NCBI GenBank assembly: GCA_965261665.1
Contig: OZ253467.1
Span: 321,926 to 385,925, forward strand
Reading direction: 5' to 3'
From: Dehalococcoidia bacterium
GTDB lineage: Bacteria; Chloroflexota; Dehalococcoidia; Lucifugimonadales; GCA-2712585
DNA length: 64,000 nt
Shown: one piece after another, positions 1 through 64,000 of the stretch
Position numbering within the stretch: the first letter of the stretch is position 1
How the letters are laid out: every line of letters begins with the position of its first letter
Position numbers and translations under genes: made by a program
Notes under the pieces: generated by a model
The model's database searches: none
What the model saw: the letters and a program-made list of their open reading frames with translations, nothing else
Told to the model about the DNA's origin: nothing

Positions 1-2080
1 GAGGTAACAGACCAGAGGGATTGGCGCGAGGGGGAGGGCTGGGCGTGGGGGACGATAGATTCTTCACTCCGCTGCGCCATGTTCAGAATGACATGTGGGG
101 TGCGTTGGGGGAACGGGCGGTTCGCGAACCGCCCCTACGGGGGGAAGGGGGAAGGGAGGAAAGAGGGGGATGGGTTCGTGCATACGCGAGGACAGCGGGA
201 GGGGGAGTCGGGGGGGCGGGCGGTTCCCGAACCGCTCCTACGAGGGGTTGGCCACACAGCATATAACGGGCGACCACAAGGGTCGCCCCTACAGGAGAAG
301 GATGGCGGGGTGAGGGAAGGGGAATGGATCCCCGCATTCGCGAGGACAACGGGAGGGGGAGTCGGGGGGCGGGCGGTTCGGAACCCCCCCGTACGAGGGG
401 GTTGGGCACACAGCATATAACGGACGACCACAAGGGTCGCCCCTACGGGGGGAGGATGGCCGGGTGGGGAAGGGGAATGGGTCCCCGCATTCGCGAGGAC
501 AACTGGAGGGGGAGGGTTGGGCGTGGGGGACGATAGATTCTTCACTCCGCTGCGCTATGTTCAGAATGACATGGGGGGAGTACTACGTTCAGAATGACAT
601 GTGAGTGGAGGGGGAGGATCACCCCCATCCCCCGTCTTCACGAGGGCAGGTTCTAACCTTCCCCCATCAAGGGGGAAGGGATTTTTGGGCACGGAACGGG
701 CTATTTTCATAGGAATAACCGTTGGGAGGGGGAGTCGGGGGGCGGGCGGTTCCCGAACCGCTCCTACGAGGGGTTGGTCACACAGCATATAACGGGCGAC
801 CACAAGGGTCGCCCCTACAGGGGGGAGGATGGCCGGGTGGGGGAAGGGGAATGGGTCCCCGCATGCGCCGAGGGCGTGGAGGGGAGGGAGTACCCGGCGG
901 CGAGATTCTTCGAGGGACTCGGAATGACATGTGGGGTGCGTTGGGGGAACGGGCGGTTCGCGAACCGCCCCTACGGGGGGAGGGGAAAGGGAGGGAAGAG
1001 GGGAATGGGTTTGTGCATATGCGATGACACGGGAGAGGGATGGGTCCCCGCATTCGCGAGGACAACGGGAGGGGGAGTCGGGGGGCGGGCGGTTCCCGAA
1101 TCGCTCCTACGAGGGGTTGGTCACACAGCATATAACGGGCGACCACAAGGGTCGCCCCTACAGGAGAAGGATGGCGGGGTGAGATGTTCACTCCCGCCCC
1201 CCCGTCTTCACGGGGCCAGGCTATGCGCGAGGGCGACGGGAGGGGGAGGGTTGGGCGTGGGGGACGATAGATTCTTCACTCCGCTGCGCTACGTTCAGAA
1301 TGACATGTGAGTGGAGGGGGAGGATCACCCCCATCCCCCGTCTTCACGAGGGCAGGCTCTAACCTTCCCCCATCAAGGGGGAAGGGATTTTTGGGCACGG
1401 AACGGGCTGTTTTCATAGGAATAACCGTTGGGAGGGGGAGTCGGGGGGGGGCGGTTCCCGAACCGCTCCTACGAGGGGTTGGTAGCACAGGCGTATAACG
1501 GGCGACCACAAGGGTCGCCCGTACAGGAGAAGGATGGCGGGGTGAGGGAAGGGGGATGGGTCCCCGCATTCGCGAGGGCGTGGAGGGGAGGGAGTACCCG
1601 GCGGCGAGATTCTTCGAGGGACTCGGAATGACATGTGGGGTGCGTTGGGGGAACGGGCGGTTCGCGAACTGCCCCTACGGGGGGAGGGGGAAGGGAGGGA
1701 AGAGGGGGATGGGTTCTGCATGCGCGAGGACAATGGGAGGGGGAGTCGGGGGGCGGGCGTTTCCCGAACCGCTCCTACGAGGGGTTGGTAGCACAGCGTA
1801 TGACGGGCGACCACAAGGGTCGCTCCTACGGGGGGAGGATGGCCGGGTGGGGAAGGGGAATGGGTCCCCGCATTCGCGAGGACAACGGGAGGGGGGAAAG
1901 GACATTCACCCCATAACCCGTCTTCACGGGGCCAGGCTATGTGCGAGGGCGACGGGAGGGGGAGGGGGAGGATCACCCCCATCCCCCGTCTTCACGAGGG
2001 CAGGCTCTAACCTTCCCCCATCAAGGGGGAAGGGATTTGTAGGCGCTGAACGGGCTGTTTTCATAGGAATGACAGGTGGA
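1..2080. repeat. GC-rich modular hairpin-repeat array with higher-order ~705-bp units; runs off the window start
   Basis: Recurring modules include the palindrome GGGCGGTTCGCGAACCGCCC (115-134, 951-970), GGGCGACCACAAGGGTCGCCCCTAC, AGATTCTTCACTCCGCTGCGC..CAGAATGACA and the hairpin CCTTCCCCCATCAAGGGGGAAGG. Anchors recur at 616/1322/1970 and 903/1607. ORFs overlap in all six frames and are G/R/P-rich. Confidence 0.85.
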
Positions 2081-2083
2081 GAT

Positions 2084-3247
2084 TTAGGGCGCTAACTCCG
2101 CCACGGCCGATACCAGCTTCTCCAAGTCCTCCTCGTTGTTGAAGGCGTGGGTGGCAGCTCGAACACAGGAAAGCTCCGACACCTGCCTAACCACTATACC
2201 GTACTCGTTCCACAGTCGACTCACTGCCTCATCCGGCGCAACGCCTTCTATCTGGAAGGAGGTCAGACCGCAGGAGCGGGCATCGTCCATGGGGGAGAGG
2301 ACCTTAACGCCGGACACTCCCGACAGAGCTTTCTTCAGTTCGCCGGCCAGAGCCAGCGTCCGGGCCTCCACGGCTTCGACGCCCATCTCGTGATGGAAGG
2401 CCACAGCTTCGGCAAATCCCGCCGCCAGGGGCGAGCTGGAGGTGGTCAAGAGGAACTTGTCTATGGTGTCCGTGCTGGGATCGAAACTTCCATGCTCGTC
2501 GTAGGACGAGGCGGCACGGCCCGATACGCGTGTTGGGGCAACGGAGGAAATCAGGTCCTGACGGATGTACAGGGCACCGGTCCCGTCGGGGCCCAGAAGC
2601 CACTTTTGGCCGGGGATGGAATAGAAGTCGCAGTCCAACGCCCGCATGTCAAGGGCAATGTGGCCTGCCGTCTGGGCTCCGTCTATGAGCATCTGCACCC
2701 CGGCATCCCTGGTGAGTTTCCTCAACCCCTCGGCGGGCATGCGTAGGCCGCAGGTGTACTGGATATGGCTGAAGAAAAGGAGGCGCGTCCGGGGAGAGAT
2801 GGCCTCGGCGACGCGGCTCAGAATCTCCTCGTGGGTGTCGGTGGGACTAAGGTCGAGGACCTTCAGGCGGACGCCGTGGCGGCCGGGCAACAGGTAGGCC
2901 GGGATGAGCACGGAACTGTGCTCAAGGCCGAAGGTGATGACTTCGTCTCCTTCCCTCCAGTCGAGGCCATTCACGACAAGGTTCAAGCCGTCGGTAGTGC
3001 ACTGGGTAAGGACGATTTCCTGGGGTGATACGTTGAGGAGGGCTGCCGCCCGCTCTCGGGCTTTTTGCTGGATCTCCCGACCGCTCTGGTATACGGGCGG
3101 GCTGGTGGGGCCGTTGTAGCTTTCGTACTCCACGCGGTCTGTCACCGCCTGCACGACGGACTTGGGGGAAGGGCCATCCCAACCCGTGTTCAGGTAGACC
3201 ATCTTTTGGCAAGCCGGAATCTGTTCTCTAATCCGCTGGACGTCCAC
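2084..3247 (-). CDS. Aminotransferase class V (cysteine desulfurase / isopenicillin-N epimerase-like)
   Basis: 387-aa ORF with a typical class-V fold-type I pattern (VYLNTGWDGP, TQCTTDGLNLV, FFSHIQYTCG, IDGAQTAGH, YSIPGQKWLLGP). Confidence 0.8.
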   Translation of the reverse strand: MDVQRIREQIPACQKMVYLNTGWDGPSPKSVVQAVTDRVEYESYNGPTSPPVYQSGREIQQKARERAAALLNVSPQEIVLTQCTTDGLNLVVNGLDWREGDEVITFGLEHSSVLIPAYLLPGRHGVRLKVLDLSPTDTHEEILSRVAEAISPRTRLLFFSHIQYTCGLRMPAEGLRKLTRDAGVQMLIDGAQTAGHIALDMRALDCDFYSIPGQKWLLGPDGTGALYIRQDLISSVAPTRVSGRAASSYDEHGSFDPSTDTIDKFLLTTSSSPLAAGFAEAVAFHHEMGVEAVEARTLALAGELKKALSGVSGVKVLSPMDDARSCGLTSFQIEGVAPDEAVSRLWNEYGIVVRQVSELSCVRAATHAFNNEEDLEKLVSAVAELAP

Positions 3248-3446
3248 TTATCAACTCCTAGTCAGATTTCTGGCCCAATGATAGCACTTGGGACGGGGCA
3301 AGGGAGAAGATAAAGGCGTTTACGGCCCTGCTATGTTGCGTTATGTGTGGTCTTGCTTCAAAATGGAAAAGTTAATTTACTGTAGAGCCGCCCTTTGGGA
3401 AACCGGCCGCGCAGAAAAGTCGTAATAAGGTCAGGAGAACCCGAGG

Positions 3447-4886
3447 ATGAGCCAAGAAGAAAACAATCGCCTGGGGATCATATGCCCCCACTGCGGGGCG
3501 ATGGACCAGGAGATGGGATCCCGGTGTGCGGGTTGTGGTCGTTTAATTGCCGAGGGCCTACCCGAGTGGGCGCATAGGATGCCCCGTCGCGGCCTCTTCG
3601 GGCGGCAGGGCCTCATCTTCATGACCCAGAACAAGTGGCTTCTGATAGTGCTGGTCGTCATATCGGTGACGGCGGTGGTATGGCACAACTACCACGTCAT
3701 CCCCAACCCCGTTACCCTGCTTCAGACCAGGCCCAGCACCAACCTTTCGTCCCTTTCCGAGCCAGGCCAATGGTCCATGGCGGCGTCGAATTACGAGCGG
3801 ACCAGCTACGTGCCGAACCCGCCATCGCTGCCCCAAGGGAAGCTCCTCTGGTCGACGGAGGAGGGGTTAATCGAGGGTCAATCGCTGCCCGCCGTCGTGG
3901 ACAGCACCATATACGTGGGCAGCCGCTTCAAGTTCATGGCCCTGGATGCAAACACGGGGCAAATGAAATGGCTGCGCGACATGCCCGGCCTGGTGAACTC
4001 ATCCCCCGCCGTGGCAGGGGACAACGTGTACGCGGGTTCCACCGACACCAAGGTCTGGGTCTTCGATAAGGACACCGGCGATACCAGGTGGACGTTCAAT
4101 ACGGACAACTACATTAGCAGCTCCCCCATGGTTGCCAACGGATACCTGTTCATCGGTTCCGGCGACAATTCGATGTACGCTTTGGACGCCGCAACGGGAG
4201 AGGAGCTGTGGGAGTTCCCTACCGAGAACCTGATAACCGCGCCGCCTTCTCTGTACAAAGGGGTTCTCTACTTTTCTTCCCAGGACAATAGCCTCTATTC
4301 CGTCAACTACCGCACGGGCGAGGGAAGAATGCGGTTCCGAACCCGGGGCGTCGCGTCGTTCGAGCCCGCGGTGATGTCCCACGGACTGGCGTACATGGCC
4401 TCCGCAAACGATATCCTCACGGCCAAGGCAGGCATTCGGGAGATCCCCGGCCGATGGCAGCGGGAGAAGCTGTGGGGGACCCTGTGGCTCAGGTGGGGCG
4501 CCCCCATTCCGAGGCCGCCGTCTCAACAGGGGACCAATTGGCGATGGTCGCCGCCAGACAAGGCATTTATAACCTCTGCGCCGGCGATAACGGAAGATAC
4601 CCTTTACGTGGGGGACTCTGAAGGAACATTCCGATCTATGGAACCAACAACGCCCACGGAGATATGGTCCTTTCAGGCGAGGGGCGGCATTCGATCATCG
4701 CCCATAGTGGCCGCCGACACGGTGTACTTCGCCACCACCGAGGGACTGGTCTACGCCCTTAACCGGCACACGGGGCAGGAGCTTTGGAGCGTATCCCTGG
4801 GTTCGCCGGTGATGCTGGCTCCGTCGCTGGCGGAGGGAAAGCTGTTCGTCAGAACAGAGGATGGTCGGATACACGCCATAGAGTGA
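3447..4886 (+). CDS. PQQ-like beta-propeller repeat protein with N-terminal zinc ribbon and one TM helix
   Basis: N-terminal CPHCG..CAGCG, then a hydrophobic helix (WLLIVLVVISVTAVVW). Repeated motifs of the form G..Y.GS.D..vYALDa.TGe.lW are typical of BamB/PQQ propellers. Confidence 0.75.
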   Translation: MSQEENNRLGIICPHCGAMDQEMGSRCAGCGRLIAEGLPEWAHRMPRRGLFGRQGLIFMTQNKWLLIVLVVISVTAVVWHNYHVIPNPVTLLQTRPSTNLSSLSEPGQWSMAASNYERTSYVPNPPSLPQGKLLWSTEEGLIEGQSLPAVVDSTIYVGSRFKFMALDANTGQMKWLRDMPGLVNSSPAVAGDNVYAGSTDTKVWVFDKDTGDTRWTFNTDNYISSSPMVANGYLFIGSGDNSMYALDAATGEELWEFPTENLITAPPSLYKGVLYFSSQDNSLYSVNYRTGEGRMRFRTRGVASFEPAVMSHGLAYMASANDILTAKAGIREIPGRWQREKLWGTLWLRWGAPIPRPPSQQGTNWRWSPPDKAFITSAPAITEDTLYVGDSEGTFRSMEPTTPTEIWSFQARGGIRSSPIVAADTVYFATTEGLVYALNRHTGQELWSVSLGSPVMLAPSLAEGKLFVRTEDGRIHAIE

Positions 4887-5035
4887 CGAATGGGGGTTGG
4901 GCGTAAGCCGAAGAGATTCTTCGCTGACGCTCAACATGACAAGGCGGAGAGGGACGTTCGGGATGATGGCCGGGGGTTGAGGTATAAGGGGAAGGGCGGC
5001 TCGCGAACCGCCCTACGGAGGGAGAGGGGAACTAG
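4887..5035. repeat. Patch of the dispersed modular repeats between convergent genes
   Basis: Contains AGATTCTTCGCTGACGCTCAACATGACA and the palindrome GGGCGGCTCGCGAACCGCCC (4994-5013). Confidence 0.6.
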
Positions 5036-5038
5036 CGG

Positions 5039-5422
5039 TTACCAGTGCCAGATGGCTTCGTGGGAATCAAAGAGGTCTGCCAGACCTTCCCGGTCAACCA
5101 TCTTGACCCCGTCAACTAGCTCCGACTCGTTGATGCCCCGGTCTTCCACGTCCTCCCTGACCACGTAGGTATCCACGCCCGCCCCAATGAGGCCCTCTAC
5201 GTCCTCGTCCAGCTTGGGGGGGTTGGAAAGGGGAACGCCGCCGATGGTTATGCCGCTGGCGTCCTGACCCCGAACGGCATAGTTCACGGCGTTGGAGCGG
5301 AGGAGGACAGAGATGTCCGCCCCGGCGTTCTTGAGAATGTGGGACATCCAGAGGATGGTATCGTCCTGCTCCTCCAGGGTGCCGTGGTAGGCCCGTTCGA
5401 CGATGGAAAGGATTTTGGACAT
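5039..5422 (-). CDS. DsrE/DsrF/DsrH-like sulfur-relay family protein
   Basis: 127 aa, last of three adjacent small DsrE-fold-like ORFs. The family call rests on general resemblance only. Confidence 0.55.
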   Translation of the reverse strand: MSKILSIVERAYHGTLEEQDDTILWMSHILKNAGADISVLLRSNAVNYAVRGQDASGITIGGVPLSNPPKLDEDVEGLIGAGVDTYVVREDVEDRGINESELVDGVKMVDREGLADLFDSHEAIWHW

Positions 5423-5431
5423 GAGACCCTC

Positions 5432-5821
5432 CTACTTGGTGCCGATTACCAGGGTGTTAGAGCTCTCCTGAGACCACTTGAAGAAGTCCGCCGGCGCACC
5501 GCGACGAGCGCCGTCTATCCAGTTGCCGGAACCGCGCTCGTCGACACAGAGGCCGCAGTTGATCCAGTCCACCTGCTCAGTGGCGAGAAGCCCGGCGATG
5601 AACCGGGAACTGGAGGGGTGGTCTTCCTCCTCAGCGGTAGTGCCCTTAACCGGATTGGGATGGGCGGCCTGGTCTTTCATTGTCAGGTTAACAGCGCCTT
5701 CGTAGGCAAACACGTTCACCTGGTGGCCCTTTCGCACCGCGGCGTCCATGATTCGCATGGCCGTGGTGGTGGTTTCAGCCTCGTAGGGCGGGTCCATAAG
5801 GGCGATGGTAATGGTTGCCAT
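5432..5821 (-). CDS. DsrE/TusD family sulfur-relay protein
   Basis: 129 aa. N-terminal ITIALMDPPYE and a conserved Cys motif (NCGLCVDERG), as in DsrE/TusD. Confidence 0.65.
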   Translation of the reverse strand: MATITIALMDPPYEAETTTTAMRIMDAAVRKGHQVNVFAYEGAVNLTMKDQAAHPNPVKGTTAEEEDHPSSSRFIAGLLATEQVDWINCGLCVDERGSGNWIDGARRGAPADFFKWSQESSNTLVIGTK

Positions 5822-5903
5822 AGCTGCTCCTCAGTGCCAAAAGGTTTTCAGTATGATGACGTCGGTAGATACCAAAGGCAATTGCTTCCTATCCTGCGGC
5901 TCT

Positions 5904-6239
5904 TTAATGCCAAAGGGCTTTGGTATCTTCCTTGGCCAGCAGGTCCACCAGGAAATCCACATCGGACACCTCAACACCGCCTACCAGAGGGGTAGGGGCA
6001 ATGGCGCGTTCCCGTAGAGAGAACTCATCCGCCAGCACCCTGACGGGCTGGCTCTGCTGGAAGAGGCGGTTGAGGGGATTGTTCCTCACGCCGGGACGGG
6101 TAACGAGGACGCCGTTCTGGATGAGGAAGAGGGTAACGCTGTTGCCCTTGCGAGCCAGGTCTGCCGCCATGTCGTACATATAGCGGGCGTCGCCGTACTC
6201 GAAGGGGTCGCGGGATTCAATAAGCAGATAGTTGGCCAA
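5904..6239 (-). CDS. DsrE/DsrF/DsrH-like sulfur-relay family protein (start uncertain)
   Basis: The track ORF is 5904..6326. An in-frame TTG at 6239 gives the canonical N-terminus (M)ANYLLIESRDPFE with a G-rich stretch upstream. Confidence 0.5.
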   Translation of the reverse strand: MANYLLIESRDPFEYGDARYMYDMAADLARKGNSVTLFLIQNGVLVTRPGVRNNPLNRLFQQSQPVRVLADEFSLRERAIAPTPLVGGVEVSDVDFLVDLLAKEDTKALWH

Positions 6240-6371
6240 GTAACACCCCCGCAAGGCAGGCATGCGCCAAGCTAGGACGCTGCCGTGGAATGGCTTATTA
6301 TAGCAATTAGGGGCGCTTATCGTCAACGAGAGAAGAAAGCGGGGCGAGAATGAGGCGCTTTTTCGTGTAGA

Positions 6372-7022
6372 ATGGGCCTCGTGGAACCCGGTTTACAGGA
6401 CTATTTTTTTGATCGGGTAGACGGGGGCGACGACGCTCTTTTCTATCGGGAGCCGCGGCTTGTCGTGCATATCGACGACGCTGCCATTGCTGAGATTGGG
6501 CGCATATTTCAGGAATTCCTGCCCGCCAACGGGGTCATCCTGGACCTGATGAGCAGCTGGCGGTCGCACCTACCCGCAGATTTCGTCAAAGCTCGGATGG
6601 TGGGTCTGGGGCTGAACGACGTGGAGATGCGGGAGAACCCTCAGCTGGACGATTTTGTGGTCCATGACGTAAATCAAGACCCTCGACTGCCGTTTGAGGA
6701 CGCTAGCTTCGACGGGGTGATTCTGACGGTGTCGGTGCAGTACCTGACGAGTCCGGTGGAGGTGTTGAGGGACGTGGGTCGGATACTCAGGCCGGGAGGG
6801 TCCCTCGTGATTACTTTCTCCAACAGGATGTTTCCCACCAAGGCGGTGCGGATATGGCAGGGGTGCAGCGACGAGCAACGGATGACGTTGGTGAAGCTGT
6901 ACCTGCAGAAAGCGGGAGGTTTTGAGGATATTCGGGCGGAGGACCGGAGTCCGCAGCCGAAGGGGTTCTCTGATCCGGTGTATTTGGTGGCGGGGAGGAA
7001 GGGATTCAAGCCGCCCTCCTAA
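6372..7022 (+). CDS. Class I SAM-dependent methyltransferase (Methyltransf_11-like)
   Basis: VILDLMSSW (motif I-like), FDGVILTVSVQYL, LRPGGSLVITFSN. Confidence 0.7.
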   Translation: MGLVEPGLQDYFFDRVDGGDDALFYREPRLVVHIDDAAIAEIGRIFQEFLPANGVILDLMSSWRSHLPADFVKARMVGLGLNDVEMRENPQLDDFVVHDVNQDPRLPFEDASFDGVILTVSVQYLTSPVEVLRDVGRILRPGGSLVITFSNRMFPTKAVRIWQGCSDEQRMTLVKLYLQKAGGFEDIRAEDRSPQPKGFSDPVYLVAGRKGFKPPS

Positions 7023-7116
7023 GCCGCGCCGATCCCCGAGTCAACAAGATTCTTCGCTGTCGCCTTGTGAAGGCCGGAAAAGGGATAAACGGCCTATTTT
7101 CATGGTAATTTGCAGA

Positions 7117-7151
7117 CTAAAAAGGGGGGCGGCTCCGTGGAGCCGCCCCCC
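7117..7151 (-). terminator. Rho-independent terminator (minus strand)
   Basis: GGGGGGCGGCTCC-gt-GGAGCCGCCCCCC hairpin (7124-7151), followed on the minus strand by TTTTT (7118-7123). It lies 33 nt after the TAG at 7184-7186. Confidence 0.65.
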
Positions 7152-7183
7152 TTCTTGGTTCAACGCAATCGGAGTGTTGAAAC

Positions 7184-7603
7184 CTACGCAACCACCCACC
7201 GAGTCTGTGTGCTAGTACCGTCAGACACCCACTGGGTCTCACTGCGGTTGCCAGACTGAGATGTGCGTTCCTGTTGCTTTTCCCAGTAGACCGTGCGCTC
7301 CTCCTCGTTTTCCAAGATGAGCAAAATCTGGTTTTCCCGACTTCTACCCGTAGCTGACCAACTACCATAGCGGTCAACCCGCCTTTCTCCCGTGTCTGTC
7401 CATGGCCCCCAGGGGTCTGGGTTTGATACGGGGCAGCCGACCCACCGGGTCTGGGCGGTGGTGCCAGTCGAAACCCACCTGTTTTCGATGATGTTATCGC
7501 AGGTCCTCTGCTGTTCTTTCTCCGTGGCGTTGGTCCGAGATTCCTCGCACTCGCGGTTTGACCCGGACCCCCTGGTAGTGCCAGTGCGGCTGTAAGAGCG
7601 TGT
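7184..7603 (-). pseudogene. Detached C-terminal segment (139 codons, no start codon) of the giant protease gene
   Basis: Hand translation: TRSYSRTGTTRGSGSNRECEESRTNATEKEQQRT...WGPWTDTGERRV...ENQILLILENEEEERTVYWEKQQERTSQSGNRSETQWVSDGTSTQTRWVVA*. This is the same repeat family as the C-terminus of 7739..11641 and continues the repeat that is broken at ..TSYG. Confidence 0.7.
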
Positions 7604-7744
7604 CTAATAAATCCCTTTGCTACCTCGAGCGCTCCATGTCACCTTGAGTGAAGCCGAAGGATCTGGAGTTGGAGGGGCGGACTTCGCTGCCTAACAGATG
7701 TTTATGCTTCGCTCCACCGGCGCCTTTTTAGACACCCTCTAAGT
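7598..7744. mobile_element. 147-bp MITE-like insertion with imperfect terminal inverted repeats
   Basis: GTGTCTAA (7600-7607) pairs with TTAGACAC (7728-7735) within a ~20-nt imperfect inverted repeat. The core AGATCCTTCGGCTTCACTCAAGGTGACATGG (minus strand) belongs to the dispersed AGATTCTTC..GAATGACA module family. Flanks read TCTTAT / TCTTAC. Removing it restores ..TSYG-SYSRTG.., matching SSYGSYSRTG in the preceding repeat. Confidence 0.55.
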
Positions 7745-10700
7745 GCCATAAGATGTTCTCGTGTTCCCGGTGTCAGACCAAGGCCCGCAAGGGGGAGGAC
7801 AATCTACCCAACGGGTTGCGGTGGTGGAGGTGGTGGACACCCACCGGTAGCGGGTGTTGTAGTAGGGGGCGTTGGTGGTGCAACTCTGCTGTTTCTCCCG
7901 GTAGACGGTGCGTGACTCCTCGCATTTCTTGTTCGCGCCGGAACCACGGGTGTTCCCGGTACGGCTGTAGCTGCCGTAGCTAGAATTTCTCACTCGGCCT
8001 GTGTCCGACCAGCTGCCGCATTCCTCCGGTATGACTACCCACCGGGTTTCCGTCCGGGAGGCTGGAATCCACTGGGTCTGGGTGTTGCCAAAGTTGGAGG
8101 TTCGGGTCTGTTCCTTCCGCCAGGCGATGGTGCGCCTCTGCTCTTTTTCGTAGACGAGGTTGATGTCGTCCTCTCGCGTTTCGCCCGTGTCCTTCCACGT
8201 ATCTTTGACCTCGTTGTCAATTTCTCCCGTGTCTTCCCACTCGTCCCAGGTCTCCCGAACCCACCGGATTTCTATTCTGGAGGCTTGAACCCACTGGGTC
8301 TGGGTGTGATTGCCTACATCGGAGGTGCGACTCTGCTTCTTCTCCCAAGTGGTAGTCCGGCTCTGTTCCTTCTCAAAAACATCGTCAACAGGATCTGTTT
8401 GCGTTCTCCCCGTGTACGTCCAATCGCCAGTGACTTCATTGCGCCTGTCCCCCGTATCTTCCCAAGGACCCCAGACAACGGGAACCCACCAGGTTTCCGT
8501 GCGTGAGGCGTTCACCCACTTGGTGGGGGCGCCGGCGGCGCAGTTGGCGCATCGCCGCTCCTTCTCCCAGGTGATGGTCCGCGTCTGCTCTTTCTCGAAG
8601 ATGAGCAATACCTGGTTCTCACGCGTGTTGCCCGTGTCCTTCCACGCGCCTTCTACCCGGTTGCGGGTCTCGCCCGTGTCCTCCCAAGTCTTCACAGGCG
8701 TGACTATGGATCTGACGGGATCGCTCCAGGGGCCTGTGCCGTCGTCGTTCTTGCCTCGCACCCGGTAGTAGTAGCGGGTGTTGGACTTCAGGTTGCCCAC
8801 CGTATAGGTCAGGCCCGTTGTGGGGTAGTTCGCATAGCCTATCTCCTCACCCTCTTCGATTTCCCCCAGCTGCATGTCGTAGCCGGTGGCTTCAGACACC
8901 GTATTCCAACTGACCGTCACGCTGTTGGCGGTGGCTGTAGCCGTTACGTTGGCGGGCGGCGGCGGGGGAGTGGGGGCGTTCACGGTGATGGCCACCGCGT
9001 CTGTGTCTATGGCCCCATCAGGGTCCGTAACCGTCAGCCTGAACCGCAGCGTTGTTGCACCGCTGGAAGGCGCCGGGAAAGTGGGGGCGGCGACGGTGGC
9101 GCTGCTGAGGGTCACATTAGGCCCTGCCACCTGCTTCCAGGCGTAGGCGAGGGTATCGCCGTCGGGGTCGCTGCTACCGGATCCGTCCAGGGTCACAGTG
9201 ACCCCGGAGGTTACTGTCTGGGCAGCACCCGCGTTGGCTGTGGGCGGAAGGTTGGTGAGGGCTGCTGTGTCCGTGGGGTCTGTCACTACCCGCACCACTA
9301 CCGCGTCTATGTCGCTCGCTTCATGGGTATCCGTGACTGTCAGCCGGAATCTCAGGTGGGTGGGGTTGGAGGGCGCGGTGAAGGTGGGGCTGACGGTGTC
9401 GGCTCCGGTCAGGGTGACTGACGGCCCCTGCGTCTGTGTCCATGCGTAGGCGAGGGTGTCTCCATCCCGGTCTCTGCTGCCCGACCCATCCAGGGTGACG
9501 GTTGCGCTTGGTGCAACCACCTGGTCGGAACCGGCGTCGGAGATGGGAGGGCGGTTGACTCTCACCCACTGCCACTCGGTGACGCCGTTGTGCATCCGCG
9601 TTTGTCTCTTCTCAAAGGTGGAACCAGAAACCCTCGTTTCGCCTGTGTCGTACCACCGCGATTCGCCGGTGGCGGAGCAGGCGTGGATGGTGACGTTGGC
9701 TGCGTGGGTGAGGTCGCCGGGGTCCGTGACTGTGAGTTTGAAGGATAGCGGCCCTGCCTGATTGGGGGCCACGAAGGTCGCCGTCGCCTGGTTCGAATTG
9801 CTGATTGTCACGGGAGTTACGGGAGCGATGCCCAGTTCGCCCAGGCCTAGCTGCTCCCACCGGTAGGTCAGGCTGTGTCCGTCGGGGTCGCTGCTCCGCG
9901 AACCGTCCAGGGTGACGGTGGAGCCTGCGGCAACGGCCTGCGTGTAGCCGGGGTTGGCCGTGGGGGCGCGGTTGGGGACGGTTACCGGCTTGCCCGGTGA
10001 GTATCCCGGGTCGCCGATGGTGTTCTCAAAGCGGACTTGCGCAGTCCACGTGCCCACTTGCCAATTGGATTCGGCGCTGGTGAGAACGTCCACCCACCGG
10101 TTGAGGGCGGTCCCGATGTTCTTGGTGACTGTGATCGTGTCCGACCCCAGCCCGGTTCCCAGGGGGCTAATGCCCAGCTTGGCCCGCACTTGGGATATGG
10201 CGGGGATGACTTCCGGAATCTCCGTTACCTTGACCTGGATTTTGTTGTTCAGGTACTGCACGTCCCACTGGTCTCCCGTTGGGGTGGGGGGTGTTTCTCC
10301 GGGGGTCGTTGTCCTTGCCCAATCAGTCCAAGGGCCGACGCCGTCGGCGTTGGTCATTCGCACCCGGTACTCATAGGTCTTCTGGGGTATCAGGCTACCA
10401 ATGTTGATGGATTCTCTCATCGAGGTATGGAAGGTGTGGTTCTGGCCGCCTTCAGACGGGGGTATGCCTATCTCAACTTGATAGCCGGTGGCTATGGACG
10501 GCCCGGTCCAGGTGATGTCCACGCTTCTGGCAGCAGCGGTGGCCCTCACACGTGTAGGGAGCACACTCTGTGCCGAGGGCCACACGCTGACTCGAACTGT
10601 GTCGGAGGCCGACAACGGTTCCTGGTCTGTGGCGGTGAGGGTGAAGAAATACACACCAACCACTTCCGGGGTGAAGGTGCGATGGACAGGTTCGTCAGCG

Positions 10701-11641
10701 ACGGGGTCAAGGGTTATGGTTACTGGTCCGCTGTCCTGAGTCCACGTGTGGTTCTGGGTTACATAGTTCCGGTCAGCGGAATCTGGGTCGTCGACGGATC
10801 CCTCAAGGATGACCGGATTGTTGGAGTTGATGACTCTGTTCGGGCCAGCATGGGCTATGGGAGGGCGGTTGCCGAAAGTGAGGCCCAGAGCTTCAGCCGC
10901 CTCCGATGCCCTGAACGCATATCCCGTTCTTCTGTCATTAGAGGCCGTAAAGAAGATGCAAGATAGCTGGTACTCGTCACCAACCTTCCTGTATAATCCT
11001 GCGCCGGAATCTCCACCTATGAGATCAACCGTGGAACTGAAGGAAACTAACCCTATGTATCTGAAGCCAGTAACCTCTTGCCTTGAGTTAAGGCCAGTAA
11101 CCGTGACTTTATGCTCACCGCTATTCCTCCCCAGGAAAACCAACTTGTCCCCTATCGAAGGGTCATAGGTTCCAGGGACAATTCGCCTGTCTGTATGTAC
11201 ATTTATCGTTTCTCCTGGCAGATGCTGGTCGTCGTGTCCGTGCAATGCAAATTTAACACCTACACCACTCTCCAGAACCGCGTAACCCACGTCCATTCGA
11301 TTATTTCCATCTCCCTCCAATCCCCCCTTTCGGTGAACCCAAGCTGGCCTGAGTATGTCCCACTGGGGCACAGTCGCTATGTGTCTCGATCCACTGATTT
11401 CATGATGATACACCCTATCACCACCAGCCGGCTGACTATTCCTAAGGCCGGTAATGACGTGTGCGTTAGTCACAAGGACAGCGTTCCCGTCTCTATCCTT
11501 GGCAATGATGGAAATTGTTCCACCGGGCGATGTCGCATCTGGATCGTCAACAGGGGAATAGGTACCATCCCCGTTCGGCCTTTCGGCTACTATCCTGAGT
11601 CCCGATGTGATCGTGTCGTGATGTTCGTTCGGTCTTGTCAT
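7739..11641 (-). CDS. Multidomain protein: N-terminal trypsin-like (S1) serine protease, PKD-like and fibronectin-III domains, and C-terminal ~75-aa repeats; truncated by the insertion
   Basis: 1300 aa. Protease motifs TNAHVI and GGDSGAGLY. PKD-type motifs (VTLDGSGSSDPDGDTLAYAW, three copies). FN3-type motifs (YEYRVRMTNADGVGPW, YYYRVRGKNDDGTGPW). Repeats of the form W.DTG.TR...EKEQ.RT..W.K.Q.RTS..G..TQW..ASR.E.RWV. Confidence 0.85.
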   Translation of the reverse strand: MTRPNEHHDTITSGLRIVAERPNGDGTYSPVDDPDATSPGGTISIIAKDRDGNAVLVTNAHVITGLRNSQPAGGDRVYHHEISGSRHIATVPQWDILRPAWVHRKGGLEGDGNNRMDVGYAVLESGVGVKFALHGHDDQHLPGETINVHTDRRIVPGTYDPSIGDKLVFLGRNSGEHKVTVTGLNSRQEVTGFRYIGLVSFSSTVDLIGGDSGAGLYRKVGDEYQLSCIFFTASNDRRTGYAFRASEAAEALGLTFGNRPPIAHAGPNRVINSNNPVILEGSVDDPDSADRNYVTQNHTWTQDSGPVTITLDPVADEPVHRTFTPEVVGVYFFTLTATDQEPLSASDTVRVSVWPSAQSVLPTRVRATAAARSVDITWTGPSIATGYQVEIGIPPSEGGQNHTFHTSMRESINIGSLIPQKTYEYRVRMTNADGVGPWTDWARTTTPGETPPTPTGDQWDVQYLNNKIQVKVTEIPEVIPAISQVRAKLGISPLGTGLGSDTITVTKNIGTALNRWVDVLTSAESNWQVGTWTAQVRFENTIGDPGYSPGKPVTVPNRAPTANPGYTQAVAAGSTVTLDGSRSSDPDGHSLTYRWEQLGLGELGIAPVTPVTISNSNQATATFVAPNQAGPLSFKLTVTDPGDLTHAANVTIHACSATGESRWYDTGETRVSGSTFEKRQTRMHNGVTEWQWVRVNRPPISDAGSDQVVAPSATVTLDGSGSRDRDGDTLAYAWTQTQGPSVTLTGADTVSPTFTAPSNPTHLRFRLTVTDTHEASDIDAVVVRVVTDPTDTAALTNLPPTANAGAAQTVTSGVTVTLDGSGSSDPDGDTLAYAWKQVAGPNVTLSSATVAAPTFPAPSSGATTLRFRLTVTDPDGAIDTDAVAITVNAPTPPPPPANVTATATANSVTVSWNTVSEATGYDMQLGEIEEGEEIGYANYPTTGLTYTVGNLKSNTRYYYRVRGKNDDGTGPWSDPVRSIVTPVKTWEDTGETRNRVEGAWKDTGNTRENQVLLIFEKEQTRTITWEKERRCANCAAGAPTKWVNASRTETWWVPVVWGPWEDTGDRRNEVTGDWTYTGRTQTDPVDDVFEKEQSRTTTWEKKQSRTSDVGNHTQTQWVQASRIEIRWVRETWDEWEDTGEIDNEVKDTWKDTGETREDDINLVYEKEQRRTIAWRKEQTRTSNFGNTQTQWIPASRTETRWVVIPEECGSWSDTGRVRNSSYGSYSRTGNTRGSGANKKCEESRTVYREKQQSCTTNAPYYNTRYRWVSTTSTTATRWVDCPPPCGPWSDTGNTRTSYGT

Positions 11642-11725
11642 AACTTCTCCTTATTTTTTTAAATTTGTGTTTTATGGTTGAGTAAACCTTGGGCATGCAA
11701 CCAGTGAACTACCGCGGCGCAACTA

Positions 11726-12415
11726 TCATTCGTCGTCCCGGCGAATAGGCACGAAATAGTCTCTGGCTTCGAAAGCGCTAAACTTTGCAGCGAGAACGGG
11801 ATACCCATTCAGGCAGCCCGGCAGCCAACGATGTAAATCTTCCCTCCTTCCACTCCAGGGATAATCGATGTAGGCAATGATTCCATGCTTTACGGACCAC
11901 CGTTCCATGTTGTCTGTGTCTTGATCACGAAGAGAAAGCCTATTGACCGCAACCCAAGCGAATGCGGGAATCGCCTTGAATCGCTCCTGATGCTCCAGGG
12001 CCACTCTGCCAGCATCTCTAACGGCTTCATACGAGCCTCTGTAGCTATACTCTCGCACATCCACCGACCAATCATCGTGGACGGAAACACTGAACGGTGG
12101 CGAAATCGACTCGACAATGGCCAGCGCGCCAAAATCAAAATCGTCAAAACATGGCTCCAGGCCCAATATGTCCTCATAGGGAGGGGTGCGCAGAAACAAC
12201 ACCGCTCCAATTGCAAGAGCGACGACGAAAAGACCGCCGCCAAAGATGGCTAGAAACATCGCCCTACGCTTCCCAGTGTTCCCTTGCCCTCCCGGCCCAT
12301 GAGCCGAGCTATCAGGATGAACAGCCTTTTCTGCGCATCCCACAGTCAGGCGCAAAGCAGCCGCTGCTACGATGAAGAGGGTGAGGGCTTTTGTTTGCCA
12401 GTTGTGGGTTTTCAT
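11726..12415 (-). CDS. Hypothetical lipoprotein / membrane protein upstream of the giant protease gene
   Basis: Signal peptide with a lipobox-like LTVGC, and a second hydrophobic helix (AMFLAIFGGGLFVVALAIGAVLFL). Confidence 0.5.
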   Translation of the reverse strand: MKTHNWQTKALTLFIVAAAALRLTVGCAEKAVHPDSSAHGPGGQGNTGKRRAMFLAIFGGGLFVVALAIGAVLFLRTPPYEDILGLEPCFDDFDFGALAIVESISPPFSVSVHDDWSVDVREYSYRGSYEAVRDAGRVALEHQERFKAIPAFAWVAVNRLSLRDQDTDNMERWSVKHGIIAYIDYPWSGRREDLHRWLPGCLNGYPVLAAKFSAFEARDYFVPIRRDDE

Positions 12416-12665
12416 GTGTGTCCCCTCCTTTGGTTGGCGGGTTTTGTTGAGCTTCTCGTGCTCTTCACGTAGACAAGATAGTAGAATATGTGTTTGTGTT
12501 TGTCAATGCTCTTTTGGTACATTAGTCCGCAGCGGTTGACGTTCCAAGAGTCCCTTTGAAGTAGAGGGCGCTGTTCTAAGTTCCGGTGTGGGTGGGTGCT
12601 GTCGTGGTTGGGGCGGGGGTTTTGTGCTATGCTGAGGCGCACTTGTTCTACGTCAACGCTCGTCT

Positions 12666-13499
12666 ATGAAATTCGTGGTTATTCAATGCCAGCGGCTGGT
12701 GGATTCGAAATACTTCGAACCCATCATCATTGCCATAATCGTGGCCAACAGCCTGCTTCTCGGGATGGAAACGTCCAAGACCCTGGAGGAGCGGTTCGGC
12801 GATCAGATGCGCCTGGGCAACCAGGTGGCCCTGAGCATATTCATCGTTGAGGCCATCATAAAAATGGTCGCCCTTGCGCCTCGCTCACACCGGTATTTCA
12901 AAGACGGCTGGAACGTATTCGACTTCATCGTCATAGTGGCGGCGCTCATACCGGCCACGGGCCAGTTTGCCGTCGTTGCCCGCCTGGCGCGGCTACTGCG
13001 GGCCCTGCGACTCATATCCGCCGTCAAAGAGCTGCGGCTCATCATCACTGCTCTTGTACGCTCGATTCCAAGCGTGGGTCACGTGATGATGCTTATGGGC
13101 ATCATCGTTTACATCTACGCCATCATGGGCTACCACTTCTTCCACGTCGACGACCCGCAGAACTGGGGCAGCCTGGGCAGGTCCTGCCTCACCCTGTTCA
13201 ACATCATCACCCTGGAGGGATGGACGGAAGTGATGGCGGTGGCGATGGAGATTAACGGCTACGCCTGGATCTACTTCGTCAGCTTCGTGGTGGTGGGGAC
13301 GTTCGTGGTCATCAACCTGCTCATCGCCATCATCATCAATAATCTGGACGAAGCGAAGCTAGAACGGTTGCGAGAACTGGAAGAGCCCGTCACTGCCGAG
13401 GAGCTGCTGAGGGAGATTCGGACCACCCGCGAATCTCTGTCGAGGCTGGAGGCCCGGATAGGACGGACGGAGGGATTGCGGAAAGGGTCACCGGACTAG
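12666..13499 (+). CDS. Bacterial voltage-gated cation channel (NaChBac/BacNav family, single 6-TM domain)
   Basis: S4 segment has Arg at every third residue (RLARLLRALRL). Pore motif LTLFNIITLEGWTEVM, compared with TLESW in NaChBac. C-terminal coiled coil (LDEAKLERLRELEE). Confidence 0.85.
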   Translation: MKFVVIQCQRLVDSKYFEPIIIAIIVANSLLLGMETSKTLEERFGDQMRLGNQVALSIFIVEAIIKMVALAPRSHRYFKDGWNVFDFIVIVAALIPATGQFAVVARLARLLRALRLISAVKELRLIITALVRSIPSVGHVMMLMGIIVYIYAIMGYHFFHVDDPQNWGSLGRSCLTLFNIITLEGWTEVMAVAMEINGYAWIYFVSFVVVGTFVVINLLIAIIINNLDEAKLERLRELEEPVTAEELLREIRTTRESLSRLEARIGRTEGLRKGSPD

Positions 13500-14449
13500 A
13501 GCCAGGGAACGCCGTTGCGAAGGACTCGCGCCTTCTCGTGGTTGGGGAATTTTTTTAGGTTTAGGCGCACAGCTTTCACACTTTGCCTGAGGGCGTTCTC
13601 GGCCCACGGCGTCGAGTTTCCCGCAGGGCCAGCGCCCCAGAATTCGTGGGGTGGAAGGATGATGTCGCCGTCCACGGGGTCGCCGGACAGCACATACTGA
13701 TTCTGGGCGGCGCATAGGACGGCGAGGGCGCAGAGAAGGGCGGCTCGGTGGTCGTGGTCGGTTATGGACTCTAAGGGAGTCGCAAACTCACGGCCAGGCG
13801 CTAACGCCTTGAAGAGACTCTCAAGATAGGGTTCCTCCCGCACTGCCACTTCCCAAAACACGTCGGAGGCGTTTCGATGCAGTGGCCGATTGCAAAAATC
13901 TACGTCGGCCAGAAGCACGGAAAGGAAGGCGTTGGGAAAGACTTCCAGGATGCGGGAGGGATGGACTGGGTAGGGGTGGGTCCCCGGGGCCAGGGTAAAG
14001 TGCCCTTCGTCCTGGAGCTGCAGGACAAGTTCAGCCAAGAGGGTGGCGTGAAGGTGAAGCTGCTGGCCTGATGGTGAGCTTGTGGCTCCCGGTTTGCCCC
14101 GTTTGGCGAAGACACCACGGGTCAGGAGCGCGTCGGAACTGCGATAGTGGGGAACGACGCGGAGGCCGGGCGTCAGGGGGCCGTCGATGCCGACGCCCAA
14201 CAGACGGACGCCGCGAGGCACGAGGTCGCAGATATCCTTCAGGCGTTGGCTTTCGGTTGTACCCGTGTTGACGCATCTCCAGCGGATGGAGAAAGGGGCA
14301 ACCTCCAGCAGGCATAGGCCGGTGGAGCGGCGGCGTTTGGAATAGCCAACGTCTATGCCAAGGGCGTACTGGACAGTTTCACTTTGATCCAGGCTCACTA
14401 TTTTGTCATCCAACTCAAATTTCCCTTTTGCCCATTGCAAACGTGACAA
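13496..14449 (-). CDS. DUF429-like predicted RNase H-fold nuclease (tentative)
   Basis: Motifs GIDVGYS.., LLGVGIDGPL and ILEVFPNAF resemble DUF429. No alignment was run. Confidence 0.45.
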   Translation of the reverse strand: MSRLQWAKGKFELDDKIVSLDQSETVQYALGIDVGYSKRRRSTGLCLLEVAPFSIRWRCVNTGTTESQRLKDICDLVPRGVRLLGVGIDGPLTPGLRVVPHYRSSDALLTRGVFAKRGKPGATSSPSGQQLHLHATLLAELVLQLQDEGHFTLAPGTHPYPVHPSRILEVFPNAFLSVLLADVDFCNRPLHRNASDVFWEVAVREEPYLESLFKALAPGREFATPLESITDHDHRAALLCALAVLCAAQNQYVLSGDPVDGDIILPPHEFWGAGPAGNSTPWAENALRQSVKAVRLNLKKFPNHEKARVLRNGVPWL

Positions 14450-14529
14450 TCCCGCAGGCGCTTTTGCCCGTGCTTAGTCCGCTGGATTATACTTGGGTCA
14501 GCCACCCAAACGAAGGCGGAGGGTCAACC

Positions 14530-16407
14530 ATGGCTGAACAGGTGAATCGTCCACTGGTATCGAAGTACGAACAGGTCCGGCAGAACGTGCGGACGTTCAA
14601 CGAAGTTTTGAAGGGGCTAGAGAGCTTGCAAGCCAACCTGCTGCGCTTCAAGTCCTGGTACTACTTGCCGGAGTTGGACGCAGTGGCCCCCAGCAAGTTT
14701 ATCGGGTTTGCCGATATGACCGGGGACTACTATGAGGCCAATCGTAAGGACGGGCTGAACGGCGGACTAACGGACCCCAGGCTCGGCAGGTGGTTCCGGG
14801 GAGTTGCGAAGAACTCAACTGAGTATCGACACGTCTTCGATAAGGTACAACGGCTGTTGGCGGACAACGGGAAGGCCTTCAGGAAGAAGCCGCACCTTAG
14901 ATTCCACGCTCCTTCGAGTTGGAAGGCTCCGGTGAAGGACCTGGGCATCTCGAATCGGAACCTGTATATCGGAGGGGAATGGGTAGACTCCAGCGCAGGC
15001 AGCAGCTACGAGGTGAGAAACCCAGCCCACCGGTATCACGTGCTGGCGGAAGTGCAGGCCGCGGGGGTCGAGGACGCTGAGAGGGCTGTGTCGGCGGCGG
15101 CGGGGGCCGCTTCGTCATGGGCAGCCACTCCCGCGCCGCAGAGGGCGGATATTTTGTACAGGGTCCACGAGCTGATGCGGGACCGCCGCGAGGAGTTCGC
15201 CCGTCTAATCACCCTGGAGGAGGGAAAGTCGCTGCCCGACGCTCGGGCCGAGGTGCAGCGCTCTCTGAACATCATCCAGTACGCCGCTGGAGAAGGACGG
15301 CGGATGTTCGGTTACACGACCCCGTCGGAGACGCGGGACACGGTGGCCTACACCCTTCGCCGCCCCCTGGGAGTAGTGGCCGTTATCACGCCGTGGAACT
15401 TTCCGCTGGCCATCCCAGCATGGAAGATAGCACCGGCGCTTATCTGCGGCAACGCCGTGGTCTTCAAGCCAGCGTCGTCCACCCCACTAAGCGCAATCAA
15501 GCTGACAGAGACCTTCATAGAAGCGGGACTGCCGCCGGGGGTATTGAACCTGGTCACCGGGCCGGGAGGCTCCGTGGGCAACTACATGGTGAACCATCCG
15601 GATATTGCAGGGATATCCTTCACCGGCTCCACGGAGATTGGAACGGGGCTCTATGCCCAGGCTGCGACGACCCTGAAGAAGGTACAGTGCGAGATGGGGG
15701 GCAAGAATGCCGTGATTGTGCTGGCCGATGCCGACATGGAGCAAGCCGTCGGCTCGGTGGCGATTGCTGCCTTCGGCTCCACGGGACAGCGGTGCACCGC
15801 AACCAGCCGGGTGATTGTGGAAGAATCCGCAATGGATACCTTCCTCGAAGGGTTGGTGGAGCGAACGAAGGGGTTGACGGTGGGAGACGGCCTGGATTCT
15901 CACGACGTGGGGCCGGTGGTCAGCGAGAGCCAGTTCCAGAAGATTATCGAGTACATCCAGATTGGCAAAGAGGAGGGGGCGAACCTGCTCCACGGTGGAG
16001 GGGCGTTGACGGGGCCGGAATTCGGCGGCGGGTTGTACATCGAGCCGACAATTTTCACCGACGTAGATCCGGGTATGCGCATCGCCAAAGAGGAGATCTT
16101 CGGGCCGGTGCTCACGGTGTTCTCGTGTCGAGACCTAGCCCACGCCATTGAGATTTCCAACAACGTGCAATTCGGCCTCTCGTCCTCCATATACACCAAA
16201 GACCTGACCAAGGCCTTCCGGTACATAGAAGACGTGGAAGCGGGGATGGTCCACGTCAATGCCCCGACGTTGGGGGGAGAGGTGCACTTGCCCTTCGGCG
16301 GCTCCAAGGCTTCTGGGGTGGGGCCTCGGGAGCAGGGCACGGAGGCGGTGAATTTCTTCAGCGAGGTGGTGACGGTGTACGTTGACTTTAACGACGGGCC
16401 GGCTTAG
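14530..16407 (+). CDS. NAD(P)-dependent aldehyde dehydrogenase with an extra ~140-aa N-terminal domain
   Basis: ATG at 14530 is preceded by GGAGGG. The ALDH core carries [27 protein letters not shown] (catalytic Glu), GQRCTATSR (catalytic Cys) and EEIFGPV. The N-terminal domain is paralogous to 17264..17689. An in-frame GTG at 14932 with GGAAGG upstream could also give a short canonical ALDH. Confidence 0.8.
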
Positions 16408-16442
16408 GCCGTCTCTTCGAGAAGAAGGAGCGAGTTAGAGAC

Positions 16443-16739
16443 GTGTGGTCGGTACAAGTAACCATCCAGAAGCACGAGGTCTTTCGCCCCAGCGAGATTA
16501 TCGCGGACCTGCGAACGGCCGCGGAAGCCTTGTACTTTCCCTTGCGGATGGTGGGGTTCTGGGACAGTCACGCCGACATGCACCTCTGCCCCCAAGAGCA
16601 GCGGCGGAAGGTGTGTCCACACCGGCTGCCTGAGGATGATGCCGGGTACATCGAGTATGAGGAGACCGCCTCACGAGACATGGGGGCGACGCTGAGGGTG
16701 GAGTTTCCGCACGCCAAGGTGAACCTGTATTTGAGGTAG
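16443..16739 (+). CDS. Hypothetical protein
   Basis: 98-aa GTG-start ORF downstream of the ALDH gene. Its C-terminal 30 aa has a diverged copy at 17143..17235. Confidence 0.3.
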   Translation: MWSVQVTIQKHEVFRPSEIIADLRTAAEALYFPLRMVGFWDSHADMHLCPQEQRRKVCPHRLPEDDAGYIEYEETASRDMGATLRVEFPHAKVNLYLR

Positions 16740-16913
16740 CGAGCAGGTTTGGGGGTCGGAGAAGGACGCGAAAATTATTGGCCTAGGGCGATCTACTAGG
16801 ACGTAATGGAAGGTGCGTAAGTGGTATGAAAACGGCCTCCTTTCATACTGCTGACTGGTATGTCTTATAATGAGCCGGGCGATTCGTGAATTATCCCGAC
16901 AGGAGTAAAGCAG

Positions 16914-17117
16914 ATGAACCAACTCCTACAAGAAGCCTTCGAGAGAGCCGCCAATCTCCCAGAGGGGGAACAAGACAGATTCGCCCGGTTCCCGCTGTCT
17001 GAGTTGGAATCGGAGCGTCGATGGGCTGAGCTTTTTGCGCGTACGGAATCTGAGGACATGCTGGAACGCCTAGCCGACGAGGCACTTTCGGAGCATCGCG
17101 CGAGACGATTGTCCTAA
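16914..17117 (+). CDS. Orphan antitoxin-like protein (addiction-module component type, no cognate toxin)
   Basis: MNQLLQEAFERAANLPEGEQDRFA..ELESERRW..LADEALSEHR matches, from memory, a common antitoxin family whose members are normally followed by a RelE/ParE toxin. No toxin follows here. Confidence 0.45.
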   Translation: MNQLLQEAFERAANLPEGEQDRFARFPLSELESERRWAELFARTESEDMLERLADEALSEHRARRLS

Positions 17118-17142
17118 CCAATTGCATGCAAATGTAGACAGG

Positions 17143-17235
17143 TACGTTGAGTATGAGGAGTTGACCACTTCCCATACCGTCGCAACACTGCGGGTAGAGT
17201 TCCCCCACACCAAGGTGAGCCTGTTATTCAGGTAG
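17143..17235 (+). pseudogene. C-terminal remnant paralogous to the end of 16443..16739
   Basis: Hand translation YVEYEELTTSHTVATLRVEFPHTKVSLLFR*, compared with YIEYEETASRDMGATLRVEFPHAKVNLYLR*. Confidence 0.4.
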
Positions 17236-17263
17236 GGGGAGCCGGGAAAGGAGCAGTGGAGTA

Positions 17264-17689
17264 ATGGCTTACAGGGAAAGACTCGTAAGGAGTTGCGAAG
17301 AGGTAGTCCAAAGCACAAAATCCTTCAATCGTGGCCTCAACGAAGAACCGGACCTATATAAGCGGCTTTCTGGATTCAGAGCTTGGTACTACATCCCGGA
17401 GATTGACGCCGTAGGCCCAAGTAAGTTCATCGGATATCGAGAAATAAGCGCGAGATTCTACCTTGACCATACGGGCACATTGGCCAAGGCGACATTCCCT
17501 AGTTCCAAGCAGCTTGATGGCCGCGCAACGGAGCCTGTGTTGAAAAAGTGGTTTGAGGAAACAGAACCTGGAACGGTGGAGTACGAATATGTTTCGGAAA
17601 TGACGAAGGAACTCCTTGATCAATGGGGCAAGAAGCCATCCAAACTTGCTCGATATTGTGTGCCAAAGGGATACAGGCGAACGGGATGA
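17264..17689 (+). CDS. Stand-alone paralog of the ALDH N-terminal domain (unknown function)
   Basis: FRAWYYIPEIDAVGPSKFIGY here, compared with [21 protein letters not shown] in 14530..16407. AGGAG-like site upstream. Confidence 0.6.
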   Translation: MAYRERLVRSCEEVVQSTKSFNRGLNEEPDLYKRLSGFRAWYYIPEIDAVGPSKFIGYREISARFYLDHTGTLAKATFPSSKQLDGRATEPVLKKWFEETEPGTVEYEYVSEMTKELLDQWGKKPSKLARYCVPKGYRRTG

Positions 17690-17755
17690 CGTATTGCCCA
17701 CACCCCTAACTCCGACTAGATACAGCCAAGGCTGAGGAACTGATAGAAGGAATAC

Positions 17756-18976
17756 ATGGTGATGAGTGGACAGACTACTAGATTGGACGCGCCGTACTCG
17801 AACGTGGAGCGGCGGGAGATTGCTGTCGTCGGGGGCGGTATTGTCGGTGTTTCAGCGGCTTATGCGGCGGCGGTTCGTGGGCAGGGAAGGGTTCGCGTGT
17901 CGCTTTACGAGGCTTCGGAAGTCGGGCACACGGGCGCGGCTTCTGCCGACGTAAACAGAGTATTCCGCTTTCTGAGCGGGCCGGATTCTACCTTGACCGT
18001 CTGGTCTGCTGAGGCGCGGGATATGTGGCGGGCCTTGGGCCGGCGTTTGGGTAGTCCTGTGCTTCACCAGACGGGCGTGGTGCAATTGGTTGAACGTGGC
18101 GATGGCGAGCAGACCACCGGCGGCCACGTGTATCCCTACGACAGCGCTGCAGCTTGGCTCGAAGACGCTCTCCGCTGCATGGACGAACATCAGGCGCCCT
18201 ATCGTCGCATGGGGCCGGCAGAATTGGCCGAATGCTACCCTCAATTTCGGCGCGAGGCTATAAAAGAGGCGGTGTTGGACCCACAGGCAGGCTTTGTCGA
18301 GGCGTCCAAGGCGCTGACCGCCACTCTGGACCTGTGCTTAGAAGCCGGGGTTCAGTACCATCCGGGCGTTGAGATAACCTCGGTGGAGGCCGTCGATGGC
18401 GAATGCCGCCTTGTCGCGGCGGACGGACGGGAGATGCGGGCCGACGCGGCGGTGGTGACGGTCAACGGCTGGACGGAGAAGCTTCTACCGCAGCTAAAGG
18501 GAATGCTGACTCTCACGGAGCAGCCCCTAATATACCTGCGTCCGCCCGAAGACGCATCGGCGCTTGTCCAGGGGCAATTACCCGTCTTCATATCGCTGAC
18601 GTCGGACTGTTACGGGTTCCCGATTTTGGATGGGGAGATGAAGATTGCCGACAACACGGCTTTCCGGACCATCGACCACCCCGACGAACGACAAGAGCCG
18701 CCGAGGGAGCATCTAGAGAGGGTGGTTTCCACCGTGGGGAACTTCCTGCCCTCTGTGGCCGGCGCCGCCGTGGAGAGGACCCACGTCTGCTTCTACGACC
18801 GCTCTAAAGACGGGCGGTTCATCCTGGACGCGCTGGACTCGGAGGCGCGGATAATCTACGGGTGCGGCATGAGCGGGCGGGCGTTTAAGTTCGGCCCGGT
18901 TCTGGGGGAGAGGCTGGCCCGATTCGCAGTCGAGGGAGAGAGGCCGGAAGACATAGAAGAGTTCCGGTTGCGCTGA
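17756..18976 (+). CDS. FAD-dependent oxidoreductase (DAO family, sarcosine/glycine oxidase-like)
   Basis: Rossmann motif IAVVGGGIVGVSAAYAAA. Length and C-terminal pattern are typical of the DAO family. Confidence 0.8.
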   Translation: MVMSGQTTRLDAPYSNVERREIAVVGGGIVGVSAAYAAAVRGQGRVRVSLYEASEVGHTGAASADVNRVFRFLSGPDSTLTVWSAEARDMWRALGRRLGSPVLHQTGVVQLVERGDGEQTTGGHVYPYDSAAAWLEDALRCMDEHQAPYRRMGPAELAECYPQFRREAIKEAVLDPQAGFVEASKALTATLDLCLEAGVQYHPGVEITSVEAVDGECRLVAADGREMRADAAVVTVNGWTEKLLPQLKGMLTLTEQPLIYLRPPEDASALVQGQLPVFISLTSDCYGFPILDGEMKIADNTAFRTIDHPDERQEPPREHLERVVSTVGNFLPSVAGAAVERTHVCFYDRSKDGRFILDALDSEARIIYGCGMSGRAFKFGPVLGERLARFAVEGERPEDIEEFRLR

Positions 18977-19117
18977 GAATTTTTGACCTTGGAGGGAGAT
19001 TACGCCCTTTCGAATAGGGAATTCTATTTGCGTACCACGGCTTAGGTGATAGTCCTAGCTGGTTCACAAGATGCGGTTGGCGAAATGCGGGGGCTTTCGG
19101 CTGGAGTCATAGAGGTG

Positions 19118-19342
19118 TTAGCCGTTGGATTGCGTGTCGGATTCCTTTGGTGAGATGATCGTAATTTTTCCTCCAATTGTTTGCGTCATGTCTCGTTCCG
19201 GTTTCGATCGGCAATATGGAATCCAGCCACATCGCCGGCACCATAGCTTGGTAACTTCCCCGCCATTTAGGATGCGTTCGGAGAACGATTCACGGGCCAT
19301 GCGACCACAAGTCTGACAGGGCTGTTTAATCCTAGTTGCCAT
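19118..19342 (-). CDS. Small zinc-ribbon protein (hypothetical)
   Basis: Internal ATG with AGGAGA upstream. CQTCG...CRRCG pair. Confidence 0.4.
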   Translation of the reverse strand: MATRIKQPCQTCGRMARESFSERILNGGEVTKLWCRRCGWIPYCRSKPERDMTQTIGGKITIISPKESDTQSNG

Positions 19343-19427
19343 GTCCTTTTTTCTCCTGTGATACACAGGCATATAATTCCCTTTCGAATAGGCCAGCGTG
19401 GGTCAGGAAGGGCAGGCCGTCCGCAGG

Positions 19428-19616
19428 TCAGTCGGAGGGTTGGTGTTTGCGGATCAGTTCCACGACACGGGGATCGATGTCGTCGATGCTGCGACCGCTG
19501 TCCAAAGAGGCGATGCCCAGGTGGGCGTGGCGATTCAGGTACTCCCATTCCGGCGTCCTGTACCAATCTTTGCGCAGATCAACAAAGAGGGCGTCGATCT
19601 CTTTCTTGGTAAACAT
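19428..19616 (-). CDS. Hypothetical small protein
   Basis: 62-aa ORF with GAGGGG upstream of the ATG. Confidence 0.4.
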   Translation of the reverse strand: MFTKKEIDALFVDLRKDWYRTPEWEYLNRHAHLGIASLDSGRSIDDIDPRVVELIRKHQPSD

Positions 19617-19766
19617 CTTTCACCCCTCGCGAGAGATAACCCGGACTGCCAGCGTCTTCAACGGGCCGTTGGAACCAAGATAGTTTTAGGAATTGAGCCT
19701 GTCAAGGTGCGGAGGGCTCAAGCACAGCGAGATCCTTCGCTCCGCTCAGGATGACATGGGGGCGGC

Positions 19767-19826
19767 GTTTAGTGGGGAGAGGTAGTCCCGTCCAATGTTT
19801 AGTGGGGAGAGGTAGTCCCGTCCAAT
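19767..19826. repeat. Perfect 2 x 30-bp tandem direct repeat
   Basis: GTTTAGTGGGGAGAGGTAGTCCCGTCCAAT occurs at 19767-19796 and again at 19797-19826. Confidence 0.85.
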
Positions 19827-19834
19827 ATGGAGGC

Positions 19835-20116
19835 TTAGGCAAATCGGGCTAGTCGGCGGCTCAACTGATCTTGGGAAAGGCCCTCCGCCAGCAGAAGCTT
19901 TCGGCGGGCGCGGGCACCCCGAACGATGGTGATGTTGGAAGGGGGAACGCCGAGAATTCCGGCCAGCAGCTTCGACAGGGCAGCGTTGGCCTTACCTTGG
20001 ATTGGGGGCGCTTTCACGCGAACTCGCAAGACGCCGTCATCGAATCCAACCACGCCCTCGGTGGAAGCCCCAGACTGCACGGACACGGCAAGGCGGGCCG
20101 CTCGTTTTTTGCTCAC
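19835..20116 (-). CDS. DUF167 (YggU-like) family protein
   Basis: LRVRVKAPPIQGKANAALSKLLAGILGVPPSNITIVRGARARRK is the DUF167 signature. Confidence 0.8.
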   Translation of the reverse strand: MSKKRAARLAVSVQSGASTEGVVGFDDGVLRVRVKAPPIQGKANAALSKLLAGILGVPPSNITIVRGARARRKLLLAEGLSQDQLSRRLARFA

Positions 20117-21279
20117 GCGAGAACATTATACCGGTAACGGGAGGTGAGCTGTCGGCCTTCTTCGAACCGGCTGCTGCGGAGGGGCGTGACGTCCAGAGTA
20201 GAAGCCTGACCTTGAGTAATCATTTCGGCCATGCACTGTCCGACCATGGGGGAGAGCTTGAAGCCGTGGCCGCTAAAACCGACGGCGCAGAATAGCCCTT
20301 CCACTCCTGCGACCCGGTCCAGAACGGGATGCCAGTCCGGGGTTACGGTGAAGAGTCCCGACCAGCCGCCCCGGAAGTAGCCTTCCGCCATGGCGGGCAT
20401 TCTATGGGTCAGCTTGGCCAGGGAATCTTCCACGGTCTGGGGGTCCACCCCCTGGTTATAGTCATCCACGTTTACGGAGTCCTCGCCGACGCCGATGAGG
20501 GTTAGATCAGTGGAATGGGGGCGGAAGCTGAACTCTTGGGCGATGTCCCCAACGATGGGATGAGCGGGGAGCAGCCGCTCGGGTCTTCGGACCATGATGA
20601 CCTGGTGGCGTACCGGCTCGAGGGGAACGTGGAGACCGAGGGGTTCGAGGAGGCGAGGTGACCAGGGGCCGGCGGCGACCAGGGCCGTCGGCGTGTGGAT
20701 GACGGAGCCGTCCAGAAGTGTGACGGAGCTGACTCGTCCGCCTTCGACGTTCACGGACTCGGCGGCGGCTCGCTGGAGCACCCGCGCCCCGTTTTCCTGG
20801 GCGGCTTCAGCATACCCCACCGTCACCAGGTAAGGGTCGGCGTAACCCGATTGGGGCTCGAAGGCGATGCCTCCAGCGTCGGAGGCGTTGAGCATGGGGG
20901 CTAGCTCCAACAGGTCTTCCGGCGACACGACGGAGGTATCGATGCCCAAGCTTCGCTGCATGGCCACGTTCTCCTCCATGGCGTCGCGGTCTTCGGGGCC
21001 TACGATGACGGCGTAGCCGGTGTTGACGTAGCCGGAAGGGTGGCCCGTTTCCTCCTGGAAGTTACGATAGCGTTTCAGACTCTCCCACGCCATGGCTGAC
21101 GTTATGGGGTTGGAATAGTGCATGCGCAGGATGGCTTGGGAGCGGCCCGTGGAACCTGAGCCAAGGACGCCTCGCTCCAGCAGGAGCGCGTCCCGCACGC
21201 CCATGCGGGTGAGGTGATAAAGGATGCTGCATCCCATGACTCCGCCACCAATGATGACGGCCTCCGCCGTACTATTCAT
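20113..21279 (-). CDS. FAD-dependent oxidoreductase (sarcosine oxidase beta / DAO family)
   Basis: AVIIGGGVMGCSILYHL, with GHGFKLSP near the C-terminus. The ATG at 21279 was chosen over the upstream TTG. Confidence 0.85.
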   Translation of the reverse strand: MNSTAEAVIIGGGVMGCSILYHLTRMGVRDALLLERGVLGSGSTGRSQAILRMHYSNPITSAMAWESLKRYRNFQEETGHPSGYVNTGYAVIVGPEDRDAMEENVAMQRSLGIDTSVVSPEDLLELAPMLNASDAGGIAFEPQSGYADPYLVTVGYAEAAQENGARVLQRAAAESVNVEGGRVSSVTLLDGSVIHTPTALVAAGPWSPRLLEPLGLHVPLEPVRHQVIMVRRPERLLPAHPIVGDIAQEFSFRPHSTDLTLIGVGEDSVNVDDYNQGVDPQTVEDSLAKLTHRMPAMAEGYFRGGWSGLFTVTPDWHPVLDRVAGVEGLFCAVGFSGHGFKLSPMVGQCMAEMITQGQASTLDVTPLRSSRFEEGRQLTSRYRYNVLA

Positions 21280-21528
21280 GTGGACCCCCAATCAACAGGA
21301 AATTTCTGCTGCTATTATATTTGCCAAGGGCGCAGAGGTCACGGCGGAAATAGCATTTGCGCCTCGTGTCTGAAGGCACAATGATTCCTGCTCTCCAATG
21401 GGGGTGAATCCGAATCGGAATCACCTGAAGAGCAGAGCGGTGTAGAATCCGTTGACGACAGCGGAGTCAAAGGCGTACCCTTGGTATGAACGGAACGGAT
21501 GTCCCCGTTAGGCGAAAGGGCGTTGAGG

Positions 21529-21894
21529 GTGCAGAGAACAACCACCTACAGAGAGCAGAGCCGGGTATTTCTGGCCCAGGCCCATGAAGAACTTGCCAAG
21601 GGCGATCTCCAGCAGGCATCGGAGAAGGGGTGGGGCGCGGCGTCGCAGATGGTCAAGGCCGTCACTCAGGAGCGTGGGTGGCTTCACCGGAGCCATCGTC
21701 ACCTGCAAAACGCAGTGGATGAGTTGCGTATTCAGACAGGTGACGAAGACCTAGATTTACTTTTTGGTGCTGGAGAGAACCTGCATCAGAACTTCTACGA
21801 GAATTGGTATTCTGCCGACTCTATAGCACTCCGCCTCAGACTGGTGGGGCGGTTCGTGGAGAAGGCGGAGATGCTGCTGGTGGCGGCGCCCTAG
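21529..21894 (+). CDS. PaREP1-like / HEPN-superfamily-like helical protein, tandem copy 1 (GTG start)
   Basis: (M)QRTTTYREQSRVFLAQAHEELAKGDLQQASEKGWGAASQMVKAV.QERGWLHRSHRHL. The family name is recalled, not verified. Confidence 0.55.
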   Translation: MQRTTTYREQSRVFLAQAHEELAKGDLQQASEKGWGAASQMVKAVTQERGWLHRSHRHLQNAVDELRIQTGDEDLDLLFGAGENLHQNFYENWYSADSIALRLRLVGRFVEKAEMLLVAAP

Positions 21895-21938
21895 CTCGAC
21901 GGCATTACCCACCCCATCCCCACAAAGGAACGTTCGTA

Positions 21939-22304
21939 ATGCAGAGAACAACCACATATAGAGAGCAGAGCCGGGTATTCCTGGCTCAGGCGCATGAAGA
22001 ACTTGCCAAGGGCGATCTACAGCAAGCCTCGGAGAAGGGGTGGGGCGCGGCGTCGCAGATGGTCAAGGCCGTCGCTCAGGAACGGGGGTGGCTTCACCGG
22101 AGCCATCGGCACCTGCATGGGGTCATCAACTCACTTGACCGAGAGACTGGCGATCCGGAGTGGGCGTACTTGTTCGGAGCCGGCGAAAACTTGCATATCA
22201 ACTTCTACGAGAATTGGCATTCGGCTGGGGTTATAGAACGTCGTCTGCAGCAGGTGGGGCGGTTCGTCGACAAGGCGGAGGAACTGTTGGAGACAACAGC
22301 CTAG
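21939..22304 (+). CDS. PaREP1-like helical protein, tandem copy 2
   Basis: 121 aa, exactly 410 bp downstream of copy 1. Conserved leader CCACCCCATCCCCACAAAGGAACGTTCGTAATG. Confidence 0.6.
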   Translation: MQRTTTYREQSRVFLAQAHEELAKGDLQQASEKGWGAASQMVKAVAQERGWLHRSHRHLHGVINSLDRETGDPEWAYLFGAGENLHINFYENWHSAGVIERRLQQVGRFVDKAEELLETTA

Positions 22305-22348
22305 ACAGAGGGTATCGCCCACCCCATCCCCACAAAGGAACGTTCGTA

Positions 22349-22714
22349 ATGCAGAGAACAACCACATATAGAGAACAGAGCCGGATATTCCTGGCCCAGG
22401 CGCATGAAGAGCTGGCCAAGGGCGATCTCCAGCAAGCCTCGGAGAAAGCGTGGGGCGCGGCGTCGCAGATGGTCAAGGCCATTGCTCAGGAGCGGGGGTG
22501 GCTTCACTCTAGCCATCGACATTTGTACGGGGTCATCAACGCTTTGGAAAGCGAGACTAGCGACTCAGAGTTGACAGTCCTCTTCGCATCCGCCGGAGAC
22601 CTACATATCAACTTCTACGAGAATCGATATTCGCCCAACAACATACGGCACCTTCTCAATCAGGTGGAGCAGTTCGTTGACAAGGCGGAGGGGCTGTTGG
22701 CCGCAACGGCCTAG
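22349..22714 (+). CDS. PaREP1-like helical protein, tandem copy 3
   Basis: 121 aa, exactly 410 bp downstream of copy 2, with the same conserved leader. Confidence 0.6.
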   Translation: MQRTTTYREQSRIFLAQAHEELAKGDLQQASEKAWGAASQMVKAIAQERGWLHSSHRHLYGVINALESETSDSELTVLFASAGDLHINFYENRYSPNNIRHLLNQVEQFVDKAEGLLAATA

Positions 22715-22906
22715 AGAGACGGAGTTACCATCTTCAGCGTGGATGTCAAAGCTGCCAGCTTGTCTCCTTTCTTCGGAAACTCCTACAACCTCCCTCATTT
22801 CCAACGCCGCTCCATCGACCTCGTATCCACCGAGCGAGCATAGCCGTTTGACTTTGGCTCAAGGAAGATTGAAGATTTAGGGGTCAACACAATTTCGCAA
22901 GGGTGG

Positions 22907-24022
22907 GTGAACGCAATGGTTGTATCGCCGGAATCCGTCGGCATGAACTCCCAAGGACTTGAAAGGGTCAAAGCCCTCTTTCACGAACAGATAGAACGGG
23001 GCCTGCACCCCGGCGCTGCCATGGCCGTCTATCGACACGGCCGGTTGGTCTTGGACCTCTATGACGGCATGGCGGACGTAGAGTCTGGCAAGCCGGTGAC
23101 GGAGGACACACTCTTCGTCATCTTTTCCTCGACCAAGCCCCTAGCCGCATTTTGCTGGCTCATTCTCTGGGAGCGGGGCCAGCTGGAGATGGGGGACTGG
23201 ATTGGGGACCGGTGGCCCGCCTTCCGCGAGGGTGGCAAGGAAGATGTGACGGTGAGGCACATTCTCACCCATACGGGCGGCTTCCCCGAGACTCCCCCGG
23301 AGCTAACGCCGGAGAAGATGGTCGATTGGGACGCCTGTGTGGCGGCGGTAGCCAAGGCTCCTCTTCGATTCCGGCCCGGCGAAGCTATCGCCTATCACTC
23401 ATTGAACTTCGGCTGGGTGGTGGGCGAAGTGCTGCGACTGGTGGACGGACGGCCCATTAGCCAATTCCTGCGGGAAGAGGTGACTGACCCCCTGGGGATG
23501 AAAGACTTTTACCTGGGTCTGCCGCCATCGGAAGAAGGCAGAGTAGCCAAACTCTACGTGACGGAGGAGATAGAAACGCCGGAGATGGTGGATCTCTTCA
23601 ACCATCCCGCGGCGCACCAGGCCGTGATACCCGCCGGCAACGGCATCAGCACCGCGCGGGACCTGGCCCGCTTCTACGCCATGCTAGGCATGGCCGGAAC
23701 ACTGGATGGCGTGGAAGTTATACGCCCTGGAGTAATCAGGAGCGCCGCCGCCGTTCAGGAGAAGGGGGAGGACGCGCTCTCGGGCCAAGACGTAAAGCTG
23801 GGGCTGGGCTTCGCCGTGGACGACCTCCGAATGGGCACTCAACGATCTTCGGGCAGGTACAACCACAGCATAGGCCACAGCGGTTTCGGCAGCAGCATCG
23901 GCTGGCTTGACCTGGAGGAGCGGTTGGCGGTGGCTATTATCACCAACGGTGTCCGCGGAGAGGAATCCAACGCGGAACGGCTGGCGGCACTTTCGGAAGC
24001 GGTGCGGGACGCCTGCGAGTAA
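22907..24022 (+). CDS. Serine hydrolase (beta-lactamase / family VIII esterase-like)
   Basis: SxxK motif (FSSTKP), with YHSLNFGW and GHSGFGSS motifs. Confidence 0.8.
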   Translation: MNAMVVSPESVGMNSQGLERVKALFHEQIERGLHPGAAMAVYRHGRLVLDLYDGMADVESGKPVTEDTLFVIFSSTKPLAAFCWLILWERGQLEMGDWIGDRWPAFREGGKEDVTVRHILTHTGGFPETPPELTPEKMVDWDACVAAVAKAPLRFRPGEAIAYHSLNFGWVVGEVLRLVDGRPISQFLREEVTDPLGMKDFYLGLPPSEEGRVAKLYVTEEIETPEMVDLFNHPAAHQAVIPAGNGISTARDLARFYAMLGMAGTLDGVEVIRPGVIRSAAAVQEKGEDALSGQDVKLGLGFAVDDLRMGTQRSSGRYNHSIGHSGFGSSIGWLDLEERLAVAIITNGVRGEESNAERLAALSEAVRDACE

Positions 24023-24096
24023 TTTTTAGTCTATTCCGGGATTGCGCATAGGACCGAAAGCGGGTTCCCGCGTTCAAATGGCGATGGACGCAGTCG

Positions 24097-24867
24097 CTAG
24101 ATGTTCGGCGGCAGGGTGCGGGAGCCGCCGTCGACGACGATGGTCTCGCCGCTTATGTAGGACGCTTCGTCGGAGGCCAGGAAGAGGATAGTGTCGGCGA
24201 TATCTTCCGGACGGCCGATGCGGCCCATGGGGTGGCTTTCTGTAATCTTCCGCAGGGCTTCCGCGCTCCCGCTGCTTCCCCTGGCCTGGGGAGTATCCAC
24301 GGTGCCGGGGGCGATGCAGTTTATGCGGATGCCCCTGGATGTGTACTGGCTGGCGGCTCCAAGGGTGAGGTGAATGACACCCGCCTTGCTAACGGCATAG
24401 GGCAGGGAGCGGGCGTAGGCGGAGATGCCGGCCATGGAGGAAATGTTGACGATGGCCCCCCCGCCACCCCTCTCCATGACGGGGATGGCAGCCTTGCAGC
24501 TTAGGAAGAGGCCGCGGAGATTGGTGTTCATCATCAGGTCCCAGTCACGCTCGTCGATCTCGGCCAAGGGAGGCGTAAGGAGAAGGACGCCCGCAGCGTT
24601 GACCAGTATGTCCAGTCCGCCGAACCTTGCCGCCGTCTCGCCCACCATTCGCTGAACCTGGTCGGTTTTGGAAACGTCCACCGACACGGAGGCGGCGTGG
24701 GGGGTGATTTCCAGCAATTGGGCCAGGGTTTCGGAGGAGAGGGCGGGGTTCCGGTCGGCTATCATGACCTTCGCGCCCTCTCTCGCAAAACGGAGGGCGG
24801 CGGCGCGACCGATGCCGGAAGCGCCACCGGTGATAAGGGCGACTTTGTCCTGCAATCTACCGACCAC
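24097..24867 (-). CDS. SDR family oxidoreductase (paralog A)
   Basis: KVALITGGASGIGRA, NAAG and YAVSKAG motifs. The GTG at 24867 with GGGAGG upstream gives 256 aa, the same length as paralog B. Confidence 0.85.
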   Translation of the reverse strand: MVGRLQDKVALITGGASGIGRAAALRFAREGAKVMIADRNPALSSETLAQLLEITPHAASVSVDVSKTDQVQRMVGETAARFGGLDILVNAAGVLLLTPPLAEIDERDWDLMMNTNLRGLFLSCKAAIPVMERGGGGAIVNISSMAGISAYARSLPYAVSKAGVIHLTLGAASQYTSRGIRINCIAPGTVDTPQARGSSGSAEALRKITESHPMGRIGRPEDIADTILFLASDEASYISGETIVVDGGSRTLPPNI

Positions 24868-25304
24868 GGTCAACCTCCCTCGAGACCACGACATTGTACC
24901 ATTCACTAGCCATGTGCAATCGGATTGAAGTTAATTCTCCTCAACGTTTACGGGCTATTGTGGTTCGCATATTGAGCAGTACGGTGACAGGCACCTCCAA
25001 CCTCCACGATTGACGTTGCCATTGGTCTGAAGCATTTATTCTTCATGGTATACATATACGGATCGCGTCATCGTTGCTCTCGATGAATACATTGCGTTAG
25101 TCAAGGACATTAAGTATTCTACCAGTTCCATTGCTATTCTAAGGTCCTGGCCGACGATCTACATAGAAAATCTCCAACTCTTCAGAGACTTCTCACTGGC
25201 AGCCATCACCGAAACCCATAACTACTCAATGGGCGGGACTTTCTTGAAGGACTCTTCGAATCCCCCTCCATGCAACTCCTCGAACTCCGCTAGTAGGCGC
25301 TCCA

Positions 25305-25541
25305 CTAGTCCCAGCCGCCCTTCCTCCTGCGCCGGAGCCAACGCCACAGGTAGACCGGTGAGTACAGCAGAAGGGTCACATAGCCAAATAGCAGGAATCC
25401 CACTATGAATATTATCACGACCAACGGAATAATCACCACGATCGCGAAAGGCCCCATCGCGTCGAGGAGGGGACTAATGATCGGTATCGGCGAACCTTCC
25501 GAGGGTTGTTGACCCAGCACGACCAGCAGGATAGGTTCCAT
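25305..25541 (-). CDS. Small membrane protein (hypothetical)
   Basis: Its ATG overlaps the upstream stop by 1 nt (TAATG at 25539-25543). Long hydrophobic stretch. Confidence 0.4.
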   Translation of the reverse strand: MEPILLVVLGQQPSEGSPIPIISPLLDAMGPFAIVVIIPLVVIIFIVGFLLFGYVTLLLYSPVYLWRWLRRRRKGGWD

Positions 25542-25798
25542 TATTCCTCTCCTTCATCAGCTTCCACGTCCAGCTTGAAAGCCCCGGATTTGGTAATCTC
25601 CTCCTCCAACCACCGCCTATTCCGCCTGTTGTACAGAAAGAGGAATGTGGGAATTGGAACGTAAGAGGCAAACATTACCAATCCTCTATTCGCACTTTTG
25701 AAGATGTCAATCACGGAACCAAACTCAATCGGGCATGTGAAGACTGTTCGCACTAAGAATAGAATGTCCAGAACTACGTAACAAACATGGCCGTGCAT
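25541..25798 (-). CDS. Small membrane protein (hypothetical; N-terminus uncertain)
   Basis: Hydrophobic ORF in the AT-rich islet. A 46-codon ORF in another frame overlaps its start, so a frameshift is possible. Confidence 0.35.
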   Translation of the reverse strand: MHGHVCYVVLDILFLVRTVFTCPIEFGSVIDIFKSANRGLVMFASYVPIPTFLFLYNRRNRRWLEEEITKSGAFKLDVEADEGEE

Positions 25799-26008
25799 AT
25801 CACCAAGGCCATGAACCCGGACAGATGATATCCGAACCTGCCGGTATGACGTGTCAACACGTCCTCCAGACCAGGCCAGAAATCGGTAAGGTTATCCATC
25901 CGCTCATACTGCATGCCCCTTTTCCGTGTCAAGTGCATAATGACGGTTCAAACTTCCTCAGCGTTGATCCGTCGACTATGGAGCCAGCCAATCATTCGGC
26001 GGCTTGGG

Positions 26009-26245
26009 CTACCCAAGGGCCTCTTGGATGAGGGCGTTGAGGCGGCCCTCGACGGCCTCGTAGTCCGTAGGCTCTACGGGGACGGGTAGCCGGTCTATCT
26101 CCTCTTTCAAGGGGCCTTTCAGCACCTGGGCCTCAGTGGGCGACAGGTCCCACTGCTCTACTAGATCGTCGGGGCTCCACTGGGCAATCTGCCGGAACCC
26201 GTAGTCCTCAACGGCTCTCTTGGCTATTTCCTTCAGCTTTTCCAT
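26009..26245 (-). CDS. Hypothetical protein downstream of SDR paralog B
   Basis: 78 aa, with GAAGGAA upstream of the ATG. Confidence 0.45.
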   Translation of the reverse strand: MEKLKEIAKRAVEDYGFRQIAQWSPDDLVEQWDLSPTEAQVLKGPLKEEIDRLPVPVEPTDYEAVEGRLNALIQEALG

Positions 26246-26280
26246 GAAAGTTCCTTCTGTGCAATGTGGAAGCCCGGTGA

Positions 26281-27051
26281 TTAGAGACGGCGACCGGCGT
26301 GCCGGGAGCCACCGTCGACGACGTAGGTGGCGCCGCTGACGAAAGACGCTTCGTCGGAGGCCAGGAAGAGGATGGCGTTGGCTATCTCCTCGGGACGCCC
26401 TATGCGACCCAGGGGGTGCTCAAGGGCCGCTTCCTCCAGCGTCTGTGCGCTCTGGGTGCTACCTCTGGCCTGGGGGGTGTCCACCGGGCCGGGGACTACG
26501 CAGTTGACGCGAATGCCTTGGGACGTGTACTGGCCGGAAATGACGGAGGTCAGGTGAATGACCCCTACCTTGCTGATGTTGTAGGGCAGGGAGCGGGTCC
26601 AGGCGTCCAGGCCAGCCGACGAGGAGATGTTGACGATTGAGCCGCTGCCATGCTTAAGCATGACGGGGATGGCGGCCTTGCAGGTCAAGAAGGTCCCCTT
26701 GAGATTGGTATCCATGATGAGGTCCCACTGACGCTCCTCGATGTCCACCAAAGGCGGCGTGAGCATGAGGATGGCGGCCAGGTTCACCAGCACGTCGACC
26801 CTGCCGAAGCGTTCGACAGTGCGGTCAACCATATTCTGGACCTGGCCCCACTTGGAAACGTCGACGGCCACCATGTCCACGTCGGGAGTGATCTTCTTGA
26901 CCATGGCCATGGTCTCCTGCGCGCCTGCGACGTTGCGGTCGGCAATCATCACCTTTGCGCCTTCTTCGGCAAATCTGAGGGCGGTGGCCCTGCCCATGCC
27001 CGTGGCACCTCCGGCCAGAATTGCAACCTTGCCCGCCAATCTATCGCCCAT
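26281..27051 (-). CDS. SDR family oxidoreductase (paralog B)
   Basis: KVAILAGGATGMGRA and YNISKVG motifs. Strong similarity to 24097..24867 (RFAEEGAKVMIADRN, LTPPL, CKAAIPVM). Confidence 0.85.
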   Translation of the reverse strand: MGDRLAGKVAILAGGATGMGRATALRFAEEGAKVMIADRNVAGAQETMAMVKKITPDVDMVAVDVSKWGQVQNMVDRTVERFGRVDVLVNLAAILMLTPPLVDIEERQWDLIMDTNLKGTFLTCKAAIPVMLKHGSGSIVNISSSAGLDAWTRSLPYNISKVGVIHLTSVISGQYTSQGIRVNCVVPGPVDTPQARGSTQSAQTLEEAALEHPLGRIGRPEEIANAILFLASDEASFVSGATYVVDGGSRHAGRRL

Positions 27052-27252
27052 CCGACTGCACCACTCCATACGTAGAAATAGGGTAGTAACCCCGCAAGAC
27101 AGGGCCATTATAGGTTGGGAAAAGAGGCACCGCAAGGTGGGGCAAGAGCGTTGATTCTTTGGAGGGACGCCGCGAGACGGTTGGTTTTAGAAGGGAGCGG
27201 GGCAGATAATTGCGTTCTTTACCCACATAACCATTGGGAGTAGAATGCGTAG

Positions 27253-27456
27253 ATGGAAGTCCTTCAGAATATCGGCTGGATACTGCTTTACGTCTTCGTG
27301 ATCACCTTTATCCCCACCATTGTAGTGCTGCTGGCGTCCTTCCTCACGGGGCTGGGATTCTTGATTCGCGACGTGAAGCATGACATCGCCAAGGCCCTGA
27401 ACAAGCGCAAGGAGCAGGAGGAAGGGGAGAGCGTCGAGTGGGAGCGCGAGTCATGA
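27253..27456 (+). CDS. Small membrane protein (hypothetical)
   Basis: 67 aa with one long hydrophobic segment and a charged tail. Confidence 0.3.
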   Translation: MEVLQNIGWILLYVFVITFIPTIVVLLASFLTGLGFLIRDVKHDIAKALNKRKEQEEGESVEWERES

Positions 27457-27490
27457 GATGGGGTAGGGTGGTATAAAGACATACAAGGCG

Positions 27491-28165
27491 GTGATTTTCG
27501 ACCTCTACGGCACCTTGATTGATGAACTGATGCATCCTGAGGCCAACCGGCTCGTCTACGTTCAAAAGAGGAACGAAATGGCCGACGCTCTCGGCGTAGA
27601 CAGGGATGAGTTCGCCAAAGAGTGGACCGATGCTCTATATCAGCGCATGGCCGGAGTCTTTTCCTCTACCGAAGCAGCACTGGTTCATATTTGCAGGAGA
27701 TTGGGAGTAGAGCCTAGCGAAGATCGCATAACGGCCAGTGCTAAGCAAAGGTTCGAGTACGTGAGAGACGCTTTATCTCCCCGCCCGGGCGTGGTCGAGA
27801 CGCTCTCCATCCTGAAGGACCAAGGATATGAGGTCGGACTGATTAGCAACTGCACGGAGGAGGTGTGCCGATTGTGGGACTCGACGGCCTTAGCGCCTCT
27901 GTTTGACGTTGCCGTGCTCTCATTTGACGTCGGTATGGCAAAGCCCGACCCTCGAATCTACGAATTGGCGACGGAAAGACTTGGAGTAGACGCCAATGAT
28001 TGCCTGTACGTTGGGGACGGCAGCGACGGCGAGCTTAGCGGCGCGGCGCAGGCGGGGATGACCGCCGTGCTCATGCGCGCGCCGGACGATCAGACAGACG
28101 GCAATCGCGAAGGCTGGAAGGGCGCGAGAATCTCAAGTATTCCGAGCGTGCTGAATCTTATCTGA
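27491..28165 (+). CDS. HAD-superfamily hydrolase
   Basis: VIFDLYGTLID (DxDxT-type motif I), LISNC and YVGDGSDGEL (motif IV). Confidence 0.8.
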   Translation: MIFDLYGTLIDELMHPEANRLVYVQKRNEMADALGVDRDEFAKEWTDALYQRMAGVFSSTEAALVHICRRLGVEPSEDRITASAKQRFEYVRDALSPRPGVVETLSILKDQGYEVGLISNCTEEVCRLWDSTALAPLFDVAVLSFDVGMAKPDPRIYELATERLGVDANDCLYVGDGSDGELSGAAQAGMTAVLMRAPDDQTDGNREGWKGARISSIPSVLNLI

Positions 28166-28365
28166 TTCCGTTAGCTGTATTGTCCATATTGCTCAACAAG
28201 CAAGGGTGCGAAGCGGCTTGTCTCCAAACAATATCATACAACTCGTTATCCAATCGATTCCCAAGATGAGACCATGACGTTGCAGTGTAGATCGTATGAT
28301 TAGCTTGTTTGTATTCGTTAGTATAGTGTAGACTGCTGAGCCGAGCCTATAGGAGGTCAGTCACT

Positions 28366-28554
28366 ATGCCAATTAGCAGAGGTGGAATCACGCAGGCTCA
28401 ACTTAAGAGTGCATTGGAACCTTACGCCACCAAAAAAGACCTTGAGCAAGGCTTTAACCAAGTGGTAGAAGAACTGGACACCTTGCACGGGCAGATGGCC
28501 CAAGTGAACGAGAAACTGGACAAGTTGCTAAACGGAAGCAAACCTGTCGGGTAA
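28366..28554 (+). CDS. Small coiled-coil protein (hypothetical)
   Basis: AGGAGG lies 8 nt upstream of the ATG. It shares the ATKKDL motif with the 61-aa proteins at 59579 and 61040 but lacks their TM tail. Confidence 0.45.
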   Translation: MPISRGGITQAQLKSALEPYATKKDLEQGFNQVVEELDTLHGQMAQVNEKLDKLLNGSKPVG

Positions 28555-28832
28555 CCATGCCAATACATGAGAGGCCGATGGGCGGACCAACAATATCATC
28601 ATGCGGGAGCGCATCGCTGATGTGATGCTCAGAGCTAAGTTCAAGAAGGTCCAGAAGTACGAACAGGAACAGACAAGGGGGCGTTACCAGCGGCCCCTTG
28701 TCTTAAACAAATACATATTTGCTAAGTCAATTTTCGATTGCCACCCCAGACAAGAGGCGAGGGATCCTTCCCAGCGCCAGAACCTCCAACTATGGGAAAT
28801 CGTCAGTTAGACGTGGGATTTGACGTGCTGAA

Positions 28833-29498
28833 TTAACCCAAAAGGCGTTGCAATAGGTCAGTTGGATCTATGCGGGCGGCGGCAGCTTCTAGGCACTGCG
28901 CCCATTGGGGGCTGCTGACCAGATGCTCGAAGGGCTTGGGGGGAGATGGCTCGGCGGCGTGCTCTTGCAACGTCAGTCGCCAGAAGCCAACGTCGTGCCA
29001 CCGGCCCAGCTTGAACCCCACGGAGGGAAAGACACCCACAGGCTTGAAGCCCATACGCTCGTGGAGGTTTACGCTGGCGGGGTTGGGAAGGGATATGCCA
29101 GCGTATGCGTTGAAGTAGCCAAGGATGCGCAGTCCCTCCAGCAGCGAAGTGTATAGGGCAGACGCTACGCCCCGACCCCTGAATTCCTCGCCCACATACA
29201 CGGAAACTTCCACGGACCACCGATAGCCAGCCCTGTTTCGGAAGGGGGCGGCGTAGGCGTATCCCGCGACTCGGTTTTGACACACGCACACGAGCCAGGG
29301 AAGGCGTTGGAGGGTTTGCGTAATTCTCTGTCGAAATTCCTCCTCGGAAGGGGTCTCTATTTCGAAGGAAATGGCCGTCCCCAGAACGACCGGCTCATAT
29401 ATGTCGAGCATCTGCCGAGCGTCATCCGGGGTGGCAAGCCTGATGATGTAGGGGGCGGGGGGCACGTCAAGGCCCAGATTCAACGGAGGCGAGGGCAT
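28833..29498 (-). CDS. GNAT N-acetyltransferase (phosphinothricin acetyltransferase-like)
   Basis: IRLATPDDARQMLDIY, VAGYAYAAPFR, RGRGVASALY and NPASVNLHERMGF motifs. Confidence 0.8.
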   Translation of the reverse strand: MPSPPLNLGLDVPPAPYIIRLATPDDARQMLDIYEPVVLGTAISFEIETPSEEEFRQRITQTLQRLPWLVCVCQNRVAGYAYAAPFRNRAGYRWSVEVSVYVGEEFRGRGVASALYTSLLEGLRILGYFNAYAGISLPNPASVNLHERMGFKPVGVFPSVGFKLGRWHDVGFWRLTLQEHAAEPSPPKPFEHLVSSPQWAQCLEAAAARIDPTDLLQRLLG

Positions 29499-30616
29499 CT
29501 TTGATTTCCTGCCGGATCCCCCGCTTCGTCGATTTCGGACGGGAGGGCGCGTTGGAGCGCCGTGTGCACGTCTGTGCCGTCCAGCCTACCTAAGGCCCAC
29601 GCCGCATGACGCCGAACCAGGGGTTTCTCCTCGTCCAAGGCACGGGTCAGGGCCGGAATTGCCGAAAGGTCACCGGCGTTTCCCAGAGCCACGCAAGCGT
29701 TGCGTTTTAGTCCAATGAGCTTGGCCCGCTTTAACGGACTGCCGGAGAAGCGACGGCGGAATTCTTCGTCGGTCATTTCCAGCATTTCAAGCAGCTGAAT
29801 GGTGGTGAACCGCTTCTTTCGAAAAGCCTGCTCGCGAGTGTAGAGAGCCTTGACGTTCACGGGGCAAACGTCCTGGCAGATGTCGCAGCCAAAGACCCAG
29901 TCGGACATCAGTGGACGCATTTCCGGCGGAATGTCGCCCCGGTTCTCGATGGTCTGGTGGGAGATACACCGCTGGTTGTCGAGGACGTAGGGGGCGGTCA
30001 GCGCGCCGGTGGGACACGCCTGCAGGCAGAGGACGCAGGAGCCACAGGATTTCTTGAGGGGAAGGTCAAGCTTCAGTTCGAGGTCTGTCACAACCTGGCC
30101 GAGAAAGACCCATGAGCCGTGGCTAGAGGTGAGCACATTGGTGTTCTTGCCAAACCAACCTACACCGGCCCGCCGAGCCGCCGCCCTATCGAGCATTGGC
30201 CCATCGTCCACGTACCAGCGGGCCTTGATCTCCCGGCCGAGACGCTCCGATAGACCGCTAACGTAGAGCTTGAGGCGCTTCTTCATCACCTTGTGATAAT
30301 CGTCTCCCCAGGCGTAGCGGGCCACCCGGCCCTCCAGTGCACGAGGCTCACCCTCAAAGGGGAGGTGATAGCTCAGCGCCACTGAGATGATGCTGCGAGC
30401 GCCGGGTAGCAGCCGTTGGGGGTCTGCGCCGCGCTCAACCCGCGCCTCGTTGAACCAGGACAGGCCGTCCATGAGGCCGTCGCGCAGTCGCTGCAGGGTC
30501 ACTCGCTTGTCGTTATCGAAGGGGGCGGCGGAGGCAATGCCGACCAGGTCGAACCCCACCTCAAGGGCGTGATCCTTCACCAGGTTTTCGACGGAACCAA
30601 CCTTGTTCTTCGTCAT
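29480..30616 (-). CDS. queG: tRNA epoxyqueuosine(34) reductase
   Basis: Motifs GVGWFGKNTNV, CGSCVLCLQACPTGAL and CDICQDVCPVN, plus a C-terminal HEAT-like tail. The start is uncertain (ATG 30616 or TTG 30658). Confidence 0.85.
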   Translation of the reverse strand: MTKNKVGSVENLVKDHALEVGFDLVGIASAAPFDNDKRVTLQRLRDGLMDGLSWFNEARVERGADPQRLLPGARSIISVALSYHLPFEGEPRALEGRVARYAWGDDYHKVMKKRLKLYVSGLSERLGREIKARWYVDDGPMLDRAAARRAGVGWFGKNTNVLTSSHGSWVFLGQVVTDLELKLDLPLKKSCGSCVLCLQACPTGALTAPYVLDNQRCISHQTIENRGDIPPEMRPLMSDWVFGCDICQDVCPVNVKALYTREQAFRKKRFTTIQLLEMLEMTDEEFRRRFSGSPLKRAKLIGLKRNACVALGNAGDLSAIPALTRALDEEKPLVRRHAAWALGRLDGTDVHTALQRALPSEIDEAGDPAGNQRCPRLR

Positions 30617-30679
30617 TGGAGACGCCGCTTTCTCATGGGCTGGGTATGGAACGGACAAGGCGTCTCTCAGGGCAGGAGG

Positions 30680-31078
30680 CTAAAGGGGCTTGCGGGAGGC
30701 ATAGCCTTCGTGGACGCCGTGCCAGAAAGCGATGTCCTCTTCTCCCCGCAGCCAGCAGAGGAAGACCTCTTGGCCTTCGCGCTGAGCGAGGAAATCCACC
30801 AACCCGGACGAGAGGTCGCGGAAAATGATGCCCCGGTCGGTAATCTCTTTAGCCAGGGCAGAAGTTTTGGTCATGGCGTCTTCGACGGCTTTTTGGGTGG
30901 ATGCAATTTCCTTTTCCACACCACCCTTGCCGTTGCTGCGGCTCATTCGGAAGACATCCACGGAATCCTGCTGACGACGGTTCTCTTCTTCCCTAGCCGC
31001 GTCCAGCTTGTCGAACTGGTCGGCAAGCCAGGGGAGAATACTGCGGGCTTCGTGGAGGGTAAAGAAACGATTGACCAT
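30680..31078 (-). CDS. DUF2203 family protein
   Basis: FTLHEARSILPWL...GLVDFLAQREGQEVFLCWLRGEEDIAFWH. Confidence 0.7.
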   Translation of the reverse strand: MVNRFFTLHEARSILPWLADQFDKLDAAREEENRRQQDSVDVFRMSRSNGKGGVEKEIASTQKAVEDAMTKTSALAKEITDRGIIFRDLSSGLVDFLAQREGQEVFLCWLRGEEDIAFWHGVHEGYASRKPL

Positions 31079-31186
31079 TACACAAATACTATAACACGGG
31101 TAGGTGGTGGCCGGCGGCAAACGGCGTTGGGGTCGAGGGTTTCTGGCGTATTAGGAACGGGCGGGTAAGACAGACGAGGGGCACTT

Positions 31187-31366
31187 CTACTCGTCCAACT
31201 TCGGTCTGGCAATGAAGAAGCCCCAGATGAGGACCAAGCATACAAAAATCAGCGTTTCCATGGCGCCGGGCCAAGGGGAAAAGTCAATTGCCACGGAGAG
31301 AACCGCAATGGGAAGCAACATCCAGAAAAGCCACCGCTTCAACACTGTCATATTGGCGTTACCCAT
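31187..31366 (-). CDS. Small membrane protein (59 aa, below the ORF-track cutoff)
   Basis: Hand translation MGNANMTVLKRWLFWMLLPIAVLSVAIDFSPWPGAMETLIFVCLVLIWGFFIARPKLDE*. GGAGG lies 6 nt upstream. Confidence 0.4.
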   Translation of the reverse strand: MGNANMTVLKRWLFWMLLPIAVLSVAIDFSPWPGAMETLIFVCLVLIWGFFIARPKLDE

Positions 31367-31423
31367 GGAATACCTCCGAAGTCTCGTTGCTCTCGTCTAG
31401 CGCCGCCTCAAGGGGACGGCCCT

Positions 31424-31509
31424 TGGTGCCGGGGGCGGGATTCGAACCCACACACCCGTGAAGGTAGCGGATTTTAAGTCCGCCGCGTCTACCATTCCGC
31501 CACCCCGGC
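31424..31509 (-). tRNA. tRNA-Leu (anticodon UAA)
   Basis: GCCGGGGTGGCGGAATGGTAGAC..GCGGA-CTTAAAA-TCCGC, long variable arm, GGTTCGAATCC, encoded CCA. Confidence 0.92.
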
Positions 31510-31639
31510 TTTTACTTTGAACAACAGCCAGGAGGCCCTTTTTCTTTCCCTTGGTCGATCCCGTACAAGCTCGCGAGGCGGTGCGCGCTTGCCTGTTGGC
31601 TACCATCGCCTGGGTACGGCAATCCAAGAGGGAGGAAAT

Positions 31640-31715
31640 TGGAGGCGACGGGCGGAATCGAACCGCCGAATAGGGGTTTTGCAGACCCCCGCCTTAACCA
31701 CTTGGCTACGTCGCC
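31640..31715 (-). tRNA. tRNA-Cys (anticodon GCA)
   Basis: GGCGACGTAGCCAAGTGG..GGGGT-CTGCAAA-ACCCC..GGTTCGATTCC..CGTCGCCTCCA. Confidence 0.92.
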
Positions 31716-31731
31716 CTTTCACCTAGCTCCT

Positions 31732-31818
31732 TGGTGCCGAGGGCGGGACTTGAACCCACACGAGCTTACGCCCACAGCCCCCTCAAGACTGCGTGTCTAC
31801 CAATTCCACCACCTCGGC
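31732..31818 (-). tRNA. tRNA-Leu (anticodon GAG)
   Basis: GCCGAGGTGGTGGAATTGGTAGAC..CAGTC-TTGAGGG-GGCTG, long variable arm, GGTTCAAGTCC, encoded CCA. Confidence 0.9.
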
Positions 31819-31918
31819 ACGGCAGACAGCAATACTATATCAGAAACCAAGGCGGCCCTCAAAGGGTTCAGGGTTGGTTACGTGGTCACCCTCTCGCGGA
31901 TGGGTGTAGATTTGTGAT

Positions 31919-31996
31919 TGGCAGGAGCGGGAGGATTCGAACCCCCGGCCACTGGTTTTGGAGACCAGCGCTCTGGCCAGACTGAGCTACGCTCCT
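31919..31996 (-). tRNA. tRNA-Trp (anticodon CCA)
   Basis: AGGAGCGTAGCTCAG..CTGGT-CTCCAAA-ACCAG..GGTTCGAATCC..CGCTCCTGCCA. Confidence 0.92.
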
Positions 31997-31997
31997 G

Positions 31998-32073
31998 TGG
32001 TACCCCTGGAGGGATTCGAACCCCCGACGCGCGGCTTAGGAAGCCACCGCTCTATCCTCTGAGCTACAGGGGC
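31998..32073 (-). tRNA. tRNA-Arg (anticodon CCU)
   Basis: GCCCCTGTAGCTCAGAGGATAGAGC..GTGGC-TTCCTAA-GCCGC..GGTTCGAATCC..ACCA. Only 1 nt separates it from tRNA-Trp. Confidence 0.9.
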
Positions 32074-32076
32074 TTA

Positions 32077-32152
32077 TGGTGGAGATAGGGGGAATCGAAC
32101 CCCCAACCTCGGCATTGCGAACGCCGCGCTCTCCCAATTGAGCTATATCCCC
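32077..32152 (-). tRNA. tRNA-Ala (anticodon CGC)
   Basis: GGGGATATAGCTCAATTGG..CGGCG-TTCGCAA-TGCCG..GGTTCGATTCC. The G3:U70 identity pair is present, and CCA is encoded. Confidence 0.92.
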
Positions 32153-32199
32153 GCAAAGGGCCCGATTTGTTCCCCTCCAGTGCGTGGGAATAAAAGAAA

Positions 32200-32229
32200 A
32201 TGCTATCTCACGCCCCAAGGAAGTGTCAA
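32200..32229 (-). promoter_or_regulatory. Candidate sigma70-type promoter of the tRNA cluster
   Basis: The minus strand reads TTGACA-18 nt-TAGCAT, about 48 nt upstream of the tRNA-Ala 5' end. Confidence 0.35.
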
Positions 32230-32437
32230 GGGAGAGGCAGCAGTGGCGGGACAAGGTTTACCTGATTCTTGTACGTGAACATGCTGTTATTGTTACCTGT
32301 TACGAAACAACTTTTACTATCGTCTGAGGGCGCCATCTTGGAATTGACAAGAGGCAGTGGACATCAGCTTCAGGATTCGTAAGCTCCAGAGAATTATCAA
32401 CTCACAACGAAACCTCAAATAGAGCTACGGAATTGCT

Positions 32438-32670
32438 ATGATAGAGGCAATCCGGAGACGGATGGCGGTCTTGAGGAACGCGTCGAATCTTTCCTGCGTT
32501 TCCACCAACTTACCGGCAACAGGGAAGGGGAGTTTGCCGTAGATCTCTCGCAGCCACATCGTCTGGTATTCGTGCCCAACCACGAGCCTATGCCCACGAG
32601 GGAAGACGGGGGATTGGATAGAGGCAGGATAACGGCCATTGTTATCTTGGCGGTTGTTGACTACCACTAA
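32438..32670 (+). pseudogene. HigB/RelE-superfamily toxin remnant (frameshifted)
   Basis: Hand translation in frame 1 gives ..FLRFHQLTGNREGEFAVDLSQPHRLVFVPNHEP..RITAIVILAVVDYH*, with a HigB-type end. The N-terminal part, MIEAIRRRMAVLRNASNLS, is in another frame starting at ATG 32438. No in-frame start exists for the C-terminal part. Confidence 0.5.
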
Positions 32671-32681
32671 GGAGGGTAGCT

Positions 32682-33766
32682 ATGCCCAAAGCAAAGTATG
32701 TATATCAACCTGATTATGCAGTGCATCCAGGAGAAATTCTTGGGGAGCATTGCAGATGTCCCAGGCTGAACTGGCGAGACGTTGCAACCACTCTTCCAAG
32801 CTGATTAGCGAGATAATTTCAGGGAAGGCACCTATAGAACCTGCTACCGCAGTTCATCTGGAGAAGGCATTGGGATTGAACGCTCGGATCTGGCTCGGCA
32901 TCGAGGCGGATTACCGGCTCCACTTGCAACGTGAGGTTGAGGCACAAGGGGCGGCGAGGCAGATGGCTTGGGCGAAGAACTTTCCCGTCGGAGAATTGGC
33001 AAAGCGTGGGACTATATCAAAGTTCGCTAAGAAGGTGGACCTAGTCGAGGCCGTCTTGCGCTTCTTCGGCGTGAGTTCCGTAGATGCGTGGGAAGCCACC
33101 TATGGTGACAAGCTGCTTTCCAGCGTTGCTTTCCCACACTCGCCATTGTACAGCAGCAACCAGTTCGCCCTGGCCACGTGGCTACGTTTGGGGGAGATAG
33201 AAGCGGAGGGAATATCCACAGGGCCATACAACAAGCCTTCGTTCCTCAAAGCCCTGGCAGGGATTAGAAGATTGACGGCGACGCAATCAACCGAATCGCT
33301 CGATACCACACAAAAGCTGTGCGCAGAAGCGGGCGTGGCACTAGCCATCGTCAAGCCCCTACCCAAGACCTCTCTTCACGCAGTAACGAGATGGATCTCT
33401 ACCAAGAAGGCAGTCATCCAATTGACGGCACGCCACATGCGCGACGATCAACTCTGGTTCAGCCTCTTCCACGAAGCCGCACATATCCTATTTGATGGTA
33501 AGAGTCGAGTATTTTTGCACTCAAGAGGAGACCAACCCGAAGAATTTGAAGAGAGGGCAAACCGGTGGGCCGCTGATTTTCTTATACCTAGCGGGGACTG
33601 GAGAACGTTTTCTGACGCTCGCGAATTCACTGCTGGGGACGTTGTCTCCTTCGCTGACAAACAGGGTATATCCCCGGGCATTGTAGTAGGGAGATTGCAG
33701 CACGAGGAAAGAATCCCTTGGAGCCATCTCAATGATTTAAAGGCTTCGTTGGAATGGAAGGCGTAG
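32682..33766 (+). pseudogene. HTH(XRE)-ImmA/IrrE (COG2856) metallopeptidase antitoxin-like gene with an apparent 1-nt frameshift near 32748
   Basis: ATG 32682 with AAGGAGGG upstream encodes MPKAKYVYQPDYAVHPGEILGE(H), then falls out of frame. The track ORF 32750..33766 continues as LQMSQAELARRC.. (HTH) and contains HEAAHILFD (HExxH). Confidence 0.7.
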
Positions 33767-33797
33767 GGGATTTGGGGCGGGGCCGCAGGTTGCGGGG

Positions 33798-34268
33798 ATG
33801 GTGCTGCGTACGGGGCTGATAGGGATGCTGTTCTGCTGGGGCGTCTATGCTCTCCAAATGGCCACTAATCACATGGTAGTCCACATCATGACTCACGGTA
33901 TCGGTGGAGGAACCGGGCCGGGAGCGCAAGCCCAGCTGCAGGATCTTGCGGTGACTATTTACGCTGTCGGCGGCGCACTGCATATTGGCTTCCTTTCCAT
34001 CTCGTGCGTCGCGTCCATTTTGCTGGGACTCGGTCTCGCGTCCAGGTTCTCAGAGATGAATCCCTACAAGGCGGCCGCCTACGGACTGGTGTTCATCGGA
34101 GTGTTGCTGCTGCTGAACCTGATAATCCTCCAGCACATCCACGACGTCAACATCAGCGTCATACTGTTGATTTCCAGCGGCACACTTTTCCTCGGCACCG
34201 TCTGCTACTTCGTCCTTGGAATCGGGCTGTACAAGGGTCGTAGAGAACTGCTTCCTGACGGAGGCTAA
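33798..34268 (+). CDS. Hypothetical 4-TM membrane protein
   Basis: 156 aa with four hydrophobic segments. Confidence 0.5.
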   Translation: MVLRTGLIGMLFCWGVYALQMATNHMVVHIMTHGIGGGTGPGAQAQLQDLAVTIYAVGGALHIGFLSISCVASILLGLGLASRFSEMNPYKAAAYGLVFIGVLLLLNLIILQHIHDVNISVILLISSGTLFLGTVCYFVLGIGLYKGRRELLPDGG

Positions 34269-34413
34269 GGCCCGGTTCGCAACGCTAACCCGCGCTCAAG
34301 GAAGCAGTGAATTCTTGACACCCTGTTTCCGCAAAGGCTATTATTACGAAATTCGGATTCCTGCATATCAATTATAAAAACTGAATAGTAGGGTCTATTT
34401 TTTCGGAAGGACG

Positions 34414-35901
34414 GTGACCATCTTGCCGAACTTTATTGCCGCCTTCCTTTCAGCACTGACTGGCAAAGGCATCAAGGCCGCAGGGCTACAAGCTCAGCAA
34501 CTAATCGAGGAGGCCGAAGAGCAGAAGCGCAAACTCTTACTTGAAGGGCGAGAAGCTGCCTTGAAACTCCGGTCCGGCGCTGAAGAGGAAGTCAAAGAGA
34601 GACGCCGGGATCTGCGCACGCAGGAGAAGCGCCACCGGCGCAGGGAAGAGAACCTGGAGAACCGGACTCAAACCCTTGACAAGCGCGAATCCGGCATTGA
34701 ATCCAAAGAAGCGGGCGTTGAAGAGACCAAAACCCGCCTTGAAGAACTTAAACAGGAGCAGATTGAACAGCTAGAAAGGATTGCCGGCCTATCTTCCGCC
34801 GAGGCCCGCGACGTGGTTCTGAATCGCGCAGAGCAGGAGATGAGCCACGACCTGGCCAAGCGCTACTACGAGTTAGAGCGCCAGATGCGGGAGCGGGTGG
34901 ACGACGAGGCCCGGAAGGTAATAACCCTGGCTATTCAACGGCTGGCCTCGGACGTGGTTTCCGAGAGGAGCACGTCCCGCGTGTCCCTACCCAGCGACGG
35001 GATGAAGGGCCGCCTCATCGGCCGTGAAGGCCGAAACATTCGCGCCATGGAAGCAGCCATGGGCGTGGACATTCTCATAGACGACACGCCGGAGATGATT
35101 ACCATCTCCTGCTTCGATCCCATCCGTCGGGAGATTGCTCGTATCGCGCTTGAGAAGCTGATTCAGGACGGTCGCATCCACCCCAGCCGGATAGAGGACA
35201 TAGTCCGCAAGTCCCAGGTCGAGGTGGAGGAGACCATCCACAAATCGGGGGAGGAAGCAACCTTCGAAGCCAACGTGATGGGCCTCAACCCGGACCTGCA
35301 GAAGCTCCTGGGCCGGTTGAAGTACCGGTACAGCTACGGCGAGAACATCCTCCAGCATTCGGTAGAGGTCTCCCTTTTGGCGGGCATGATTGCCTCCGAG
35401 ATGGGCGCAAACATTGAAGTCGCGAAGGCCGGAGGGCTGCTCCACGACATCGGCAAGGCCATGACTCACGAGGTGGAGGGCAGCCACGTGGACATAGGTG
35501 ACGACATCGCGGAGAAGTACGGCATTGATGCCGAGGTGCGCAGGGCCATCGTGGAGCATCACGAAGACGACCGAGGCTCCGTTGAGGCCCTCATCGTCGC
35601 CGCCGCCGACGCTATCAGCGCGGCCCGACCCGGCGCCCGCAAGGAGAGCCTGGAGCAGTATATTCAGCGCTTGGAGGCCCTGGAGGGCGTTGCGACCAGC
35701 TTTGACGGAGTGCAGAAGGCCTACGCCATTCAGGCGGGTCGAGAGGTGCGGATAATCGTCAGGCCGGAGCACATCGACGACTTCGAGGCCGCCGTCCTCG
35801 CCCGGGACGTAGCCAAGAAGGTGGAGGATGAGCTGATCTACCCCGGTCAGATAAAGGTGACCGTGGTGCGGGAAACCCGCAACGTGGAGATTGCCCACTA
35901 G
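34414..35901 (+). CDS. rny: Ribonuclease Y
   Basis: N-terminal anchor and coiled coil, KH domain (LIGREGRNIRAMEAAMGVDILIDD) and HD domain (GLLHDIGKA..HH). Confidence 0.92.
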   Translation: MTILPNFIAAFLSALTGKGIKAAGLQAQQLIEEAEEQKRKLLLEGREAALKLRSGAEEEVKERRRDLRTQEKRHRRREENLENRTQTLDKRESGIESKEAGVEETKTRLEELKQEQIEQLERIAGLSSAEARDVVLNRAEQEMSHDLAKRYYELERQMRERVDDEARKVITLAIQRLASDVVSERSTSRVSLPSDGMKGRLIGREGRNIRAMEAAMGVDILIDDTPEMITISCFDPIRREIARIALEKLIQDGRIHPSRIEDIVRKSQVEVEETIHKSGEEATFEANVMGLNPDLQKLLGRLKYRYSYGENILQHSVEVSLLAGMIASEMGANIEVAKAGGLLHDIGKAMTHEVEGSHVDIGDDIAEKYGIDAEVRRAIVEHHEDDRGSVEALIVAAADAISAARPGARKESLEQYIQRLEALEGVATSFDGVQKAYAIQAGREVRIIVRPEHIDDFEAAVLARDVAKKVEDELIYPGQIKVTVVRETRNVEIAH

Positions 35902-36008
35902 CTCCCTCGAGGCGCTGGGCCCGAACCCCCATGACCTACGCAGACCCCATAATCCGTAGGCGGAGCGTATCCGCGCCCAGCGCAGTCGAAAGAGGCGGGT
36001 AGACCCTC

Positions 36009-36779
36009 GTGCGCATCCTGATGATTGGCGACGTTATAGGCAGCCCCGGCCGCAAGGCCGTCCAACGGTTGCTGCCCTCCCTCCGTCGCGAGTACAGGCT
36101 GAACCTGGTGGTGTGCAACGGGGAGAACGCCGCCGGGGGCTTAGGCATAACCTACGACACCGCCCAGGATCTCCTCCGGGCCGGTGTGGACATTTTGACT
36201 ACCGGCAACCACATCTGGCGAAAGAAGGAAATTATCCCGCATCTACAGGAAGACCTGCCCATCGTCCGGCCCTCCAACTTTCCTCCCGGCGTACCCGGCA
36301 GGGGCCACCTGAGGCTGGGCAACGTGGTAACGCTGAACCTGATGGGCCGGGTATTCATGGAACCCCTAGACTGCCCCTTCCGCGAGGCGGAACGGGTTCT
36401 TGCGGAAGTGGGGGGCCCGCCGGACACCATTGTGCTGGTGGACTTTCACGCCGAAGCCACGTCCGAGAAGCAGGCCCTGGGCTGGTTTCTGGACGGAAGG
36501 GTGAGCGCCGTAGTGGGGACGCATACCCACGTGCCCACGGCAGACCACCGCATAATGCCGGAAGGAACGGCCTACGTCTCCGACCTGGGAATGGTAGGCC
36601 CCGTCAACTCAGTTATCGGCTCCGACCCCAACGCCGTGCTAGAGAAGTTCCTCACACAGACCCCACAGCGGTTCTCCGTGGCGAAAGGCCCGGTCACCTT
36701 CAACTCTGTTCTTGTAGATATTGACGATGAGACGGGCCAGGCTTCGTCTATCCAACGAGTGGACCGGTTAGTGGATTAA
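36009..36779 (+). CDS. ymdB: YmdB-like metallophosphoesterase (TIGR00282 family)
   Basis: RILMIGDVIGSPGRKAV, NGENAAGG and DFHAEATSEK motifs. Conserved rny-ymdB synteny. Confidence 0.85.
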   Translation: MRILMIGDVIGSPGRKAVQRLLPSLRREYRLNLVVCNGENAAGGLGITYDTAQDLLRAGVDILTTGNHIWRKKEIIPHLQEDLPIVRPSNFPPGVPGRGHLRLGNVVTLNLMGRVFMEPLDCPFREAERVLAEVGGPPDTIVLVDFHAEATSEKQALGWFLDGRVSAVVGTHTHVPTADHRIMPEGTAYVSDLGMVGPVNSVIGSDPNAVLEKFLTQTPQRFSVAKGPVTFNSVLVDIDDETGQASSIQRVDRLVD

Positions 36780-36871
36780 AGAAAGGGCATGGCGTCTATT
36801 GACCTGCACACTTATATCACCGCCTCCATTGGTCGGCTTCCGCCGACGGAGCCGGTAGACCGGCTGATGGA

Positions 36872-37732
36872 GTGAACGTCTTGGCAACTGTCGACCTTCA
36901 TCTACATACCACGGCCTCCGACGGCCGATTGTCGCCGACGGAGCTGGTGAACCTGCTGGGCGAACGTGGGCTGCGAATTGCCGCAATCACCGACCACGAC
37001 TCCACGGAAGGGCTGACGGAAGCCTACGAGGCAAAGGCCCGGTTTCCCCATCTATCTCTGATACCGGGTATTGAGCTAAGCACCGAGGCGGGCGACTCGG
37101 AGATCCACGTCCTTGGCTATTTCCTCAACTGGCAGGACCAGGAGTTTCAGCGCGTGTTGTCGGGGTTCCGGAAGGGAAGGGTCGGCAGGGGACAGGCCAT
37201 GGTCGAGAGGCTGGGAGAGTTGGGCCTGCCGGTGGAATGGGAACGGGTGCTGCACTTCGCCGGAGACGGCGCCGTTGGGCGGCCCCACATTGCCCTGGCC
37301 ATGGTAGAACGGGGATACGTGCCCGGTGTGCGGGAGGCTTTTGATCTTTACCTGGGACGACACGGCCCCGCCTACGTGGACCGGCAGAAGCTCAGCCCTG
37401 AGGACGCCGTTGGCATCATCCGGGGCGTGGGGGGGGCCGCCGTGTTGGCCCATCCTTCTTACGTAAACAATCTGGAAGGGCACCTAAGCCGGATGAAGCA
37501 GGCGGGACTTGCGGGCATGGAGGTCTACTACAGCAATTACTCTCCCACGCTAGTGAAACAGCTGAGGGAGACGGCCCGCAGCTTTGATCTGCTTCCCTGT
37601 GGGGGCAGCGACTATCACGCCCTTGGCCAAGACGACGAAACACTACCGGGTTTCGCCGGACCATCGGAAGACGTGGTGGAGGCACTGCGGGCCCACAGTA
37701 CCCGCGGGTCCGCCAAGCCAACGGGGGATTAG
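36872..37732 (+). CDS. PHP-domain phosphoesterase (TrpH/YciV-like)
   Basis: DLHLHTTASDG, AITDHDS and AHP motifs. Confidence 0.8.
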   Translation: MNVLATVDLHLHTTASDGRLSPTELVNLLGERGLRIAAITDHDSTEGLTEAYEAKARFPHLSLIPGIELSTEAGDSEIHVLGYFLNWQDQEFQRVLSGFRKGRVGRGQAMVERLGELGLPVEWERVLHFAGDGAVGRPHIALAMVERGYVPGVREAFDLYLGRHGPAYVDRQKLSPEDAVGIIRGVGGAAVLAHPSYVNNLEGHLSRMKQAGLAGMEVYYSNYSPTLVKQLRETARSFDLLPCGGSDYHALGQDDETLPGFAGPSEDVVEALRAHSTRGSAKPTGD

Positions 37733-37753
37733 GGGCGACAAAGGCCCTGCGCC

Positions 37754-38488
37754 GTGGAACTGGCCCTTCTCTTCGTCTATTCCTACCTAGTGGGTTCCGT
37801 GCCCACCGCTTATATTATTGGCCGCCTGGTCAAGGGCATCGACATACGGGAGTACGGCAGCGGCAACGTGGGCGGATCCAACGTCTTCCAGCACGTGGGA
37901 CGGCGATGGATAGTACCCCTTGGCGTCTTCGAGGTCTTCGTCAAGGGAGCGTCCCCAATTTGGTTGGGAATAGTGCTGTTGGACGCTTCGGTGGAGGGCC
38001 CTACCGGCTCTTGGGCCACCAATTTCCTCCTGGGATTCGACCGCAGCTCGCCCGCTCTGGCCATCGCCAGTCTTCTATCCATCGCCGGCCATAACTGGCC
38101 CATTTTCCTCAAGTTCCAAGGGGGGCGGGGAGTGAGCACGGCGGCAGGAGGACTCTTCGCTATGGCCTTCTACCAGCTATGGATATTCATCGCCGTGGCG
38201 TTGCCGGGCCTCTTCCTTCGCCGGTCCGCCGTCCTGGTATTGATTTCATTCTTGTTGCTGCCTCTCTGGACCTTTCTTCTGGGCCAATCTCTCGTGGTGG
38301 TCTGGTACTGCTTCGGGATTGTTGGGATAATTGTGCTGAGGCGTCTGACGGCCAACGGCAAGCCCCAGGTCCCCGGCTATTCGACGACCAAAGTGCTGTT
38401 CAACCGTCTAGTAAGAGATCGGGACGTGGACAGCCGGGACGAGTGGGTTAACCGGGAGCCAATTTCTGCCGACGAGCCCGGAGGCTGA
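37754..38488 (+). CDS. plsY: Glycerol-3-phosphate acyltransferase PlsY (with C-terminal extension)
   Basis: YLVGSVPTAYIIGRL..DIREYGSGNVGGSNV and GGRGVSTAAG motifs. Confidence 0.85.
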   Translation: MELALLFVYSYLVGSVPTAYIIGRLVKGIDIREYGSGNVGGSNVFQHVGRRWIVPLGVFEVFVKGASPIWLGIVLLDASVEGPTGSWATNFLLGFDRSSPALAIASLLSIAGHNWPIFLKFQGGRGVSTAAGGLFAMAFYQLWIFIAVALPGLFLRRSAVLVLISFLLLPLWTFLLGQSLVVVWYCFGIVGIIVLRRLTANGKPQVPGYSTTKVLFNRLVRDRDVDSRDEWVNREPISADEPGG

Positions 38489-38495
38489 GGAAGAT

Positions 38496-39017
38496 ATGGA
38501 ATACCAGGAAGCGGTGAACTACTGCGCTACGCATACCAACGTGGAGACGGGGTTGGCCTGCGGGAGGTGCGAGCGGTTTATCTGCCCTCGTTGTATGATC
38601 CAGACACCGGTGGGGAGCAGGTGTGGCGATTGCGCGCGGGTCCGCAAATCTCCAGTGTTCGACGTGACCGCAAAGCAGTACCTGATGGCCTCCGTTGCAG
38701 CGGTGGGGCTGGGTACCGTTCTGGGAGTGGTGGGGGCCCTGCTGCGTATAGAAATTGGCTGGTTTCTTTTTCTGACCGGGATCCTTGCTGCGGGCATTGG
38801 TTACCTGGTGGGGGAGGCTGTGAGTGTTGCCGCAAATCGCAAGAGGGGACAGGGTCTGGCCTTGATAGCGGCTTCCGGGGTGGTGATAGCATTCGCAGCA
38901 GCTACGATAACGACCCTAGCCCAGCCCGAAGCGTACAGATACGACCTTTTCAACATTGTGACCGCCGTGCTATTGCTGGCGTTGGCCGTGTACATCTCCG
39001 TCGGCCGGGTCAGGTAG
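38496..39017 (+). CDS. Zinc-ribbon (B-box-like) membrane protein
   Basis: CGRCERFICPRCMIQTPVGSRCGDCAR followed by three or four TM helices. Confidence 0.6.
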   Translation: MEYQEAVNYCATHTNVETGLACGRCERFICPRCMIQTPVGSRCGDCARVRKSPVFDVTAKQYLMASVAAVGLGTVLGVVGALLRIEIGWFLFLTGILAAGIGYLVGEAVSVAANRKRGQGLALIAASGVVIAFAAATITTLAQPEAYRYDLFNIVTAVLLLALAVYISVGRVR

Positions 39018-39066
39018 TTCCGAGTCTATTTAGGTCACCGTCACAGGAAGACGATGATGACGTGAC

Positions 39067-39590
39067 ATGCTAAAACGTCCGAACGGAAGGGAATGCTCAA
39101 TCCATCGTGGGTGTAGAACTACGCTTGAGTGCGTTCGCTGCGGCGAGTTGGACTGCTCTCGGTGCATGGTTCAAACGCCGAAGGGGAGCCGATGCAGGTA
39201 TTGTGCGCGGAGGCTCAAGCCTCTCGCATTCGAAGCGAACATCAAGCAGTATCTGGCGGCGTACGCTGCGACGATGGGACTGGGCGGTGTTCTAGGGGCA
39301 GTTTTCGTCGTGACAAACTATACAGATTCGCCTGGATACCCTTCCTAGTCGTTATCCTGACGGCCGGTATAGGTTGCCTCGTGGGCAACGCGGTTAGCCT
39401 CGCCACCAATGGCAAGCGGGGGCGGGGGCTATCTATGGTGGCGACATCCGGAGTGGTCATGGCCTATGCCGCGGCCACGGCAGTCGCTCTCTTCCGTCCC
39501 GGAGCGGAGAGATACAACTACCTCGACGCGGGATTCGCCCTGTTATTCCTAACCCTGTCCCTCTACATCGCCGTCAGCCGGTTCAAATAG
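39067..39590 (+). pseudogene. Frameshifted paralog of 38496..39017
   Basis: ORF 39067..39348 carries the Zn ribbon (CVRCGELDCSRCMVQTPKGSRCRYCAR). The TM part (RFAWIPFLVVILTAGIGCLVGNAVS..) continues in the frame of ORF 39129..39590. The switch lies around 39310-39330. Confidence 0.6.
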
Positions 39591-40139
39591 CCCGCGAGTC
39601 CTACCAGCCAAGCCCGCATCGGACTCTGGCGCGTCGGAAGCCTCCGCCCACAGGCGTTCCGTGGTGTCGGCGCAGATTCGGTAGTTGAAGCCGCGCCGGC
39701 GCAGGTAACCCATCATCCTGGTGAAGAACGCCCTCCTGTCCAGCGCCGACAACCTTCGCAGATATTTGGCGCCAACCTGTCGCGCCATGGCATCTTCGTC
39801 CAATCCCTCCAATGCCTCTTCCGCTGCCTGTCCCTTCACGCCGCGCTGGGCCAACTCCTGGCGGAGCATGAACTTGGAGCGGGGGGAGTGACGTTCTCGA
39901 CTATCCCGCCAGGCCCTTGCGAAGGCCGCATCGTCCAGGAGGCGGGATTCCTTTAGACGGACCACGGTTTCTTCAACCAACGACGGAGGGAAATCTTTGC
40001 TGAGGCGCCGGCGAATCTCCGCCTCGCTGCGGGAGCGGTACGAGAGGAAGCGAAGGGCAACGTCCAGGGGTTTCTTGGGAGCCTTGGGCCGCTTCGCAGA
40101 CGGCCTGCGGCCTCTCTGAGTGGGGGGAATGTCTATCAG
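39549..40139 (-). CDS. recX: Regulatory protein RecX (non-canonical start likely)
   Basis: Conserved RecX helices extend upstream of the first ATG/GTG/TTG (39980). Hand translation of the same frame gives ..[36 protein letters not shown]... The only start-like codons there are CTG 40139 (overlapping the recA stop as CTGA), ATA and ATT. Confidence 0.7.
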
Positions 40140-41173
40140 TCGGCCGCCGCAGTCGCCGCGGGCTCAGGCTCAGGCACAGGATCAGGCTCCGTCTTCTCTC
40201 CCCGGATGAGCGCCTCAATCTCCTGGGCCATTGCGCTGTTTTCCTGCAGAAACTGCTTTGCGTTCTCCCGCCCCTGACCAAGACGCGTCTCGCCGTAGGA
40301 GTAGAAGGAGCCTCGCTTCTGGATGATGTCCTTGTCGGCCCCCAACTCCAGGAGATCTCCGGTCCAGCTGATGCCCTTGCCGTACATGATGTCGAATTCC
40401 GCGACCCTGAAGGGGGGCGCTACCTTGTTCTTGACCACACGGGCGCGAACGCGGCTGCCGACCATTTCGGTCCCTTTCTTGATGGCCTCCACCCGTCGAA
40501 GGTCTATGCGAACGGAGCTATAGAACTTCAGCGCCCTACCGCCGGGAGTGACTTCCGGACTGCCGAACATGACGCCGACCTTCTCGCGAAGCTGGTTGAT
40601 AAAGACGACGGCGGTGTTGGAGCGGTTGATGGCGGAGGTGAGCTTTCGCAGAGCCTGGGACATGAGCCGGGCCTGCAATCCCACATGGGTATCCCCCATG
40701 TCGCCCTCGATTTCGGAGCGCGGCACCAGGGCGGCTACGCTGTCCAGCACAACCACCTGCACAGCGCCGCTGCGCACCAGGTATTCGGTAATCTCAAGGG
40801 CCTGTTCCGCGTCGTCGGGCTGGGACACCAGAAGGGCATCCACGTCCACGCCGCAGTTTTTGGCGTAGATTGGGTCCATGGCGTGTTCAACGTCGATGTA
40901 GGCGGCAATACCGCCCTTCTTCTGACTCTCAGCCATGATGTGGACAGCCAGAGTAGACTTTCCCGCAGCCTCTGCGCCATATATCTCCGTGACCCGCCCC
41001 TTGGGGATGCCGCCAATTCCGAGGGCCAGGTCCAGGGCCAGGGACCCCGTGGAGATTACCTCCGTCGGATGAATCTTGTCGGACGCTCCTAGCCGCATGA
41101 CGGCTCCGCGGCCGTAGTGCCGCTCTATCTGGCTAAGGGCTATCTCCAGGGCATTGTCCTTCTTTTTTGCCAT
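40136..41173 (-). CDS. recA: Recombinase RecA
   Basis: Motifs [29 protein letters not shown] and [28 protein letters not shown]. Confidence 0.98.
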
Positions 41174-41349
41174 ATCGTGCCTCCAGTCGGCGGAATACTA
41201 CCATATTACAATAAGAACGTCAATTCTGTAACCGGAATAGAGGAAATGCACTGCACGGGATCTGGCATAGGCCAGGCCGGATGGCATGATTGTGGCTAGA
41301 GGAAGAAGGGGGTGGCAACCCTGAGAGCGAAAGTTTAGGATAGACTTCT

Positions 41350-41850
41350 TCACCAGATCATTCGCCGAGACTTCGAGACAGATTCATATCCTTCATCTAA
41401 TGGGAGGCTATCCTCATTGGCTGCTTGCACTGCCAACTGATCGCATCGCTCGTTCTCAGGATCTCCAGAGTGGCCCCGCACCCAACGAAACTCAATCTCA
41501 TGCTTTTCACAAAGGTCCAAGAGAATCTTCCAAAGATCCGGATTGATAGCCTTTTCTCGCTTGTTTCGCTTCCAACCGTTGTCCCTCCAACGCCTAGCCC
41601 AGCCCTTTTGGATGCTATCTACCAAGTACCGAGAATCGCTGTGGAGGGTTACGCAGCAACTTTGATTGAGCGCTTCGATGGCCTTAATAGGTCCCATGAG
41701 TTCCATACGGTTGTTGGTGGTACGGCGATATCCTCCACTAAGTTCCCGGCGATGCTCCCCTAATTTCAACACTACGCCATAGCCGCCAGGACCGGGATTA
41801 CCAAGACACGAGCCATCAGTGTATATGGTAACTTGTTTCTTTGTTGCCAT
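41350..41850 (-). CDS. rnhA: Ribonuclease HI
   Basis: Motifs IYTDGSCLGNPGPGGYG, TNNRMEL, LHSDSRYL and GHSGDPENERCDQLA. All DEDD and His catalytic residues are present. Its ATG overlaps the upstream stop (TGATG). Confidence 0.9.
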   Translation of the reverse strand: MATKKQVTIYTDGSCLGNPGPGGYGVVLKLGEHRRELSGGYRRTTNNRMELMGPIKAIEALNQSCCVTLHSDSRYLVDSIQKGWARRWRDNGWKRNKREKAINPDLWKILLDLCEKHEIEFRWVRGHSGDPENERCDQLAVQAANEDSLPLDEGYESVSKSRRMIW

Positions 41851-42644
41851 CAGGCAGATGCTTTGGCTATCGAATCTGGACTAAGTTCAAATCCTGCTTC
41901 TCCAAGCCTTTGACAGAGCCGTGGCGCTGCTTCTTTGACATGGTTATTGAAGGGCAGGTAAATTATTCCGCTGGCGTCCGACGGAACATCTAGGTGACCT
42001 TTCTTGAGGATTGCAACCCGGGGTCTTCCAAATGCTGCTATCAACATACCCATTTCCATAACCACATTCTGCCTGGCTCGGGGTTCAGCATTTCCAAGAG
42101 TGTCTCCCAGCTTGTATCCCATATCATCAGGCGTAAGCAAGACGATTCCAAATCGCTTTGCTTCTGAGGGAGACATTATCTCACGTTCTAGAGCTTCTAT
42201 AATCGTCAGGCCTCCCCCACTGGTATTTCCGAGAACAAAAGGATCTAAACCCAAACGGTGGAGAACGAGTTCAAGCTGTTCGCAAGCAACTTTATCATGC
42301 CCATAAACGACAAATACCCTTTTGGATTCCTCATTTGGAGCTGGACCTGCCGAAGCAGAGCTTGGAGATGCGTCAGCAGAGGGTATTTCTGTTGCGATTG
42401 AATGGGGGACATCGCTAGATAGAGAGATATCTGCCAACGTCTTTTCGATCGCGTCCTGCAACTTAGCGCGGGCTGCTTTAGGTCCTTGAATCAGTATAGT
42501 TCCTGTGGAGGGCCACCAGTTAAAGATTGCGCCGTCTTCGCTCCGAAATACCCTCTTACCATTGTCTTCGGACCATCTACCTTTATGGCCCAACTTGTCT
42601 ACGATAGCTTTGATCTCGCTAACCTCTCCGCGAAATTTTTTCAT
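41850..42644 (-). CDS. TIR-like (Cap12/PycTIR-type, COG4271-like) domain protein with an unassigned N-terminal domain
   Basis: C-terminal half: RVFVVYGHD..LGLDPFVL..GGLTIIEALE..FGIVLLTPDD..PRARQNVVMEMGMLIAAFGRPRVAILKKG..DVPSDASGIIY. N-terminal ~75 aa ends in GAIFNWWPSTGTILIQGPKAA. The Cap12/PycTIR assignment is recalled, not searched. Confidence 0.7.
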   Translation of the reverse strand: MKKFRGEVSEIKAIVDKLGHKGRWSEDNGKRVFRSEDGAIFNWWPSTGTILIQGPKAARAKLQDAIEKTLADISLSSDVPHSIATEIPSADASPSSASAGPAPNEESKRVFVVYGHDKVACEQLELVLHRLGLDPFVLGNTSGGGLTIIEALEREIMSPSEAKRFGIVLLTPDDMGYKLGDTLGNAEPRARQNVVMEMGMLIAAFGRPRVAILKKGHLDVPSDASGIIYLPFNNHVKEAAPRLCQRLGEAGFELSPDSIAKASA

Positions 42645-42786
42645 GTAGCTTCCCTTTGGAAATTCATTTCAACAATAGCACGTTGACAAATCATTCCTTC
42701 TGATAATATTGCGCTTCACTTCGACTAGAATACAAAGATTAATAGCTAAACTCAACAAACAAATTAGTCCAGGATGCTTGTCAAAA

Positions 42787-42832
42787 CTGATGCATAGGGA
42801 CCCACAGCACTGATGCATAGGGACCCACAGCG
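42787..42832. repeat. 2 x 23-bp tandem direct repeat upstream of the TIR-like gene
   Basis: CTGATGCATAGGGACCCACAGC(A/G) occurs at 42787-42809 and 42810-42832. Each unit contains the ATGCAT palindrome. Confidence 0.85.
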
Positions 42833-42926
42833 TCGGTGAAAATTCCTGTCCTTGGGTTCTATTGATAGCGCATACTGATGGAGAAATGAGCGCTAGTCCT
42901 CAAGTCCCACCTGTGGATTGTGCGGC

Positions 42927-44510
42927 TCAAGCTTTGGGGGTGTATTTGTGGCCTAGTTCTTCTTCCCAGCGGAGGTAGTGGATGGTGTCGGCGTAGGAGC
43001 GATGGGGGCCCATGACTACCACGTCGTTGGGCGGGGTCATAACGCCGGCGAGACCATTTTCCACCTCTAAGCCTTGGCTGCGCCAGGCGTTCATGCCTCC
43101 CTCCAGCACGGTTATGTCGGAGTAACCCATGCCGGCGAGGGTAGCGCCAGCAAGAATGGAGTCAATGCCGTTGGCGCAGGTGACGAGGATGGGATCGTCT
43201 TTGCAAGGGGCCACGTCGTCGATGGTCGACTCCAGCCAGCCCCGGGGAGTCCACCGAGCGCCGGGAACGTGTCCGTCGGCGAATTCCACGCTGGCACCGA
43301 CGAAGATTTTCTTAGTAGGGGACATGGCTGCCACTGCCTGGGTAGAGACCGTCCTAATCTTCGAAGTGGATTCCTGAAGGGCGAAGGGGAGGGGACTCGG
43401 CATACCTTCCTCCAACTCCCAATCCTGGGCGGCCCACCGGGTTACACCGCTGCGGAGGGCGTAGACGTTGGGAAAGCCCATCTGCCGGAACCAGGAAGCG
43501 ACGAGGGTAGAGCGCACCCTACCGTCGCAGGCGAATATAATGAGGCCGTTACGCACGGGGGCCACGTCGTCGGCCCGCTGGACCGCCTGACCGCCGGGGA
43601 ACCATCGGAAGCCTGGGATGTGTCCGCCGCGATATTCCTCTTCCCGACGGACGTCCACCAGGTAGACTGTTTCCTGCTGAGTCCTGGCCATGACTGACTT
43701 CAGTTCAGGGAAGTCCATGAACCGGACGCCGTCTTCTTCGGCTGCTCTTTCGGCGTAGTCCGCGGCGAGAGCCTCGCCCTCGGCAGAGACCGGCGGCAGG
43801 GATAGACTGTCCGCACCCGTCTCCAGCTCGAGGCCCGACAGGACCCAACCGGCGGTGCCGTTCTTGAGGCCTAAGACGCGGGGGACGCCCATGCGCTGGA
43901 GGGCGCGCGTACCGATGATGCTGCGGGTGCGACCGGCGCAGTTGAGGATGACGGTGGAGTCCGGCCCATGTTCGTTCAGGATGTCGGTAACGTGGAGGGC
44001 AAGCTCCCCGTTAGGCACGCTGCGTCCGCCGGGGATGGAGAAGTTGCGGAACTCCTCCGGTGTGCGGGTGTCCATAATCACCAGCTTTTCCCCGGAGTCG
44101 ATACGACGCTTCAACTCTATGGAGTCAATCTCCGGCACCCGGTGTTCCACCTCCACCCGCTCGCCGAAATCTTTGCTGAGGACGTTGGTGCCCCACTCGG
44201 TGGGGAAGTCCAACGAAGTCCAACGATTGATGCCGCCTTCCAGAACCGAAACGCGGCTGTAGCCCATGCGCTCGGCGGTTACGGCGGAGAGGGACGCCTG
44301 TCGTCCGGCGTCGTCGCACAGGACCAGGGGCGCACCTCGGAAGGGCACGAGGGCGGACAGGTCGTACTCGATGCGGCGCCGAGGAAGCAGACTAGCGCCG
44401 GGTATATGGGAGCTGTTGTAGCTGCCCGCATCCCTAACATCGAGCAGGGCGAATTCCTTCTGGGACGTAAGAAGGGCACGCAGTTCGTGGGAGGTGGTGT
44501 AGGACGTCAT
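42927..44510 (-). CDS. Four-domain rhodanese-like sulfurtransferase
   Basis: Four rhodanese repeats with loops VLCDDAGRQAS, LNCAGRTRS, FACDGRVRS and VTCANGIDS. The ATG at 44510 has AGGAG upstream. Confidence 0.85.
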   Translation of the reverse strand: MTSYTTSHELRALLTSQKEFALLDVRDAGSYNSSHIPGASLLPRRRIEYDLSALVPFRGAPLVLCDDAGRQASLSAVTAERMGYSRVSVLEGGINRWTSLDFPTEWGTNVLSKDFGERVEVEHRVPEIDSIELKRRIDSGEKLVIMDTRTPEEFRNFSIPGGRSVPNGELALHVTDILNEHGPDSTVILNCAGRTRSIIGTRALQRMGVPRVLGLKNGTAGWVLSGLELETGADSLSLPPVSAEGEALAADYAERAAEEDGVRFMDFPELKSVMARTQQETVYLVDVRREEEYRGGHIPGFRWFPGGQAVQRADDVAPVRNGLIIFACDGRVRSTLVASWFRQMGFPNVYALRSGVTRWAAQDWELEEGMPSPLPFALQESTSKIRTVSTQAVAAMSPTKKIFVGASVEFADGHVPGARWTPRGWLESTIDDVAPCKDDPILVTCANGIDSILAGATLAGMGYSDITVLEGGMNAWRSQGLEVENGLAGVMTPPNDVVVMGPHRSYADTIHYLRWEEELGHKYTPKA

Positions 44511-44556
44511 GGTTTCTCCTGCTATGAGGTTCGTTGGGGAGACGAGGGCTGCCATT

Positions 44557-45141
44557 CTACTCGTTGTCGGCCTGGCCGGAAACGTAGGAATAGACCCGGC
44601 CGGTGGCCAGGTCGAACCGGCAGCGCTCGAGGCCCTGCAGGGAGCTTCCGTAGACGTGTATCTCCACCGTGGGCCTGTCAGACTCGTTGTCTATCTGGTG
44701 TATCTCGTCCACGTCGGGAATCAGGAGCGACACCTCGCCGGACTTGGAGAGGTCCACGCGGTCTTTCTCCAGGACGGCGTATTCAGTGTCGGTCCGGTCA
44801 TCCAGGCGGCGGAAGCGGGTTTCGGCCAGCACGTTTTCCATGACGCCGATCATGCCCCAGGTGTGATGGTCGTGGGGGCCGATGTGGTCGCCGGGGCCCC
44901 AGATTATGGAGGAGATTGCGAGGCCGTTTTCTCCCTGGTGGAGCTTGTAGCTGCCGTGGCTGGCGCGAGGGCCTTTGCCGAGGGGACGGCGGTATTCCTC
45001 CGGTATGGCCTCGGGGTTGCGAATGAGCCGTTCCAGGTAGGCGGAGCCTTCGTCGAAGATGCGCTGCTGATCGGCCCCCTTGTCCAACAGAGAGTCCATG
45101 TCATGAATGAATTCTTCGAGGGTATATTTGACGGTGGGCAT
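44557..45141 (-). CDS. Cupin-fold cysteine dioxygenase-like (COG5553-type) protein
   Basis: IWGPGDHIGPHDHHTWGMIGV, and later EIHQI..EIHVYG. GGAGG upstream of the ATG at 45141. Confidence 0.65.
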   Translation of the reverse strand: MPTVKYTLEEFIHDMDSLLDKGADQQRIFDEGSAYLERLIRNPEAIPEEYRRPLGKGPRASHGSYKLHQGENGLAISSIIWGPGDHIGPHDHHTWGMIGVMENVLAETRFRRLDDRTDTEYAVLEKDRVDLSKSGEVSLLIPDVDEIHQIDNESDRPTVEIHVYGSSLQGLERCRFDLATGRVYSYVSGQADNE

Positions 45142-45227
45142 GGGACACCTCCGGGGACGTAGGGTGTTTGCTGATGTTAACACGGGGTTGGTTGGGCAAC
45201 AAGTTGGGGGGCACCTTTGTCACAACG

Positions 45228-46061
45228 TCACCAATTCTTCAATATGTGGTTAGCGATGTCGACTGCAATAGGCGCCCCCTTCGGATTGCCTGCCGCAAAG
45301 AACAGCTCAAATAGTGGGACGTTCGTAGAGTTTCTAAGCGTTCGTGAGGTTGGGGCAACTCTATCGAATACGGTGATCAAACGCTCCTTGTATCTACGAG
45401 CAATCTGCTCGCTACTCCAGACTCGCTCACGTCTAGGCTCAACGCTTAAGAAGGACAATTGAGGAGAATCCTGGTAACCTTCCAACCAGTAATTTCCCCC
45501 AAATATACGATCCAACGACGCTGCTTTCCCTTTTGCTGGTTCTCTAGATCTGGGCATATTTCGGAAGACTCCCATGAGGGGGAACAGGATCCAGCAGTCG
45601 ATCTTCTTGGTTTTCGCAATGACCTCAACAGTTTGCCACGAGACTTCAGTTGCAAACGGATCCAGGAATACAACCGCGCGGTCAAATGGCTGCATGGCCC
45701 TACAGAATTTTGGAATCTCATCGTTTGCATCGCCATGAAGAACTTTGATATTTCGTCCTCGGTACGAGTTCGACAAAGTCATCAATTCGTCGGCTGCTCC
45801 TGCGTCCTCTTCTATGAAGACCAGCTTATCGAAGGGCTTCTCATCAATGCCCAAAGCGATCATAGGGGATCCGCGGTGGAACTCGTGAAACTCGGCATAC
45901 TCGTCCACAAATTCAGCATATGACCCAGGCCCAGCGAAGGCATCGACGTAAATCAACGTAAACCGTTGGTTTTTCAGCGCCGTTGTATAGGCATCAAGAT
46001 ATGCGCGGAGAATTGCCAGTTTCTGTTCGGTCCATGGGCCGCCGAAACGGGGAGTGGACAT
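45228..46061 (-). CDS. Three-Cys-motif partner protein TcmP (TIGR04474-like)
   Basis: FGGPWTEQKLAILRAYLDAYTTAL..LIYVDAFAGPGSY. Directly downstream of a Gp37/Gp68-family gene with a 1-nt gap. Confidence 0.65.
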   Translation of the reverse strand: MSTPRFGGPWTEQKLAILRAYLDAYTTALKNQRFTLIYVDAFAGPGSYAEFVDEYAEFHEFHRGSPMIALGIDEKPFDKLVFIEEDAGAADELMTLSNSYRGRNIKVLHGDANDEIPKFCRAMQPFDRAVVFLDPFATEVSWQTVEVIAKTKKIDCWILFPLMGVFRNMPRSREPAKGKAASLDRIFGGNYWLEGYQDSPQLSFLSVEPRRERVWSSEQIARRYKERLITVFDRVAPTSRTLRNSTNVPLFELFFAAGNPKGAPIAVDIANHILKNW

Positions 46062-46062
46062 T

Positions 46063-46821
46063 TCAGCTCATTACACCCGCGGGCATTTGGGCCCAGGTTT
46101 GGCCGTCTATGACGGCTTGGTTGCCTGACCGCTTTCCTCGTTTGCCGCCTAGCTGCTTCAGGAAGAACGCTACGTCAGCCTGTAAGGACTGGTCACGCAA
46201 GGCCCTCGCCCAGTCTAAGTTCATGGGGCGGGCGGAGCGGCCGCTTTCTCCGCCGGCGATGACCCATTGGAGGTCTCCTCTGTCCAGCCACGGGCTGAGG
46301 TCCACGGCTTCAAGGAGGGGTTCGGCGGAGACGAAACGGACCGGCGCGGGTAGGCGAGCGAGCACCGTGATTCGCGGGGCGTACTTCTGGCTTTCCACCG
46401 ACGTGCCTATCCACACTCCCTCCGGCCATACGTCACCGTAACGAGCCTGATTTCGGTTCCACCAAGCGACAGCTCTTCCCGGACGCTTGGTGAGGACCTG
46501 GAATACGTGTCCTCGCTTGACCGAAGCGGCTTCCATAACGTCGAAGATTTTGGTGACAAACTCAAAGGGTACGTGGGGATGGAAGACGTCCGACATGCTG
46601 TTGACGAAGACCCGACGAGGCTTACCCCAACGTAGAGGGGCATCCAACCGCTCAGGGAGAAGCCGAACTTCGTCCGGGGCGCTTTCGTAGCCGGGAACGC
46701 CCATTGCCCGCAGACGGGGGTAGAGCGCGTACATGTAACAGTTGTCGCAGCCGGGGGATACGCGCGTGCAGCCTGTGACGGGGTTCCAGGTTTCGTCCGT
46801 CCACTCGATGGTTGATGCCAT
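46063..46821 (-). CDS. Phage Gp37/Gp68 family (DUF5131) protein with three-Cys motif
   Basis: IEWTDETWNPVTGCTRVSPGCDNCYMY at the N-terminus and WVIAGGESG near the C-terminus. Confidence 0.8.
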   Translation of the reverse strand: MASTIEWTDETWNPVTGCTRVSPGCDNCYMYALYPRLRAMGVPGYESAPDEVRLLPERLDAPLRWGKPRRVFVNSMSDVFHPHVPFEFVTKIFDVMEAASVKRGHVFQVLTKRPGRAVAWWNRNQARYGDVWPEGVWIGTSVESQKYAPRITVLARLPAPVRFVSAEPLLEAVDLSPWLDRGDLQWVIAGGESGRSARPMNLDWARALRDQSLQADVAFFLKQLGGKRGKRSGNQAVIDGQTWAQMPAGVMS

Positions 46822-46991
46822 AACGACCTCCTATTAGGCACTTATGTTTGCATTGCAGAGCTGCCCTGTCAATGCCTGAGTTTGCGTGTTAGGGCAGATT
46901 TGGCATAGGGACGACGCAAGTCTCGTGGAACTGGCAAGGGCATCTAGGACTTGCCAGGATGACAGCGTGCGGGGAAGGCCGAAGGGAGGGG

Positions 46992-48677
46992 TTAGAATTG
47001 GCGGTAGGCGTTTACTATGGGGAGGCGGCGGTCTTTGCCGAAGGCCTTTGCGGTTATCTTTACGCCCGGCGGGGACTGACGTCGCTTGTACTCGTTCCGG
47101 TCCACGGCGGCCATCACCTGCCGCACCGTGGCGGGATCGTAGCCCAGGGACGCTATCTCCAGGTAGCTTTTGTCCTCCTCCACGTAGGCCTGCAGGACGC
47201 CGTCCAGGATGTCGTAGGGGGGCAGCGAATCTTCGTCCTTCTGGTCGGGTCTCAGCTCCGCGCTGGGCGGTTTGTCGATAATTTCCTGGGGAATCACGTT
47301 CTTGGGCGTTCCGTTCTTGTTGCGCCACCTACACAGTTGGTATACCAGCGTCTTGGGCACGTCCTTCAGGACAGCGAAGCCTCCCGCCATATCGCCGTAG
47401 AGGGTGGCGTAGCCCATGGCCATTTCGCTCTTGTTGCCCGTGATGAGCACCAGCCAGCCGAACTTGTTGGAAAGGGCCATGAGCGTGTTGCCCCGCAGTC
47501 TCGCTTGAAGGTTCTCCTCGGCGACGCCCGACTCGGTACCCTGGAACGACCCTGACAGCATATTCAGCATTGCCTGATGCCCCTCCTCGATGGGGATGGT
47601 CAGCATCTCCAATCCCAGGTTATCTGCAAGGGCCGCCGCGTCCAAGAGGCTGCCCTCGCTGGAGAAGCGGGAGGGCATGGCCACCACCTTGACGTTTTCC
47701 GGACCGAGGGCGTCGGCCCCTACACAAGCGGTGAGGGCGGAGTCGATGCCGCCGGAGAGTCCTACCAGGGCCTTGGAGAAGCCGTTTTTCCTGAGGTAGT
47801 CGCGGGTGCCGAGCACCAGGGCGCCGTAGATTTCGGCGGGGCCTTCCAGCAAGGGCACAGCGTCCGGTCGCTCTAGCTGGGAGCGTTCGTTGACGTTGAC
47901 GTCGGACACGGGGATCGCGCTGGGCGAGGGAGATCGATCGTCGGCGAGATGCAGGTCGATCACAAGCAGGTCTTCCTCGAACTCCCTGGCACGGGCGACG
48001 AGTCCGCCTGAAGGGTCGAAGACCACGCTTGCGCCATCAAAGACCAGTTCATCCTGTCCACCCACGGCGTTTACATAGGCGACGTATACGGCGTTGTCGC
48101 GGGCGCTGCTTCGCACGATTGACTCCCGTATTCTCTGTTTGTCCAGGTGGTAGGGAGAGGCGCTTACGTTGACGATAACCTCCGCGCCGGCGCGACGCTG
48201 GCACGACGCGGGGCCGTCGGCGAACCAGATGTCTTCGCAGATGTTCACCCCCACGTTGACGCCGCCGATGGCGTAGACGGGGAAGACACGGCCGGACTGG
48301 AAGTAGCGGTCTTCGTCAAAGACGCCGTAAGTGGGCAGGTGATGCTTCCGATACACGTCCACCAGCCGCCCATCGTGTGCAATGGCAGCGGCGTTGTAGA
48401 TCCGTCCATCTTCAACGTGGGCGTACCCCACCACCGCCGTCAAGCCCTGGGATCCGGCAACCGCCTGGTGCATGGCTTTCACGTTGTCGCGAAGGAAAGC
48501 GGAGCGGAAGAGCAGGTCTTCGGCGGGGTAGCCAGTGATGGCCATTTCTGGGAAGGCGACAACGTCGGCGCCGGCATCGCGAGCGCGGGCCATAAACTGG
48601 AGGATCCGTTCAACATTGCCCGTGAGATCTCCAACCACGGAATTCATCTGAGCCAGGGCGACTCTAAGGGTGCGCAT
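46992..48677 (-). CDS. nadE: Glutamine-dependent NAD+ synthetase
   Basis: N-terminal nitrilase domain (LRVALAQMN, FPEMAITGY, CEDIW) plus a synthetase domain (GLSGGIDSA). Confidence 0.92.
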   Translation of the reverse strand: MRTLRVALAQMNSVVGDLTGNVERILQFMARARDAGADVVAFPEMAITGYPAEDLLFRSAFLRDNVKAMHQAVAGSQGLTAVVGYAHVEDGRIYNAAAIAHDGRLVDVYRKHHLPTYGVFDEDRYFQSGRVFPVYAIGGVNVGVNICEDIWFADGPASCQRRAGAEVIVNVSASPYHLDKQRIRESIVRSSARDNAVYVAYVNAVGGQDELVFDGASVVFDPSGGLVARAREFEEDLLVIDLHLADDRSPSPSAIPVSDVNVNERSQLERPDAVPLLEGPAEIYGALVLGTRDYLRKNGFSKALVGLSGGIDSALTACVGADALGPENVKVVAMPSRFSSEGSLLDAAALADNLGLEMLTIPIEEGHQAMLNMLSGSFQGTESGVAEENLQARLRGNTLMALSNKFGWLVLITGNKSEMAMGYATLYGDMAGGFAVLKDVPKTLVYQLCRWRNKNGTPKNVIPQEIIDKPPSAELRPDQKDEDSLPPYDILDGVLQAYVEEDKSYLEIASLGYDPATVRQVMAAVDRNEYKRRQSPPGVKITAKAFGKDRRLPIVNAYRQF

Positions 48678-48904
48678 TTTTCTCCAACCGGTTAGTTTTG
48701 ATACTTAGTATAGCATTGGACGATGGGGTGGTGCATTGGACATGGGGGACGAAGATTCGCTTTTGAATAACAAATGCGATTCGAATGGGTGAATTCAGGC
48801 GTGGAGAGGATTCGATTTGATAATCGAATAGAAACGATTTTGTGCTTGAAAATAATTGCACTAGGCGTGGATTCGATTCGTTTGAAAAAAGTCGGGCAAA
48901 CGAA

Positions 48905-49200
48905 TGCCGGGAGGGGAGGGATGGGTTCTCGCCACCGTCTTCACAGGGGCAGGCCCTGCGAGGGAATGAGGGATGGGAATGGCATGACATAGAGGGTCTG
49001 AACCCGGCAACGAGATTCCTCGACTCCGCTGCGCTTCGCTCGGAATGACATGTTGGGGGGAGGGCGCTGTGCTCGGAATGACATGTGGGGCGGAGGGGAG
49101 ATGGGTCCCCGCCTCCCGTCTTCACGGGGGCAGGATCTCGACGCAAGGACAAGGGAGGGGAAAGGGAGTTTTTCATGGGGGGAATGGTAGCAAGGGAGGG
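48905..49200. repeat. Patch of dispersed modular repeats
   Basis: AGATTCCTCGACTCCGCTGCGCTTCGCTCGGAATGACA, a second ..GCTCGGAATGACA, and ATGGGTCCCCGCCTCCCGTCTTCACGGGGGCAGG. Confidence 0.6.
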
Positions 49201-49397
49201 GGAATTTCGGCAATGAGGGAATGTCAGTAGGAGCGGGTCCGTAGTTGTTGATTACAGTGGTCAGGGGGATTAAACGGGGCCCAAGAACGGCGTAATTCTT
49301 CACTGGGCTAAGAAGGGCGCAGAGTGGGCGGCGTTGCTTGGATAGGATGGCTCATGCTATGCTTGGCTCCAAGCATTTCGGCGTTGAGGAGACTCCC

Positions 49398-49592
49398 ATG
49401 AAACTGCCCGGCCCGATGGAACTGGTAATTATTCTAGGCATCGTGCTGCTCATCTTTGGTGCAGGACGACTGCCGGAAATCGGCTCTGCTCTGGGCAAGG
49501 GCATTTCGGCTTTCAAGCGGGGCGTCACCAGCGAAAACAAGCCTGAAGAGGAGCCGGTGGAGGCTTCCGAAAAGACGGAATTGCCCAAGTAG
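49398..49592 (+). CDS. tatA: Twin-arginine translocase subunit TatA/E
   Basis: [48 protein letters not shown] upstream of the ATG. Confidence 0.85.
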
Positions 49593-49595
49593 TTC

Positions 49596-49990
49596 GTCCA
49601 AAACGGGCGGTTCGCGAACCGCCCCTACCAAATTATTGGCGTCCCTAGCGTTGCTGTTGACCTGCATCTGGAGTCGCCCAAGTAAAGGAACCATGTTGAG
49701 GCTTTCCGTTTAGGCCCCTCGAATCGGGGGGCTTTTTGGTGTGTGGCAGACTGCGTTCATCCAACGTCGGCGGGCGGTTCGGGGTCGCTCCTTACCAAGG
49801 GAGAATGTTATCGGGCACGGGGTTCACCCCCATCCCCCGTCTTCACAAGGGCAAGCTCTAACCTTCCCCCATGATGGGGGAAGGGGTTCGTAGGCGTGGA
49901 ACGGGCTGTTTTCATAGGAATGACACTTGGGGGGAGAGGACGGGCGACCACAAGGGTCGCCCCTACGTGGGAAAGACTATTGACAGGCGG
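49596..49990. repeat. Patch of dispersed modular repeats between convergent tatA and tatC
   Basis: The palindrome GGGCGGTTCGCGAACCGCCC (49605-49624) lies 13 nt after the tatA stop. Also present are a CACCCCCATCCCCCGTCTTCAC..CCTTCCCCCATGATGGGGGAAGG module and GGGCGACCACAAGGGTCGCCCCTAC. Confidence 0.65.
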
Positions 49991-50016
49991 CATTGATGCT
50001 AGGGGCCAGGCAACCG

Positions 50017-50751
50017 CTAGGATTCGGGGGAGTTGGCGTTCTTGCGGCGGGCGAGCTTGGAGAGCCAGATTCCGGCTTCGTACAAGACTATGAGGGGGAT
50101 TGCCACGAGGGACTGGTTGATGGGGTCGAAGGTGGGCGTGATGAGGGCTCCAAGGACGAAGGCCACGACTACCCAGTGCCGCCGCCACCGGGCGAACCCC
50201 GCGGAGGACACCACACCGAACCTGGCCAGTATGAACATTATCACCGGGGTCTCGAAGACCACGCCCATCCAGAACAGAAGCATTGTAATCAGGTTGATGT
50301 AGCTGCTCACGCGAATGGTGGGCTCGGCGATTTCCCCGCCAAAGTTGACCAGGAAGTTGATGGCGGGCGGGATGAGGACAAGGTAGCCGAAGGCGACGCC
50401 GCCCGCGAAGGCCAGCAGCACCGCGGGCAGGAAGGCGAATAGATAGCGCTTCTCACGGGGGGTCAGACCGGGGGCCACGAAGAGCATAATCTGGGCCAGC
50501 ACTACCGGCAGGGCCAGAACCAGCCCCGTCACAATGGAGACCTTCATGGCCACGCCGAACATCTCCGTAACGTCGATGAACACCAGGCGTCCCGGGATAT
50601 CGGTTAGGGAATCGGCGGGCTGCAGCAGGAACCGGATTATCCACGGGTGGAAGATGAAGGCGACAATGGTGGTGGCCACCACCGCAAGGGCCGCAATCAG
50701 CAGCCTTTTTCGGAGCTCCACCAGGTGGCTTTGAAATGGGGCTTGACTCAC
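50017..50751 (-). CDS. tatC: Twin-arginine translocase subunit TatC
   Basis: HLVELRKRL.., 6-TM pattern, FETPVIMFILARFGVV. Confidence 0.92.
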   Translation of the reverse strand: MSQAPFQSHLVELRKRLLIAALAVVATTIVAFIFHPWIIRFLLQPADSLTDIPGRLVFIDVTEMFGVAMKVSIVTGLVLALPVVLAQIMLFVAPGLTPREKRYLFAFLPAVLLAFAGGVAFGYLVLIPPAINFLVNFGGEIAEPTIRVSSYINLITMLLFWMGVVFETPVIMFILARFGVVSSAGFARWRRHWVVVAFVLGALITPTFDPINQSLVAIPLIVLYEAGIWLSKLARRKNANSPES

Positions 50752-50960
50752 CGTTGATTCTTCGATTTCGGGGGCTGTCCCTTGCCGACTTCGTCATCCT
50801 CATCCATCAGGTGGGAGAACTGGGTGGTGGCGTTTCGCAGTTCCCGAATCATCCGTCCCAGGCCCTTGGCCACGCTGGTGAGCTGACGCGGCCCGAGGAT
50901 GATGAAGGCCAGGAACACTACGACAAGAAGTTCCATGCCGCCGATGCCAAAGAAGTTCAT
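50748..50960 (-). CDS. TatA/TatB-family translocase subunit
   Basis: MNFFGIGGMELLVVVFLAFIILGPRQL. Its coding region overlaps tatC by 4 nt. Confidence 0.8.
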   Translation of the reverse strand: MNFFGIGGMELLVVVFLAFIILGPRQLTSVAKGLGRMIRELRNATTQFSHLMDEDDEVGKGQPPKSKNQR

Positions 50961-52891
50961 TTTTCTTTCCCCTGTTTGTTGAGAGCTTGCGAAGAAATAC
51001 CTCTAAGGCAGCAGTTCAAGTCGGTATCCGAAGCTAACCTGGGTCCGACATCGGGAGTTTTTCGACTAAACTCTCTAACTCGAAGATGCCGTCGGCATTC
51101 GACGGATAGCGACAGGGATTCTACGTTGAACCCCAACTCTTTCAGCAGCCGCGCCATGGTGCAGAGGGGCAGGCCCACCACATTGGCACGGCACCCTTCC
51201 ACCCGCGACACCGGGTTCAGGCTCCGGTCCTGAACGCCGTAGCCTCCGGCCTTGTCCGACGCCCGTCCCGAGGCCACGTATTGATCGATTTCCGACGCGG
51301 AATAATTTCGCATCAGAACCTCGCTCTCGCACACGTCCAACCGCCACTGGCCCGCAGCGCCGTCGACCACGGCAACGCCCGTAACAACACGATGGACGCG
51401 CCCACGGAGGCTCGTCAGCATCTGCCGAGCCTGGGCAGCGTCGGCGGGCTTCCCCAACACCCGACCTTGCGACACCACCAGGGTATCGGCTCCCACGACG
51501 AGCCGGCCGGGATGCCGCTGGGCCGACGCTTGCGCTTTGGCCAGGGCCAGCCGGCGTACCGTGTCTTCGGGTGATTCTCCTTCTTCGGTCCGCTCTTCTA
51601 CATCCGGCGTCGTGGCCTCAAAGGGTACTCCCAGGCTTGTCATCAGCTGGCGCCGCCGCGGAGAGGAGGAGGCAAGCAACAGTCCTTCCAGAGGACGCCG
51701 GAGGGTGAGGACGGCGATGCATTCCACATGGTGGGTCTGGGGAAACATGTCGACAGGAGTGACGCTCTCCAGAAAGAAGACGTCCTTGCACAAAATCTTC
51801 AGGTCGCGGGCGAGGGTGGACGGGTCACAAGAGACGTAGACAACACGTCGGGGCTTGAGTTCCTTCAGGGCCTTGAGGGCGGAAGGGTGGCAACCCTTGC
51901 GTGATGGGTCAAGGATCACTCCATCGGGCTGCACTTGAAGGTTGGGGAGCGCCTCCTCCGTGCGTCCCTGAAGGAACTCAACGTTGGAGAGGCCAGCGGC
52001 GTTGGCTTTGGCGTCCTCGACGGCGGCGGGGGAGTCCTCGATGGCGATTATCCGCTTGGCGTAGGGTGCGAGGAGCAAGGCGAAGGTGCCCACGCCGGCG
52101 TAGGCGTCCACCAAGGTTTCGTCGCCGGAGAGCTGCAGACCGTCCTTGACCAGGTCCACCAACCGCTCCAGCTGCTTTATGTTGACCTGGAAGAAGGAGG
52201 GGGAGGCGATGCGGAAGGAGCTGCCCCTCAGGGTTTCAACGTAGCGCTTCTGGCCGGTGGTCACGGGAATATCCGACGACTTGAGGGTGGGTTGCACGAG
52301 GTAATCACCGGTGTTGACGCCCCAACGCACGGAAAGCTGGGTGGTCTCGGCGCACCGCCCCTGAAGTTTACTCAGAATGTCGTTGACACCGGGATCCATG
52401 ATCATGCAGTTGTCCACGGACACGTGCCGCCGGGTCTCCCGGTTCACGAAGCCCAGAGAGCCTTCTTCCCCCACAGTGAACCGGGCGTGGTTGCGGTAGC
52501 CGAATTGGTCGGGCGAGGGAATCGTCGGGGCCACGGACGGGTTGGAAAAGCCGCCTACCCGCTTCAGGGCGTCCTTTACAGCGTCGAACTTGTACTGGAG
52601 CTGGGCGTCGTAGCTGACGTGCTGCCACTGGCAGCCGGTGCACGGGCCGAAGTAGGGGCATGGCGGATCGACGCGTTCGGGTGAAGGTTCAATCACCTCC
52701 AACGTACGCGCGGCCACGTAGTGCCTTCGCTCTCGAAAAACCTCTGCCACCACTTCCTCGCCGGGAATGGCGCCGGAGACGAAGACGCGATGGCCCTCCA
52801 CCACGCAGGTGGCTTCGCCAAGGCGGCCCCAAGACTCGGGACGCAGGCGAAGCTTCCGGCCAAGAAGGCCCGTTCTCCCTGTACCGTTCAA
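50957..52891 (-). CDS. Fusion: TRAM / 23S rRNA (uracil-C5)-methyltransferase (RlmD/RumA-like) plus a C-terminal Maf nucleotide pyrophosphatase domain
   Basis: N-terminal part has the CPYFGPCTGCQWQH Fe-S motif, DAYAGVGTF and ILDPSRKG. From about aa 425: LLLASSSPRRRQLMTSLGVPF...DKAGGYGVQD (Maf). TTG start with GGGAGG upstream. Confidence 0.85.
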   Translation of the reverse strand: MNGTGRTGLLGRKLRLRPESWGRLGEATCVVEGHRVFVSGAIPGEEVVAEVFRERRHYVAARTLEVIEPSPERVDPPCPYFGPCTGCQWQHVSYDAQLQYKFDAVKDALKRVGGFSNPSVAPTIPSPDQFGYRNHARFTVGEEGSLGFVNRETRRHVSVDNCMIMDPGVNDILSKLQGRCAETTQLSVRWGVNTGDYLVQPTLKSSDIPVTTGQKRYVETLRGSSFRIASPSFFQVNIKQLERLVDLVKDGLQLSGDETLVDAYAGVGTFALLLAPYAKRIIAIEDSPAAVEDAKANAAGLSNVEFLQGRTEEALPNLQVQPDGVILDPSRKGCHPSALKALKELKPRRVVYVSCDPSTLARDLKILCKDVFFLESVTPVDMFPQTHHVECIAVLTLRRPLEGLLLASSSPRRRQLMTSLGVPFEATTPDVEERTEEGESPEDTVRRLALAKAQASAQRHPGRLVVGADTLVVSQGRVLGKPADAAQARQMLTSLRGRVHRVVTGVAVVDGAAGQWRLDVCESEVLMRNYSASEIDQYVASGRASDKAGGYGVQDRSLNPVSRVEGCRANVVGLPLCTMARLLKELGFNVESLSLSVECRRHLRVREFSRKTPDVGPRLASDTDLNCCLRGISSQALNKQGKEK

Positions 52892-53041
52892 GCTACCTCC
52901 CTAGCCGGCATGCCGGTCGGCCCTAAGGACATTCAACCCGCAGCCGTTGACCCAAAGTCAACGTGCGTATACACTGAAATAACAGAAGGGGAGCACACCC
53001 CGCTGAAGATACACATAATAACCTTACACTGGGAGGAACCA

Positions 53042-53371
53042 ATGGCGAAACCCTTTGCCGTGAACGATGCTGAATTCAACGAAAAGGTAGTAGAGGCGGA
53101 GCTTCCCGTACTGGTGGACTTCTGGGCGGAGTGGTGCGTGCCCTGCAAGATGATATCCCCCATTGTGGACGAGTTGGCGGAAGAGATGGACGGAGTCATG
53201 GACTTCGCCAAAGTGGACGTGGACTCCAGCCCCATAACGGCCGTGACCTACGGCATCCGCAGCATTCCGGCGCTGCTGATCTTCAAGGGCGGCAAGCCCG
53301 TGGAGCAGATTGTGGGCGCGGTGCCCAAGGGCCAGTTGAGGAAGAAGATACAGGCGGCGCTGGCCGCTTAA
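53042..53371 (+). CDS. trxA: Thioredoxin
   Basis: VLVDFWAEWCVPCKMISP, and GIRSIPALLIFKGG. GGGAGG upstream of the ATG. Confidence 0.93.
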   Translation: MAKPFAVNDAEFNEKVVEAELPVLVDFWAEWCVPCKMISPIVDELAEEMDGVMDFAKVDVDSSPITAVTYGIRSIPALLIFKGGKPVEQIVGAVPKGQLRKKIQAALAA

Positions 53372-53464
53372 CTTTTTCGTCCCGGCGTCGGCTTTGGAGC
53401 CAGCGCGAACGACTGAAATTACGCCCCGCCGATTATAGACGGGGCGCTTAGACGAACTCATAAC

Positions 53465-53561
53465 GGGAGTGGATGGGGCCCGGTGGCTCTCGCGGACTTC
53501 AAATCCGCTGTATCCCGTCACAACCGGGATGGGAGGGTTCGACTCCCTCCCACTCCCGCCA
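53465..53561 (+). tRNA. selC: tRNA-Sec (anticodon UCA)
   Basis: 8-bp acceptor (GGGAGTGG/CCACTCCC), 6-bp D stem, GCGGA-CTTCAAA-TCCGC, long variable stem ATCCCG/CGGGAT, GAGGG-TTCGACT-CCCTC, then G-CCA. Closely parallels E. coli selC. Confidence 0.93.
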
Positions 53562-53628
53562 CAGCTTTGTATTCCGCTAGTTGGAGAATGCGCATCTCTA
53601 ACCACGACGGAAGTCCCTTGTATTATGA

Positions 53629-54228
53629 ATGGCTGAGATAGTCCTTCCAGAAAAAACCCCAAATTGCCCCGCCTGCGGAACCACGGTCGGCGGCGGCGAC
53701 CAGTTCTGCAAGAGATGCGGCAATAGGGTGTCTAGCCCTCACTCGGACATCGGTTCCAGCAATAGAAAACCCAGCTCTTGGGAGACAAACAAGAAGACAA
53801 ATCCGTGGCCGATTGTCCTTGTCGTAGTTGGCGTCTTATTCATCATGGGTATTATTGGGACAGCGTTGACTAGTGACTCAGAAGAGAACGATAAGGCAAC
53901 GCCAACTCCCACCGCTACGCCGGATTGGCGCACCTTTATGGATGACCGAGACGTGACTCTCCTTTCATCGGGGATAGTGCGGTTGGGACGACGATATGAC
54001 GTGAGATTGGACGAACACAAGGTGCGTAGGTTCTTTGCCCAGAATATGACCGATGAACTGGCCGAGGAATCGGGATGGGAAAAATTCTGGCTCTGGATCA
54101 TTACGGTAATTGGGGACTACGACGAACAGGACGTGGCAAACGAACTAGAGGATTCCATCTACGATGACGGCGATGACGTTAGGGAGTTTCTGGAATCTTT
54201 CAAGCTGTGCTGCGCTGCTAGTCCCTAG
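53629..54228 (+). CDS. Zinc-ribbon membrane-anchored hypothetical protein
   Basis: CPACG..CKRCG, then a TM helix (WPIVLVVVGVLFIMGIIGTAL). Confidence 0.5.
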   Translation: MAEIVLPEKTPNCPACGTTVGGGDQFCKRCGNRVSSPHSDIGSSNRKPSSWETNKKTNPWPIVLVVVGVLFIMGIIGTALTSDSEENDKATPTPTATPDWRTFMDDRDVTLLSSGIVRLGRRYDVRLDEHKVRRFFAQNMTDELAEESGWEKFWLWIITVIGDYDEQDVANELEDSIYDDGDDVREFLESFKLCCAASP

Positions 54229-54346
54229 GTTGCTCCTGCTCTGATACTTTGAACCTCAATGGTTCAGCCAAGGCCAACATGGCCCAACTGATATACCCAG
54301 GGGAGCATCTGGCAGAGATTTTGGCGGAATTGGGAATTACCCAATG

Positions 54347-55042
54347 TTAGTTAGTGCGACGGAGCTGCGCTTCCAGTTGGCGGACGCGTTCTTCGGCGCG
54401 AAGGCGGGCGGCGCGTTCGGTTTCGAAGGTGGGCACGTATTCCCCTGTCGAAGGATCGTGCCAACTCAGTTGGCCCTTCTCCCAGCGCAGGTTCAAGTTT
54501 AATACGGCACTGTAGCCTTGCAATATGCCATCCGGCAGTTCTTCGATAGGCAGAGGATCGTACACGCCTTTCTCCAGCCGGTCGCCAGCTAGCCGCGAGC
54601 CATGGTACTCACCCGTCTCATCGAATCGCCAATACTCCAGAATGCCCAGGGCAGCGTAGTCGTCTCGTTTGGCGGTAACGTCCACGCGGCCGGTGCGCCG
54701 CGACGCAATCTCCATCACAAGGTCCGGCGGTTTCCCCTGATCTTCGATGACGTAGGCGTTGCGGGCTTTGTAGGCCGCCGGGTCGACGTTGAAAGCCACC
54801 AAAAGGTCTGGGTACCTAACTCCAGCCAGACTCCGGGTGGGCGCCAGGGCAAGGTAGCGGTCGCCTGCCACCAGGGTAGTTTCGGGGCTGCCCAGATGGA
54901 TGGCCAGATAGTGAGCATTGCCAGTGATGGTCAGGTGGTCGAAGCTGGTCATCTTGTCTTCGGGATGTTTCGGCGGGTCAGGGAAGACGAAGAACTCCCC
55001 AGTCTGGCCGGTCTGGGTAACGAAGGGCTTCGCGATGGTCAT
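54347..55042 (-). CDS. Uma2-family (DUF820) endonuclease
   Basis: PDLLVAF.., PPDLVMEIASRRTGRVDVTAKRDDYAALGILEYWRFD. Confidence 0.8.
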   Translation of the reverse strand: MTIAKPFVTQTGQTGEFFVFPDPPKHPEDKMTSFDHLTITGNAHYLAIHLGSPETTLVAGDRYLALAPTRSLAGVRYPDLLVAFNVDPAAYKARNAYVIEDQGKPPDLVMEIASRRTGRVDVTAKRDDYAALGILEYWRFDETGEYHGSRLAGDRLEKGVYDPLPIEELPDGILQGYSAVLNLNLRWEKGQLSWHDPSTGEYVPTFETERAARLRAEERVRQLEAQLRRTN

Positions 55043-55209
55043 GGCGAACCTCCCGGATCTTGGGCGGAGAGTAGGGTCGCTGGGATTATACCAACAACGT
55101 ATCCGGTTAGCGAGGAAGCATGTCTAGTTCAGGCCACAGCCCAAGCCCTAGCTTGCCCCGCTTGCGGCGCTCTGATACTCTGAGTTTCAATCTTTGAGCC
55201 GAGGGACTG

Positions 55210-55950
55210 ATGGCTGAAACTACCCCAATCCGCGCTTCCCTGTTTGTCACCTGCCTGGTGGACCAGCTTTTTCCCGAAGTTGGGGAGGCTGTGGTGGGCG
55301 TGCTGCGACGTCAGGGGGTGCGGGTGGACTTCCCGCCGGACCAGACTTGCTGCGGTCAGCCCCTCTACAACTCCGGCTTCCGTAAGGACGCCACGCAGCT
55401 TGGCCGGCGCGTGCTCGACGGCTTCGAACATTGCCAGTACGTCGTCGTGCCCTCCGGCTCCTGCGCCTCCATGATGAAGGTCTTCTACCCGGACATCTTT
55501 CGAGACGACCCGGTGTACGGGCCGAAAGCCAAGGCCCTCAGCAACAAAGTGTATGAGTTCTCCCAGTTTCTGGTGAATGTGCTGGGCGTTACGGACGTGG
55601 GCGCAACCCACGACGACAAGGTTACCTATCATCCCTCGTGTCACCTGCTCAGGGAGTTGGAAGCCGTCGAAGAACCGGTGTCTCTGCTGAAGGGCGTGAA
55701 GGGGCTGGAGTACGTCCCGCTGGAGGACGCCGACACCTGCTGCGGCTTCGGCGGGACTTTCTCCGTCAAGTACCCGGACATCTCCGAAGCCATGTTGAAC
55801 GACAAGGTTGCGAACGTGGTCAAGAGCGGGGCGTCGACAGTGGCGGCCTGCGACGCTAGCTGCCTGATGCAGATTCGGGGCGGGCTGAACCGCCGCGGCA
55901 CGGGCGTGGAGGCCCGCCACCTGGCCCAGATTCTCTGGAAGGGATCATAA
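55210..55950 (+). CDS. lutA: L-lactate utilization protein LutA ((Fe-S) CCG-domain oxidoreductase)
   Basis: LFVTCLVDQLFPEVG, QTCCGQP and DTCCGFGGTF motifs. Confidence 0.88.
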   Translation: MAETTPIRASLFVTCLVDQLFPEVGEAVVGVLRRQGVRVDFPPDQTCCGQPLYNSGFRKDATQLGRRVLDGFEHCQYVVVPSGSCASMMKVFYPDIFRDDPVYGPKAKALSNKVYEFSQFLVNVLGVTDVGATHDDKVTYHPSCHLLRELEAVEEPVSLLKGVKGLEYVPLEDADTCCGFGGTFSVKYPDISEAMLNDKVANVVKSGASTVAACDASCLMQIRGGLNRRGTGVEARHLAQILWKGS

Positions 55951-56022
55951 ATGTCTGATTTCGCCACACTTTTCAAGAACCCCCGGCTATCCACAAACGG
56001 GCTTCTGCGAGAGGACTGCTAG

Positions 56023-57468
56023 ATGTCGGAAGTAAAGACTCAAGAATTTCGCCAGGCCTCCGCTCGCGTCCTGGCCAACGCCAAGCTCCAGTCCTTCATG
56101 AGCCGCTCCATGGGCACTTTCGACGGGGCAAGGGCCGAGGCCATTGAGGAGATTTCGCCCCAGAGGTGGGAGGAGCTTCGGGAACAGGGGCGGGAGATCA
56201 AGCGCCACACCCTCGACAACCTGGACTACTACCTGGAACTCCTTCGCGAACGGGTCATTGAAAACGGCGGTCACGTGCACTTCGCCAAGGACGCCGACGA
56301 GGCCCGCGCCATAGTAGGTCGCATCGCCCAGACACGGGGTCTGAAGCTGGCCATCAAGAGCAAGTCGATGGTGTCGGAGGAGATGGGCCTGAATCCCTTC
56401 CTGGAGGACATGGGCGTGGAGCCGGTGGAGACGGACCTGGGCGAATACATCATCCAGTTGGCCAATGAAACGCCCTTCCACATCATCGCCCCCGCCATGC
56501 ACAAGTCCAAGGAAGAAGTTTCCGAGCTTTTCGGAAAGAAGATAGGCCGTCCGAACCTTAAAGACATCGAGTCCATGGCCGGCGCGGCGCGGGAGGTTTT
56601 GCGGGAGAAGCTGGTGAGCGCCGACATGGGCATCACGGGAGCCAACTTCCTGGTGGCGGAGACGGGCACGGTGACCCTTATTACAAACGAGGGCAACGGA
56701 CGATTCTGCACCTCCGTGCCGCGGGTTCTGGTGTCCATAACTGGCATGGAGAAGATAGTGCCATCCATGGAAGACTTGCCCGTCTTCATTCGGCTGCTGC
56801 CCCGGGCGGCCACTGGCCAGCGCATAAGCAGCTACGTGACGCACGTTTACGGGCCGAAGCGGTCCGACGACGAAGATGGGCCGGAGGAGTTTCACCTAGT
56901 TATCGTTGACAACGGGCGCTCTCGCCTGCTGGCGGACCTGGACCTGAGAGAGGCCCTATACTGCATCCGATGCGGCGCCTGCCTCAACGCATGCCCCGTG
57001 TACCGGAAGGTGGGCGGACACTCCTACGGCTGGGTGTACCCCGGGCCTATCGGCGCGGTGGTGTCTCCGGTTCTGGTGGGACTGGAACGAAGCAAAGACC
57101 TTCCCAACGCCTCCAGTCTCTGCGGGGCCTGCCGGGACGTTTGTCCCATCAAGATAAACATTCCGCGCATGCTGTTGAAGCTGCGGTCCCAGATTTCGGA
57201 GGGATCCGAGTCTGCCCCTGCCAAGGCTTCCCTCCCCGACCGGCTGCTGGCAAGCGGCTACCGCCGGCTCATGAGCAGCCCCCGCCTACTGGGGCTGACT
57301 CGGACGCTGGGCCTCTTGGCGCAATGGCCCTTGGCCAGGGGGGGCTTCATCCGCCGGATGCCGCTTCCGCCCTTCTCTCGCTGGACCCGCTCTCGGGACC
57401 TGCCCGCTCTGCCACACAAGAGCTTCCGCCAGATATGGTCGGAACGGCTGGAAGGGGAGGACCGTTGA
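56023..57468 (+). CDS. lutB: L-lactate utilization protein LutB (4Fe-4S / LUD domain)
   Basis: CIRCGACLNACPVY and CGACRDVCPIKI, plus a LUD domain (ITGANFLVAETGTV). Confidence 0.88.
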   Translation: MSEVKTQEFRQASARVLANAKLQSFMSRSMGTFDGARAEAIEEISPQRWEELREQGREIKRHTLDNLDYYLELLRERVIENGGHVHFAKDADEARAIVGRIAQTRGLKLAIKSKSMVSEEMGLNPFLEDMGVEPVETDLGEYIIQLANETPFHIIAPAMHKSKEEVSELFGKKIGRPNLKDIESMAGAAREVLREKLVSADMGITGANFLVAETGTVTLITNEGNGRFCTSVPRVLVSITGMEKIVPSMEDLPVFIRLLPRAATGQRISSYVTHVYGPKRSDDEDGPEEFHLVIVDNGRSRLLADLDLREALYCIRCGACLNACPVYRKVGGHSYGWVYPGPIGAVVSPVLVGLERSKDLPNASSLCGACRDVCPIKINIPRMLLKLRSQISEGSESAPAKASLPDRLLASGYRRLMSSPRLLGLTRTLGLLAQWPLARGGFIRRMPLPPFSRWTRSRDLPALPHKSFRQIWSERLEGEDR

Positions 57469-58208
57469 AGGAGGTCCTGGGGACGCCGCCGGAACAGTTC
57501 ATAGCGTCGGTTAGAGAAGCACTGGGGCGAAAGGCCGGCCCGCCGGAACATCCCTACGCCCGGTTGCAGGAGAAACGGGCCTCGCTGGAAGAGCGGGAAC
57601 GGGCGACGCTGGAGAGGCTATCTATCAATCGCCAGGCCAACATCGACGAGTTGGCGCGGGTGGCTGAGCTGCGAGGCTGGATCGTCCATCGGGCAGCGGG
57701 GGTGGAGGACGCCGTTGGTTATGTCTATCAGCTGGCCGAGAAGATCGAGGCCCGACAAGTGGTGCGCTCCGTGCAGGGGGTCTTTGACGACGTGCCCCTG
57801 GACGACGCGCTTTCGTCCCTGGGCGCATCGGTGCAGGTGATGGCCCGCGGTCACGAAAGCGATGGAATCTTCAATCCCGCCGACGCCGACCTGGGCGTGA
57901 CCGGGGTTGACTACGCCATCGCTGAAACGGGCACCGTCGTTATTCTGCCCCGCCGGGGAGTGAGCAGACTGACGTCCCTCCTCCCGCCGGTGCACGTAGC
58001 CCTGGTGAAGCCCTCGCAGACGCTTGAGAGCCTGGACGACCTGTATTTTCTGCGTAGGCTGGCTTACTTGCGCGACGGCGCCGACGCGGGCAGCTACATG
58101 AACTTCATCACCGGCCCCAGCCGGACAGCGGACATCGAGCAGACCCTGGTCATCGGCGCCCACGGCCCCAGGGAAACGCACATGGTTATCCTGGACTGGG
58201 AGTTGTAG
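57465..58208 (+). CDS. lutC: L-lactate utilization protein LutC (LUD domain)
   Basis: GVTGVDYAIAETGTVVI. The start is either TTG 57465 (GGAGG upstream) or ATG 57435, both overlapping the lutB end. Confidence 0.8.
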   Translation: MKEVLGTPPEQFIASVREALGRKAGPPEHPYARLQEKRASLEERERATLERLSINRQANIDELARVAELRGWIVHRAAGVEDAVGYVYQLAEKIEARQVVRSVQGVFDDVPLDDALSSLGASVQVMARGHESDGIFNPADADLGVTGVDYAIAETGTVVILPRRGVSRLTSLLPPVHVALVKPSQTLESLDDLYFLRRLAYLRDGADAGSYMNFITGPSRTADIEQTLVIGAHGPRETHMVILDWEL

Positions 58209-58263
58209 TGAAGGCGGAGGCCCCGTTGAGATACCCAGAGAAATTAAACAACCGGAGCGACCT

Positions 58264-58605
58264 ATGCCCATGAGAGTCGGATTCGTCCAGTACCGGATGA
58301 AGCTCCTGCAAGAGGAGTTGGACAAGATAATCGCGATGCTGCCGCAGTTGGGAGTCAGGAGGGCAATTCTGCTGAACCCCCTCTACCCGGGCACCGTGGA
58401 GCCGGACTCCTCTTTGAAGCTGGTGATGGTTATGGATGACGACCGGCCCTTCGTTCGACGGCCCGACTTCTTCTACAGCCACCTGTCGCCCTCGGTGGCG
58501 GTAGATTTTTTCCCCTACACGCCGGAGGAATTTGACGAGTTGGGCGCTTCCGACTCCAGCCTGGGGCGCACCATTCAGATGGGGGAGGTAGTCTATGATG
58601 CCTAA
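58264..58605 (+). CDS. Minimal nucleotidyltransferase (MNT) antitoxin-type protein
   Basis: 113 aa with ..LKLVMVMDDD.. and DFFPYTPEEF. Overlaps the downstream HEPN gene by 11 nt. Confidence 0.75.
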   Translation: MPMRVGFVQYRMKLLQEELDKIIAMLPQLGVRRAILLNPLYPGTVEPDSSLKLVMVMDDDRPFVRRPDFFYSHLSPSVAVDFFPYTPEEFDELGASDSSLGRTIQMGEVVYDA

Positions 58606-59005
58606 CCGGAGATCGGAGGGCGCCCGATGGCTGGCGCAGGCGGAGAGAGACCTGGACGACGCACGTCTGGCGCAGGAGCATTCACGGTTCAACCTGGCCT
58701 GCTTCATGGCCCAGCAATGCGGGGAAAAAGCGATGAAAGGGTTTCTCTACTCCCGGGGAGCGGAGGACGTTTGGGGCCACTCACTGGCGGACCTATGCGA
58801 GGACGCGAAGATCTTCGAGATGCTGTTCGACGTGCTTAAGGTCCGGGCTATCTACCTGGACAAGTACTACAACCTGACGAGGTACCCGAACTATCTGCCC
58901 GGCGGAATTCCCGCCGACGTATTCGACGATCTAGAGGCGGAGCGGGCCTTGGAGCTTGCAGTTGAGGTGCTGACCTTCGTCCGAGAGCGGCTGGCGGAGG
59001 AGTAG
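58595..59005 (+). CDS. HEPN-domain toxin-type protein (copy A)
   Basis: WLAQAERDLDDARL..ACFMAQQCGEKAMKGFL..TRYPN (Rx4-6H-type region). Confidence 0.85.
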   Translation: MMPNRRSEGARWLAQAERDLDDARLAQEHSRFNLACFMAQQCGEKAMKGFLYSRGAEDVWGHSLADLCEDAKIFEMLFDVLKVRAIYLDKYYNLTRYPNYLPGGIPADVFDDLEAERALELAVEVLTFVRERLAEE

Positions 59006-59073
59006 GCGCGGGGCTTGCGAGCGCGATTCCGTGAATACGGACAACGCAATGTCCGCGAGAAGGGAAAAGTAAC

Positions 59074-59421
59074 GTGGGCGTAAGCCGGACTAAGGCGTGG
59101 GAGTATGCCGAGGGGATTCTGGACGTACCCCGCCGGCGGGTGCCGGTGACGCTACGGAGGGGAAAGACGGGGATAGTCCTGCTGCACCGGGGGCGGGTTC
59201 TCACCCGATGCTACGACTCCCAGGTGGGACGGGTGGCGGCACTTTACGTGGCCCAAGCCCTCGGGGTGGAACTGCCTGAGATGGGAGAGTCGGTGGATGC
59301 GTCAGTTAGCACCGGAGTGCTCTTTCGGGCCATATCCATATCGTCACTGGACCTGAGGAAACCCGCGACGCATCCGATTCTGGCGCGAATGCTGGAGGAG
59401 GCGGAGTTCCAGCGGGGGTAA
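59074..59421 (+). CDS. Hypothetical 115-aa protein (copy A)
   Basis: GTG-start ORF conserved in the segmental duplication (copy B at 60536..60883). Confidence 0.5.
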   Translation: MGVSRTKAWEYAEGILDVPRRRVPVTLRRGKTGIVLLHRGRVLTRCYDSQVGRVAALYVAQALGVELPEMGESVDASVSTGVLFRAISISSLDLRKPATHPILARMLEEAEFQRG

Positions 59422-59578
59422 CTGCGTTACGGCAAGTTTAGCCATGCTTGATGCAGGGCAAGCGTAGGGCGATTGGGGGTGTGAATGTAGGGAGTCTGCC
59501 GAAGATGGCGGGACGGGCCTTGAATAGTATGTGCTAAAATGGTGCATACTCATTAGGTCAAAAGTTTGGAGGGCAATA

Positions 59579-59764
59579 ATGGCCACGGTTGAGGAAATTT
59601 CCAACCGAGTTAGCAGACTTGAAGGGGCCTATGATCATCTGGCTACCAAGGCGGATTTGGCGAACCTAAAGGCAGATTTAATCAAGTGGATGGTTGGAAC
59701 GTTAGTCGTTGGCATGGCTGCCGCCGTTGCAGCTACCGCAGCCGTTGTGAGGGCTTTGGGGTAG
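59579..59764 (+). CDS. DUF1640-like coiled-coil, tail-anchored small protein (copy A)
   Basis: ATKADLANLKADLIKWMVGTLVVGMAAAVAATAAVV. GGAGGG upstream of the ATG. Confidence 0.5.
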   Translation: MATVEEISNRVSRLEGAYDHLATKADLANLKADLIKWMVGTLVVGMAAAVAATAAVVRALG

Positions 59765-59873
59765 GGGACGCTAAATTAGGCCGCCGCTGTCCTCCTAAAT
59801 CGGACAGCCTCCGATACACGATAATGATTCCACGCTGTATATTCAAACCCTCCAGAGGAACATGTAGACACCG

Positions 59874-60467
59874 ATGAAACCTTACCCCGACAAAGCTCCC
59901 AGTGACGGCCACCGATGGGTCGTTTGCAGCCAGTGCAAAGGCCAAGGAGAAATCCTTGGCAGAACCATCGTGCGTGACACCTACGGCGGCCAGACCATAA
60001 GATGCCCCAAGTGCTTCCGCCTGGGCTACGTTGAACAACCCATCCCTGAAAACCCGGCTGCGAGGCAACCCACAGCCAAGGGCGCCCGATGGCTGGCGCA
60101 GGCGGATCGAGACTTGGACGACGCACGTCTGGCGCAGGAGCACGAGCGGTTTAACCTGGCCTGCTTCATGGCCCAGCAGTGCGGCGAAAAGTCGATGAAA
60201 GGGTTTCTCTACTCCCGGGGAGCGGAGGACGTTTGGGGCCACTCGCTGGCGGACCTTTGCGAGGATGCGAAGATCTTCGAGATGCTGTTCGACGTGCTGA
60301 AGGTCCGGGCCATCTACCTGGACAAGTATTACAACCTGACGAGGTACCCGAACTATCTGCCCGGCGGAATCCCCGCCGACGTATTCGACGATCTGGAGAC
60401 GGAGCGGGCCTTGGAGCTTGCGAACGAGGTGCTGACCTTCGTCCGTGACAGGCTGGCGGAGGAGTAG
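59874..60467 (+). CDS. DnaJ-type zinc-ribbon-HEPN fusion protein (HEPN copy B)
   Basis: The N-terminal 65 aa carry CSQCKGQG ... CPKCFRLG. The remainder is nearly identical to 58595..59005. Confidence 0.8.
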   Translation: MKPYPDKAPSDGHRWVVCSQCKGQGEILGRTIVRDTYGGQTIRCPKCFRLGYVEQPIPENPAARQPTAKGARWLAQADRDLDDARLAQEHERFNLACFMAQQCGEKSMKGFLYSRGAEDVWGHSLADLCEDAKIFEMLFDVLKVRAIYLDKYYNLTRYPNYLPGGIPADVFDDLETERALELANEVLTFVRDRLAEE

Positions 60468-60535
60468 TCCCGGGGCTTGTGAGCGCGATTCCGTGATTAC
60501 GGACGACGCAATGTTCGCAAGATGGGGGAAATAAC

Positions 60536-60883
60536 GTGGGAGTGAGCCGGACCAAGGCCTGGGAGTACGCCGAGGGGATCCTGGACGTACCGCGCCGTCG
60601 GGTGCCGGTGACCCTGCGACACGGCAAGACAGGGGTTGTCATGCTGCACCGAGGGCGGGTTCTCACACGCTGCTACAACTCACAGGTGGGAAGGGTGGCG
60701 GCCCTTTACGTGGCCCAAGCCCTCGGGGTGGAACTGCCTGAGATGGGAGAGTCGGTGGATGCGTCAGTTAGCACCGGAGTGCTCTTTCGGGCCATATCCA
60801 TATCGTCACTGGACCTGAGGAAACCCGCGACGCATCCGATTCTGGCGCGAATGCTGGAAGAGGCGGAGTTCCAGCGGGGGTAA
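60536..60883 (+). CDS. Hypothetical 115-aa protein (copy B)
   Basis: Near-identical to 59074..59421. Confidence 0.5.
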   Translation: MGVSRTKAWEYAEGILDVPRRRVPVTLRHGKTGVVMLHRGRVLTRCYNSQVGRVAALYVAQALGVELPEMGESVDASVSTGVLFRAISISSLDLRKPATHPILARMLEEAEFQRG

Positions 60884-61039
60884 CTGCGTTACGGCAAGTT
60901 TAGCCATGCTTGATGAAGGGGAAGGGTAGGGCGATTGGGGGTGTGAGTGTAGGGAGCTGCCGAAGATGGCGGGGCGGGCCTTGAATAGTATGTGCTAAAA
61001 TGGTGTGTGCTCATTAGGTCAAAAGTTTGGAGGGCAATA

Positions 61040-61225
61040 ATGGCCACGGTTGAGGAAATTTCCAACCGAGTTAGCAGACTTGAAGGGGCCTATGATCATC
61101 TGGCTACCAAGGCGGATTTGGCGAACCTAAAGGCAGATTTAATCAAGTGGATGGTTGGAACGTTAGTCGTTGGCATGGCTGCCGCCGTTGCAGCTACCGC
61201 AGCCGTTGTGAGGGCCATAGGGTAA
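61040..61225 (+). CDS. DUF1640-like coiled-coil, tail-anchored small protein (copy B)
   Basis: Identical to copy A except for the last residues. Confidence 0.5.
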   Translation: MATVEEISNRVSRLEGAYDHLATKADLANLKADLIKWMVGTLVVGMAAAVAATAAVVRAIG

Positions 61226-61231
61226 ATTAAC

Positions 61232-62935
61232 AACGAATCGCAACGAACCTAGGCAAGGCAACGAGATTCCTCGACTCGGCTGTGCTTCGCTCGGAATGAC
61301 GGGTGGTTAGAGAGGGGAAGTGGAAGGGCAGTTCGCGAATCGCCCCTACGGGGAGTGGGGCGCTGGAATGACGGAGGGGAGGGCGCCCACTAGGGACGCC
61401 CCTACCAGATGGCTGACGGGCAGGGGGATGGGTCCCCGCATCCGCGTCTTCACGGGGTCGGGCTGTAAGGGGCAACAACGGAGGGATGGGTCCCCGCATC
61501 CGCGAGGACAACGGGAGGGGCGCGGGAGGGAGGGGGTGCTACGACAACGAGATTCCTCGACCCCGCTGTGCTTCGCTCGGAATGAGGGGTGGTTAGAGAG
61601 GGGAAGGGTAGGGACGGTTCGCCAACCACCCTAACCAGATGGCCGACGGGCAGGGGATGGGTCCCCGCATCCGCGAGGACAACGGGAAGGACGCGGGAGG
61701 GAGGGGGTGCTACGACAACGAGATTCCTCGACTCGGCTGTGCTTCGCTCGGAATGACGGGTAGTTAGAGAGGGGAAGGGTAGGGACGGTTCGCCAACCAC
61801 CCTAACCAGATGGCTGACGGGCAGAGGGATGGGTCCCCGCATCCGCGAGGACAACGGGAGGGGAGTGGGAGGGAGGGGGTGCTGCGACAACGAGATTCCT
61901 CGACTCCGCTGTGCTTAGCTGGGAATGAGGGGTGGTTAGAGAGGGGAAGGGGACGGGCGGTTCGCCAACCGCCCCTACCAGATGGCCGACGGGCAGGGGA
62001 TGGGTTCCCGCCTCCGCGAGGACAACGGGAGGGACGCGGGAGGGAGGGGGTGCTACGACAACGAGGTTCCTCGACTCGGCTGTGCTTCGCTCGGAATGAC
62101 GGGTGGTTAGAGAGGGGAAGGGTAGGGACGGTTCGCCAACCGCCCCTACCAGATGGCTGACGGGCAGGGGGATGGGTCCCCGCATCCGCGAGGACAACGG
62201 GAGGGGAGTGGGAGGGAGGGGGTGCTACGACAACGAGATTCCTCGACCCCGCTGTGTTTCGCTCGGAACGACGGGTGGTTAGAGAGGGGAAGGGGACGGG
62301 CGGTTCGCGAACCGCCCCTACCAGATGGCTGACGGGCAGGGGGATGGGTCCCCGCCTCCGCGAGGACAACGGGAAGGACGCGGGAGGGAGGGGGTGCTCC
62401 GACACCGAGGTTCCTCGACTCGGCTGTGCTTCGCTCGGAATGACGGGTGGTTAGAGAGGGGAAGAGGACGGGCGGTTCGCGAACCGCCCCTACCAGATGG
62501 CTGACGGGCAGAGGGATGGGTCCCCGCATCCGCGTCTTCACGGGGTCGGGCTGAAAGGGGCAACAACGGAGGGATGGGTCCCCGCATCCGCGAGGACAAC
62601 GGGGGGGACGCGGGAGGGAGGGGAAGGGGACGGGACGGTTCGCGAATCGCCCTTACCAGATGGCTGACGGGCAGGGGGATGGGTCCCCGCATCCGCGAGG
62701 ACAACGGGAGGGGCGCGGGAGGGAGGGGGTGCTACGACAACGAGATTCCTCGACTCCGCTGTGCTTCGCTCGGAACGACGGGTGGTTAGAGAGGGAAAGG
62801 GTAGGGACGGTTCGCCAACCACCCCTACGGAGGGAGAATACTGCCGGAGAGGGGGTTCACCCCCATCCCCCGTCTTCACGAGGGCAGACTCTAACCTTCC
62901 CCCATAAAGGGGGAAGGGATTTATAGGCGCGGAAA
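61232..62935. repeat. Tandem array of ~171-172-bp composite hairpin-repeat units
   Basis: The anchor CA(A/C)CGAG(A/G)TTCCTCGA occurs at 61259, 61545, 61716, 61888, 62059, 62231, 62403 and 62738. Each unit contains ..GCTCGGAATGA.., GGGCGGTTCGC(G/C)AACC(G/A)CCC and GGATGGGTCCCCGCATCCGCGAGGACAACGGGA. The array ends with a CCTTCCCCCATAAAGGGGGAAGG module. Confidence 0.9.
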
Positions 62936-62942
62936 GGGGTGG

Positions 62943-63794
62943 TTAGGTTTCTATGGGGGTGTCGTCGCGGTTGCCCCACTCGGCCCATGAGCCGTCGTAG
63001 TTGCGAGCGTCGGGGTAGCCTAGAAGCTTGAGGACAAAGGTGCCGTGCGCCGCACGGATTCCCGCTTGTCAATGAGCGTCTATACGCTTCTCAGGCGTTA
63101 TGCCGTTAGCCTCGAGGATGCTCCGAATTTCCGAAGCGGGCTTGAGCAGGTGCGTCCGGCCGTCCACCAACTCCAGCCATTCGAGATGAACGGCGCCGGC
63201 GATTCGTCCCGGTCTGCGGTTGCCGCGGGTGACGGACCCTTCGTATTCGCCCCGGCTTCTCACGTCCCAGACGACGACCTCCGGCTTGCGGTAGTCCGCC
63301 ATAAGCTCGGTCGCAGTAACCATCATCGAGTCGTCCTCACGTGGAGTGAAGGTTACCGGTGGCGGACTTCCGGGGGGAGCGTCGTTCACGGGACGGCCCT
63401 CGGAAAGCCACTTGCGCCATCCGCCGTCCATGACTTTGACGTTGGAGTGGCCATAGTGGTTGAGCGCCCACCAGAGGCGGGCGGCGTATAAACCGCGGGA
63501 GTTGTCGTAGGCCACCACCAGGGTTTCGTCGCCGATGCCCAACGACTCGGCGAGACTCTTGAAGCCCTGGGGGCCAAATATGTGTAGCCTGTTGGTGTCC
63601 GGGTCCTTCTGATAGTGATCCTTCTGAAACACCGCGCCGGGGACGTGGGCGCGCTGGTACTGATCCGGCACGTCGCAGTCCACCACGCAGAGGCCCGGCT
63701 CGCCCAGGTGCTCACCCAGCCAAGCGGTGTCCGTCAGGTACTCCGGATGCTCAAAGTCGGTTCTTTCACTCATGCTGCACTCCAAACTCGCCAC
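62943..63794 (-). CDS. Two-domain rhodanese (SseA/TST-like) sulfurtransferase with predicted selenocysteine (in-frame UGA at 63069-63071)
   Basis: The track ORF stops at ..RIDAH-TGA. The same frame continues [44 protein letters not shown] (62943-62945). The UGA occupies the catalytic-Cys position of the CxxGxR loop. A hairpin CCGTGC-GGC-GCACGG starts 14 nt downstream. Confidence 0.8.
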
Positions 63795-63907
63795 GCCTTG
63801 TTACCAGTCCAGGCGGACGTATTCTCTTGTATAATTGGCGCTTGGGAAGGACTAGCGCTCCTTCTCACGACAATATGCTACAAAATAGAGCCGGAGGCAA
63901 CCGAAGA

Positions 63908-64000
63908 ATGCCCAATCCAGTGATCCACTTTGAAATTCAGGTCAAGGACGCAGGGGCCGCCCAGGAATTCTATCGCAAGCTGTTTGACTGGAACATTGAC
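63908..64000 (+). CDS. VOC/glyoxalase-family protein (5' partial, runs off the window)
   Basis: MPNPVIHFEIQVKDAGAAQEFYRKLFDWNID is a typical VOC N-terminus. Confidence 0.6.
   Translation, partial: MPNPVIHFEIQVKDAGAAQEFYRKLFDWNID

Follow-up and report, generated by a model that had tools for sequence, protein, structure and literature searches.

A candidate anti-phage cassette pairing a PDC-S35-family TIR protein with RNase HI beside recA in a Dehalococcoidia bacterium

Introduction

In SPARTA a TIR NADase is activated when an RNA:DNA duplex is recognised via a partner with an RNase H-like fold. Many phages, plasmids and retroelements produce RNA:DNA hybrids, and RNase HI is the enzyme which removes the RNA from such hybrids. 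RNase HI itself has been connected with the abortive-infection-type toxins of RnlA-RnlB and LsoA-LsoB: the anti-phage toxin RnlA needs RNase HI for activation, and RNase HI has been reported to bind one of the TBP-like domains of RnlA, N-terminal to its effector (PMC5308261; PMC8266594), although the pull-down data were later questioned since controls were lacking (PMC8266594). A third group of relatives is formed by Cap12 (the TIR-STING protein of CBASS) and PycTIR (of Pycsar), in which a sensor is followed by a TIR domain of the PF10137 type with its glutamate motif, and in which the operon partner is a signal-producing cyclase. Finally, the PADLOC catalogue holds the PDC families, which are predictions nominated by their embedding in BREX, DISARM or type I restriction-modification systems (Payne et al., bioRxiv 10.1101/2024.01.29.577857); one of these, PDC-S35, is filed there as a single-gene candidate.

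In this work we describe a two-gene locus of a Dehalococcoidia bacterium, a TIR-like gene whose stop codon overlaps the start of an RNase HI gene, which resembles each of these systems in part. With SPARTA it would share a TIR NADase and a partner with an RNase H-like fold, but it is without the Argonaute MID/PIWI and APAZ of that system, its partner is a small RNase HI with intact catalytic residues in place of an inactive PIWI, and the TIR subfamilies differ; neither of the two proteins matched pAgo or APAZ models in Pfam or PADLOC, which places the locus outside SPARTA. Control dependent on RNase HI would be the point in common with RnlA and LsoA, whose effector, in RnlA, is a HEPN RNase instead of a TIR domain, whose RNase HI comes from the host chromosome and is not encoded in the operon, and whose N-terminal domains are proven to be TBP-like, whereas Foldseek and hhalign gave no such match for the N-terminal domain here. 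The layout of sensor plus PF10137 TIR domain is that of Cap12 and PycTIR, but a different domain of 75 aa takes the place of their STING and cNMP-binding sensors, and RNase HI that of the cyclase. The Cap12 equivalog models NF050171 and NF050172 reach just 24-25 bits where 450 are required, the PADLOC PycTIR match is local (31.7 bits, TIR region), Pfam gave no STING match in the N-terminal domain, and there is no cyclase gene among the flanking genes; the locus thus belongs neither to CBASS nor to Pycsar.

The closest match is PDC-S35. The PADLOC model PDLC05003 covers the TIR-like protein over essentially its full length (E=6.5e-96), with residues 1-263 aligned to positions 1-244 of the 245 in the profile, and relatives of the protein are embedded in type I restriction-modification operons, as in the nomination of the PDCs; the translationally coupled RNase HI is absent from the catalogue entry. 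The initial annotation of this DNA had presented the cassette as undescribed. This stands for the pair, as our literature search found no published description of a TIR and RNase H pair and RNase H goes unmentioned in a recent systematic survey of TIR systems in bacteria, but not for the TIR protein, which is already a PADLOC candidate; the name PDC-S35 itself occurred in none of the papers searched.

Organization and base composition of the locus

The cassette lies in a 64-kb stretch of DNA, the whole of which was analyzed and is called the window below. Its features are as follows.

42645..42926, minus strand: AT-rich intergenic leader (GC 0.42-0.44), separating the rhodanese gene from the TIR-like gene
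42786..42831, minus strand: perfect tandem repeat of 2 x 23 bp (GCTGTGGGTCCCTATGCATCAGT), with 0 matches expected by chance
41850..42644, minus strand: TIR-like gene, an open reading frame of 264 aa
42420..42644, minus strand: N-terminal domain, residues 1-75, a predicted sensor or regulatory module
42324..42419, minus strand: Ser/Ala/Pro low-complexity linker, residues 76-107 (pLDDT 26-48)
41853..42323, minus strand: Cap12/PycTIR-type TIR domain, residues 108-264, a predicted NADase effector
42054-42056, minus strand: codon of Glu197, the candidate catalytic residue, aligned to the Cap12/PycTIR glutamate
41848..41852, minus strand: TGATG junction, in which the TIR stop TGA and the RNase HI start ATG share one base
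41350..41850, minus strand: RNase HI gene, 166 aa (PF00075, NF001236)
41174..41349, minus strand: spacer between the RNase HI gene and recA, the downstream border of the AT-rich islet

Both open reading frames are as first annotated, and every motif then quoted is present in the 264-aa protein: FVVYGHD (residues 111-117), TIIEALE (147-153), VLLTPDD (168-174), RARQNVVMEMG (189-199), PSDASGIIY (221-229) and GAIFNWWPSTGTILIQGPKAA (38-58). The low GC claimed for the pair was borne out as well, with values of 0.42-0.52 over positions 41100-42900, whereas recA and the rhodanese gene have about 0.60-0.65; GC climbs again within recA, and the bin 42001-43000 is the lowest-GC 1-kb bin of the entire window (0.473). 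The low GC is common to both genes and the pair lies below its flanks in most of the related loci too. Among the flanking genes, recA was recognised from its translation and Pfam identified rhodanese, CDO-like, DUF5131 and NadE genes. In four related genomes the locus is stably syntenic, beside recA and recX, and because of this stable synteny the cassette behaves as a resident operon in the lineage of the window. The recA context is found only in close relatives, amounting to one of the 80 genome loci centred on the TIR gene.

The base shared by stop and start is position 41850 (ctgccTGATGgca). The overlap is real and conserved: TGATG or TAATG joins the genes in 16 pairs of the main clade (related loci are referred to by L numbers; L016 is included here) and in the independent pairing L115, the one-base overlap occurs in almost all examined pairs of the Chloroflexota-centred clade, and it persists as a relic before the solo RNase HI genes of L232 and L234. 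Read at the level of sequence, the shared-base junction implies that the two genes are translationally coupled. The leader presumably holds the promoter and the ribosome-binding site of the cassette (aagggaagctacATG); a consensus scan found no minus-strand sigma-70 promoter in 42645..42926, the leader has no Rfam family match that would point to a structured RNA, and conservation with the syntenic locus L163 is confined to about 70 nt next to the start codon. The same type of scan placed two promoter-like sites for recA in the spacer (41318-41289 and 41223-41195, minus strand). As to the 23-bp repeat, which was correctly reported upstream of the pair and sits just upstream of a TTGACA hexamer, it was considered as a conserved operator and rejected: it is a lineage-specific duplication, since none of the 229 related loci carries it, not even the syntenic L006 and L163.

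The TIR domain

The 264-aa protein is composed of the N-terminal domain of 75 aa, a disordered linker and a TIR domain of the Cap12/PycTIR type. The latter assignment, first made from motifs, rests on PF10137 (CAP12/Pycsar TIR), which matches residues 109-233 with 101.5 bits against a cut-off of 24.7 and over profile positions 1-118 of 119 (Pfam), on a profile built from the family, which matches Cap12 and PycTIR chains, and on structure comparison. In the profile alignment E197 falls on the glutamate of the NVVFEFG motif, and it aligns with the glutamate of the Cap12 chains 9lmq and 7un8; E197 is invariant among the 31 homologues of the family alignment. We take the glutamate of NVV(F/M)E(F/M)G to be the catalytic residue of Cap12-type NADases. 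The best Foldseek matches of the domain are the TIR-STING structures 9lmq and 9lmr (E=6e-6, probability 1.0), obtained with a model of moderate confidence over this domain (pLDDT about 46-78). The TIR domain is accordingly listed as a predicted NADase effector. Both domains are highly conserved, with a mean column identity of 61% in the family alignment; the linker varies in length and sequence across the family and has a dN/dS of about 1.8 between the window and L163. The NCBI family name is just "nucleotide-binding protein".

The N-terminal domain

AlphaFold predicts the N-terminal domain with high confidence (pLDDT 90) in the order beta-alpha-beta4-alpha, i.e., a strand at residues 2-3, a helix at 8-17, four strands at 22-53 and a helix at 56-75; its invariant residues are G22, W24, R34, W43, Q53 and G54. 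The domain is carried by 912 representative proteins, in some of which it is fused to a multi-pass membrane region or other C-termini, and in others of which it is present in tandem copies. None of 22 N-domains has a Pfam match even at E<=10, no family match was found among PDB sequences or with Foldseek in PDB and BFVD, and Pfam, hhalign and Foldseek detected no similarity to known hybrid-binding or nucleotide-binding domains. [quoted passage not shown] The element order is compatible with a TBP-like half-domain, a comparison of order only and made on a predicted structure. One weak PDB sequence match, to 2jpu of the PaREP1 family (E=0.07), was discarded as spurious, as this family, which we take to be all-helical, would have a fold that does not fit the predicted beta-sheet.

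Between the window and L163, dS is 0.2-0.6 for the flanking genes; the N-domain exceeds this range (0.88) and the TIR domain falls below it (0.045), and the two loci share a near-identical stretch of about 450 nt. The TIR gene is thus a recombination mosaic between these loci. Simple diversifying selection on the N-domain was rejected (dN/dS about 0.3); its contrast with the TIR domain reflects recombination.

The RNase HI and its pairing with the TIR gene

The 166-aa protein is a complete RNase HI with its catalytic residues intact, in agreement with the first reading. It matches PF00075 (RNase_H; Pfam, E=3e-45) and scores 200 bits with the NCBIfam equivalog NF001236 (cut-off 160); D12, E50, D72, H127 and D137 (numbered from the translation) and the basic protrusion are present and kept across the aligned paired RNases HI, and there is no extra domain. 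Identity to E. coli RNase HI is 51%, as measured on a hand-entered E. coli sequence. No further RNase H gene was found within the window, and the linked copy may double as the ordinary RNase HI of the cell.

Co-occurrence of the two genes beyond this genome, which had been proposed as a check, is clear. An RNase HI gene adjoins the TIR gene in 23 of 80 TIR-centred genome loci, and does so in all 20 loci of the Chloroflexota-centred clade; starting from RNase HI, a TIR-like gene was found in one of 58 metagenome loci. The identity matrices of the two proteins are strongly correlated (Mantel r = 0.81-0.83, with 0 of 5000 permutations as high), and the divergence of RNase HI tracks that of the N-domain (partial r 0.60-0.64) better than that of the TIR domain (0.03-0.32). 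The pairing is therefore not due to chance. It has arisen independently at least four more times in other phyla (L029, L051, L075 and L115): the nearest TIR relatives of these loci are unpaired, their RNases HI lie outside the main RNase HI clade, and each has its own layout, the two genes being 6 nt apart, 205 nt apart, overlapping, or in the reverse order (RNase HI upstream).

Either gene can also persist without the other. There is no linked RNase HI at 57 of the 80 genome loci, nor at any of 66 viral loci with the TIR gene. Conversely, the TIR gene has been lost from a monophyletic subclade of solo RNases HI nested among the paired ones; it comprises 17 tree clusters, two of which were checked directly, and its genomic context is conserved and resembles that of a housekeeping gene. 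In L009 a MITE-like insertion of about 110 nt interrupts the RNase HI gene and the adjoining TIR gene is intact, and in L066 it is the TIR gene which is degraded and RNase HI which is intact. Since either gene persists alone, the antidote role suggested for RNase HI in the initial annotation is unlikely to be an obligate one; the TIR-only relatives, the solo subclade, L009 and L066 mean that the enzyme is not obligatory as an antidote and is not reserved for immunity. The paired enzyme could simply be the housekeeping rnhA of the lineage.

Defence and mobile-element context

The copy in the window is not embedded in a restriction-modification system, and a second candidate system, PDC-M41, lies 2.6 kb from it. 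Type I restriction-modification operons (hsdM, hsdR, hsdS) enclose the relatives L045, L050, L061, L070, L072, L076 and L077, and other relatives are found in prophages and defence islands, with a patchy distribution across phyla. The paired loci themselves, whose possible place in defence islands had also been proposed as a check, have neighbours matching Septu PtuA, MADS, PARIS AriA, pAgo with SIR2, a CBASS cyclase, IetS and type II, IIG and III restriction-modification genes; the L029 pair is flanked by a serine recombinase gene on one side and by a large gene with Sacsin/NOV_C domains on the other. One plasmid copy adjoins an IS5 transposase and a VapC toxin gene. The TIR protein family matches a PHROG family, and homologues are carried on 66 IMG/VR viral contigs and three E. 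coli phages. Carriage of the pair on phages was rejected, as in none of these 66 contigs and three phages is the TIR gene adjacent to RNase HI.

Discussion

We consider the chances about even that this locus is a two-gene anti-phage cassette, in which a PDC-S35-family TIR protein is accompanied by RNase HI as a non-obligate accessory cofactor that links it to RNA:DNA hybrids. By analogy with characterised members of the domain family, the N-domain would receive a signal that leads the TIR domains to assemble, whereupon they would hydrolyse NAD+ and the infected cell would stop growing (abortive infection). RNase HI would probably be translated by re-initiation at the TGATG junction, because no separate ribosome-binding site is obvious for its gene. 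The enzyme might use replication or transcription intermediates of the invader to make or present the cue for activation, or it might remove the hybrids of the cell itself and so keep the sensor silent; in relatives from other phyla without a linked RNase HI the host rnhA could act in trans. That RNA:DNA hybrids would be the trigger, as the initial annotation suggested, is conjecture. The sequences themselves establish the domain identities, the conserved coupling, a pairing that recurs and is inherited together, and the defence-type surroundings; NADase activity, action against phages and any part played by RNA:DNA hybrids are inferred. A more far-reaching version, which we regard as rather unlikely, would make the cassette an immune sensor that needs no Argonaute and is gated by RNA:DNA hybrids: RNase HI, in cis here and supplied by the host in trans for the solitary relatives, would act on invader hybrids, and the N-domain would read the hybrid-engaged RNase HI or the cleavage products and switch on the TIR NADase. 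RNase HI would then be a recurrently recruited immune cofactor and the N-domain a new and portable sensor module, since it is also fused to membrane-type C-termini.

Three other explanations were weighed against this cassette. The strongest of them, possible though doubtful, is that the two genes have no biochemical link, RNase HI being an ordinary housekeeping rnhA directly upstream of which the TIR-like gene has lodged as an independent single-gene defence or selfish element; the overlap of its stop with the rnhA start would make it costly to delete, or would simply give it expression. This agrees with the rnhA equivalog score and intact catalytic residues, with the window holding no second RNase H gene, with the vertical stability of the locus in its own lineage, with the solo subclade, in which RNase HI outlives TIR loss in a syntenic context, and with the single-gene PADLOC listing of a protein most of whose relatives are solitary. 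It accounts poorly for at least five separate origins of adjacency, with differing RNase HI lineages and gene orders, which is far above chance for one housekeeping gene among thousands, or for the non-housekeeping setting of the L029 pair, and the low GC common to both genes and the way in which RNase HI divergence follows that of the N-domain also speak against it.

A toxin-antitoxin module, in which RNase HI as obligate antidote neutralises the TIR NADase one-to-one until infection frees the toxin because RNase HI is drawn off to hybrids or degraded, seems very improbable. The conserved one-base overlap in a two-gene operon would suit stoichiometric co-production, and RNase HI participates in the control of the RnlA toxin (PMC5308261); yet the intact TIR gene of L009 stands beside a disrupted RNase HI, the TIR gene is without a linked RNase HI in 57 of 80 genome and 66 of 66 viral loci, RNase HI outlives it in the solo subclade, and the enzyme retains all catalytic residues and has no added domain. 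The mutual dependence of a type II toxin-antitoxin pair is thus not what is observed, with TIR alone in most lineages. It is likewise improbable, if a little less so, that the locus has nothing to do with immunity and that the TIR-like protein, as a regulator which binds nucleotides or is linked to NAD, acts with RNase HI in normal nucleic-acid metabolism, such as R-loop or replication-restart control beside recA. The high conservation of both domains (mean column identity 61%), the stable place beside recA and recX in four related genomes and the bare family name "nucleotide-binding protein" would fit such a role. Against it, the recA context is restricted to close relatives of the window (one of 80 genome loci), the family is patchy across phyla and occurs on prophages, phages and a plasmid and inside restriction-modification operons, the paired loci have defence-island neighbours, the N-domain has been swapped onto membrane-type C-termini, and the TIR gene is a recombination mosaic.

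Should RNase HI truly belong to the system, it would be a case of a universal housekeeping enzyme repeatedly recruited as the partner of a TIR immune effector, and the cassette would offer a simple two-protein model for the reading of RNA:DNA hybrids as a danger signal. It would also give a function to a widespread protein now annotated just as "nucleotide-binding protein", and would add a new 75-aa sensor domain common to several effector types. Defence catalogues which hold PDC-S35 as a single gene miss a partner that is conserved in one large clade, and the pairing may hint at a novel mechanism by which invading DNA is sensed.

Organization of the locus

The two ORFs were found as the initial annotation had described them, and every peptide motif quoted there is present in the translation:

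41850..42644, minus strand, TIR gene, 264 aa
41350..41850, minus strand, RNase HI gene, 166 aa

The stop/start overlap proposed for the pair is real, the last base of the TIR gene's TGA being the A of the RNase HI ATG (shared base at 41850; ctgccTGATGgca), and by inspection no obvious ribosome-binding site was seen in the sequence directly preceding this ATG. The cassette is also AT-richer than its surroundings, with a GC content of 0.42-0.52 across 41100-42900 where the flanking rhodanese and recA genes have about 0.62; the lowest-GC 1-kb bin of the window is 42001-43000 (0.473), and in most related loci too the pair has a lower GC than its flanks. Elsewhere in the window, two 1-kb bins, 11001-12000 and 25001-26000, also fall below the mean (GC about 0.50 versus about 0.59) and may represent further foreign or otherwise unusual stretches. 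The tandem repeat noted upstream (2 x 23 bp) is present and perfect at 42786-42831 and is not expected by chance; it is missing from every related locus, syntenic ones included, and is treated here as a duplication specific to the lineage. The leader and repeat region matched no Rfam family. The top sigma-70-like match in the leader (42683-42710, plus strand; TTGACA, 16 nt, AATATT; 10/12 positions) lies on the opposite strand and is directed away from the TIR gene; no comparable site was detected by the promoter scan on the coding strand of the leader.

The two proteins

The second gene encodes an ordinary RNase HI (Pfam PF00075, E=3e-45; NCBIfam equivalog NF001236, 200 bits, cut-off 160), with 51% identity to E. 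coli RNase HI. The protein is complete and, as had been claimed, keeps its catalytic residues: D12, E50, D72, H127 and D137 are all intact, as is the basic protrusion. The TIR protein is composed of three regions:

residues 1-75, N-domain, small alpha/beta, order beta-alpha-beta4-alpha (predicted model, pLDDT 90)
residues 76-107, linker, Ser/Ala/Pro, variable, disordered
residues 108-264, TIR domain, CAP12/Pycsar-type (PF10137, 101.5 bits)

Recognition of the C-terminal domain as TIR-like, of the Cap12/Pycsar type, was borne out: the family profile search matches Cap12 and PycTIR structures, E197, which is invariant among 31 homologues, aligns to the Glu of their NVVFEFG motif, and in Foldseek the protein model groups with TIR-STING structures (E=6e-6). 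A PADLOC search agreed in part with the proposed defence cassette, as the TIR protein matches the defence candidate PDC-S35 (PDLC05003) end to end (E=6.5e-96), but this candidate is catalogued as a single gene, without an RNase HI partner. On this match the protein is a member of a catalogued, uncharacterised candidate family. PADLOC phage defence candidates (PDCs) are untested candidates nominated by their embedding in BREX, DISARM or type I restriction-modification operons (bioRxiv 10.1101/2024.01.29.577857); the name PDC-S35 is absent from the main text and text supplements of that paper and from other searchable papers.

Pairing of the TIR gene with RNase HI

A TIR-centred scan of one genome per species yielded 80 loci, in 23 of which RNase HI adjoins the TIR-like gene. 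Adjacency holds in all 20 loci with a TIR protein at least about 57% identical to that of the window; these belong to Dehalococcoidia, SAR202 and Caldilineaceae, with one locus each labelled Vicinamibacterales and Acidimicrobiia. The junction reads TGATG or TAATG in 16 of the 18 pairs reconstructed from this Chloroflexota-centred main clade, a count which leaves out the loci L009 and L066; the exceptions are L057, with a two-base gap, and L007, where the RNase HI start is ambiguous. Identity matrices of the TIR and RNase HI proteins are correlated (Mantel r = 0.81-0.83; 0/5000 permutations as high). The reverse, RNase-centred scan retrieved 80 metagenome loci by the RNase HI protein, and among the 58 with sufficient upstream sequence a TIR-like gene occurred in one (L115).

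Pairings outside the main clade
L029, Verrucomicrobiota, 6-nt gap
L075, Akkermansia, 205-nt gap
L051, Hymenobacter, RNase HI upstream
L115, overlap

Since in these four loci the closest TIR relatives are unpaired, the RNase HIs group apart from the main RNase HI clade and the layouts differ, the adjacency must have had at least five origins. Chance falls far short of explaining this for a single housekeeping gene out of thousands; the pairing is real, and the two genes do co-occur across genomes.

A modular N-terminal domain

The suggestion that the N-domain resembles the hybrid-binding domain of RNase HIII found no support from Pfam, hhalign or Foldseek. Twenty-two N-domains gave zero Pfam matches even at E<=10, hhalign against RNase HIII N-domains (sequences from PDB 2d0a and 4py5) returned a probability of 0.6%, and the top 50 Foldseek matches included neither an RNase HIII nor an RnlA chain, with none at E<0.001. 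A BFVD search matched uncharacterised phage proteins only. A weak match to 2jpu, a PaREP1-family protein, was rejected. The predicted order of elements is the TBP-like order and is compatible with such a fold, which the domain may have.

Among 1.84 billion representative proteins searched by profile, 912 carry the N-domain, the majority being the TIR fusion or its fragments. The domain also stands ahead of a roughly 340-aa multi-pass membrane region (P0138), ahead of an unrelated Cys-rich C-terminus (P0151) and joined to other C-termini (P0135, P0178), and occurs on its own in tandem (two copies; P0125, P0130). It therefore behaves as a portable sensor or regulatory module, and we infer only that its invariant W24, R34, W43 and Q53 would suit a ligand- or nucleic-acid-binding sheet. 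RNase HI divergence follows that of the N-domain (partial r 0.60-0.64) over that of the TIR domain (0.03-0.32), which is only suggestive because recombination of the TIR domain can yield the same pattern.

Recombination and defence context

The order rhodanese, TIR, RNase HI, recA is common to the window and its syntenic relatives L006, L163 and L230, and the locus is stable within this lineage. Divergence from L163 is uneven along it.

Divergence between the window and L163
TIR domain (108-264): aa identity 99.4%, dS 0.045, dN 0.003
N-domain (1-75): aa identity 63%, dS 0.88, dN 0.26
RNase HI: aa identity 88.5%, dS 0.58, dN 0.065
recA: aa identity 96%, dS 0.195, dN 0.018
rhodanese gene: aa identity 89%, dS 0.42, dN 0.061

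Window positions 41853-42323 and L163 10322-10792 share about 100% nucleotide identity across roughly 450 nt. The uneven dS of the TIR domain, N-domain and flanks therefore points to recent recombination inside the cassette, and indicates a mosaic TIR gene in which this exchange was limited to one domain.

The proposed defence surroundings are found across genomes. Neighbours of 18 paired loci match PDC-S01, Septu PtuA, MADS, PARIS AriA, pAgo+SIR2, CBASS cyclase and type II, IIG and III restriction-modification genes; one paired locus adjoins IetS (preceded by an AAA ATPase gene) and an Eco57I-like gene, and the L029 pair is flanked by a serine recombinase gene and a large Sacsin/NOV_C-domain gene. 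Relatives that lack RNase HI lie inside type I restriction-modification operons, and a Paludisphaera plasmid copy adjoins an IS5 transposase and a VapC toxin gene. Homologues of the TIR gene are also carried by viruses (66 IMG/VR contigs, three E. coli phages), and the family matches one PHROG family of unknown function. Escherichia phage vB_EcoM-689R2 (ON470582.1) carries a full-length homologue at 3917-4678 (46% identity, annotated TIR-like) inside its replication module, with a DNA polymerase gene on one side and nuclease and helicase genes on the other; no RNase H gene was found near it. In the window a second candidate PADLOC system, as judged by its matches, lies 2.6 kb from the pair:

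45228-46821, minus strand, PDC-M41 (GC about 0.48-0.52); gene A, TcmP-family (TIGR04474, 194.6 bits; PDC-M41A, E=1.7e-79); gene B, DUF5131 protein (PDC-M41B, E=6.6e-82)

The same slot in L163 holds a type II methyltransferase, a DUF5131 protein and a PDC-M30A-like protein, and is therefore a variable defence slot. Two further features of the neighbourhood were recorded:

46992-48677, minus strand, glutamine-dependent NAD+ synthetase NadE (CN_hydrolase and NAD_synthase domains)
38496-39017 and 39129-39590, plus strand, tandem paralogous genes (173 and 153 aa)

NadE and the predicted NADase are encoded about 4.3 kb apart, a proximity which is probably coincidental because the NadE gene is syntenic in L163 and L006. 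In both paralogues an N-terminal zinc-ribbon-like motif (CxxC...CxxC) precedes predicted membrane helices; both are kept in syntenic relatives, and neither had a Pfam or NCBIfam match.

Role of RNase HI

RNase HI had been suggested as a possible antidote, and an obligate role of this kind is made unlikely by the TIR loci without an adjacent RNase HI (57/80 genome loci and 66/66 viral loci) and by L009, where the RNase HI gene is split at about 7020-7170 by an insertion of about 110 nt while the TIR ORF upstream is intact. The ends of this insertion are inverted repeats (AAGCCAAAGTG ... CACCTTGGCTT) and it looks like a miniature transposable element (MITE). Conversely, in L066 the TIR gene is down to a fragment and RNase HI is intact. 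Most of the 120 nearest RNase HI relatives (69-93% identity) belong to the paired clade; 28 apparently share contigs with TIR matches and two more were confirmed as paired. Nested in this clade in the tree is a monophyletic, solo-looking subclade of 17 clusters of 160-aa proteins, none of which was matched to the contig of a TIR match when the match lists were compared. The two loci examined, those of P0294 and P0361, have no TIR gene, a conserved context adjoining an MMPL-family gene and the GC of their genome. In L232 and L234 (both 3990-4003) TGATG still stands at the start codon of the solo RNase HI and looks like a relic of the overlapping stop codon of a lost upstream gene; loss of the TIR gene with retention of RNase HI is the simplest reading of the subclade. 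Neither gene is strictly dependent on the other and either persists alone, so RNase HI is neither an obligate antidote nor a purely immune protein. It may well double as a housekeeping enzyme; no other RNase H gene was found in the 64-kb window. The main rival explanation, in which the TIR gene simply precedes the housekeeping rnhA of the lineage and is biochemically unconnected with it, has this persistence of either gene alone on its side and the repeated, independent adjacency against it, and we regard it as rather unlikely, though still to be taken seriously.

Our preferred proposal, as the most likely reading, is that the cassette is an abortive-infection system. The analysis establishes the domain identities, the coupling of the two genes, the recurrence of this arrangement and its genomic settings; for its enzyme activity, immunity and link to RNA:DNA hybrids we infer the following: a signal would be received by the N-domain, upon which the TIR domains would assemble and destroy NAD+, by analogy with Cap12 and PycTIR. 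RNase HI would be a non-obligate, repeatedly recruited cofactor which ties triggering to RNA:DNA hybrids, either by generating or presenting the cue or by removing the cell's own hybrids; for solitary TIR relatives the host rnhA could act in trans. The nearest functional parallel is offered by the anti-phage toxin RnlA, whose activation requires RNase HI, reported to be bound to one N-terminal TBP-like domain (PMC5308261); the TBP-like fold assignment and a criticism of the pull-down controls are given in PMC8266594.

The initial annotation knew of no TIR-like and RNase H pair, and the literature search outside paywalls likewise found no paper on the RNase HI operon, the modular N-domain or the mosaic gene. 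Within the scope of that search, what is new here is a conserved and repeatedly evolved RNase HI operon together with a modular N-domain and a mosaic TIR gene. The hypothesis is clear and cheap to test and, if true, RNase HI as an immune cofactor may be a new principle.
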